A stretch of 64,000 bases of DNA from assembly GCA_012295275.1 (NCBI GenBank), contig CM022668.1, positions 5,332,001 through 5,396,000 of the forward strand, read 5' to 3'. The position numbers and the translations under genes are program-made. The notes below the pieces were generated by a model. It worked only from the letters and a program-made list of their open reading frames with translations, had not been told where the DNA came from and did not search any database. Shown here piece after piece: positions 1 to 64,000 of this stretch (position 1 is the first letter of the stretch; the number at the start of each line of letters is the position of its first letter). This DNA comes from Chrysomallon squamiferum. Taxonomy: Eukaryota; Animalia; Mollusca.

Positions 1-660
1 AATGTTATTAACATTGTGACAGTGTTAGGTTGTTTTGACTTTAATGAGTCGGTGACGGAACAGAAATATGAAACGAAATGAAATCGTTATTTCCGACGTT
101 TTTAAAACTTTAACTTAAATGTTAAACTATTTCAGCAGTCAGTGAGTTTGAACTTCAGTTTTCTTTTTTGATTATTCATAAATAACATACGTACTTCATT
201 ACTAGTTACTTTTCCCAAAACATATTTTTAAATATAATTAATTATTCAGTACTGTTGCTTTTTATTGATCGGTTTTAACAAGTACCTTGCCATATCTGCA
301 AAGAATATTTGATGATTGATGGTAATAACATTAACAACAAGAAGAAAATAGACCAGTACTCAATAAACAAAATTTAGTCAGTAAACTACCAAGGTTTGGC
401 TTTGGATATAAATTGTAATGAAAATTAATGACTGCTGTCTGTTTAGTTCATATGCTGACATTGTCAGATATTTTCCCCAGTCACCGTGTGGGAAACAAAA
501 CTATACTAAATTCTAAAGCTGTGAAAACATATAACATAGATTTTACTGATCACCCAATTAATTAATTTTGCAGAAACACTTGTATGCCCTCACTGAAAGG
601 AAATATAAAAATCAGTTGTTCACAGGTGTGCCTTAATTTAAACTGTGTCTTAAAATCTGT
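1..660 (+). repeat. Duplicated copy of the caspase first-intron module, ending just before the exon-2 acceptor
   Basis: Collinear similarity by eye to 2740-3380, 52200-52820, 54560-55200 and 16800-17240 (shared 'cagttgttcacaggtgtg..ttaatttaaactgtgtct'); here it is not followed by the 'tcctttttttccag' acceptor. Confidence 0.75.
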
Positions 661-2309
661 TATTTTCTATAGTTGTTAAAAATTTGTGTATATTTTATTT
701 TTTATTATTATTTGTTTTTTCTTCAGAAAATTCTTTGCCAGTTGTTTTTAGAATCACATGCAGTTAAAATATTTTATTTTCTATAGTTGGTTATTCTGAA
801 TATATCTGTTGTTTTCTAAGCATTTAAAACATACTAAAGACAGTTCATTGTGATCCTACAGCAGATAATATCTTCTGTATTAACACTTGCAAAATGCAGC
901 AGCATTCATTTAAATAATAACAAATATTGAAATTTTTACAATATATCATACAGTAAAAGTAGGTTTATACTTTTTATTATACATATATTTTTACAATAAA
1001 ATGAGTTTTTGTATTTCATTTAAAAGCTATATAAACATCAGGACAGCAAAAAGAATTGTTATATTTTGGCGAAATTAATCACTACAAACTGTTTACACTT
1101 ATAGATAATACACATTTACAAGAAAATAATATAAATATATTTTTTATATTTAATAATAAATAAATAAAATGTAATAAAAAGACATTGAGTCATTTTCTAA
1201 CAACGAACTGTGCATAAGTGGGTTTTACTTTAAAATTGCTTTATTAATTTGTTGTTTAAAGTTGTTTTTTGTTTATTTATTTATTTATTTTTTAAAATAA
1301 GAAAAATGAATACATTTTTGAACTGTTTCTATCTTATTTTTAAAGCAGAGTCATTATATATGATAATTCAAAGGATTTGTGACTATCATAAAGCATGACA
1401 AGAAAATTAAAATCTCTTAATGATGCATAATGGCTGAATAATAATAATAATAATAATAATAACAACAACAGTAATGATAATAATAATAATAACAACAACA
1501 ACAATGATAATAATAACTGGAGTATACAAAACGTGACGGTAACATTTATTAGGATATTTTAAAGAAACACTATAAAGATGTATTTTTATCTCTAATATAT
1601 TTTTCTCTTTCGCTGTTTAATGACAGTAATTTTAGAATCTTGGAAGTATGTAGTGGATTCAAATTTTGTGCTTTTGAATATAACTGAAAAGCTGTATATA
1701 TATATATAAACAAAAAGCTAAAATCTTCGTTTTATTTAAATTAATTTATTTTATTTTGCATATTCCAGTCATGTATAACTAATTGGATTTAAATTTTAGG
1801 AAATGTTAGACTGGAGTTATTTCCCTTTCGTTTTGTTCTCGATAGTGGTTCAAAAGCTTAGCTTTAGTCTAGATAATTACAAAATAAATTTAAAAAACGA
1901 AAGAAAAAAAATAACAATGGCTCTGTAATAAGTTGCTTAGTTTATTATTTATTTATTATAACATATTTTCTATCTATCTATGTATCTGATGTAAGTGAAA
2001 CAAATTGTGTAGATTTTATTTATTATTTGGCTTGAGAATCAGATGACTTCATTACACATTCTGAACACTGGAAAGTACTCAATACATAAATTTACAACTA
2101 AAATTATTAGTAGTAATATATGTGAATCAGATACGACAAAAATGATTTTGTTTTCGTAACATTCGTTGAATGTTTCAGTCTATGCACACCTAATATAATC
2201 TAGAAGTTGTTGGAAAATTACTTTATTTAGAATTTTTCCTAACTAGTTTGTCTAATCAGTAAGCTTCGACTGATGTCATCCGCTAATAGAACAGACAACC
2301 ATTAGAAAG

Positions 2310-2357
<48 letters not shown>

Positions 2358-2592
2358 ATTAGTTATCTGTATTCAGTGAAAATAATCAGTTTTAAGCTAA
2401 TAGTACAATCACGAGTTTACGGTTACGTTCGGTTGTTGCAAACCGGTTTTTATTTGTTATAGTTTGAAACGTACAGTTTCAACAATTGTGTCAATTTCTT
2501 TGTTTTCTCATTTTAGCAATCGGTTGTAGTTCCCAAATATCTTAACATTATAAGCTGGATATATGCCAAAAACGATCACGGCCTTAATCAAA

Positions 2593-2633
2593 GGGAAATC
2601 CCTTGTTGGAAAGTCCGGAAGAAAATTATAAAT
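2593..2633 (+). promoter_or_regulatory. Putative promoter of copy A: NF-kB-type site plus TATA-like box
   Basis: GGGAAATCCC at 2593-2602 fits the kB consensus GGGRNWYYCC; a second half-site GGAAAGTCC follows; TATAAAT at 2627-2633. The same arrangement is at 54415-54455 upstream of copy D. Confidence 0.55.
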
Positions 2634-3438
2634 ATAATTCCATTGAAGGATAGAATATTTAATCTTGTACTGGCTGTGAACTGTCATGTAAAAGACTGGT
2701 GCAGTTTTACAGCATCAGTTATTGTTTTAAAACAAGGTATTAATGCTATTTACATTGTAACTGTGACGTTGTTTTGATTTTAATGAGTGAGTCACAGAAC
2801 AGAAATGTGAAACGAAATCAAACCGTTGAGTCGTTTTTAATATTTTAAATTAAAAGTTAAACTATTTCAGCAGTCAGTGAGATTGAACTACAGTTTTCTC
2901 TTAATGATTATTCATAATTAACATACCTACTTCATTAATAGATACTTTTAAATATAATTAGTTACTCAGTACTGTTGCTTTTGACAGATCCGTTTTAACA
3001 AGTACCTTACCACATCTGCAAAGAATATTTGATTATTTGTGGTAATACCAACAACAACAAAATAAAGTAATACTTTATAAACAAAAATTAATTTAGTCAG
3101 TAAATTACCAAGGTTTGGTGTTTCGGTGGATATAAATTATAATGAAAATTAGTGACTGCTGTGTATTTAGTTAATATGCTGATATTGTCAAATATTTTCC
3201 ACAGTCACTGTCTGGGAAACAAAAATATACTAAATGCTAATGCTGTGAAAACATAAAATATAGATTTTACTGATCACACAGTTATTTAATTTTGCAGAAA
3301 CACTTGTATTCCACAGTGTGTCAGTGAAAGTAAATATAAAAATCAGTTGTTCCTAGGTGTGACGTAATTTAAACTGTGTCTGTATCCTTTTTTCCAGACA
3401 AGAACTACATACCCTGTGTCTAATAAATAAGAAACAAA

Positions 3439-4186
3439 ATGTCTAACACTTTGCGAATGGATGCAGAGGATGAGGTAGGTGTTGATTTCAGACGTGTACT
3501 ACTTAAAGTTGCTGGTGACCTGGTCAACAAGGACATTGATTCTCTGAAATTCTTGTGTCGCGACTTTGCTGCATTGAGTTGACTGGAACATATAAAGAAG
3601 GGAACTGAACTGTTCAGCTTTCTTGAGAAGACAGGCAAACTGAATGAAACAAATAAGTGGACTTTCGCTGAGTTGTCAAAACGTACTATGAGGTTAGATC
3701 TTGTGAAAAATTTACAGGTTGACGAGAAAGAACTGGATAAACATCTGGACTTATTTGGGTCACATTTTTCAGCATACAGAAATCTACTTCTTGATCTTTC
3801 TAATCAAATCGGAGAAGAGGACTTGCGTAAGTTGTTGTTGTTTTGTTCTGTAGACATTCCTAGAGCAAAGCAACAAAAGATTCACAGTGTGCTGGATTTT
3901 TTTCTCATTCTTGAACAGATGAAAAAAATTAGTCCTGAAAATGTTGACATTTTGGAAGGTTCTTTTAAGCACATAGGAAGATCTGATTTGGTGGAAAAAA
4001 CAATGAACTACAAGCAGTGGATGGGTCTTAGGACAATGTCTACAGCAGATCAGTCAGCATTGATGAAGAGTGGAAATAAACTTGAACAGTATGTACGCCG
4101 TCCAATACAAGAGGTGCAAGGAAAATATCAGCAGCCTACTGTACCAAAGAATCCTCAACTTACACAAAGTCCTACTTCCGAACCAG
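3439..4186 (+). pseudogene. Copy A tandem-DED exon with in-frame stop at codon 48
   Basis: ATG 3439 is in frame with ORF 3673-4218; closely similar to ORF 55260-56075; RxDL motifs (MRLDL, GRSDL); acceptor AG 3396-3397, donor GT 4187. Confidence 0.85.
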
Positions 4187-4624
4187 GTAAAAAAAGAAAC
4201 GGCCAAAAGCTTTCATAAATGACCCATGAATCATAAAACTGATAACTTAATTTGTATTGTAACTTTATTTTGAAAATAAATTAAGGTAGAAATATTCCTG
4301 TAAATGATCAGATTACATCATTGTTTCAGTAATTAATTCTTGGAATCAAGGATTTCTGTATTTTAGCATATCTCATTAGTTCTGTCAATGATTTCAACTT
4401 TTCTATTAACTGTTAATTGTTCCATTGAGAATTTCACCATTTCTGTATAAACTTAATAATTCCACAATAAAATGGAAAATGTCAGCAACCATAATTAGTC
4501 TAATCTTATCCAAATACCATATATTTTTATTATTTGTTTATTTATTAAATTTTCTTATTTATTCCTTATTATTTCATTTTTTTTCATATTTTTTGAATTC
4601 TAACTCCTTTCCTTTTTTTTTCAG

Positions 4625-4911
4625 ATGTATTTGTACTAATCAAAGATATCTTTCTGAAATTATCGACCAAGCAGTATTTTGCCCTTGGAACTAAGCTGAA
4701 TATTTCTGACATAAAGCTACATAATTTCAATAAGCTCTGTGATTCACATGAAAAGAGAAATATGGAAATGATGGAACTATGGCTCCAGAAAAAAAAAAAA
4801 GCATTGATGATAGAGAAAAGATAACAGTGTTGTCCAACGCAATGGAAAAGTGCAAAATGATATATATACTAATAGCAGCACTGGCAACCATGTTTGGAAA
4901 ACAGCTGCAAG
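4625..4911 (+). pseudogene. Copy A death-domain-like exon 1 (frameshifted in poly-A)
   Basis: Reads DVFVLIKDIFLKLSTKQYFALGTKLNISDIKL...MMELWLQK / SIDDREKITVLSNAMEKCKM; 287 nt, one short of a multiple of 3. Confidence 0.7.
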
Positions 4912-5303
4912 GTAATGTGTTAGTTTGAAGTAAATCAGCACTCTGAAAACACAAAACATTCTAGAGTTCAGAGAGTGAAAAATTTAAGCTATTTCAGTGT
5001 CATTATCATTACCTCTCAAGACTTTATCACACACTTTCATTTACTAGTGACTTAATTTGTTTATGATCTTTTTAGTCACTTGTTACATTATGTATGTGTG
5101 GTTAGTATTTATAGGTATTTCTTTTATTTGTCTATTTATTTATTACATTTTGTTCCTTATTCATTCATTGATTATCATTATAATCATCATCATTATGAAT
5201 TATTATTATTATATGTGTTTGTTTGTTTTTAATTACATTTTCTTAATTATTTGTTATTATTTCATTCTTTTTTCTTATTTTTTATTTTAACTCTTTTTTT
5301 CAG

Positions 5304-5585
5304 ATGAACTAATCTGTTATATTGCTGGGAATATATCAAACACACAGTACTTTACCCTTGGAACCAAGCTGAATGTGTCTAACAAAAAGCTAAATATTTT
5401 AAATGCATGTTTGAAATCACAGCAAAATCATGAGATGCTGAAACAGTGGTTTCAGAAGATGAAAAAAGACGGCAACGATCTCAAAAAGACATTAATATAT
5501 TTGTCCAAGGTCATGGGCGACTGTGAAATGACACACATACTAAAGAGAGCAATGTTAGGAATCGTGTTTGGAAAACAGCCACAAG
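5304..5585 (+). CDS. Copy A death-domain-like exon 2 (open, 282 nt, phase 1-1)
   Basis: Reads DELICYIAGNISNTQYFTLGTKLNVSNKKL...EMLKQWFQK...LSKVMGDCEM; AG/GT borders; paralog of 56927-57202. Confidence 0.7.
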
Positions 5586-6148
5586 GTAATGTGTTAGTTT
5601 GAAGTGAATCAGTACTCACAAAACATTTGACAAATACTCTAGAATTCAGAGAGTGAAAAGTTTAACCTATTTCAGTGCCATTATCATTAACCCTCAAGAC
5701 TTTATCACAAAATTTCATTCACCAGTTACTAAATTCCTTTATGATTTTATGTCTCTAGTTACATTTTATATTTATATCTTGCTTTTTTATACATTTAATT
5801 TTTTTTAATAATAAAAGGAAAGGTAACTATACATTTTATTTGTTTTTCATTTCGTTTGGACAGCATTTATTTCTAATAATAAAGTACAGAATAATAAGAT
5901 ATTTGTATCTTTATTATTTTTTAGACAAAAAGTGTAAATCTGTTTACATCCAGTTGATTGTTTTTTGAGTCTAATTATTTTTATTCAAGTATTATAGTAT
6001 TAGCAGTAATTTATAAATATGTATACAACATGCTTTTACACTTTTTGTTTGCATTTATGTGAGTGTTTGTGTGTGAGAGAGAGATTTTAATTTATGTCTA
6101 AAATTCCATCTACTGTTTTTATTTTTTATGAAAATATTTTGGTTTCAG

Positions 6149-6199
6149 ATCCTGAGATCAGCATAAAAGGACAAAGGGCACATGAAGTTAACAGAGCGG
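6149..6199 (+). CDS. 51-nt micro-exon (DPEISIKGQRAHEVNRA)
   Basis: tttcag|ATCCTGAG...GCGG|gtaatt; same family as 57503, 57944 and 58344. Confidence 0.65.
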
Positions 6200-6714
6200 G
6201 TAATTATACAGTTTATTAATTTTTCATTTTGCTTTTGGAGAAAATGTTTTTCTAATAATGAAGTACAGAATAAGAAGATATTTGAAACTTTGTTAGTGTT
6301 TAAACAAAGTATAAACCTGTGAACTTCCAGTTGATCTTTTCTAACTACAATATATAAGAAACATTGTATCAATACTGGTCAAGTAAAATTACAACATTAT
6401 AACATGAATTTAATGTGATCATAATATTGACATGTAATTTTGCTAGTCAATAACATTCCAATTTAATAACAGTAATTTATTTCTAGTACTTTTTCAGATG
6501 GTTTGAAGAAAATAAACATAAATGTGACTTCATACTTATTATCATCATCATTGTCAATGTAATTAATTACTTTATTATTTTTTTTTTTTTTGGAAACATG
6601 GGTACACATTATACACCTACATCATTTTATTCTTTGTTATATTGTCATTAATCTTTATTATTAGCAAATAACTGACATCACAAAACAAATAAAGAAATCA
6701 CATTAAATTGCATT

Positions 6715-7310
6715 TATTTTAATTTTATAGCAGAACTTACTTTGAATTCTGTTACTTATTTATTATTAATTTTTAATTTTTAACTTATTTTTTTTTGTTG
6801 AAAATCTTCAGCAAGTGATTTTCGAGGTGTCCAAGAGCAGAGTGCTGCCTGCTACAAAATGAATGCCAATCCTCGAGGTATGTGTTAAAATAAAGATTTT
6901 ACTAATTTGAGATTAGCAAAAAGGATATTTTGTCTTAGGTCAGAAAGGTCTGTTAACAAAAGGTTCACAATATTCTGGTATGAATGGGAAATAGCTTGGT
7001 TGCAGAAATCACGTTAAGCTGCATTTAATTTAATTTTATAGTAGAATTTACTTTGAATTCTGTTACTTATTTATTACAAATTTTTAATTTTTAACTTATT
7101 TTTTTGTTGAAAATCTTCAGCAAGTGATTTTCGAGGTGTCCAAGAGCAGAGTGCTGCCTGCTACAAAATAGATGCCAATCCTCGAGGTATGTGTTCAAAT
7201 AAAGATTTTACTAATTTGGGATTAGCAAAAAAGGATCTTTTTTCTTTGGTCAGAAAGGTCTGTTAACAAAAGGTTCACAATATTCTGGTTTGAATGGGAA
7301 ATAGCTAGGT
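6715..7310 (+). repeat. Tandem ~309-bp duplication of the 66-nt linker exon (ASDFRGVQEQSAACYKMNANPR)
   Basis: Exon copies 6812-6877 and 7121-7186 with near-identical flanks. Confidence 0.85.
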
Positions 7311-8562
7311 TGGATTGGGAAATAGACTCCAAAGTATGTTAACTAAAATAGGATGGCAGTTGAATGAGGAATCAATTTGCCTCTCTTTTTATATCCTTTA
7401 ACAATCTGTTACTATTATTGACATCATGCTAACAGGGGAGAGGTCATACACATAGAAACAGTTTAGTTTTTTTAAGCCATTGTGGTTTGTTCAGTGCTGC
7501 TTACACAGACCTGCACTGCCAGAGATTTGACTTCCCCAGTGTACAAGTCATGTTTCCCTGCTCTCACTCCACTACTGTATCTTGATGAGTGATTCATAAA
7601 GAAAAAGACAGTCTGGACTCTCCACATTCATATCACTGAATCTCTCCCTCATTCTGTCTCTTTGTTTCTCTTTGTCTGTCTCCCTTAAAATTATTATTTT
7701 TATTTCCAGTAAATTCATAGGGTTTTTTCTGTTTTATTCTAGGAATGTGTTTATTAATCAACAATAGAGATTTTCACACATATCCAGTGAAGCCAGAAGC
7801 TAAAAAGTTGAAAGAAAGAAAGGGAACTGATGTAGATGCTGGTAAGTTTTACTTTGAAAGAAAATAGCAGTAACAACAACAACAACTAAAGTAATAATAA
7901 AAATAACAGTATTAATAACAATAACAGTGATAATTATAACAATAATAATACTAATACTAACAACAAATAACAATAAAATAGTAATTGTAATAAAAGCAAT
8001 AATAATGAAAGTATATGAGGTGTGTGTGTATATATAATTCACAGTGTTTTTTTAAACAAAATTCATACAGTATTTAGATATTTGTAGAGAGATGTATTCA
8101 CTTACATAATTAATTATATCCCATTTTTTCACCTTTCAGAATGTGTATAAAAGAGATATTTTTTTGTTCAAACCTAACTTACACATACATTAACACACAT
8201 CAATATTCATACCTAGTTAAAAAATGTAAATAAATTTTATTTGTAGTTAAGCTGAAAGAAACTTTTGAGAAACTTCAGTTCATCGTCCACTACAAAGAAA
8301 ATTTGACTGACACTGACATGGTTGAAGCTGTAAAGGGCTTGGCTTTCTTTGATCACAGTGACTATGACTGTGTTGTGTGTTGTATTTTGTCACATGGAAC
8401 TGAAGGTGTGGTATATGGATGTAACGGTTTCCTGTAAAGATCAGAGAATTGACTGAACCATTTAGACCTGAGTCGTGTCCAACACTGAGTGGGAAACCAA
8501 AGTTGTTTCTTATACAGGCTTGTCAGGGGAAGAAAATACAACCAGGTATGTATGATAGGCAC

Positions 8563-8606
<44 letters not shown>

Positions 8607-11600
8607 TGTTACTATTACTATTGTTATTATTATTATTATTCACTAATGGAGTTAAAAATTATTTCTCAAAACTACATACATGAATAGGTATTGTTCTTAG
8701 CTATGCACAGCTTATTCCTTTCGCCTGATGATGTGCAAATTGCCATCTTCTTGTTGAATACATGAGAACGATCTTTTGGGGATGAACAGTTTGCAACAAG
8801 TTTGAAACAAAATCTTACTGATATTGTCCACAAATGATAAAATGTTAAAGTTTTTGTGTTTATACCCTCTAAAATACTTATTATTTGTATAACTGTAAAT
8901 ATCTGTTTGGGTTTGTGTTCACATGCAACAAAGATTAATGTTTTTAAAATATCAGAACTTGAGTTTTGATATTTTATTTTACAGCACATATTAACAGGGA
9001 GGATCCGCAGGTAGAAACTATCCCACAAGAAGAAACAAACCCAAAAGAACCAGATTTGCTTATAGGATATGCCACAGTACCAGGTTATGTGTCTTACAGA
9101 TCAAATTCATCTGGATCTTGGTACATCACAGAACTGACAGAAGTTTTAAATGAACATGGTGAAAAGTAAGTAAATGAATTTTAGGATTGTATGAAATTTA
9201 AAGGGGAAGCTTAGGAATGAGCTTGAACATTATAACTAATGTTTTCTTGCAGAAATGACGTATGATGTAGAAACACGGACACTAACTAGACAGACAAAGA
9301 AACTCTAACACTAGGCAAACGTAAAGAAAAATAATTATGTTAAACATCACCCGATGTCCAAAAAAACAGTTATCTGCATAAGAGAAAAGAAAGGTCACAG
9401 ATATGATTTTAGAAGATGGAAGTGAGTCCAAAAAGTAGTCCAGAAGAGCAGGACAACGATGATGATGATGATTGTGGAGAAATATTAAACAGAAACATTT
9501 TTTTAAACTGTACCTGTCTAGATGTTTCTTGTGATATCAGAGAAATGTTGTGTTTAGGATTATTTTATAAATGTAGTAATAAAGAAAATAATCATGAGAA
9601 AGGTCATCTCCCTGTTTAGGAAATAAAGATATACAGTTTGCAAATTGATTTAATGAACACAATATTGACTGCTCTTTTTGGAAATAAAAGGCAGATTCAA
9701 ACACCTTTTAGCACTGTTTCAGTTTACATATTTTCCACTGTTGAATATTTAAAATAAAAATAAAAGACCCAGTGGAATAATATATTTGGATACCATTATT
9801 ATTATATTCTGTGACTTTGGTACTGTTCTTTTTGACCTTGTCTAAGTGCTTTGTATTGATCTTTTGTCATGTGACACCTTTTTAGCTAATAGCTGGATGA
9901 TGTATTTTCAAGGGAGGGCACATTAGTTACTATGAACCAAATAAAAAACTGTCCATCTGATGATTACAAAATTTGGTATAATTCATACTCATTATATCTA
10001 TTATACATACGTTGCAAAACATTTGTTACATTTGTGACTGTATTTCAGTTAGAACCTCCAAAGGAATGTTCCTTTTCATTCTCCTTTCAGATCCTTTACC
10101 AAACCAATACCAAACTAACACCAAACCAATCGTTTACCAAAACTATACCAAACCAAACCATAAATGCAAGTGGGACATATATATATATATTACCTTTTCT
10201 GTTTGTTGCTAGAATATTACTATTTATTACTTCTTTAAATTTATTTTCATTTTAATTTTCAGAATGGATATTCTCAGTTTGCTTAGATTAGTAAATAAGA
10301 AAGTAGGTAACACAGTCATGATGGAGGATGGTCGTATGTTTAAGCAATCACCAGCTCTGTCCAGCTCACTGACGAAGAAGGTGATATTCCGGTGAAGGAA
10401 ATTTTTCTCATACATTCATATTTCCAAGAATTATCTTAATGTTATTTCAGGATAAATTACTGAGAAACATCTTACACATCCATCAGTGTAGTATCAATGA
10501 AGTGTTTGTGTTGATGTAATAATAATTTTATAAAAGCCTTAAATAAGTTTTATATACTTGAATGAAAGATCAGTTTACTTTGATACGCTTGATACATTTG
10601 AATCATTACTTTTTATTTTTATTTTTTTATTTGTTTATTTGCAAGTAATGTTTTCCACAATTAAACCAATATTATTTCAGAATAAATTATTGAAACTTGT
10701 TTTCACTACCTATCTTTGCTAACATCAACGAGCTGTATGAACTGAAGTAATTAAGAAAAAAATATTCTATATACATGAATGAAAGAGCAGCTTACTTTGG
10801 TATGCTGGTTACATTTAAGTTTCATTTATTTATATCTAGGTTTACTGATCATAAATAGTCTAAATATAATCAGTATATTTTAGACATAATATATTTATCA
10901 GATGAAATGAATTCTGTAAACTTTAAAGTTATTGTTTCTTGTTAAAGTGGATATACAAGCATCTGGTACATTTTCAAGGGATTGCTTTGTTAAGGAAGAT
11001 AAAATGATGAAAATTACATAGATATTCAAAATAACTGATTCTTAATTGATGGTGTAGTAATGTTGTTAATTTGTTTAAAGAAATGTAAAAAGTGTACATT
11101 TGAAAATAGTATCTAGTTTCTTGATTGTTTATCCACGTGCATTGCTGTTTCAAAGATAATATATATTAATAACAATCTTGTATATAATATAAAATGATAT
11201 TTAGAAACTGTTATATAATTAGGGGTGGTTCCATTATTTTATAAACTAAGACGCTGGGATTAACAAACTCAAAACAGGACATTAAAAGTTGCAAAGTAAA
11301 TTCAGAAAGGCTGTTATATAATGGTTTTGATCTGGATATTTTTGACTGGTGCCCTCCTGGAGACACATGTCTAAGGACCACTCAGTCAATGGAAATTTTG
11401 TTTTAATGTTTTGTATTAAATAATATACATGTTGAGTGATTGAAGATACCTAAATCTATTCCTGTTGAATTTTTATTTTATTATTGTGTGGTACAAACTT
11501 AGCTTAAAAACTAAGATAACGCATGTTAATAATTAAAAGATTAGTTAACCAACTGGGCTTAATTAACTTAGTTTTATCTATCAACACTATTTGCTTTTAC

Positions 11601-11669
11601 AGTATATTGTTCGCATCGTATGATTTAACTATATATTACCCCTGAGGTTTTTTTTATGTAACATATATA

Positions 11670-11891
11670 CAGGGAGGTGCAAAAGTAGGTATACAGTGAT
11701 GAAAAAAAAACCTCACAGTACTCATTGCGTTTATTATTCAAACAAAAGAGGTAATATGAAAATACATATATTTTTATTAATTTAAATAAAATATGGTTAA
11801 TGACACTCAAAATAAGAAAAATGAGTCCAACATATTTAATGTGCTACTAAATTCACTGATACTGCTATACACCTATTTTTCCTCCCCTCAG
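11670..11891. mobile_element. Possible Tc1/mariner-type MITE
   Basis: TA-flanked, ~220 bp; left end CAGGGAGGTGCAAAAGTAGGTATACAGT and right end ACTGCTATACACCTATTTTTCCTCCCCTCAG form imperfect terminal inverted repeats; no coding capacity. Confidence 0.45.
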
Positions 11892-14271
11892 TATATATAT
11901 ATATATATATATAGATATATATTATCCATATTGAATTCTTGTTTGTGTTATTGTTCTCTACTGGATACAGAAAAGTCATTTAGTAGTTTAAGCTGTCTCA
12001 GATCATTAACACTTTGTCACGTGACGCTATTATAGTCTGCTACCCTTTAGACCGGACGAGCCAAATTTTAGGTGTCAATACCACTCAGACTAGTCACCTT
12101 GACAGTATTTTAGTTTTAAATCCAAGCTAAATTTTATAGGCTTTTTAATATTTTGTTTCTTTGTTTTTGCATGAAAAGTAAAAGAATAAATAAACTCTGT
12201 TAACTTTAATGTTAGTGTTTCCTGTTAAAAATGAACTAACAGACATTTGGTAAATTTTCAAGCGATTCAACTATTTCTTAATTTTGCTTTGTAATATTTA
12301 TATTTTTTATTTTTGGTTTGTTTTTGCATGAAAGATAAAAACACTAAATGCATTCTGTAAATTTTAAAGTTATTGTTTCTTGTTAAAATGGATAAACAAA
12401 CCTGTGGTACATTTTCAAGTGATTGCTTTGTTTGTTTGTTAAGGAAGATACAATGATGAAATGTTCAAAATAATTGATTCTTAATATATGGAGTAGTAAA
12501 GTTGTTAATTTGTTTAAAGAAATGTAAAAAGTGTATGTTTGAAAATTGTATATAGTTCCTTGATTGTTTATCCACATGCATTAATGTTTCAAAGATAATA
12601 TATATTAATAACAACCTTGTATATAATATGAATCATGTAATTATTAAAGGAATTTAATTTTGAGTTTGAATTGTATTTCTGCATGAGAGTTAAAGAAGAG
12701 AAAGAATTTTGCCCGTTTTGAGCTATTTAATTTTATTTTGTATTTCGTATATATTCATATATATATCTAGTTTTACTGATCATAAATAGTCTAAATATAA
12801 TCAGTATATTTTAGACATATTATATTTATAAGATGAAATGAATTCTGTAAACTTTAAAGTTATTGTTTCTTGTTAAAGTGGATAAACAAACATCTGGTCA
12901 TTTTCAAGTGATTGCTTTGTTTGTTAAGGAAGATACAATGATGAAAATTACATAGATATTCAAAATAACTGATTCTTATTTTATGGTGTAGTAAAGTTGC
13001 TAATTTGTTTAGAGAAATTTAAAAAGTGTACATTTGATCTGTTTGAAAATAGTATCTAGTTTCTTGATTGTTTATCCACATCAGTGATGATATTTATACT
13101 ACAGATCTTAAAGCTGAAATAAATAAATACTTTATCAAATAATAACAGACGGTTAACTTTTTAATGTTTTATTTTTCTCAGCTGTATACAAATTCAAAAG
13201 CAACTCAAAAATACAAAAAGTAAAAGTCAACAGTTATTCCCCCTTATACAATAATATCTACTGCTAAATTTATCACGTACCAACAAAATGCACACATATA
13301 TACTATTGCAGTTATTAATTTGCTTTCATTTATTACTTCTGTTTGTTTTTGTGTTGCTCTTTCTATTACATCAATCAACTCACAAAGCTAAAACATTTTA
13401 ATAAACATTCATGCATTCATTTTGAATTTCATGATGCAGTTTCTTTTAACAATGGTTTATTTAAATCAGCTTATTTTATTTGCATTCACACTAACATAAA
13501 TTAATATGTAACAAGCATTAACGAGTTCACTTTGATTTTCTTTTCATTTGGTTTAAAATGATGTTTTATTTAAATCAGTCTATTTAATTTGCATTCAAAC
13601 TAACTTAAACCAGTTAGACATATTTTCTTGTGAGTGTCTAGTTTCAAACTGAATACTTTTAGATATATAACCGATGATTTTGATGTGGTGAAGTTAATTT
13701 TGTTATCACAATGCCACAATTTAAAACACTTCATTTATATTACTCTTTTGTTTATTACATAAATCCAGCATTTGTTTATTAAATTACTATTATTATTATT
13801 TTTACACTATTTTAAGGTAACAAGCAATTTTCCAAGTTATAGATTATTTTAGACATTTTATGTACAGTAGAATATTTTGGAAACCAAGCTTTCACCAGTG
13901 GCTCTATTTGAATTATTTTTGTTGCTTCATATTAGTATTGATGTTCGAATGTTTGATTTAAAAATATTTTCATAAACTAACTCTTGAATTTAAATATTTT
14001 TTCATTTGTATAGTAATAAAACATTTTCAAACCCAACACTTTTTAACAGATCAGATTTTTTTTTTTTTTTTAATTCATATTAAACAAAAGAAGAAGAAGA
14101 AGAACAAAGCAATGGCCATTGTCTTAGAATCATAAAAATTCAAACAGGTGAAGGAATGCAGATATTAATAAAACCAGTAAAATTAGGCAGTTACCAGCTT
14201 TTTAAAGAAGAAGAATCTGCCTTCTGCCACTTTTTTCTTCTGTTTGCCATGGATTTAGTTCTTCTGATTAT

Positions 14272-14310
<39 letters not shown>

Positions 14311-14376
14311 ATGCACACACCACGCTGACACATATACCTTCATATACATTTTCCTGTGGTTTAACATGTATGTATG

Positions 14377-14480
<104 letters not shown>

Positions 14481-15104
14481 GAAAATTCTTTGCCAGCTGT
14501 TTTTAGAATCACGTGGTTAAAATCTGTTATTTTCTATAGTTGTTAATTCTGAATATATCTGTTTTCTAAGCATTTAAAACATACTAAAGACAGTTCATTG
14601 TGATCCTACAGCAGATAATATCTTCTGTATTAACACCTGCAAAATGCAGCAACGTTGATTATAATACTGACAAATATTGAAATTTTAACAATATGTCATA
14701 TAGTAAAAGTATGTTTATTTTTTTTATTATATATATATATTTTTACAATAAAATAAGTTTTTGGATTTCATATAAACATCAGGACAGCAAAAAAACCCCA
14801 GGAAAACGAGGAAATCAAATAATACACCAATACATATATAAATTAATACATATTTTTATCTTAATTAACATAATGCAATAAAGTAAATTAAACAGGTCTT
14901 TACGAGAATTGTTTAGTAACTGTAGTTAACTGAAACAAACTGATAACATACCTGACCCCTCTGCCATACATGATTGACAGCTGGTATTGACCAATACTAA
15001 CGAGCATGCGTGCATCATCGTTTGTCGGTCATAAGACAAACAGGTAGTTAGACAACAATGAATCGTTTGTGTTATTGAATGCGTGCGGAACCCTAACCAC
15101 AGTC

Positions 15105-15250
15105 GTAGTAAAGAGATGTGTAACAGCGGTGATCGCTATCCAGAACGAATAGTTGTGTAAAATTCGTGTCTTTTCCAAAGCCACAATAAAATTTATAAAA
15201 GGTCTGAAATCTATTACTTTATACGGAAGGCCACAGGAACACCTGAATCC
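15105..15250 (+). mobile_element. Degenerate THAP-domain relic, probably from a DNA transposon
   Basis: Frameshifted pieces VVKRC / NSGDRYPERI / FVSFPKP / LYGRPQEHLN resemble a THAP N-terminus; locally higher GC; several stops. Confidence 0.4.
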
Positions 15251-17255
15251 ATTTTATTAGTGATATAAATTTGCCCTTTCGATATTCGAAGACACAGTAA
15301 ATGTTTTGATATAAAACTGATTCCAAGAGCATAACAAGATGTCACTTTACATACAGTTCACTGTAGAATAAAAACAATTTATATATACTTTTCTGACATA
15401 AGGTATATATTTTTTTCTGACATAAAATATTTTTTTTTTCTGACTTCATACAGGAAAAAATAGAATTATTTTATTTCAGGCAACAAACAGTACTAAAATT
15501 ATAAATGAAAGTTAACAGAATTAATAAAATATTTAATTTTTTTTTTTTTTTTTTTTGGTAAGATAAATTTATGAATAAAACAGCTGTTAAAATTTAATTA
15601 AAATAACTGTTACCACTTCTTTATTGGAATAAAAATGTAAGAAGTAAAAAAGAAAAAAGAAATAAAACAAAAAGAAAAAGAGAAATAAATAAAAACTTTT
15701 GAATAATTCATACAGTATTAACATGTCTGTTATTGCTTTTATGGATGGAAATTTAATGTTTTTAAAATGTTCTGCCATTTAAAAGAATAGTTAAAACTGT
15801 TCGAGTGAACTATAAGGCTGGAGATGTATTAATTCAATTACTGAATGAGAAAAATATATCAGTTATTATATCCGTTGTGTATATATTTACAATAAATATC
15901 TCATTAAAATAAGCAAAGTATACTTGTTGAAAATGATTAATGTATAGGGAAGTAACATTGTTACTTTATATTTATTATTTTGTATATGATCACCATAAAT
16001 AACACAGTTTAAAAAAATATTAAAACTAGATTAAATGAACAAACATTATTATTTTATCTGTTGGCTTACCTTGAAAGAAATCAAAACAAATCTAAAAAAT
16101 TAATATAACCAAAATTTATAAAAAAAGAAAAAGAAAGAAAGAAAGAAAATAAAAACCCCAGTCACAATGAAAACAGTAACTACTTTTGTCAAAGACCTAA
16201 TATAATTATTTCATCATGGATAAACATTTATACAAGAATAAAGACTAAGAAAAACAGAAAACATCTTATATAAAAATAATAAAAAATCAGAGAAAAGTAA
16301 CAAAGGCAGAATCTGGACTGTAATGTCCAGCTATAAGTTTGCATAAGCAGAAATTGTTTTACTTCTGATGTATTTCACATGACAAAACTCATTGACAACA
16401 CGCAACTTAAACACCAACTGTTTCTCTCTTAAAGTGTTTCTTTAATAGTGTTTCCTTTGATAACGTGTACACAGTATCTAAAAAACAAAACAATCAGTTT
16501 ATTAAGTAAATAAAAATTAAAAAAAACAAAACAAGATTAAACAGAAATAAATAAACAAATAGGTAAATGTAATAAAAATAACGTATATATTATTATTATT
16601 TGTATTTTCTAATCAAATAATTCATTGATACACCTTATAATCGGCTTATTGTTTAGAATCATCAGAATATCTTCCTTTGGTCCATTGAAAGTTACGTTAA
16701 AAGACAACAAATTAGTCCTTATATTATTATTACTGTTGTTGTTGTTGTTATTGCTATTATTATTTTCCAAAATATTAATTTCTGCTTCTTTGTAAATTTA
16801 AAATAAAATTAACTACTCAGTACTGCTGCTTTTCATAGATAGGTTTCAACAAGTAACTTACCACATCTCCAAATAATATTTTATTATTCATGGTAACAAC
16901 AGCAACAACGACCACCACAAAATTGACCAGTACTTTATAAACAAAATTGAGTTCAGTGATTAACCTGGGTTTGGTTTTGGATATAAATTATAATGAAAAT
17001 TAATGCCTACTGTCTATTTATTTCATATGCTAATATTGTAAGATATTTTCCCCAGTCTCTCACTGGGAAACAAAAATATACTAAATACTAAGACTGATGT
17101 TTGCTTACAGATGGGAAAATATATAATTTTATTGATGACGCCAATCTTTTAATTTTATAGAGATACCTGTACGCCCACATTGAAAGGAAATATAATAATC
17201 AGTTGTTCAAAGGTGTGACTTTATTTGATCTGTGTCTGTATCCTTTTTTTTCCAG

Positions 17256-20200
17256 ACAAGAACTGTAGATCTGAGACTAATAGATAAGAAAATATGATGA
17301 ACTTCATACGGTTGTTGAGTAAAATAGGTGCAGCATCATACTTTAAGCTAGTGAATAAACCAGTAAACTCTGTAAAACATCAGATGCAAAAAGCACCAAA
17401 GACTGTCAGAAGTGCAATCACGGTGAAAGCAAAGAATCTTTTTGGGGAACCAGGATAAAAAAAAAAAAAAAAGAGAAAAAAAACTGAAATTTAATTTGTA
17501 TCGTAACTTTATGTTGAAAAAATTCGATAAAAAATAATACTAATAATGTAGAAATATTCATGTAAGTGATCAGATTACATGTAATTTATTCTTTGAATCA
17601 AGGATTTCCATATTTTAACTTATCTTATTAGTTCTGTCAATGATTTCAACTTTTCTATTATTTATTTATTCCTTCAACAATTTCATCATTACTAATAAAC
17701 AAAATAATACCACAATAAAAAGGAAAATGATATATTATTAGAATACATTTATCTCCAATGAACTGATAAATATATATACAAAATATATTTACACTTTTTG
17801 TTTGCATTTTTGTGTGTGTGTGTGTGATTTTTATTTATGTAAAGTTCCACGTGCTGTTTTTATTCATGAAAATATTTTGGTTTCAGATCTTGAGATCAGC
17901 TTAAGAAAACGAAGTGCAGATGAAGCTAACAGAACAGGTAATTACATATTAAAACATTTCATTGCTTTTGGAGAAATTTATTTTTCTCATAATGAAGTGC
18001 AGAATAAGAAGATATTTGAGACTTTGTTGGTTTTTAAACAAAGTATAAATCTGTTTACTTCCAGTTGATTGTATTATTTGTTTTTGGAGGCCAGTCTTTT
18101 CTAATTATAATATACAAGAAAGTTTGTATTAACACTGCTCAAGTAAACTTACAGCAGTATAACATGAATTTAATGTGATCATAATACTGAAGTGCAATAT
18201 TGCTAGTCAATAACATTCCAATTTAATAATAAAGGTAATTTATTTCTAGTACTTTTTCATATGGCTTGAAGAAAATAGACCCAGTATCATACTTATTATC
18301 ATTATCATTGTGAACATTATTAATTACTGTTTTTTTTGAAACATGGGGAAAATTATACACCTACATTGTTTTATTCTTTGATATTTTATCATTATACTTA
18401 ATTATTAGCAAACAACTGACATCGCTAAACAAATAAAGAAATGACATTAAGCTGCATTTATTTTAGTTTTATGGCAGAACTTACTTTGAACTGAGTTACT
18501 TATTTATTAATCTTTAATTTTTAACATATTTTTTGTTGAAAATCTTCAGAAAGTGTTTATCGAGACGTCCAAGAACAGGATGCTGTCCCTTGCTACAAAA
18601 TGGATTCCAATCCCCGAGGTATGTTTTCAAATAAAGATTTTACTAATTTGGGATTAGCAAAAAGGGATCTTTTTTCTTTGGTCAGAAAGGTCTGTTAACA
18701 AAAGGTTCACAATATTCTGGTTTGAATGGGAAATAGCTTGGTTATAATTGGAAATATCCTTGTTCGACTGGGAGATAGACTCCAAAGTATGTTAACTAAA
18801 ATTGGATGTCCGTTGTATGAGGAATCAGTTTTATATCTTTTCAGATCCTGAAATCACCATGAGAGAAAAAAGAACACATAAAGCTAAGAGAACAGGTAAT
18901 TGTACATTTTATAAATTTTTCATTGCTTTTAGAGAAAACATTTTTCTAATAATGAAGTACAGAATAAGAAGATATTTGAGATTTTGTTACTTTTTGAATA
19001 GAAAGTATAAATCTGTTTACTTCCAATTAATATAATAATAGTAATAATAATGTAGAAATATTCAATAAAATGAAACCAGGTAAAAAAAAATAATAAAAAA
19101 ACTTTAAATGACTGAAGAATCATAAAACTGATAACTTAATTTGTATTGTAACATTATTTTGAAAATAAATTAATGTAGAAACTTTCCTGTAAATGATCAG
19201 ATGACATCAGTGTTTCTGTAATTTATTCTCAAGGATTTCCATTTTGTAACTTATTATTTTACTTCTATCAATTATTTCAACTTTTCTATTATTTATTATG
19301 CCTTCAACAATTTCAACATTACTAACAAATAAAATGGAAAATGTCAATATCTATTATTAATCTGTCTAATAATTTTTATTCGAATACTAAATTATTAGCA
19401 AACATTTATCACAATAAACTAATAAAATCAATAATTTATAAATTGAAATGCTTAATTTTACTTCCTTGTATTAATTAAGTCTTTTATTTTAATTTTTCTT
19501 CAGTGTATTGTTTGAAATGTGTAGATCTTTATATAAGTAGTGATTCCCTGGTTTCCTTTCTGAATTAAACAATTAATACTGTTATACCATTTTCACAATG
19601 TTTTCACTTACAAAGATCAGGGATTGTCTTTAGTTGTCTGGTTTTTTTCTTTCTTTTATTAATTATTTGTCTATTTATTAATTACATTTTGATTCATCCA
19701 TCATCATTATAATTATCATCATTGTCATGATTATATTATTATTATTATCATCATATTTGTTTATTTATGTTAAATTTTCTTAATTATTCATCACTATTTC
19801 ATTCATTTTTCATACTTTTCATACATTTTTTTCAGTTACACCTGATAGACTAATCGATGATATTGGTATTCAGTTCTTTGCCTATCGAACTCAGTTTCCC
19901 ATCTTAACACCACAAATAACTGATAGTTATCTGGCTATGCCAGCCAACCATTTCTCTGCAGTTTTGAATGAGCAATACCATATGGAAACAGATTTGTCCA
20001 AGGCCATGAAGAACTGTGAATTGACACAAACAGCAGCAGTACTGGAAACCATGTTTGGAATATAGCCATAAGGTAATGTTTTAGTTTGAAGTAAATCAGC
20101 ACTCTGAAAACACAAAACATTTGACAAATATTCTAGAGTTTAGAGTGAAAGGTTTAAGCTATTTCAGTGTCATTACCATTATCCCTCAAGATTTTATCAC

Positions 20201-20437
20201 AAATTTTCATTCACCACTGACTAAATTCCATTTCAAAATATTCACTTTAAATTGAAATGCTTAGTTTTACTTCCTTGTATTAATTAAGTCTTTTACTTTT
20301 ATTTTTTCTTCAGTATACTGTGTGAAATTTGTAGATCTATATATAAGTAGTGATTCCCTGGTTTCCTTTCTGAATTAAACAGTTAATACTGTTATATCAT
20401 TTTTGCATGTATACCAACAATGATTTATGTTTATATA

Positions 20438-20471
<34 letters not shown>

Positions 20472-21082
20472 AGCGAGTGTGTGTGTATCTGTGTGTGTGT
20501 GTGTGTGTGCGATTTTTATTGATTTCTAAAGTCTTATCTTCTGTTTATTTTTAATGAAAAGTTTTGGTTTCAGATCATGACATCAACACAAGAGAGCAAA
20601 GGACATATGAAGCTGACAGAATAGTTAATTTTCCATTTTATAAATTTTTCGTAGCTTTTTGACATTTTTTTTTCTAATAATGAAGATATTTGTGACTTTG
20701 TTACTTTTTAAACAACGTTTTCACTTACAAGGAACATTCTACTTCCAAAAATCAGCAATTTTCTTTCTTTTTTTTTGTTCTTTTTTCTGTTTGTCTATTT
20801 ATTTACTACATTTTGTCGTTTACTCATTCAATCATCATCATTATATTATATATTATTATTAGTAGTAGTAGTAGTTTTTATGAAATTTTATTTAATTATT
20901 TGTTACTTTGTTACTTTTTCGTATATGTTTTTTCATTTTAACGCATTTTTCGGAGAGTGAAACTAATTCAAAATCATCACCAAATTTACATTTTCTATGT
21001 TTACTTTTTTATGAAAATATTTTGGTTTCAGGTCCTGAGATCAACATGAGAGGGCAAAAGACACATAAGGCTGACAGAACAG
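17256..21082 (+). pseudogene. Scrambled caspase prodomain relic (copy B), no DEDs and no catalytic exons
   Basis: Exon-2 acceptor homolog at 17255 with short ORF 17294-17458; micro-exons 17887-17937, 18845-18895, 20574-20624 (donor lost), 21032-21082; linker exon 18550-18618; degenerate DD exon 19836-20072 with late stops; order differs from copy D. Confidence 0.7.
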
Positions 21083-21211
21083 GTAATTATACATTTTATA
21101 AATTTTTCATTTTGCTTTTGGAGAATATATTTTCTAATAAAGTAGTACAGAATAAGAAGATATTTCAGACTTTGTTATATTTTAAACAGAAAGTGTAAAT
21201 CTTTTACTTAG

Positions 21212-21251
<40 letters not shown>

Positions 21252-22303
21252 GAGGACAATCTTTTCTAATTACAGTATACGAGAAACACTGTAATACCAC
21301 AGGTCTAGTAAACTTATTAACTGATCTGTTAAAAAGTGTTGGGTTTGAAAGTGTTTTATTACTATACAAATGTTAAAATATTTAAATTCAAGAGTTAGCT
21401 TATCAAAATATTTTTAAATCAAACATTCGAACATCAATGGCCATTGTTTTGTTGTTCTTCTTCTTTTGTTGAAATCTGTCTTTTTAATCTTGTTATATAT
21501 TTTATATGAAATTTTTGTTTATACATTTGGTTGTGTTGGACATACAATGAAACTGCATTTAATGACTTCGTAACTTTACTGAAATGTATTTTAAAAATGT
21601 ATCAACACCAATGTGAATTAATTAAGTCAGTTTCAATCGATTGTTTTGACTGCTGGTTTATTTAAAACAATTTTACTTCAGAAATTAGTGCATGAAGAAA
21701 AAAAACATAATTCAAATAGACCTGTTAAGAATTGGATTTGAAAATATTATTATTACAATAAAAATGTTAAAATATTTAAATTCGAGAGTACAAAATATTT
21801 TTAAATCAAACATTCGAACATCAATACTAATATGAAGTAACAAAAATAATTCAAATAGAGCCACTGGTGAAAGCTTGGCTTCGAAAATATTCTTCTGTAG
21901 CAAAAAAAATCTAAAATAATCTATAACATGGAAAATTGCTTGTTATCTTAAAATAGTGTAAAATAATAATAATAGTAATTTAATAAATAAATACTGGATT
22001 TATGTAATAAACAACAGAATAATACAAATGAAGTACTTTTTGGACTCACTTCCATCTTCTAAAATCATATGACCTATCTTTTCTCTTATGCAGATAACTG
22101 TGTTTTTTTGGACATCGGGTGATGTTTAACATAATTATGTTTCTTTACGTTTGCCTAGTGTTAGAGTTTCTTTGTCTGTCTAGTTAGTGTCCGTGTTTCT
22201 ACATCATATGTCATTTCTGCAAGAAAACATTAGTTGTAATGTTCAAGCTCATTCCTAAGCTTCCCCTTTAATTTTCATACAATCCTAAAATTCATTTACT
22301 TAC

Positions 22304-24296
22304 TTTTCACCATATTCATTTAAAATTTCAGTCAGTTCTGTGATGTACCAGGATCCAGTTGATTTTGATCTGTACGCCACAAAACCTGGTACTGCGGCAT
22401 ATCCTATCAGCAAATCTGCTTCTTTGTTTCTTCATGTAGGTTTGTTTCTTCCTGTGGGTTTGTTTCTTCATGTAGGTTTGTTTCTTCATGCAGGTTTGTT
22501 TCTTCATGTGGGTTTGTTTCTTCATGTAGGTTTGTTTCTTCATGTAGGTTTCTTTCTTCATGTAGGTTTGTTTCTTCCTGTAGGTTTGCTTCTTGTTGTG
22601 GGATAGTTTCTTCCTGTGGGTTTGTTTCTTCATGTAGGTTTGTTTCTTCATGTAGGTTTGTTTCTTCTTGTAGGTTTGTTTCTTCATGTAGGTTTGTCGC
22701 TTCTTGTGGGTTGGTTTCTTCTTGTGGGTTTGTTTCTTGTTGTGGGTTTGTTTCTTGTTGTGGGTTTGTTTCTTCATGTAGGTTTGTTTCTTCATGTAGG
22801 TTTGTTTCTTCTTGTAGGTTTGTTTCTTCATGTAGGTTTGTCGCTTCTTGTGGGTTTGTTTCTTCTTGTGGGTTTGTTTCTTCCAGTGGGTTTGTTTCTT
22901 CCTGTAGGTTTGTTTCTTCCTGTGGGTTTGTTTCTTCGTGTAGGTTTGTTTCTTCATGTAGGTTTGTTTCTTCTTGTTGGTTTGTTTCTTCTTGTAGGTT
23001 TGTCGCTTCTTGTTGGTTAGTTTCTTCATGTGGGTTTGTTTTTTCTTGTGGGTTTGTTTCTTCTTGTAGGTTTGTCGCTTCTTGTTGGTTAGTTTCTTCA
23101 TGTGGGTTTGTTTTTTCTTGTGGGTTTGTTTCTTCTTGTTGGTTTGTTTCTTCTTGTAGGTTTGTTTCTTCATGTAGGTTTGTTTCTTCTTGTTGGTTTG
23201 TTTCTTCTTGTGGGTTTGTTTCTTCTTGTAGGTTTGTTTCTTCTTGTTGGTTTGTTTTTTTTCCTTGTGGGTTTTGTTTTTCCTTGTGGGTTTGTTTCTT
23301 CCTGTGGGTTTGTTTCTTCATGTAGGTTTGTTTCTTCTTGTAGGTTTGTTTCTTCTTGTGGGTTTGTTTCTTCTTCATGTAGGTTTGTTTCTTCTTGTAG
23401 GTTTTTTTGTTTCTTCTTGTAGGTTTGTTTCTTCTTGTGGGTTTGTTTTTCTTCATGTAGGTTTGTTTCTTCTTGTGGGTTTGTTTCTTCTTGTAGGTTT
23501 TTATTTCTTCTTGTGGGTTTGTTTCTTCATGTAGGTTTGTTTCTTCTTGTGGGTTTGTTTCTTCTTGTGGGTTTGTTTCTTCTTGTGGGTTTGTTTCTTC
23601 TTGTAGGTTTGTTTCTTCTTGTGGGTTTGTTTCTTCTTGTGGGTTTGTTTCTTCATGTAGGTTTGTTTCTTCTTGTAGGTTTGTTTCTTCTTGTAGGTTC
23701 GTTTCTTCTTGTAGGTTTGTTTCTTGTTGTGGGTTTGTTTCTTGTTGTGGGTTTGTTTCTTCATGTAAGTTTGTTCCTTCATGTAGGTTTGTTTCTTCCT
23801 GTGGGATAGTTTCTTCTTGTAGGTTTGTCGCTTCTTGTTGGTTTGTTTCTTCTTGTGGGATAGTTTGTTCCTGCCGGATAGTTTCTACCTGCAGATCCTC
23901 CCTGTTAATATCTGCTGTAAAATAAAATATCAAAACTCAAGTTCTGATATTTTAAAAACATTAATCTTTGTTGCAGGTGAACACAAACCCAAACAGATAT
24001 TTACAGTTATACAAATAATAAGTATTTTAGAGTGTATAAACACAAAAACTTTAACATTTTATCATTTGTGGACAATATCAGTAAGATTTTGTTTCAAACT
24101 TGTAGCAAACTGTTCATCCCCAAAAGATTGTTCTCATGTATTCAACAACAAGATGGCAATTTGCACATTATCAGGCCAAAAGAATAAGCTGTGCATAGCT
24201 AAGAACAATACCTATTCATGTATGTAGTTTTGAGAAATAATTATTAACTCCATTAGTGAATAATAATAATAATAATAACAATAGTAATAGTAATAC

Positions 24297-24358
<62 letters not shown>

Positions 24359-25784
24359 TGCCTATAATACATACCTGGTTGTTCTTCTTCACTCTGACAA
24401 GCCTCTATAAAAAAACAACTTTGGTTTCCCACTCATTGTTGGACATGACTCAGGTCTAAATAGTGCAGTCAATTCTCTGATCTTTACAGGCGAACCGTTA
24501 CATCCATATACCACACCTTCGTCTCCGTGTGATAAAATACAAACCACAACACATTCATAGACACTGTGATCAGACAAAGCCAAGCCCTTTACAGCTTCAA
24601 CCATGTCAGTGTCAGTCAAATTTTCTTTGTACTGGATGATGAACTGAAGATTCTCAAAAGTTTTTTTCAGCTTAACTACAAATGAAATTTATTTACATGT
24701 TTTTTAACTAGGTATGAATACTGATGTGTGTTAGTGTATGTGTAAGTTAGATTTGAACAAAAAAATATTATCTCTTTTATACACATTCTGAAAGGTGAAA
24801 AAATGGGATATAATTAATTATGTAAGTGAATACATCTCTCTACAAATATCTAAATATTGTATGAATTTTGTTTAAAAAACACTATGAATTATATATATAC
24901 ACACACACCTCATATACTTTCATTAATATTGCTTTTATTACAATTACTATTTTATTGTTATTTGTTGTTAGTATTAGTATTATTATTGTCATAATTATCA
25001 CTGTTATTGTTATTAATACTGTTATTTTTATTATTACTTTAGTTGTTGTTATTGTTACTGCTATTTTCTTTCAAAGTAAAACTTACCAGCATCTACATCA
25101 GTTCCCTTTCTTTCTTCCAACTTTTTACCTTCTGGCTTCTCTGGAAATGTGAGAAACTTTCTGTTGTTGATTATTAAACACATTCCTAGAATAAAACAGA
25201 GAAAAAACCACATATTAATTCAATGGAAATATAAAAATATATTTAAGGGAGACAGACAAAGACAAACAAAGAGACAGAATGAGGGAGAGATTCAGTGCTG
25301 TGAACGTGGAGAGCCCAGACTGGGTCTGTCTTTATGAATCACTCATCAAGATATAGTAGTGGAGTGAGAGCAGGGAAACATGACTTGTACACTGGGGAAG
25401 TCAAATCTCTGGTAGTGCAGGTCTGTGTAAGCAGTACTGAACAAACCCGTATAAGCATGATGTCAATAATAGTATCACAGTGTTAAAGGATATAAAAAGA
25501 GAGGCAAATTGATTCCTCATTCAATTGCCATCCTATTTTAGTTAACATACTTTGTAGTATATTTCCCAATCCAACCAGGATACTTTCCATTGCAACCAAG
25601 CTATTTCCCATTCAATCGAGAATATTGTGAATCTTTTGTTAACAGACCTTTCTGACCAAAGAAAAGAGATCCTTTTTTGCTAATCTCGAATTAGTAAAAT
25701 CTTTATTTGAACACATACCTTGAGGAATGGCATTCATTTTGTAGTAGTCAGCACTCTGCTCTTGGACACCTCGAAAATCACTTG
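22304..25784 (-). pseudogene. Inverted caspase copy C, catalytic exons only
   Basis: Exons 25784-25719, 25185-25087 (GMCLIINNRKF...RKGTDVDA), 24675-24375 (SHG; +1 in A7 run 24409-24415; EACQS at 24405-24391), 23914-22304 (repeat-expanded, frameshifted). No DED, DD or last exon found adjacent. Confidence 0.85.
22425..23870 (-). repeat. 18-bp coding minisatellite (roughly 80 units) encoding QEETN(L/P)
   Basis: Plus-strand unit approximately TTTGTTTCTTCTTGT(A/G)GG; lies inside the p10-start exon of copy C (ORF 22407-23933). Confidence 0.95.
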
Positions 25785-27554
25785 CTGAAGATTTTCAACG
25801 AAAAATAAGTTAAAAATTAAATTTTGTTTATCAAATACTGGTCTATTTGTTGTTTCTTTTACAACAAATAATCAAATTTTGTTTACTGATATGGAAGTTA
25901 CTTGTTAAATCATACCTATAAAAACAGTATTGAGTTATTAATTTTATTTTAAAATATTTGTTTGAAAAGTATCTGCTAGTATAAGTCAAGTATGTATGTT
26001 ATTTATGAATAATCAAAAGTGAAAACCATTGTTGTATCTTACTGACTTCTAAAACAATTAAACTTTTAAGATGAAATACTGAACGATTTCATTTCGTCTT
26101 AAGATATTTCTGTGCACTGACTAACTCATTAAAATCAAAACAACCTAGAGCTCTTACAATAACTGATTGTATTAGACTATACCAAGCGTAAAAATATGTA
26201 TTAATTTATATATATATGTATTGGTGCATGGTTTGGTTTCCTCGTTTTCCTGCGTTTGTGTGTGTGTGTTGGTATTTTTTTTTTTGTTGTTGTTGTTGTT
26301 GTTTTCATTTTTTTTATAAATGCGCCTAAAGCATATAATTCAAATAACAATAAAATACATTTATTGAACGAACACCAGAGAAGAGAAAAAAATACTAATA
26401 ATAAAGAAGAAGAAAAATTATGTAAATGAGCAAATTTGAAAAGCACACCAGAAAAAACCTCAGACAAATGTTTTCACTTTAGCTTTGGATTTTATCTCTT
26501 CACAGCTCAGAAATGTATTCATTTTCTAACTTTATTAAAATCAAGACCCCCCCCCCAAAAAAAAACCCAAACAACAACCGTAAATCAAAAATTAATAAAG
26601 CAATTTAAACAGTAAAACATCCTTATGCACAGTTCGTTGTTAGAAAATGACTCAACGTGTTTTTATTATATTTTATTTATTTATTTCTAGATATAAAACA
26701 TATGTTTATATTATTTTCATGTAAATGTGTATTATCTATAAGTGTAAACAGTTGGTAGTGATTAATTTCGCCAAAAATAACAATTCTTTTTGCTGTCCTG
26801 ACGTTTATATCTTTTAAATGAAATCCAAAAACTTATTTGTTGTAAAAATATATGTATAATAAAAAGTATAAACCTACTTTTACTGCATGATATAATGTTA
26901 AAATTTCAATATTTGTTATTATTTAAATGAAAGTTGCTGCATTCTGCATGTGTTAATACAGAAGATATTATCTGCTGTAGGATCACAATGAACTGTTTTT
27001 AATATGTTTTAAATGCTTAGAAAACAACAGATATATTCAGAATTAACAACTATAGAAAATAACTGATTTTAACCACATGTGATTCTAAAAACAGCTGGCA
27101 AAGAATTTTCTGAAGAACAAAATAATAATAAAAAATAAAATATACACAAAAGTTCTTACCTGTTTAATATTAATTTTTAATTTTTTTTATTACCATTTGT
27201 TCTTCATCTTCTATAAAAAAAAAACCATATTATTACGTATACTTATTATTTTTTAATTTTTTTTTTAATTTTAATTTTTATTTTTTTGGTCCAATTACTG
27301 TAATTTGTTGTTACCTTTAGTCGTTTTTTTTAGCAGGAAATGTTAAAAGTAAACTACAGAGAACTTGTACTTGAAAAATATGAAAAGAGAACATTTTGCT
27401 GTTGTTCTTGTTGGAAAGAACCTAAAATTATACATTTTTTTAAAATTCTTATAGTCAGTTTTTTTTTACGAATTACAAAATTAGTCGAAAGAAAAATTAC
27501 ATTCTGATCAAATTTTATAATGAATTTATTAACTTAAGCTGATCATCACCAGTA

Positions 27555-29012
27555 TATACGTTATTTTTATTACATTTATCTATTTGTTTATTTATTTCTG
27601 TTTAATCTTGTTTTGTTTTTTTTAATTTTTATTTACTTAATAAACTGATTGTTTTGTTTTTTAGATACTGTGTACACGTTATCAAAGGAAACACTATTAA
27701 AGAAACACTTTAAGAGAGAAACAGTTGGTGTTTAAGTTGTGTGTTGTCAATGAGTTTTGTCATGTGAAATACATCAGAAGTAAAACAATTTCTGCTTATG
27801 CAAACTTATAGCTGGACATTACAGTCCAGATTCTGCCTTTGTTACTTTTCTCTGATTTTTTATTATTTTTATATAAGATGTTTTCTGGTTTTCTTAGTCT
27901 TTATTCTTGTATAAATGTTTATCCATGATGAAATAATTATATTAGGTCTTTGACAAAAGTAGTTACTGTTTTCATTGTGACTGGGTTTCTTATTTTCTTT
28001 CTTTCTTTCTTTTTCTTTTTTTATAATTTGGTTATATTAATTTTTTAGATTTGTTTTGATTTCCTTAAAGGTAAGCCAACAGATAAAATAATAATGTTTG
28101 TTCATTTAATCCAGTTTTAATATTTTTTTAATCTGTGTTATGTATGGTGATTATGTACAAAATAATAAATATAAAGTAACAATGTTACTTCCCTATACAT
28201 TAATCATTTTCAACAAGTGTACTTTGCTTATTTTAATGAGATATTTATTGCAAATATATACACAACGGATATAATAACTAAGTGATATATTTTTCTCATT
28301 CAGTAATTGAATTAATACATCTCCAGCCTCATAGGTCACTTGAACAGTTTTAACTATTCTTTTAAATGGCAGAACATTTTGAAAAACTTAAAATTTCCAT
28401 GCATGAAAACAATGAAATTTTTTTTCCTCTCCTGACGTTTATATTTTTTAAATGAAATCCAAAAATTTATTTAATTGTAAAAAGTATGATATGTAATATA
28501 AAGTATCAACCTACTTTTATTGTATTATTAATTGTTATATTTTTGTTGAATAATATTTCAATATTTGTTAAAATTTTAATCAATGCTGCTGCATTTTGCA
28601 GGTGTTAATATATATAAGATGTTATTAGAATCGCAATGTACTGTCTTCAGTACTTTTAAATGTTTAGAAAACACCAAATGTATTCAGAATTATAGAAAAT
28701 AACAGATTTCGTCATCTTCTTCTTCAAAAAAAATATTATTACGTATATGTATTTATTTATTGTTGTACTATTTCTGTAATTTGCTGTTATCTTCAGTAGT
28801 TTTTTTACAAGGAAATATTAAAAGTAAAATAGAGACAGCTTGTACTTGAAATATATGAAAAGAGAACATTTTGCTGTTGTGGTTGTTAGAACTTATCAAT
28901 TTTATTTTCTTATTTAATTTTTCAAATTGTATTTTATTTTTAATCGTATACAATAGTTTGAACAATTTATGTCTAAAATATTTATTTTGTAATCAACATA
29001 AATACCTTGATT

Positions 29013-29067
<55 letters not shown>

Positions 29068-29327
29068 CAATAACAACAACTTCAACAACAGATGCCATTG
29101 ATGATTATTTAAAATTAAGCATAGTTTTAACATATATATACTAAAAATTTACAGTTCACATAGTCCAGTACTTCAGTTATACATATCCCTTTCTCAAGTT
29201 ATGGAAGACATTTTCAGAATGTTATTCTTTTTTTCAGGAGAGTTGCAAGAGTTGCATACAATTCATTCCCATGTTACACTTTATTATTTAATTTTAGGGT
29301 TATATATATATACAGAGAGAGAGAGAG

Positions 29328-29408
<81 letters not shown>

Positions 29409-31105
29409 CATACGTGTTAAACTTGCAGTTAAGAAAATAACCACACGAAACTGTATATGAAGGTATGTTTGTTAGCATGTTTGTGTCTCTGGGTGTCTGT
29501 GTGTGTGTGTGTTTTTGTGTGTGTGTGTGTGTATGTATGTGTGTGTGTATGTGTATGTGTGTATGTGTTTGTGTGTTTGTGTGTGTGTGTATGTGTGATA
29601 ACCAGAAGAACTAAATCCGTGGCAGACAGAAGAAAAAAGTGGCAGACGGCAGATTCTTCTTATTTAAAAAGTTGGTGACTGCCTCATTTTACTGGTTTTA
29701 TTAATATCTGCATTCCTTCACCTGTTTGAATTTTTATGATTTAAGACAATGGCCATTGTTTTGTTGTTATTCTTCTTTTTTTTTTTTTTTAAATCTGTCT
29801 TTTTGATCTTGTTCTTCATTTTATGTGCAATGTTTTGTTTATACATTTTGGCTGTGTTAGACATACAATGGAAACAGCATTTAATAATTGTTGCTAACTT
29901 TACTGATGTGAATTAATGTGAATTAATTAAGTCAGTTTAAATCGATTGTTTTCAGTGATGGTTTATTTAAATCAATTTTAATTCAGAAATTAGTGCATGA
30001 AGAAATAGCCTTAATTCAAATAGTCCTGTTAAGAGTTGGATTTGAAAATATTATTATTACTATAAAAATGTTAAAATATTTAAATTCAAGAGTTAGTTTC
30101 TTTAAAGCACTCACAATTCAAACATTTAACTATGAATGCTAAAATGAATTAACAAAAATAATTAAAACTGATCTGTTAAAAAGGGTTGGGTTTGAAAGTG
30201 TTTTATTACTATACAAATGAAAAAATTATTTAAATTCAAGAGTTAGTTTATCAAAATATTTTTAAACCAAACATTCGAACATCAATACTAATATGAAGTA
30301 ACAAAAATAATTCAAATAGAGCCACTTGTGAAAGCTTGGTTTCCAAAATATTCTAGTGTAGCATAAAATGTCTAAAATAATCTATAACTTTGAAAATTGT
30401 TTGTTATCTTAAAATAGTGTAAAAATAAAAATAATAATTTAATAAATAAATGCTGGATTTATGTAATAAACAAAATAATAATACAAACGAAGTATTTTAA
30501 ATTGTGGCATTGTGATAACAAAATTAACTTCAGCCCATCAAATCATCGGTTATATATCTAAAAGTGTTCGGTTTGAAACTAGACACTCACAAGAAAATAT
30601 GTCTAACTGATTTAAGTTAGTTCGAATGCAAATTAAAGGGACTGATTTAAATAAAAAATCATTTCAAACAAAATGTAAAGAACATCAAAGTGAACTCGTA
30701 AATGCTTGTTACATATTAATTTATGTTAGCGTGAATGCAAATAAAATAAGCTGATTTAAATAAACCATTGTTTAAAGAAAATGCATCACGAAATTCAAAA
30801 TGAATGCATAAATGCTTATTAAAATGTTTTAGCTTTGTGGGTTGATTGATGTAATAGAAAGAGCAACAGAAAAACAAACAGAAGTAATAAATGAAAGCAA
30901 ATTAATAATTGCAATAGTACATGTGTGCATTTTGTTGGTACGTGATACATTTAGCAGTAGATATTATTGCATAAGGGTGAATAACTGTTGACTTTTACTT
31001 TTTGTATTTTTGAGTTGCTTTTGAATTTGTATACAGCTGAGAAAAATAAAACATTTATAAAGTTAACCTTCTGTTATTTGATAAAGTATTTATTTATTTC
31101 AGCTT
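27555..31105 (-). repeat. Right arm of the inverted segmental duplication (partner 13090-16590)
   Basis: Reverse-complement matches to 13090-16590, e.g. 'gatactgtgtacacgttatcaaaggaaacac' at ~27664 vs 'gtgtttcctttgataacgtgtacacagtatc' at ~16449. Confidence 0.8.
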
Positions 31106-31931
31106 CTAGTATGGGACAGCATCTTCCACTTGAACACCTCGATAAGCACTTTCTGAAAATTTTAACAAAAATAAGTTAAAAATTAAAAATTAATAATAAA
31201 TAAGTAACAGAATTCAAAGTAAATTCTGCTATAAAATTAAAATAAATGCAGCTTAATGTGATTTCTTTGTTTGTTTTGTGATGTCAATTATTTGCTAATA
31301 ATAAAGTATAATGACAAAATAACAAAGAATAAAATGATGTAGGTGTATAATGTGACCCCATGGTTCAAGAAAAAAAAAACCCAAAACAACCAGTAATTAA
31401 TAATGTTGACAGTGAAGATGATAATAACTATAAAGTCACATTTATGTTTATTTTCTTCAAACCATCTGAAAAAGTACTAGAAATAAATTACTGTTATTAA
31501 ATTGGAATGTTATTGACTAGCAATATTACACTTCAATATTATGATCACATTAAATTCATGTTATAATGTTGTAAGTTTACTTGACCAGTATTGATACAAT
31601 GTTTCTCATATATTGTAATTAGAAAAGATCAACTGGAAGTTCACAGATTTATACTTTGTTTAAAAACTAACAAAGGTTCAAATATCTTCTTATTCTGTAC
31701 TTCATTATTAGAAAAATATTTTCTCCAAAAGCAATGAAAAATTAATTAAATGCATAATTACTTTGTCCCCTTTGTTCTCTTAAGCTGATTTCACGACCTG
31801 AAACCAAAATATTGTCATAAAAAACAAAAACACCAGATGAAACCTTAAACATAAATAAAAATATCTCTCTCTCTCTCACACACAAACACACACACATACA
31901 CACACACAGACACATACACACACACATACAC

Positions 31932-31995
<64 letters not shown>

Positions 31996-32049
31996 ATACA
32001 CACAGACACATACAAACACTCACACAAAATGCAAACAAAATGTAAAAAC

Positions 32050-35000
32050 ATTTTGTATACATATTTATAAATTACTGCTAATACTATAAGAAGAACAACA
32101 TTTGATGGAAATATAAAGAATAAATTTAAGGGAGACATACAAAGAGAAACAATGAGATAGAATGAGAGAGATATTCAGTGATACGAATGTGGAGAGCCCA
32201 GACTGGGTCTGTGTTTATGAATCACTCATTATGATATAGTAGCTGGAATAAGAGCAGGGAATCATGACTTATACACAGTGCTGTTGACTAGCAATATTAC
32301 ATGTCAATATTATGATCAGATTAAATTCATGTTATAATGTTGTAAGTTTACTTGAGCTGTAATACAAATATTCTCGTATATTGTAGAAAAGACTGGCCTC
32401 CAAAAACAAATAATACAATCAGTTGGAAGTAAACAAATTTATACTTTGTGTTTAAAAGTAACAAAGACTCAAATATATTCTGTACTTCATTATTAGAAAA
32501 TTATTTTCTCCAAAAGCAATGAAAAATTAATTAAATGTATAATTACCTAGTCTCCTTTGTTCTCTTAAGCTGATTTCACGATCTGAAACCAAAATATTTT
32601 CATAAAAAACAAAAACACCAGATGAAACCTTAAACATAAATAAAAATATCTCTCTCTCACAAACACACACACATACACACACACAGACACATACACACAC
32701 ACATCCACACACACAATACACATACATACACACACACACACGCACATACACACACATACACACACAGACACATACACACAGACACATACAAACACAGACA
32801 CAGACAAATGCAAACAAAATATAAAAACATTTTGTATACATATTTATAAATTACTGCTAATACTATAAGAAGAAAAACATTTAATGGAAATATAAAGAAT
32901 AAATTCAAGGGTGACAGACAAAGAGAAACAAAGAGACAGAATGAGGGAGAGATTTAGTGATATGAATGTGGAGAGCCCAGACTGGGTCTGTGTTTATGAA
33001 TCACTCATTATGATATAGTAGCTGGAATAAGAGCAGGGAATCAGTACTTACACACTGGATAATTCAAATCTCCAGCAGTACAGGTCTGTGTAAACAGCAC
33101 CAAACAAATCACAAAGGCATACGAAAAAACAAATGAATGTATATGTATGTGTGACATATACGTCTCACCTATATTGTTTGTACCAAATATAATACTGTTA
33201 TTAAAGAGGCCTATTCCTGCTTATCCCAAATTAGTAAAATATCTGAAAATATACCTCGAGGATTAGCATCCATATTGGGGACGAGGCCCAGGTTTACATC
33301 ATTTCTATCCAACTCCTGTTCCACGTTTGGAATCTGATTCACTCCTATTTTCAATAAATAATTGAAAAATAAAAAATTAATAAGTAAGTAACACAACTCA
33401 AAGTAAGTTCCGCTATAAAATTAAAATATATGTGATTTCTTTATTTGTTTTGCGATGTCAATTATTTGCTAATAATAAGGTAAGATGATAAAACAACAAA
33501 GAGTAGAACTATGCAGGTGAATCATTTCTTGTTGCTCTTTCAAAAAATAGAAATAAAATACATGATAGTACCGGATCTAAGGTCACATTTTTTTTAACTT
33601 CAAGACATATGGAAAAAGTTCCAGAAATAAATGACCTTTATAAATTATTATTAAATTACTGTGGTAATACACAATTTCTCGTATATTGTAATTAAAAAAT
33701 TTAAAAAAGCAGATGGAACTTTAACATAAATAAAAATCTCTCTCACACGCACTCATACACACACAGACACAAACAAACACACATAGGCATGCACATACAA
33801 ACACACTTTTTGTATACATATTTATAAATTACTGCTAATACTATAAGAAAAAAAGCATTTAATGGAAATATAAAGAATAAATTCAAGGGTGACATACAAA
33901 GAGAAACAAAGAGACAGAATGAGGGAGAGATTTAGTGAAATGAATGTGGAGAGCCCAGACTGGGTCTGTGTTTATGAATCACTCATTATGATATAGTAGC
34001 TGGAATAAGAGCAGGGAATCATGACTTATACACAGTGCTGTTGACTAGCAATATTACATGTCAATATTATGATCAGATTAAATTCATGTTATAATGTTGT
34101 AAGTTTACTTGAGCTGTAATACAAATATTCTCGTATATTGTAGAAAAGACTGGCCTCCAAAAACAAATAATACAATCAGTTGGAAGTAAACAAATTTATA
34201 CTTTGTGTTTAAAAGTAACAAAGACTCAAATATATTCTGTACTTCATTATTAGAAAATTATTTTCTCCAAAAGCAATGAAAAATTAATTAAATGTATAAT
34301 TACCTAGTCTCCTTTATTCTCTTAAGCTGATTTCACGATCTGAAACCAAAATATTTTCATAAAAAACAAAAACACCAGATGAAACCTTAAACATAAATAA
34401 AAATATCTCTCTCTCACAAACACACACCCATACACACACACAGACACATACACACACACATCCACACACACAATACACATACATACACACACACACACGC
34501 ACATACACACACATACACACACAGACACATACACACAGACACATACAAACACAGACACAGACAAATGCAAACAAAATGCACAACAAAAACATTTTGTATA
34601 CATATTTATAAATTACTGCTAATACTATAAGAAGAAAAACATTTAATGGAAATATAAAGAATAAATTCAAGGGTGACAGACAAAGAGAAACAAAGAGACA
34701 GAATGAGGGAGAGATTTAGTGATATGAATGTGGAGAGCCCAGACTGGGTCTGTGTTTATGAATCACTCATTATGATATAGTAGCTGGAATAAGAGCAGGG
34801 AATCAGTACTTACACACTGGAGAATTCAAATCTCCAGCAGTACAGGTCTGTGTAAACAGCACCAAACAAATCACAAAGGCATACGAAAAAACAAATGAAT
34901 GTATATGTATGTGTGACATATACGTCTCACCTATATTGTTTTGTACCAAATATAATACTGTTATTAAAGAGGCCTATTCCTGCTTATCCCAAATTAGTAA

Positions 35001-38000
35001 AATATCTGAAAATATACCTCGAGGATTAGCATCCATATTGGGGACGAGGCCCAGGTTTACATCATTTCTATCCAACTCCTGTTCCACGTTTGGAATCTGA
35101 TTCACTCCTATTTTCAATAAATAATTGAAAAATAAAAAATTAATAAGTAAGTAACACAACTCAAAGTAAGTTCCGCTATAAAATTAAAATATATGTGATT
35201 TCTTTATTTGTTTTGCGATGTCAATTATTTGCTAATAATAAGGTAAGATGATAAAACAACAAAGAGTAGAACTATGCAGGTGAATCATTTCTTGTTGCTC
35301 TTTCAAAAAATAGAAAAAAAATACATGATAGTACCGGATCTAAGGTCACATTTTTTTTTAACTTCAAGACATATGGAAAAAGTTCCAGAAATAAATGACC
35401 TTTATAAATTATTATTAAATTACTGTGGTAATACACAATTTCTCGTATATTGTAATTAAAAAATTTAAAAAAGCAGATGGAACTTTAACATAAATAAAAA
35501 TCTCTCTCACACGCACTCATACACACACAGACACAAACAAACACACATAGGCATGCACATACAAACACACTTTTTGTATACATATTTATAAATTACTGCT
35601 AATACTATAAGAAAAAAAGCATTTAATGGAAATATAAAGAATAAATTCAAGGGTGACATACAAAGAGAAACAAAGAGACAGAATGAGGGAGAGATTTAGT
35701 GATATGAATGTGGAGAGCCCAGACTGGGTCTGTGTTTATGAATCACTCATTATGATATAGTAGCTGGAATAAGAGCAGGGAATCAGTACTTACACACTGG
35801 AGAATTCAAATCTCCAGCAGTACAGGTCTGTGTAAACAGCACCAAACAAATCACAAAGGCATAAACAAAAAAAACAAATGAATGTATATGTATGTGTGAC
35901 ATATACGTCTCACCTATATTGTTTGTACCAAATATAATACTGTTATTAAAGAGGCCTATTCCTGCTGATCCCAAATTAGTAAAATATCTGAAAATATACC
36001 TCGAGGATTAGCATCCATATTGGGGACGAGGCCCAGGTTTGCATCATTTCTATCCAACTCCTGTTCCAAGTTTGGTATCTGATTCACTCGTATTTTCACT
36101 GAATAATTGAAATATTAAAAATTAATAAATAAGTAACACAACTCAAAGTAAGTTCCGCTATAAAATTAAAATATATGTGATTTCTTTATTTGTTTTGCGA
36201 TGTCAATTATTTGCTAATAATAAGGTAAGATGATAAAACAACAAAGAGTAGAACTATGCAGGTGAATCATTTCTTGTTGCTCTTTCAAAAAAAAAAAAAA
36301 AAATACATGATAGTACCGGATCTAAGGTCACATTTTTTTTAACTTCAAGACATATGGAAAAAGTTCCAGAAATAAATGACCTTTATAAATTATTATTAAA
36401 TTACTGTGGTAATACACAATTTCTCGTATATTGTAATTAAAAAATTTAAAAAAGCAGATGGAACTTTAACATAAATAAAAATCTCTCTCACACGCACTCA
36501 TACACACACAGACACAAACAAACACACATAGGCATGCACATACAAACACACTTTTTGTATACATATTTATAAATTACTGCTAATACTATAAGAAAAAAAG
36601 CATTTAATGGAAATATAAAGAATAAATTCAAGGGTGACATACAAAGAGAAACAAAGAGACAGAATGAGGGAGAGATTTAGTGAAATGAATGTGGAGAGCC
36701 CAGACTGGGTCTGTGTTTATGAATCACTCATTATGATATAGTAGCTGGAATAAGAGCAGGGAATCAGTACTTACACACTGGAGAATTCAAATCTCCAGCA
36801 GTACAGGTCTGTGTAAACAGCACCAAACAAATCACAAAGGCATACGAAAAAACAAATGAATGTATATGTATGTGTGACATATACGTCTCACCTATATTGT
36901 TTGTACTAAATATAATACTGTTATTAAAGAGGCCTATTCCTGCTGATCCCAAATTAGTAAAATATCTGAAAATATACCTCGAGGATTAGCATCCATATTT
37001 GGGACGAGGCCCAGGTTTGCATCATTTCTATCCAACTCCTGTTCCACGTTTGGAATCTGATTCACTCCTATTTTCAATAAATAATTGAAAAATAAAAAAT
37101 TAATAAGTAAGTAACACAACTCAAAGTAAGTTCCGCTATAAAATTAAAATATATGTGATTTCTTTATTTGTTTTTTGCGATGTCAATTATTTGCTAATAA
37201 TAAGGTAAGATGATAAAACAACAAAGAGTAGAACTATGCAGGTGAATCATTTCTTGTTGCTCTTCAAAAAAAATAGAAAAAAAAATACATGATAGTACCG
37301 GATCTAAGGTCACATTTTTTTTAACTTCAAGACATATGGAAAAAGTTCCAGAAATAAATGACCTTTATAAATTATTATTAAATTACTGTGGTAATACACA
37401 ATTTCTCGTATATTGTAATTAAAAATTTAAAAAGCAGATGGAACTTTAACATAAAAAAAAATCTCTCTCACACGCACTCATACACACACAGACACAAACA
37501 AACACACATAGGCATGCACATACAAACACACTTTTTGTATACATATTTATAAATTACTGCTAATACTATAAGAAAAAAAGCATTTAATGGAAATATAAAG
37601 AATAAATTCAAGGGTGACATACAAAGAGAAACAAAGAGACAGAATGAGGGAGAGATTTAGTGAAATGAATGTGGAGAGCCCAGACTGGGTCTGTGTTTAT
37701 GAATCACTCATTATGATATAGTAGCTGGAATAAGAGCAGGGAATCAGTACTTACACACTGGAGAATTCAAATCTCCAGCAGTACAGGTCTGTGTAAACAG
37801 CACCAAACAAATCACAAAGGCATACGAAAAAACAAATGAATGTATATGTATGTGTGACATATACGTCTCACCTATATTGTTTGTACTAAATATAATACTG
37901 TTATTAAAGAGGCCTATTCCTGCTGATCCCAAATTAGTAAAATATCTGAAAATATACCTCGAGGATTAGCATCCATATTGGGGACGAGGCCCAGGTTTGC

Positions 38001-39846
38001 ATCATTTCTATCCAACTCCTGTTCCACGTTTGGAATCTGATTCACTCCTATTTTCAATAAATAATTGAAAAATAAAAAAATTAATAAGTAAGTAACACAA
38101 CTCAAAGTAAGTTCCGCTATAAAATTAAAATATATGTGATTTCTTTATTTGTTTTGCGATGTCAATTATTTGCTAATAATAAGGTAAGATGATAAAACAA
38201 CAAAGAGTAGAACTATGCAGGTGAATCATTTCTTGTTGCTCTTTCAAAAAATAGAAAAAAAATACATGATAGTACCGGATCTAAGGTCACATTTTTTTTA
38301 ACTTCAAGACATATGGAAAAAGTTCCAGAAATAAATGACCTTTATAAATTATTATTAAATTACTGTGGTAATACACAATTTCTCGTATATTGTAATTAAA
38401 AAATTTAAAAAAGCAGATGGAACTTTAACATAAATAAAAATCTCTCTCACACGCACTCATACACACACAGACGCAAACAAACACACATAGGCACGCACAT
38501 ACAAACACACTTTTTGTATACATATTTATAAATTACTGCTAATACTATAAGAAAAAAAGCATTTAATGGAAATATAAAGAATAAATTCAAGGGTGACATA
38601 CAAAGAGAAACAAAGAGACAGAATGAGGGAGAGATTTAGTGAAATGAATGTGGAGAGCCCAGACTGGGTCTGTGTTTATGAATCACTCATTATGATATAG
38701 TAGCTGGAATAAGAGCAGGGAATCAGTACTTACACACTGGAGAATTCAAATCTCCAGCAGTACAGGTCTGTGTAAACAGCACCAAACAAATCACAAAGGC
38801 ATACGAAAAAACAAATGAATGTATATGTATGTGTGACATATACGTCTCACCTATATTGTTTGTACTAAATATAATACTGTTATTAAAGAGGCCTATTCCT
38901 GCTGATCCCAAATTAGTAAAATATCTGAAAATATACCTCGAGGATTAGCATCCATATTGGGGACGAGGCCCAGGTTTGCATCATTTCTATCCAACTCCTG
39001 TTCCACGTTTGGAATCTGATTCACTCCTATTTTCAATAAATAATTGAAAAATAAAAAAATTAATAAGTAAGTAACACAACTCAAAGTAAGTTCCGCTATA
39101 AAATTAAAATATATGTGATTTCTTTATTTGTTTTGCGATGTCAATTATTTGCTAATAATAAGGTAAGATGATAAAACAACAAAGATTAGAACTATGCAGG
39201 TGAATCATTTCTTGTTGCTCTTTCAAAAAATAGAAATAAAATACATGATAGTACCGGATCTAAGGTCACATTTTTTTTAACTTCAAGACATATGGAAAAA
39301 GTTCCAGAAATAAATGACCTTTATAAATTATTATTAAATTACTGTGGTAATACACAATTTCTCGTATATTGTAATTAAAAAATTTAAAAAAGCAGATGGA
39401 ATTTTAACATAAATAAAAATCTCTCTCACACGCACTCATACACACACAGACACAAACAAACACACATAGGCATGCACATACAAACACACTTTTTGTATAC
39501 ATATTTATAAATTACTGCTAATACTATAAGAAAAAAAGCATTTAATGGAAATATAAAGAATAAATTCAAGGGTGACATACAAAGAGAAACAAAGAGACAG
39601 AATGAGGGAGAGATTTAGTGAAATGAATGTGGAGAGCCCAGACTGGGTCTGTGTTTATGAATCACTCATTATGATATAGTAGCTGGAATAAGAGCAGGGA
39701 ATCAGTACTTACACACTGGAGAATTCAAATCTCCAGCAGTACAGGTCTGTGTAAACAGCACCAAACAAATCACAAAGGCATACGAAAAAACAAATGAATG
39801 TATATGTATGTGTGACATATACGTCTCACCTATATTGTTTGTACTA
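32050..39846 (-). repeat. Tandem array of ~780-bp and ~980-bp caspase-derived units containing cassette exons
   Basis: Anchor 'ttttgtatacatatttataaattactgc' at about 32051, 32831, 33808, 34593, 35572, 36552, 37532, 38512, 39491. Long units carry exon NQIPNVEQELDRND(V/A)NLGLVPNMDANPR (3' ends 33255, 35018, 36000, 36978, 37958, 38937), homologous to 58996-59088. Confidence 0.9.
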
Positions 39847-40230
39847 ATACAAAATAAAAATACAGAAAATTAGTTACCTGGGTAATATTAATTTTCAATT
39901 ATTTTATTATTATGATTTCTTCTTCATCATCTTCTTTAAAAAAAAAAATTATTATTATTTATTTATTTATTTATTTATTTAAGTTGTACTATTACTGTAA
40001 TTTGCTGTTATCGTTAGAAATATTTTTTATTAGGAAAAGTAAAATACTCAGAGTTTGTACTTGAAATATATGAAAAGAGAACATTTTGCTGTTGTGGTTG
40101 TTAGAACTTATCAATTTTATTTTCACATTTCATTTTTCAAATTTTATTTTATTTTTAATCATATATAATAGTTTGAACAATTTGTGTCTAAAATATTCAC
40201 TTTTGCAATCAACATAAATACCTTGATTTT

Positions 40231-40268
<38 letters not shown>

Positions 40269-40550
40269 CAACAACAACAACAACAACAGATGCCATTGAG
40301 AATTATTTAAAATTAAGCATAGTATTAACATATATATACTTAAAATTTACAGTTCACATAGTCCAGTACTTCAGTTATACATATCCCTTTCTCAAGTTAT
40401 GGAAAAACATTTTCAAAATGTTATTCATTTTCTTCAGGAGAATTACAAGAGTTGGGTACAATTCATTCCAATGTTACATTTTATTATTTACTTTTATGAT
40501 TATATCTATATCTATATCTATATCTATATCTATCTATATCTATCTATCTA

Positions 40551-40672
<122 letters not shown>

Positions 40673-40764
40673 CTTACATACATGTTAAACTTGCAGTTAA
40701 GAAAATAACCACACAAAACTGTATATGAAGGTATGTGTATGTGTGTGTATCTGTGTGTGACTGT

Positions 40765-40820
<56 letters not shown>

Positions 40821-42438
40821 TAATCAGAAGAACTAAATCCATGTCAGACAGAAGAAAAAAGTGGCAGACGGCAGATTCTTCTTATTTAAAAAGTTGGTAA
40901 CTGCCTAATTTTACTGGTTTTATTAATATCTGCATTCCTTCACCTGTTTGAATTTTTATGATTCTAAGACAATGGCCATTGTTTTGTTGTTATTCTTCTT
41001 CTTTTTTGTTTAAATCTGTCTTTTTGATCTTGTTATACATTTTATGTGCAATATTTTCTTTATACATTTGGTTGTGTTTGACACACAATGGAAACTGCAT
41101 TTAATGACTCTTGCTATCTTTACTGAAAATGATGTTAGAAATGTGTCAACTCTAAAGTGAATAAACTATATAGACTGCTTTGAGAGTTGGTTTATTTAAT
41201 GAGTTTTAATTCACAAATTAGTACATGAAGGAAACAATCAAATTCAAATAGATCTGCTAAGAATAAATTGAAAATATTATTATGACTATAAAAATATTTA
41301 AATATTTAAATTCAAGAGGTAGTTTCTCTAAAGCACTATTAATTCAAACATTTGAGCAAGAATGCTAATATGAAGTAAAAAAAATAATTCAAATTGATCT
41401 GTTAAAAAGTGTTGGGTTTGAAAGTCGTTTATTACTATACAAATGAGAAAATATTTAAATTCAAGAACTACTTTATCAAAATATTTTTAATTCAAACATT
41501 CGAACATCAATACTAATATGAATGAACAAAAATAATTCAAATACAGCCACTTGTGAAAGCTTGGTTTCCAAAATATTCTAGTGTAGCATAAAATGTCTAA
41601 AATAATCTATAACTTTGAAAATTGTTTGTTATCTTAAAATAGTGTAAAAATAATAATAATTTAATAAATAAATGCTGGATTTATGTAATAAACAAAATAA
41701 TAATACAAACGAAGTATTTTAAATTGTGGCATTGTGATAACAAAATTAACTTCAGCACATCAAAATCATCAGTTATATATCTAAAAGTGCTCGGTTTGAA
41801 ACTAGACACTCACAAGAAAATGTGTCTAACTGGTTTAAATTAGTTCGAATGCAAATTAATGGACTGATTTAAATAAAAAATCATTTAAAACAAAATGTAA
41901 AGAAAATCAAAGTGAACTCCTTAATGCTTGTTGCATATTAATTTATGTTAGTGTGAATGCAAATAAAATAAGCTGATTTAAATAAATCATTGTTAAAAGA
42001 AACTGCATCACGAAATTCAAAATGAATGCATAAATGTTTATTAAAATGTTTATTAAAATGTTTTAGCTTTGTGGGTTGATTGATGTAATAGAAAGAGCAA
42101 CACAAAAACAAACAGAAGTAATAAATAAAAGCAAATTAATAATTGCAATAGTACATGTGTGCATTTTGTTGGTACGTGATAAATTTAGCAGGGATAATGG
42201 TAATGACACTGAAATAGTTTAAACTTTTCACTCTGAATTCTAGAATATTTGCCAAATGTTTTGTGTTTTCAGAGTGATGATCCACTTCAAACTAACACAT
42301 TACTTTCTCGTATATTGTAATTAAAAATTTTTAAAAAGCAGATGGAATTTTAACATAAATAAAAATCTCTCTCACACGCACTCATACACACACAGACACA
42401 AACAAACACACATAGGCATGCACATACAAACACACTTT

Positions 42439-43715
42439 ACATGGTTTCCAGATCTGCTGCTAGTTGTGTCATTTAGCAGTTCCTCATGACCTTGGACAAA
42501 TCTGTTACTATTTTTTTGGTATCATCAGTGCTATTTTTCATCTTTTGAAGCCATTGTTTGATCATGTCATGATTTCTATTTTGATCTGGTTTGCAATACT
42601 TATTTAAAATATTTTGCTTTTCGTTAGGCATATTCAACTGGGTTCCAAGGGCAAAGAACTGTGAGGTTGATAAATGCAGAGCGATATCACGGGTTTGTCC
42701 ATCAAATATAGATGAAAAAAGAGTTAATATAAAATAAATATGAAAAAGGAATGCAACAATAACAAATAATTATGAAATTTAATAAATAAACAAATATAAT
42801 AATATATAATGATGATGATTCTATTGATAATCAATGAATGAATAACGAACAAAATGTAATAAATAAACAGACAAATAAAAAAATAACTGAGTTTTGTAAG
42901 TAGAATATCCTGTGTAAGTAAAAACATTGTTAGTATGTCAAAAAGTATAACAGTATTAATTATTTAATTCAGAAACAAAACCTGGGAAACCTACTTAAAT
43001 ACAGACCTACAAATTAAACACAGTAAATAGAAGAAAAAAATCATTTTGTAAGCATATTTAATTATTAATGATGTTATCAGTTTATTGGTGATAAATATAT
43101 ATGCTAATAATATAGTATTTGAATAAAATTAGACAGTAATTATCGATCCTGACATCTTCCATTTTATTGTGGAATTATTAAGTTTATACGGAAATGTTGA
43201 AATTCTCAATGGAAGAATTAACAATTAACCAAAAAGTTGAAATCATTGATAGAACTAATAAGATATGTTAAAATACAGAAATCCTTGATTCAAAGAATAA
43301 ATTACTGAAACGATGATGTAATCTGATCATTTACAGGAATATTTCTACATTAATTTATTTTCAAAATAAAGTTACAATACAAATTAAGTTATTAGGTTTA
43401 TGGCTGTTACTAAGGTTTCTGGCTGTTACTTTTTTTACCTGGTTTGAAAGTAGGACTTTGTGTAGGCTGCTGATATTTTCCTTGCATCTTTTGTATTGGA
43501 AGGCGTACTGGTTGTTCAGGTTTATTTCCACTCTTCATCAATGCTGACTGATCTGCTGTAGACATTGTACTAACACCCTTAGACTGCTTGTTCGCTATTT
43601 GTATGTCATGATCGTCAAGCAATACACCATTCTTCTTGTCCTCTTGATCTGTACCCAAATTGTCAGCCATTTTCATATGCTTATTTTTCGCTGAGTCAGT
43701 AGCCTCGTTTACCAT
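42439..43715 (-). pseudogene. Mirror copy of the chimeric mini-gene in the left palindrome arm
   Basis: ORF 43410-43715 (exon end 43439) and DD exon ~42711-42439, whose 3' end is interrupted by an insertion at ~42309-42438. Confidence 0.7.
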
Positions 43716-44093
43716 CTCCTTTTAACAACCAAGTCTCGAAAAGGAGTGACTGGAACGTGAAAATAAGACACCCTTTCTCGTCAAAAATGAAGTAAATATA
43801 TCTGATATATCTGGATATAGAAAGATTAGAAATTGTGATTGAAAATATAGTAAACAGTATAAATTAGATTTTTCTCAAACGAGGCTACTGACTCAGCGAA
43901 GAATATGTCTGATGCAGACTGATACATAACAAACACCATATTTCTAAAATATATTGAAATTTGAATTTTGCTACACTTCAAACACGTATGCTTTTTTTAT
44001 AACAGTGAGCATGTTTCATACCTTAGAAATTTAAACTTTTATTGAAACTGCGAACTATTTGTTTATTATCAGTCGTCACGAGTGAATAAGCAT

Positions 44094-45350
44094 ATGAAAA
44101 TGGCTGACAATTTGGGTACAGATCAAGAGGACAAGAAGAATGGTGTATTGCTTGACGATCATGACATACAAATAGCGAACAAGCAGTCTAAGGGTGTTAG
44201 TACAATGTCTACAGCAGATCAGTCAGCATTGATGAAGAGTGGAAATAAACCTGAACAACCAGTACGCCTTCCAATACAAAAGATGCAAGGAAAATATCAG
44301 CAGCCTACACAAAGTCCTACTTTCAAACCAGGTAAAAAAAGTAACAGCCAGAAACCTTAGTAACAGCCATAAACCTAATAACTTAATTTGTATTCTAACT
44401 TTATTTTGAAAATAAATTAATGTAGAAATATTCCTGTAAATGATCAGATTACATCATCGTTTCAGTAATTAATTCTTTGGAATCAAGGATTTCTGTATTT
44501 TAGCATATCTTATTAGTTCTGTCAATGATTTCAACTTTTTGGTTAATTGTTAATTCTTCCATTGAGAATTTCAACATTTCCGTATAAACTTAATAATTCC
44601 ACAATAAAATGGAAGATGTCAGGATCGATAATTACTGTCTAATTTTATTCAAATACTATATTATTAGCATATATATTTATCACCAATAAACTGATAACGT
44701 CATTAATAATTAAATATGCTTACAAAATGATTTTTTTCTTCTATTTACTGTGTTTAATTTGTAGGTCTGTATTTAAGTAGGTTTCCCAGGTTTTGTTTCT
44801 GAATTAAATAATTAATACTGTTATACTTTTTGACATACTAACAATGTTTTTACTTACACAGGATATTCTACTTACAAAACTCAGTTATTTTTTTATTTGT
44901 CTGTTTATTTATTACATTTTGTTCGTTATTCATTCATTGATTATCAATAGAATCATCATCATTATATATTATTATATTTGTTTATTTATTAAATTTCATA
45001 ATTATTTGTTATTGTTGCATTCCTTTTTCATATTTATTTTATATTAACTCTTTTTTCATCTATATTTGATGGACAAACCCGTGATATCGCTCTGCATTTA
45101 TCAACCTCACAGTTCTTTGCCCTTGGAACCCAGTTGAATATGCCTAACGAAAAGCAAAATATTTTAAATAAGTATTGCAAACCAGATCAAAATAGAAATC
45201 ATGACATGATCAAACAATGGCTTCAAAAGATGAAAAATAGCACTGATGATACCAAAAAAATAGTAACAGATTTGTCCAAGGTCATGAGGAACTGCTAAAT
45301 GACACAACTAGCAGCAGATCTGGAAACCATGTTTAAAATACAGCCAGAAA
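44094..45350 (+). pseudogene. Chimeric DED-less mini-gene: novel N-terminus, caspase exon-2 tail, DD exon
   Basis: MKMADNLGTDQEDKK... joins at ~44178 to sequence matching copy A ~4010-4186; donor GT 44332; DD exon 45060-45350 has acceptor AG>AT and a TAA at ~45296. Confidence 0.7.
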
Positions 45351-46832
45351 GTAATGTGTTAGTTTGAAGTGGATCATCACTCTGAAAACACAAAACATTT
45401 GGCAAATATTCTAGAATTCAGAGTGAAAAGTTTAAACTATTTCAGTGTCATTACCGTTATCCCTGCTAAATTTATCACGTACCAACAAAATGCACACATG
45501 TACTATTGCAATTATTAATTTGCTTTTATTTATTACTTCTGTTTGTTTTTGTGTTGCTCTTTCTATTACATCAATCAACCCACAAAGCTAAAACATTTTA
45601 ATAAACATTTATGCATTCATTTTGAATTTCGTGATGCAGTTTCTTTTAACAATGATTTATTTAAATCAGCTTATTTTATTTGCATTCACACTAACATAAA
45701 TTAATATGCAACAAGCATTAAGGAGTTCACTTTGATTTTCTTTACATTTTGTTTTAAATGATTTTTTATTTAAATCAGTCCATTAATTTGCATTCGAACT
45801 AACTTAAACCAGTTAGACATATTTTCTTGTGAGTGTCTAGTTTCAAACCGAACACTTTTAGATATATAACTGATGATTTTGATGTGCTGAAGTTAATTTT
45901 GTTATCACAATGCCACAATTTAAAATACTTCGTTTGTATTATTATTTTGTTTATTACATAAATCCAGCATTTATTTATTAAATTATTATTATTTTTACAC
46001 TATTTTAAGATAACAAGCAATTTTCCAAGTTATAGATTATTTTAGACATTTTATGCTACACTAGAATATTTTGGAAACCAAGCTTTCACAAGTGGCTGTA
46101 TTTGAATTATTTTTGTTCATTCATATTAGTATTGATGTTCGAATGTTTGAATTAAAAATATTTTGATAAAGTAGTTCTTGAATTTAAATATTTTCTCATT
46201 TGTATAGTAATAAACGACTTTCAAACCCAACACTTTTTAACAGATCAATTTGAATTATTTTTTTTACTTCATATTAGCATTCTTGCTCAAATGTTTGAAT
46301 TAATAGTGCTTTAGAGAAACTACCTCTTGAATTTAAATATTTAAATATTTTTATAGTCATAATAATATTTTCAATTTATTCTTAGCAGATCTATTTGAAT
46401 TTGATTGTTTCCTTCATGTACTAATTTGTGAATTAAAACTCTTTTAAATAAACCAACTCTCAAAGCAGTCTATATAGTTTATTCACTTTAGAGTTGACAC
46501 ATTTCTAACATCATTTTCAGTAAAGATAGCAAGAGTCATTAAATGCAGTTTCCATTGTGTGTCAAACACAACTTTTTTTTTCAAATCTTATAAAGAAAAT
46601 ATTGCACATAAAATGTATAACAAGATCAAAAAGACAGATTTAAACAAAAAAGAAGAAGAATAACAACAAAACAATGGCCATTGTCTTAGAATCATAAAAA
46701 TTCAAACAGGTGAAGGAATGCAGATATTAATAAAACCAGTAAAATTAGGCAGTTACCAACTTTTTAAATAAGAAGAATCTGCCGTCTGCCACTTTTTTCT
46801 TCTGTCTGACATGGATTTAGTTCTTCTGATTA

Positions 46833-46890
<58 letters not shown>

Positions 46891-46982
46891 ACAGTCACAC
46901 ACAGATACACACACATACACATACCTTCATATACAGTTTTGTGTGGTTATTTTCTTAACTGCAAGTTTAACATGTATGTAAG

Positions 46983-47088
<106 letters not shown>

Positions 47089-47863
47089 GATAGATAGATA
47101 GATAGATAGAGAGATAGATAGATAGATATAGATAGATATAGATATAGATATAATCATAAAAGTAAATAATAAAATGTAACATTGGAATGAATTGTACCCA
47201 ACTCTTGTAATTCTCCTGAAGAAAATGAATAACATTTTGAAAATGTTTTTCCATAACTTGAGAAAGGGATATGTATAACTGAAGTACTGGACTATGTGAA
47301 CTGTAAATTTTAAGTATATATATGTTAATACTATGCTTAATTTTAAATAATTCTCAATGGCATCTGTTGTTGTTGTTGTTGTTGTTATTATTATTATTAT
47401 TATTATTATTAAAATCAAGGTATTTATGTTGATTGCAAAAATAAATATTTTAGACACAAAATGTTCAAACTATTATATATGATTAAAAATAAAATAAAAT
47501 TTGAAAAATGAAATGTGAAAATAAAATTGATAAGTTCTAACAACCACAACAGCAAAATGTTCTCTTTTCATATATTTCAAGTACAAACTGAGTATTTTAC
47601 TTTTCCTAATTAAAAAAATTTCTAACGATAACAGCAAATTACAGTAATAGTACAACTTAAATAAATAAATAAAGTAGTGGTAGCTGAGGAAGAAGCAGTA
47701 AAATAGTAGTACAAGTTGTAGCAGCAGGAGCAGTAGTAGTAATCGTAATAATAGCAGTCGTAGAATAAACAGATGAAGCTGTATTAACTACAGTAGTAGT
47801 AAAAAGCTGCAGGAACATCTACAGCTGAAGTAGTAGCAGAAGTAAATAAAAAAATATATTTAC

Positions 47864-49780
<1,917 letters not shown>

Positions 49781-51530
49781 TAGTTTCCTAAAATAAAAAT
49801 AAAATAAATTAAAAATACACTTGAGAAAAAATATATGACACAAACTAATTTTGTATTTTCACTTTTTTTTCGTTTATTTTTTCAAGATGCACAATATCTA
49901 TTAGTAACAGAGTACACCCGTAACATAATATTCTTATAAAAATTCAATTCATCGTTGTGTAACTCTGTTTTATGTGCATATCTCACAGGACAATCTTACC
50001 TTGAGTTTCTCATATTCCAAAATGACTCCTACGTCTTATTTATCGCTTAAAAAAAAAAAAAAAAAAAAAAGGAAAAAAAAAAACATAGTACTTTATTCAG
50101 GTATTTCAGAATTAACATTTATTTTATCATTAGCGATTAATATTAAAATTATTACCTGCATATATCGTTTTGTAAATATCTTCGTAGCAACATTAATGGC
50201 GGAACAAGACGCTGTGAAATGTTCTCTTTGTTGTCAAAGGAAAGATGAAAAAGCAAACAAAAATATCTGAGGTATTAAAATGTATTTAAACTTGTTCCTC
50301 GGAGGTCGTTGTTCGATAAAAATGTGTTTTTCTCCAAAATGCGGAAAACTATTAAAGAAACTGGAGAGAGATGTTCATAAAAACACGTAAACAGTTTTAG
50401 AAAGATTTTCCTGAACTGTCAAACGAGGTTTAAAAGCTGATTTGGTTTTATATGTTTTGTTCTTCTTCTTCTTCTTCTTCTTTAAAGAAAATATTGAAAT
50501 TTGAACTGGGTTTTTTTCTTCAGTACATTTATTTGTTCTATGAGGAGGTTAAACATTAGACGATGATGATGATGATGATGTTAATAATAACGATAATTAT
50601 AACTATAATGATATGATGATAATGATGATGATTATACACGCTTTTCTTTATTTCTGTAAGTCATGCATATACACACGGACAGACATACAGATAAGTAGCG
50701 AGAAAAACAGATAGGAAGAGAAAGGTATGTTAGTAGTAGTAAATATAGTATAGTAGTAGTATTAGTAGTACTAGTATTGGTAGTAGTAGCAGTAATAGTA
50801 ATTACAGTAGCAGAAGTAATTATAGAAGTAGAAACAGTAACAATATAAGTAATTATCTAATGTTAAAAGTCTAGATTAGCAGCAGTAATATTATTATAGT
50901 AGTATTATTATTAGTAGTGGTAGTGGCTGTAGTAACAGTATGTAGTTGTACTGGTAATAACAATAGCAGTAACAGTGGTAATGTTAGTCGTCATCGTCGT
51001 TTTGATAGATATTAATAGGGGTAGTGGTACCAGCAGCTGTATAAGTATTGCGTCGTATTATTATTATTATTATTTAATGAGCGGTTGATATTGATTAATT
51101 TATAGATTATATCATTATATATATATATGTATCAGTATATCTATCTGTCTATCTATCTACCTATCTATCTATCGCTAAAATCTTTGTTTCATTTGATTTC
51201 ATTTGATTTATTTATTTTAGCTATTCCAGTCATGTATAATTAATTGCATTTAAACTTCGGATTAAATGTAATTTCAGGACATTTAGATTGGAGTTATTTC
51301 CCATTCGTTTTATTCTCAGTAGTTAAAAAGATTGGCTTTAGATACTTACAAATAAATAAACAAACAAACAAACAAACAAACAAACAAATAAATAAATAAA
51401 TAGTGAATTATACATATAAAAATAATAAATATTAAAAAATATATAAATAAAATAACAGCTTCGGAGGGAGTTTGTGTTATACAAGATTTACTTTCTTTCG
51501 TACCTCTTGTTTGAAGAATCGGAAAGTTTC

Positions 51531-51607
<77 letters not shown>

Positions 51608-51719
51608 CAACAACAACAAGAAGCAAGAAAACAAATATATAAAGGAATTAAATTAAAAAAATTAAAGAAACAGTTGCTCTGAAGTAAGTTGTTGATTTTA
51701 TTATTTATTTATTTATTAT

Positions 51720-51804
<85 letters not shown>

Positions 51805-52020
51805 ATAAATTACCAACTATAATTATTAGTAGTAATGTATGTATATCAGGTACAACAAAAATGTTGTTGTTTTCGTAACCTTTGTTGAACTTTTTATATT
51901 TTGTTAATGATCTGTATTCAAGCTAACAGTACAATCACGAGTTACGCGTCATCAATTACTTTCTTTACGCTACGGTGCTGTTGGAATGTTGAAACCGATT
52001 TGACCTCCGACTTAAGAAGG

Positions 52021-52120
52021 GGGAATACCCGTGTGTGACTCCGGCCTTGAGAAAGGGAAATACCCTTGTGGGACTTCCAGTGTCATGCAATGGACTGTCC
52101 TGATGAAAATTATAAATATA
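52021..52120 (+). promoter_or_regulatory. Distal putative promoter module with clustered kB-like sites
   Basis: GGGAATACCC 52021-52030, GGGAAATACCC 52055-52065, GGGACTTCC 52070-52078, TATAAATATA ~52111-52120, donor-like ag|gtaaac at 52170/52171; paralogous to the 54415-54455 module. Confidence 0.5.
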
Positions 52121-53296
52121 ATCGATTCAAAGACAGAATATTTATGCTTGCTATGGCTGTGGACTGGTAGGTAAACGCTTGATAGTCTAATACAATCAGT
52201 TATTGTAAGAGCTTCAGGTTGTTTTGATTTTAATGAGTTAGTCAGTGAACAGAAGTATCGTAAGACGAAACGAAATCGTTTAATAGTTCAACATAAAAGT
52301 TTAATTGTTTTAGAAGCCAGTAAGATACAACAATAATTTTCACTTTTGATTATTCATAAATAACATACATACTTGACTTATAGTAGTAGATACTTTTCAA
52401 ACAAATATTTTAAAATAAAATGTATAACTCGATACTGTTTTAACAAGTAACTTACCACATCAGGAAACAATATTTGATTTTTTGTTGTAACAACAACAAC
52501 AAATAGACGAGTATTTGATGAACAAAATTTAATTTAGTCAGAAAACTACCAATATTTGGTATATAGTTGGACATAAATTATAAGGAAAATTAATGACTGC
52601 TGTCTATTTAATTCTTTCTTATGATGATATTGTCAAATATTTTCCCCAGTCACTGTCTGATAAACAAAACTATACTAAATGCTAAAGCTGTGAAAACATA
52701 TAATATAGATTTTTCTGATCACCCAATTAATTAATTTTGCTGAAACACTTGTATGCCCACAGTGAAAGGAAATATAAACATCAGTTGTTCACATGTGTGC
52801 CTTAATTTAAACTGTGTCTTAAAATCTGTTATTTTCTGTAGTTGTTAATTCAGAATATAGCTGTTGTTTTCTAAGCAATTAAAACATACTAAAGTCAGTT
52901 CATTGTGATCCTACAGCAGATATTATCTTCTGTATTAACACCTGCAATATGCAGCAGCATTCATTTAAATAATAACAAATATTGAAATTTTAACAATACA
53001 GTAAGTTTATACTTTTTATTATACATATATTTTTACAATGAAATAAGTTTTTGGATTTCATTTAAAAGATATAAACATCAGGACAGCAAAAAGAATTGTT
53101 ATTTTTTAGCGAAATTAATCAGTACCAACTGTTTACACTTGTAGATAATACACATTTACAAGAAAATAATATAAATATATTTTTTATATCTAAAAATAAA
53201 TAAATTCTTATTTTTATTATATATGATAATTCAAAGGATTTTAGACTATCATAAAGTATGACAAAAAAATTAAAATCTCTTAATGATGCATAATGG

Positions 53297-53344
<48 letters not shown>

Positions 53345-53841
53345 TGTAATGATACTACTAATAATAAGAACAACGACAATGATAATAATAACTGGAGTAT
53401 ACAAAACGTGACGGTAACATTTATTAGGATATTTTAAAGAAACACTATAAAGATGTATTTTTATCTCTAATATATTTTTCTCTTTCGCTGTTTAATGACA
53501 GTAATTTTAGAATCTTGGAAGTATGTAATGGATTCAAATTTTGTGCTTTTGAATATAACTGAAAAGCTGTATATATATATAAACAAAAAGCTAAAATCTT
53601 CGTTTTATTTAAATTAATTTATTTTATTTTGCATATTGCAGTCATGTATAATTAATTGGATTTAAAGTTTAGGAAATGTTAGACTGCAGTTTTTCCCTTT
53701 CGTTTTGTTCTCGATAGTCGTTCAAAAGCTTAGCTTTAGTCTAGATAATTACAAAATAAATTTAAAAAAGGAAAGAAAAAATAATAACAATGGCTCTGTA
53801 ATAAGTTGCTTAGTTTATTATTTATTTATTATAACATATTT

Positions 53842-53876
<35 letters not shown>

Positions 53877-54414
53877 GAAGTAAGTGAAACAAAATTGTGT
53901 AGATTTTATTTATTATTTTGCTTGAGAATCAGACGACTCCATTACACTTTCTGAACACTGGAATGTACTCAATACATAAATTTACAACAAAAATTATTAG
54001 TAGTAATGTATGTGAATCAGATACGACAAAAATGTTTTTGTTTTCGGAACATTCGTTGAACGTTTCAGTCGATGCACACCTAATATAATCTAGTTGTTGG
54101 AAAATTACTTTATTTAGAATTTATATATATATATCAATTAGGGATCTTTATTCAGTAAAAATAACCAATTTTAAGCTAATAGTACAATCACGAGTGTATG
54201 ACCCATGAACTGTGCATGTGTTCTTCAGATAAAACGCTTTACGGTTATGTTCGGTTGTTGCAAACCGGTTTTTATTTGTTATAGTTCGAAACGTACAGTT
54301 TCAACAATTGTGTCAATTTCTTTGTTTTCTCATTTTAGCAATCGGTTTTAGTTCCCAAATATCTTAACATTATAAGCTGGATATATGCCAAAAACGAACA
54401 TGGCCTTAATCAAG

Positions 54415-54455
54415 GGGAAATCCCTTGTTGGAAAGTACGGAAGAAAATTATAAAT
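54415..54455 (+). promoter_or_regulatory. Proximal putative promoter of copy D: NF-kB-type site plus TATA-like box
   Basis: GGGAAATCCC 54415-54424, TATAAAT 54449-54455; conserved with 2593-2633. Confidence 0.55.
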
Positions 54456-55259
54456 ATAATTCCACTGAACGATAGAATATTTAATCTTGTACTGGCTGTG
54501 AACTGTCATGTAAAAGACTTGTGCAGTTTTCCAGCATCAGTTATTGTTTTAAAACAAGGTATTAATGCTATTTACATTGTAACTGTGACGTTGTTTTGAT
54601 TTTAATGAGTGAGCCACAGAACAGAAATGTGAAACGAAATCAAACCGGTATTTGAGTCGTTTTTAATATTTCAAATTAAAAGTTAAACTATTTCAGCAGT
54701 CAGTGAGATTGAACTAGTTTTCTCTTAATGATTATTCATTAATAGATACTTTTCAATATAATACATATTTTTAAATATAATTAGTTACTCATTACTGTTG
54801 CTTTTGACAGATCCTATTAACAAGTACCTTACCACATCTGCAAAGAATATTTGATTATTTGTGGTAATACCAACAACAACAAAATAAAGTAATACTTAAT
54901 AAACAAAAATTAATTTAGTCAGTAAATTACCAAGGTTTGGTGTTTCGGTGGATATAAATTATTATGAAAATTAGTGACTTCTGTGTATTTAGTTAATATG
55001 TTGATATTGTCAAATATTTTCCACAGTCACTGTCTGGGAAAAAAAATATACTAAATGCTAACGCTGTGAAAACATATAATATAGATTTTACTGATCACCC
55101 ATTTATTTAATTTTGCAGAAACACCTTTACGCCACAGTGTGTCAGTGAAAGTAAATATAAAAATCAGTTGTTCACTGGTGTGACTTAATTTAAAGTGTGT
55201 CTGTATCCTTTTTTCCAGATAAGAACTACATACCCTGTGTCTAATAAATAAGAAACAAA

Positions 55260-56040
55260 ATGTCTAACGCTTTCCGAATGGATGCAGAGGACGAGGGAGG
55301 TGTTGATTTCAGATGTGTACTACTTGAAGTTGATGGTGACCTGCACAAGGAGGACATTGATTCACTGAAATTCTTGTGTCGCGAGTTTGCTCCATTGAGT
55401 CGACTGGAACATATAAAGAACGGAACTGAACTGTTCAGCCTTCTTGAGAAAACAGGCAAACTGAAAGAAACAAATAAGTGGGTTTTGGCTGAGATGTTAA
55501 AACGTATTATGAGGTTAGATCTGGTGGAAACATTGCAGGTTGATGAGAAAGAACTGGATACATATCTATCCATACATGGATCAAATTTTTCACCATACAG
55601 AAATCTACTTCTTGATCTTTCTGATGAAATCGGTGAAGAGGACTTGCATAAGTTGTTGTTTTTTTCTGGAGACATTCCTAGAGCGAAGCAACAAAAGATT
55701 CACAGTGTGCTGGATTTTTTTCTCATTCTTGAACAGATGAAAAAGATTAGTCCTGAAAATGTTGACATTTTGGAAGGTTCTCTTAAGCAGATAGGAAGAT
55801 TAGATTTAGTAGAAAATATAAAGAACTTCAAACAGAAGATGAATGTAAATATAACCTCTACAGTGGATCAGTCAGCTGTGATTACATTTGGAAGGACCAG
55901 TACACCTGAAGAACAAGTACAACATCCAAAACAAAAGATACAAGTAGTCTATCCCAGTGAGCCAACAAAGCCTGGTAGGACAACAGCGAGGGTTGTACCA
56001 GAGAATCCTCAACCAACACAAAGTCCTCCTTCAGAACCAG
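55260..56040 (+). CDS. Copy D tandem death-effector-domain exon
   Basis: Two repeats with LKFLC/LLFFS and RxDL motifs (IMRLDL, IGRLDL), then a P/T/Q-rich linker; donor GT 56041. Confidence 0.9.
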
Positions 56041-57769
56041 GTAAAAAACCCAAAACAACCCCAAAACCTTCTTAAATGACCCAAGAATCATGTATTGTAA
56101 ATTTTTATTTTCACAAAAAATAAAAAAAATAAAAAAAATAAAAGCAGTGTAATAATATTCCTGTAAAGGATCAGATTACATCGGTGTTTCTATCATTTAT
56201 TCTCAAGGATTTCCATATTTTAACTTATCTTATTAGTTCTATCAATTGTTTCAACTTTTCTGTTATTTATTATGCCTTCAACAATTTCATCATTACTAAT
56301 AAACAAAATAATACCACAATAAAATGGAAAATGTCAACATCTATAATTAATCAGTGTAATTACTTTTATTCAAATACTTTATTATTAGCAAACATTTATC
56401 ACCAGTAAACTAATAAAATCAATAATATATAAATATATATTTATAGTTTTTGTTTGCATTTCAAAATATTCACTTTAAATTGAAATGCTTACTTTTACTT
56501 CCTTTTATTAATTAAGTTTCTTATTTTTATTTTTTCTTCAGTATCATGTGTGAAATTTGTAGATCTGTATTTAAGTAGTGATTCCCTGGTTTCTTTTCTG
56601 AATTAAACAATTAATCCTTTTGACATGTATACCAACAATGTTTTCATTTACATAGAACATTCTACTTACAAAGATCAGGGACTGTCTTTAGTTATCTCTT
56701 TCTTTTTTTTTTCTTTCTTTTATTAATTATTTGTCTATTTATCGATTACATTTTGTTCATTATTCATTCATTGATTCATTCATCATGATTATAATTATTA
56801 TCATTCGATTCATTGTCATCATTGTATTATTATTATTTTTATCATCATTTTATGTTTGTTAAATTTCTTAATTATTCATTATTGTTTGATTCATTTCTCA
56901 TATATATGTTGTTGTTTTTTTTTCAGCTATACCAGATACACTAATCCGTGATATTGCTCTGCATATATCAAACACACAGTTCTTTGCCCTTGGAACCCAG
57001 TTGAATATTCCTGACTTAACACTACAACATTTGAGTCAGTATCACCATTCACCTCTCGACAGAAATACTAACATGATCAAACTGTGGCTCCAAACGATAA
57101 ATAGCACTCATGATAGAAAAAAGATAATAACAGATTTGTCCAAGGCCATGAGGAACTGTGAAATGACACAAATAGCAGCAATGTTGGAAAACATTTTGGA
57201 AGGTAATGTTTTAGTTTGAAGTAAAACCAGCACACTGAAAACAGGGAATGTTTGTCAAATATTCTAGAGTTCAGAGAGTGAAAAGTTTAAGCTATTTCAG
57301 TGTCATTACCATTATTCCTCAAGAGTTTATCACAAAATTTCATTGACCTATGACTAAATGTTTTTTTTTTTATGATTTTACATCTCCTGTACATTTTATG
57401 TTTATATATCATTGTGTGTGTCTGTGTATATATGTGTGTGATTTTTACTGATTTCTAAAGTTTTATCTTCTGTTTATTTTTAATGAAAATCTTTGGTTTC
57501 AGATCATGACGTCAACACAAGAGAGCAAAGGACACATGAAGCTGACATAATAGGTAATTTTCCATTTTATAAATTATTCGTACCTTTGGGATATTTTTTT
57601 CTAATAATGAAGATATTTGTGACTTTGTTACTTTTTAAACAATGTTTTCACTTACAAGGAATATTCTAATTCCAAAAATCAGCAATTTTCTTTATTTTTC
57701 TTTTTTCTGTTTGTCTATTTATTTATTACATTTTGTTCTTTACTCATTCATTCATCATCATCATCATCA

Positions 57770-57804
<35 letters not shown>

Positions 57805-60800
57805 TTGTTTATTTTTTTAACTTTTCTTAATTATTCGTAATTTCAATACTTTTTCATATATTTGTTTTTCATTTTGACTCTTTTTTCAGAGAATCATTAC
57901 CAAAATTCTGTTTTTATTTTTTATGAAAATATTTTGTTTTCAGATCCTGAGATCAGCAGTAGAGAACCAGTAGCAGATGAAGCTACCACAACAGGTAAAT
58001 ATTCATTTTATTAATTTTAAATTGGTTTTGGACAAGATTTTTTTCTGATAAAGATCAGAATAAAAAGATATTTGTGACTTTGTTACTTTTTAAACAGTCA
58101 GTATAAATGTGTTTACATCCAGTTAATTGTTTTATTAGTCTAATTACTTTTATTCAAATACTATGTTATTAGCAAACATTTATCCCAGTAAACTGATAAA
58201 ATCAATAATTTATAAATATGTATACAAAATGTATTTAAACTATTTGTTTGCATTTGTGTGAGTGTTTGTGTGTGTGTGTGTAATTTTTATTTATGTCGAA
58301 AGTTCCATCTGCTGTTTTTATTTTTTATGAAAATATGTTTCAGACCCTGAGATCAGCATAAGACAACAAAGGACACATGAAGCTAACAGAATAGGTAATT
58401 ATACATTTTATAGATTTTTCATTGCTTTTAGAGAAATTTGTTTTTCTAACAATCAAGTACAGAACAAGAACATATTTCAGATTTTGTTGCTTTTTAAATA
58501 GAAAGTATAAATCTGTTTACTTCCAATTGATTGTATTATTTGTTTTTGGAGGCCAGACTTTTCTAATTACAACATACGAGAAACTTTGTATTACCACAGG
58601 TCAAGTAAACTTAAATATTTAACATGAATTTAATCTGACCATAATATTGACATGCAATATTGCTAGTCAACAACGCTTGAATTTAATAATAAAGGTAATT
58701 TATTTCTGGTACTTTTTCCATATGGCTTGAAGAAATAAAGTGACCTTAGATCTGGTACCATCTTGTATTTTATTTCTATTTTTTGAAAGGACAACAAGAA
58801 ATTATTCACCTGCATAGTTCTACTCTTTGTTATTTTATCATTTTACCTTATTATTAGCAAATAAGTGACATCGCAAAAGAAATAAAGAAATCAAATTAAG
58901 CTGCATATATTTTAATTTTATAGCAGAACTTACTCTGAGTTGTGTTACTTATTATTTAATTTTTAATTTTTCAATTATTTATTAAAAATCACCAGCAAAC
59001 CAGATTCGAAACGTCGTACAGCAGTTAGAAAGAAATGATGTAGATCAGGGTCCTGTCCCCTACTACAAAATGGATGCTAATCCTCGAGGTATATTTTCAA
59101 ATAAATATTTTACTAATTTGGGATCAGCAGGACATTTTTAATAACAGTATTAGATTTGGTACAAACAATATAGGTGAGAGGTATGTGTCACACATACATA
59201 TTCATTCATTTTTTTTTTATGCCTTTGTGATTTGTTTGGTGCTGTTTATGCAGACCTGCACTGACAGAGATCTGAATTCTCCAGTGTGTAAGTCATGTTT
59301 CCCTGCTCTTACTCCAGCTAGTGTATTCTGATGAGTGATTCATAAACACAAACACAGTCTGGGCTCTCCACATTCGTATCACTGTATCTGTCCCTCATTC
59401 TTTCTCTCTGTTTCTCTTTGTCTGGCTCCCTTAAATATATGTTGTGTTTTTTATCTGTTTTATTCTAGGAATATGTTTAATAATCAACAATAGAGATTTT
59501 AAGAAGGATCGAGTGAAGCCAGAAGCTAAAGATTTGCCAAATAGAGAGGGAACTGATGTAGATGCTGGTAAGTTTTACTTTGAAAGAGAATAGTAGTAGC
59601 AACAACAAGAACTATAGAACTTTCAGAATATAAATTTATGTCATAAACGAAAACAATGATCAAACACCATCTATTACAAAAATAATAAAAAAATTTGGTT
59701 CAGACCCAACATACACATACATACACATCAATATTACATACCTAGTTTTACAATATGTAAACAAATTTTATTTCTAGTTAAGCTGAAAGAAACTTTTGAG
59801 AAACTTCACTTCATCATCCAAGATGAAGAAAATTTGTCTGACACTGACATGGTTCAGACTGTAAATCAGCTGGCTTTGTCTGATCACAGTGACTATGACT
59901 GTTTTGTGTGTTGTATTTTGTCACACGGAGACGAAGGTGTGATATACGGATGTAACGGTTTGCCTGTACAGATCAGAGACTTGACTGAACCATTTAGAGC
60001 TCAGTCATGTCTAACACTGAGTGGGAAACCAAAGTTGTTTTTCATGCAGGCTTGTCAGGGGAAGGAAAAACAACTAGGTATGTATGGCAGCTGTTAAAAA
60101 TAATTTCTCAAAACTACATATATGATTTTTTGTTGTATTTAGTCACATACATGTTATACTGTGTGGCCTAAATCTGTGCCAATTGTCATCTTGTTGTTTA
60201 ATACATGAGAAAGACATTTTTGTGTAAAAGAATTTGCTACAAGTTTATACTAACATTGTCCACAAATGATAACATTTTTGTGTTTATTTGCTCTAAAATA
60301 CTTCATCTATAGTTACAAATATCTGTATGGATTTTGGTATGAGTTTGTATGCAATTAGGATTAATATTTTTAAAATATCAGAACTTGATTTCTGATACAT
60401 CTATTTACAGGATATAATGCACAGATGGATGGTGATACTGACATGGATGTTCAGAAGGAAGAAACAAACCCAGAAGAAGGAACAAACCCACAGGCAGAAA
60501 CAAACCAATATGAAGCAGATTTTCTGATAGGATATGCCACAGTACCAGGTTTTGTGTCTTACAGATCAAGATCACATGGATCCTGGTACATCACAAAACT
60601 GACAGAAATTTTAAATAAATATGCTAAAAAGTAAGTAAATGAATTTTATAATTGTATAAAATCTTAAGGGGAAACTTAAGAATCAGCTTGAAGATTACAA
60701 CTAATGTATTCTTGCAGAAATGAGATATAATGCAGAAACATGGACACAAACAAGACAGACAAAGAACAAACTAACAACCAGACAAAATAATTGTTAAGCA

Positions 60801-61799
60801 TCACATCATGACCAAAAACCAACTCACCTGTATAAGATAAAACAAAGGTCGTAGATATCACTGATCAGGTTAGAAGCAGAACACAACAGCTGACCGATGA
60901 TGATGACATTTTGAAAAGAAACAAATATTTTTTAATATATATTGAGTCAGTCTCAGTCTTGTGATATCACTGAAATGTTGTCTTGAGGATTATTTTATTA
61001 GTATAAAAAAGAGGATCATCTACCTGTTCAGGAGATGAAGATATGCAGTTTACAGATTGCTTTTATGTTCACAATGTTGACTGCCTGTTTGGAAATAAAT
61101 TGCAGGTCAAACACCTTTTAGTACTGTTTATGTTTAAATATATACAACTGTTGCATTATTAAAATAAAAACATAAAAAAACTGGTTTAAGAAGTTTGGGT
61201 ACCACTGTTTGCTGTGACTTTGTCTAAGTGTTTTGTGATGTCACATGTTGTTAACTAATACTGTTAGCTGGATGATGATTTTTCTAGGCAGGGCAAATTG
61301 ATTACTGTAATAAAACTTTCAATCAGTAAATCACGAAATTTAGTAGAATTCATGCACATTATATATAATATATTTAATGTACATATGTTAGAAACATCTG
61401 TTACATATGACTGTATTTTAGTTGGAACCTCTGAAGGAATGTTCCTACATTATCATGTTAACTAAAATGTACAAGAAATCATTTCGGTTCTCCTTTCTGA
61501 TCTTTTAAGAAAGTAATAAAAACATAATACAGCTGGGACTTACATACAGATCTGTTTTATACATATATATATTTAATTTTTGTTTTTTTAACCGTATGTA
61601 TATGTTACACGAATATTACTATTTATTACCTTTTAAAATTTATTTTCATTTTATACATTTTTTCAGAGAGGACATCCTCAGTTTGCTGTTGTTAGTAAAT
61701 AATGAAGTATGTAAAGAAAACACCATGATGAATGATGGTACATACAAGCAGTCCCCAGCACCATTGTACACACTGAGGAAGAAGCTGATATTCAAGTGA
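55260..61799 (+). CDS. CASP8: Intact caspase-8-like initiator caspase, copy D (DED-DED-DD-linker-p20-p10), about 684 aa
   Basis: Exons 55260-56040, 56927-57202, 57503-57553, 57944-57994, 58344-58394, 58996-59088, 59469-59567, 59778-60077, 60411-60630, 61667-61799 sum to 2055 nt with no internal stop seen. SHG 59921-59929, QACQG 60047-60061, S1 arginines (NREGTD, VSYRS), C-terminus KQSPAPLYTLRKKLIF. The symbol is a family-level call; orthology not tested. Confidence 0.9.
56927..57202 (+). CDS. Copy D death-domain-like exon (92 codons)
   Basis: AIPDTLIRDIALHISNTQFFALGTQLNIPDLTLQHL...NMIKLWLQT...ITDLSKAMRNCEMTQIAAMLE matches the DD hydrophobic pattern (LG..L.I, M+..W, L..A+..C) by eye. Confidence 0.75.
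57503..58394 (+). repeat. Three tandem 51-nt micro-exons of copy D
   Basis: 57503-57553 DHDVNTREQRTHEADII, 57944-57994 DPEISSREPVADEATTT, 58344-58394 DPEISIRQQRTHEANRI; each tttcag|...G|gtaa. Confidence 0.75.
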
Positions 61800-62175
61800 A
61801 GCAGAACTTTTTAAACTGTATTTATTTTTCAGAGAGGACATCCTCAGTTTGCTCTTGTTAGTAAATAATGAAGTATGTAAAGGAAACGCCACGATGAATG
61901 ATGGTACATACAAGCAGTCTCCAGCACCATTGTCCACACTGAGGAAGAAGCTGATATTCAAGAGAAGCAGAACTTTTCATTTGTATAGTTATTTTAAACT
62001 GTATATATATTTCAGAGAGGACATCCACGATTTGCTGCTGTTAGTAAATAACAAAGTATGTAAAAGAAATGTCATAATGATGAAGCAGTCCCCAGCACTG
62101 TTCAGTATGTTGAGGAAGAAGCTGATATTCAAGCGAAGGATTTATTTATTTGCAAGTGATGTTTTCAAGAATTAA
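61667..62175 (+). repeat. Triplicated terminal exon of copy D
   Basis: Copies start at 61667, 61833 and 62016, each after ttcag|AGAGGACATCC. Copy 1 stops at 61799; copy 2 has TGA>AGA and reads into copy 3; copy 3 has TGA>CGA and stops at 62175. Confidence 0.85.
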
Positions 62176-64000
62176 CCATATATTATTGCAGGTAAATTAT
62201 TGGAAAACTCTCACACTTCCTATCTATCTGTGCTAACATCAATGAGTGGTATGAACTGAAGTAATAATAATAATAATAATAATAACAAAAAAAACAACCC
62301 CAAAACCTTAAAATTAAGTAAGTTCTATATACTTGAATGAAAGAGATATTTAGTTTGGTGCCATGTGTGAAAGAACCTCATTAGTGCCTCTTTTCCCACA
62401 CTTGTTTTCAGTTGTAATTTTGTTTTCTAATGCCAGAAAATGGGGTTAAATACAAAAATAAATAAATAGCAGAGCGTATGCAGTCGTATATGGGCTATTT
62501 AGAAGAAGTTCCGTTATTTAATAAACTAAGAAACTCCGGGATTTAACAAATTCAAAATTGGCATTAAAAGCTAAAAAGTAAATTCAGAAAGGCTATCTGC
62601 AGAGTTGTAGATTGAACACCCAAGTGATGGGTGTATAAGTAGTGGCACGAGTTTTGAACGAGATCTCTTTGATCAGTGCCCTTTTTGAGAGTCTTTGTCT
62701 GCACAAGACAAAGGAAAACGCAGTGGTAAATAAGTTTTAATGTTTAGTATGTGTAAAATACATATTGAATGATTTAAGATAGCTAAATCTATTACTGTTA
62801 CATTTTTATAGCATTATTATGTGGTACGTACTTACTTTTATCATAAAAGGTTAACGTATTTTAATAATTAGAAAGAGTATTTAGAAAGATCAAGTAACCA
62901 ACTGGTCTGAATTAGTTTTATATTATTTGTCAACTCTGTTTGTCAAATTTTAGGTAGTAATACCAGTCAGACTAGTCATTGTGATAGTTGGTGTTTCAAA
63001 CAATTATCCAAATGTTATTTCAGGATAAATTACTGAAAAACATACTACACGTCTGGGTAGTATCAATTGACTGTGTGTTGATGTAATAATGATTTATTTC
63101 TTATTTGTCCAAGTGAAAGACATTTTTTCATTTGTAGAATTATTTTTTATTTTAAATTTTGTTTATTTCGAAATGTTTTCCACAATTAACCCAACATTAT
63201 TTGAAGATAAATTATTGAAAAAATCTGACACATCCTGCTTATCTGTGATAACAACAGTGAGCTGTGTGTATTGACGTACATTTGCAAGCAATTGCTTTGT
63301 TTGTTTGTTAAGGAAGCTATAGAATAATAATAACTGATTTTGAAAATATAATGGGATAAATTTGTTAATTTGCTTAAAGAAATATAAGAAGTTGTTCTGA
63401 TTGAAAATAGCATCTAGTTCCATGATTATTTATTCACATGCATTGCTGTTTCAAAGATATGTATTAACAACAACCTTATATATAATATAAAATGCTTTTT
63501 CTCCTTAACTATAAATTAAATAATAACAAAAGATTATTTTTTTTTTTCAATATTATATTTTTCTCAGCTGTATACAAATTCGAAAGTAATTTTGCACATA
63601 CAAAAATTAAAATCAACAACAAACCTTATTACTCTAAAGACAAAAACTTTCAGTAACAAATGTTTAAGTACTTACCAACATAGAAATTTAAATGACTAGA
63701 AATTATATATTTTTCAAAATATAAAGTTCCAAACCATTTCTATAGCGTTCCACAAAGAATTTGCTTATGCAAGTTTGTAAATAAATGGTCGAGTTATTTA
63801 AAGATATTGAAACTGCCACATCTACTTTTGAGTGTGAGAGAATCCAGTTAAATATTATTACATCTACTATTATTAGCAGCAGTAGCATCATATGAATTTA
63901 TTTATTTACCTATTTCACAGAAATACATCGTATTCGGTTTCTGCTGACAACCGATGATTACAATACACAACCTTATTCCATAAATCTGTCAAATTATATT

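What the first reader, a model, noticed from the sequence alone, without database searches (positions are those of the whole stretch)
55260..61799. Initiator caspase with a death-domain-like module between tandem DEDs and the protease (DED-DED-DD-caspase)
Seen: an open, phase-compatible 276-nt exon with a DD-like pattern lies between the DED exon and the catalytic exons, and relatives occur in several copies in the window. Established: canonical caspase-8/10 is DED-DED-caspase and needs the separate adaptor FADD (DED-DD). Inference: this protein may combine adaptor and protease and bind DD receptors or adaptors directly. I cannot say from the sequence whether this architecture has already been described.
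Basis: partly seen in the sequence, partly recalled or inferred. Interest (0 to 1): 0.85.

Follow-up and report, generated by a model that had tools for sequence, protein, structure and literature searches.

The report
Snail caspase-8 with extra death domain
This snail gene encodes a cell-death protease (caspase-8 type) with an extra death domain that likely lets it dock directly onto death-receptor complexes; the same design is already described in a mussel and an oyster, and here it proves common across snails and bivalves.

Summary
Ten GT-AG exons give an intact 684-aa DED-DED-DD-caspase. The 276-nt exon folds as a death domain (pLDDT 93; Z 13-14 to PIDD, ankyrin and FADD DDs). RNA contigs join the DED exon to a DD exon in 3 of 3 runs laid, but they are 96-98% identical and end differently, so this copy's downstream junction was not seen.

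The architecture is not new. Vogeler 2021 describes it for bivalve caspase-8B (Mc8B, Cg8B) and cites work showing that the Mc8B DD binds human Fas and FADD. The closest relative, in the gastropod Gigantopelta aegis, has the same DD (43% identical). A profile seeded from the window exon finds the DD in 54 of 120 homologues, all named ones molluscs; precomputed Pfam marks 13.

What this adds: the design extends to gastropods, and the DD sits on a symmetric exon that is skipped, lost or duplicated. One origin for snails and bivalves is neither shown nor rejected. The scan's earlier notes held no match. Verdict: new member of a known kind.

The parts
55260..56040 (+). Exon 1: start codon, DED1, DED2 and a Pro/Thr-rich linker; ends in phase 1
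   Evidence: Pfam DED x2, E 1.1e-39; best PDB sequence hits cFLIP and caspase-8 tandem DEDs; RxDL motifs at residues 85 and 180
56927..57202 (+). Exon 2: death domain (residues 262-352), symmetric phase 1-1, 276 nt
   Evidence: the DED-to-DD junction is seen in RNA contigs of 96-98% identical transcripts
57503..57553 (+). 51-nt linker exon, copy 1 of 3 tandem duplicates
   Evidence: AG/GT ends, phase 1-1, 73-81% similar to the other two with flanks; use not tested
57944..57994 (+). 51-nt linker exon, copy 2
   Evidence: use not tested
58344..58394 (+). 51-nt linker exon, copy 3
   Evidence: use not tested
58996..59088 (+). Exon with the prodomain/p20 boundary (Asp418, Asp420: predicted release sites) and the start of p20
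   Evidence: cleavage sites are inferred
59469..59567 (+). p20 exon with the S1-pocket arginine (REG, residue 460)
   Evidence: aligns with the human caspase-8 RNG through P0003
59778..60077 (+). Catalytic exon: SHG (His517) and QACQG (Cys560)
   Evidence: Pfam Peptidase_C14 E 3.5e-26; motif positions
60411..60630 (+). Intersubunit linker (Asp574/576/578/580, short 18-nt repeat) and first part of p10 (SYRS, GSW)
   Evidence: Pfam E 5.5e-13
61667..61799 (+). Terminal p10 exon with stop codon; two further tandem copies follow at 61833 and 62016
   Evidence: p10 is 69/84 identical to G. aegis P0003
3439..10395 (+). Broken paralogue with DED exon, two tandem DD exons (about 4625-4911 and 5304-5585) and caspase exons
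   Evidence: Stop in DED1, frameshift in the first DD exon, frameshift in the catalytic exon
17860..21094 (+). Scattered paralogous linker exons and a degenerate DD exon (about 19836-20072, internal deletions, stop)
22292..25747 (-). Broken paralogue, catalytic half; frameshift just before the QACxG motif; intersubunit linker expanded to about 79 copies of an 18-nt unit
42439..45351 (.). Inverted pair (99.5% identical over 1248 nt) of a partial DED-linker exon plus a DD exon with an internal stop and no AG at the usual acceptor

Best explanation
This is an intact gastropod caspase-8-family gene with a death domain between its tandem DEDs and its protease, the layout of bivalve caspase-8B, and the death domain likely acts as a second docking module for DD-bearing receptors or adaptors. 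Shown here: exon structure, domain order, death-domain fold, intact His/Cys and S1 arginines, and DED-to-DD splicing in near-identical transcripts. Inferred by analogy with vertebrate caspase-8 (established knowledge) and with Mc8B (as reported by Vogeler 2021): (1) the zymogen is recruited to an oligomerised DD scaffold (death receptor or FADD DD) through its own DD, in addition to DED-DED contact with FADD; (2) the tandem DEDs then chain further zymogens; (3) proximity drives dimerisation and cleavage at aspartates in the intersubunit linker and at the prodomain boundary; (4) the enzyme cleaves effector caspases or feeds NF-kB signalling. The DD exon is symmetric, so skipping or losing it would give a canonical DED-DED caspase. 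Both forms exist among relatives.
For: Gene model. Fold: AlphaFold with a 44-row alignment, pLDDT 93.0, pTM 0.83; VIA Z 14.0 PIDD DD (rmsd 1.5, 87 aligned), 13.3 ankyrin-G DD (1.7, 86), 13.0 FADD DD (1.7, 86); the best CARD and DED rows score Z 9.4 and 9.2. RNA: the DED-exon end is joined to the DD-exon start in X1, X2 and X3, 3 of 3 RNA runs laid, one study. Homologues: G. aegis P0003 has the same layout and groups with the window protein at 100/99. P0054 is ADB80146, which is Mc8B of Vogeler's table, and carries the DD at the same place. DD found in 17 of 28 named gastropod, 22 of 30 named bivalve, 15 of 28 unnamed, 0 of 1 chiton and 0 of 33 named non-mollusc proteins; 0 of 510 shuffled linkers hit. 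52 of 55 DD-bearing rows keep both QACQG and S/THG. Binding precedent: Vogeler 2021 section 10. Skipping: Haliotis rufescens isoforms X1 (636 aa) and X2 (540 aa) differ only by the 96-aa DD.
Against: No binding partner was tested, and the binding claim for Mc8B is second-hand, heterologous (human Fas and FADD) and from a paper I could not open. The DD is poorly conserved: 16-22% identity to other gastropod DDs apart from G. aegis, and 6-24% to bivalve DDs; the conserved columns are mostly core residues, which does not point to one fixed partner. The RNA contigs leave the window sequence at 57180 and carry the longer family-type exon end, so they come from another allele or a sister paralogue; 57202^57503 was not seen. 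Differences between these transcripts and the window DD are mostly amino-acid changing (2 of 3, 5 of 8 and 5 of 7 codons; no stops); small numbers, compatible with relaxed or diversifying selection. The trees do not join gastropod and bivalve DD caspases with support.
Confidence: 0.6

Rival explanations
1. The DD would serve non-death signalling or restraint: it binds RIPK-, MyD88/IRAK- or PIDD-type DD scaffolds to drive NF-kB, or acts as a decoy or autoinhibitory module, while killing still runs through FADD and the DEDs.
For: PIDD, ankyrin and FADD DDs tie in the fold search, within 1 Z unit, and the RIPK1 DD follows at 12.1. FADD is retained in gastropods. Vogeler 2021 reports NF-kB activation by an oyster caspase-8 (Ch8A, a DD-less type) and no induction of Cg8B by Vibrio alginolyticus.
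Against: The only reported binding data point to Fas and FADD. FADD DD is the top Foldseek hit (E 2.1e-3) and the top, non-significant, sequence hit (E 0.64).
Confidence: 0.25
2. The DD would be real by descent but nearly dispensable in this lineage, and this copy a young paralogue in a birth-and-death cluster, little expressed or on its way to decay.
For: Every other copy in the window is broken. G. aegis has three DD-less close paralogues (P0002, P0004, P0050). The RNA seen does not match this copy's exon end, and its differences are mostly non-silent.
Against: All ten exons keep frame and splice sites. The shortened exon end is a net 12 nt and keeps phase. A contig of run X5 carries the window-type end running into the intron (346 nt, 8 differences), so it is not private to this assembly. 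The fold is confidently predicted, and the DD is kept in most gastropod and bivalve relatives.
Confidence: 0.12
3. Gastropods and bivalves would have gained their DD exons independently, making this a convergent look-alike of caspase-8B, not a member.
For: In the best tree the gastropod and bivalve DD caspases are separated by DD-less rows (weak support). A bivalve-only DD profile scores the window DD at 15.6 bits, not above generic Pfam Death (21.5 bits).
Against: The AU test does not reject one clade (p 0.284, 15 against 13 rows). The DD lies at the same place, and cross-profiles find the DD region in most members of the other class and not in the non-mollusc rows scored. Vogeler 2021 reports the oyster DD on a single exon too.
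Confidence: 0.15

Closest known systems
Bivalve caspase-8B: Mc8B (Mytilus californianus, ADB80146 = P0054) and Cg8B (Crassostrea gigas, AKP95634), Vogeler et al. 2021, PMC7836458
   Same: Two DEDs, then a DD, then a caspase-8-type protease; DD on its own exon (stated for the oyster gene).
   Different: Gastropod, not bivalve; DD only about 10-16% identical to Mc8B and the oyster protein; shorter linkers (684 against 862 aa); both DEDs lie on one exon here, whereas Vogeler reports one exon per DED in oyster; orthology not resolved by the trees.
Gigantopelta aegis LOC121387773 (XP_041374913, P0003), 'uncharacterized' in RefSeq
   Same: Same architecture; DEDs 103/179, DD 39/89, p20 93/148, p10 69/84 identical; sister to the window protein at 100/99.
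   Different: No triplicated 51-nt linker segment and no repeat in the intersubunit linker; longer DD-exon end. A database prediction, not a studied protein.
Human caspase-8 with FADD (canonical death-inducing signalling complex)
   Same: Tandem DEDs with RxDL motifs, QACQG, His/Cys dyad; caspase-8 is the best PDB sequence match of P0003 (E 5.3e-72).
   Different: Human caspase-8 has no DD and depends on FADD (established knowledge).
cFLIP (CFLAR)
   Same: The tandem DEDs score slightly better against cFLIP (E 4e-18) than against caspase-8 (E 3.3e-15).
   Different: cFLIP lacks the catalytic cysteine (established knowledge); this protein has His517 and Cys560.

Membership tests
Caspase-8/10 (DED initiator caspases) | Two N-terminal DEDs | tested here: met
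   Pfam DED, 2 stretches, E 1.1e-39
Caspase-8/10 (DED initiator caspases) | Caspase domain with His/Cys dyad, QACQG and S1 arginines | tested here: met
   SHG 516, QACQG 558, REG 460, SYRS 617; Pfam C14
Caspase-8/10 (DED initiator caspases) | Asp-specific protease activity and activation on a FADD/DED scaffold | not testable with these tools
   Needs biochemistry
Death domain (DD subfamily of the death-fold superfamily) | Six-helix death fold closer to DDs than to CARD, DED or PYD | tested here: met
   pLDDT 93; the top nine VIA rows are DDs (Z 14.0-9.6), best CARD 9.4, best DED 9.2
Death domain (DD subfamily of the death-fold superfamily) | Pfam Death PF00531 above the curated cut-off | tested here: inconclusive
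   21.5 bits against 22.6 for the window exon; its G. aegis counterpart passes at 25.0
Death domain (DD subfamily of the death-fold superfamily) | Homotypic DD-DD binding | not tested
   No receptor or FADD sequence of this organism was held; no complex job was run
Mollusc caspase-8B type (DED-DED-DD-caspase) | DD between DED2 and p20 | tested here: met
Mollusc caspase-8B type (DED-DED-DD-caspase) | DD exon included in the mRNA | tested here: inconclusive
   5' junction seen in 3 of 3 RNA runs, in 96-98% identical transcripts with another exon end; the 3' junction of this copy not seen
Mollusc caspase-8B type (DED-DED-DD-caspase) | Groups with Mc8B and Cg8B by phylogeny | tested here: inconclusive
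   Bivalve DD clade 97/93; union with gastropods unsupported but not rejected, p-AU 0.284; no caspase-8A rows were identified in my set
cFLIP-like pseudocaspase | Loss of the catalytic cysteine | tested here: not met
   QACQG intact

The most novel reading that the evidence does not exclude
A death-domain exon entered caspase-8 once, in the common ancestor of snails and bivalves, and works as a symmetric cassette: including it gives a caspase that can fire at death receptors without FADD, and skipping or losing it gives the canonical FADD-dependent enzyme. Most copies are missed because the domain falls under the Pfam cut-off (13 of 120 marked, 54 of 120 found). The same DD also sits in limpet CARD-DD-caspases whose protease groups with this family.
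Probability: 0.25. Interest if true: 0.5.

Novelty: new member of a known kind. Interest (0 to 1): 0.22.

Why it matters
For the architecture itself, little: it is in print for two bivalve proteins. The useful additions are its range and its modularity. It reaches gastropods (17 of 28 named proteins), is mostly unannotated, and sits on a skippable exon with DD-less sister isoforms and paralogues. That gives natural with/without-DD pairs for asking whether an initiator caspase can be wired to death receptors without FADD, a question Vogeler 2021 leaves open.

Tried and rejected
No whole genome is held for this window, so FADD, death receptors and the likely template of the RNA contigs could not be sought in the same assembly.

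Searching with the DD exon alone was nearly blind: 1 hit among 1.84 billion representatives (P0001, E 6.2e-5) and none among longer proteins (46 candidates). Relatives were reached through the DED and caspase parts. The ESM Atlas returned only ordinary caspase-8 clusters. The single-sequence model was weaker (pLDDT 72, best Z 10.5). Foldseek gave no match at E <= 0.001 for either model.

Origin of the DD from FADD: FADD is the top but non-significant sequence hit (E 0.64), P0001 prefers PIDD (E 0.031), and the fold scores tie; not decidable. Trees: the 102-row tree finished only as a quick tree (18 rows left out beforehand as redundant vertebrate, multi-caspase or oddly bounded rows, 1 dropped as short); the 42-row and 28-row careful trees have unresolved bases.

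Rejected: chance ORF or assembly artefact (homologue, RNA junction, X5 contig); cFLIP-like pseudo-enzyme (Cys intact); CARD, DED or PYD identity of the exon; FADD replacement (FADD is present in gastropods). No complex prediction was run, as no partner sequence was held. Literature: the string 'DED-DED-DD' with caspase-8 gave 0 papers; six other searches showed no listing on a gastropod DD-bearing caspase-8, but most subscription papers are not in the library.

Full report
Observation. The window is AT-rich animal DNA (24-36% GC per 2 kb). Ten exons between 55260 and 61799 have AG/GT ends and join to a 684-aa protein with one terminal stop; dropping the 276-nt exon 56927-57202 keeps the frame. 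Pfam gives two DEDs in exon 1 (E 1.1e-39), Peptidase_C14 in the catalytic exons, and Death for the 276-nt exon at 21.5 bits, just under the 22.6 cut-off. His517, Cys560 (QACQG) and both S1 arginines are present.

The exon is a death domain. A single-sequence model gave six helices at pLDDT 72. With a 44-row alignment of homologues it reached pLDDT 93.0, pTM 0.83. Against 48,161 solved chains the best matches were PIDD DD (Z 14.0, rmsd 1.5, 87 aligned), ankyrin-G DD (13.3, 1.7, 86) and FADD DD (13.0, 1.7, 86); the best CARD scored 9.4 and the best DED 9.2. The tool warns that helical bundles can reach Z near 13 by arrangement alone, but here the top nine rows are all DDs and cover the whole domain. 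Foldseek ranked FADD DD first, E 2.1e-3, with nothing at E <= 0.001.

Splicing. Five public runs hold part of the locus; I laid four of them (RNA runs X1, X2, X3 of one study, and X5 of unrecorded kind) on 56905-57345 only. In all three RNA runs a contig covers 56924-57180, preceded by letters matching the end of the DED exon, so the DED-to-DD junction exists in RNA-library contigs. These contigs differ from the window at 5, 11 and 10 of 257 letters. They leave the window sequence at 57180 with the longer exon end seen in the window's paralogues and resembling that of G. aegis. They therefore come from another allele or a sister copy, and 57202^57503 was not seen. An X5 contig spans 56949-57294 with the window-type end and the intron (8 differences), so that end is not private to this assembly. 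Of the codons that differ between RNA contigs and window, 2 of 3, 5 of 8 and 5 of 7 change the residue and none makes a stop.

Relatives. The closest proteins are from the gastropod Gigantopelta aegis. P0003 has DED, Death and C14, and its DD is 39/90 identical to the window exon. P0002 is 518/572 identical to P0003 and lacks the DD block. A search with P0003 residues 285-675 gave 1347 hits at E <= 1e-30, of which I examined the 120 listed. I iterated a profile seeded only with the window exon over the stretches between the last DED and the caspase domain; 102 of the 121 proteins (window protein included) had a stretch over 60 aa and were searched. It converged on 54 homologues; 0 of 510 shuffled linkers hit. 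Final scores of members are circular. By group: 17 of 28 named gastropod, 22 of 30 named bivalve, 15 of 28 unnamed, 0 of 1 chiton and 0 of 33 named non-mollusc proteins. 47 of the 54 have two or more DEDs. Precomputed Pfam marks Death in only 13 of the 120. The count is a floor: Pomacea P0014 scores 12.2 bits in the expected place with a gastropod-only profile. The set is the top 120 by similarity, so it does not give the full range.

Already described. Vogeler et al. 2021 (PMC7836458; passages, all of section 10 and supplement hits seen) name a bivalve caspase-8B group, Cg8B and Mc8B, with two DEDs and a DD. They state that the Mc8B DD binds the DDs of human Fas and FADD, citing Sakamaki et al. 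2014, which I could not open, and that the effect of these prodomain variants is unclear. P0054 in my set is ADB80146, their Mc8B. PMC11463336 (passages) finds FADD in gastropods and bivalves; the passages shown do not mention a DD in DED caspases. PMC8878197 (passages) reports a scallop DD-caspase; PMC10967218 and PMC9389742 (passages) added nothing decisive. Supplements of these four were not read and may list more DD-bearing caspases. I found no paper on a gastropod member in seven searches (listings only).

Phylogeny. On DED plus caspase columns, DD excluded (28 chosen rows, 445 columns), the window protein is sister to G. aegis P0003 (100/99) and the bivalve DD caspases form a clade (97/93), but the base is unresolved. 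In the best tree the two groups are separated by DD-less rows with weak support; holding all 15 DD rows together is not rejected (p-AU 0.284). Cross-profiles find the DD of the other class in most members, but weakly (window 15.6 bits with a bivalve-only profile). A single origin is the simpler reading and is not shown.

The DD is modular. Haliotis rufescens RefSeq isoforms X1 and X2 differ only by the 96-aa DD; these are database models. G. aegis has three DD-less close paralogues. A broken copy in this window has two DD exons in tandem. Three Patella proteins are CARD-DD-caspases whose protease groups with Patella DED-DED-DD caspases.

Surroundings. The window is a birth-and-death cluster: one intact gene and several broken copies with stops or frameshifts, an inverted pair of DD exons, three tandem 51-nt linker exons, three tandem terminal exons, and an intersubunit linker expanded to about 79 units of 18 nt in one broken copy. 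Some frameshifts could be assembly errors; this was not tested.

Mechanism. Shown: structure of the gene, fold, catalytic residues, 5' junction in near-identical transcripts. Inferred from vertebrate caspase-8 (established knowledge) and the second-hand Mc8B result: the DD docks the zymogen on a receptor or FADD DD scaffold, the DEDs chain further zymogens, and dimerisation and cleavage at linker aspartates (574-580; 418/420) activate it. I give this 0.6. Rivals are a signalling or inhibitory role for the DD (0.25) and a dispensable DD in a fading copy (0.12); independent gain in snails and bivalves (0.15) is a separate question of origin.

Verdict. A real feature, correctly read, but a new gastropod member of a described kind. 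Interest 0.22. The scan's earlier notes held no finding on this architecture.

Noticed in passing
window 22423-23856 (- strand): The intersubunit-linker exon of a broken caspase paralogue holds about 79 copies of an 18-nt unit, open for 509 codons; the intact gene has only two or three such units.
   Followed up: partly
window 61667-62172: Three tandem copies of the terminal p10 exon, each with an AG acceptor; copies 2 and 3 read on past the usual stop, so alternative C-termini are possible.
   Followed up: partly
window 3439-10395: Broken paralogue with two DD exons in tandem (DED-DED-DD-DD-caspase layout); stop in DED1 and two frameshifts.
   Followed up: partly
P0040, P0049, P0063 (Patella): CARD-DD-caspases whose protease domain groups with Patella DED-DED-DD caspases: a likely prodomain swap that kept the DD. 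Not searched for in the literature.
   Followed up: partly
P0084 and P0088 (Haliotis rufescens): Two RefSeq isoforms of one gene differ exactly by the 96-aa DD; Pfam does not detect this DD.
   Followed up: yes
window 56925-57038, runs X1 and X3: RNA contigs of a variant DD exon that skips 53 letters with one letter between, which shifts the frame; likely a transcribed broken paralogue.
   Followed up: no
window 48540-49139 (- strand): An exon of a GH18 chitinase-family gene (Pfam E 4.1e-28); its neighbouring exons were not traced.
   Followed up: partly
window 33244-39047 (- strand): Six near-tandem copies, most about 980 nt apart, of the exon that encodes the start of p20 with its flanks.
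   Followed up: no
window 39966-47639: Nested inverted duplication: 2.3-kb arms at 97% and 1.25-kb inner arms at 99.5%; may be recent or an assembly effect.
   Followed up: no
P0086, P0121 (Potamilus) and P0068 (Dreissena): Bivalve caspase-8-like proteins with Pfam PF01661 or PF04598 in place of DEDs; the names macro domain and gasdermin for these accessions are recalled, not from a call.
   Followed up: no
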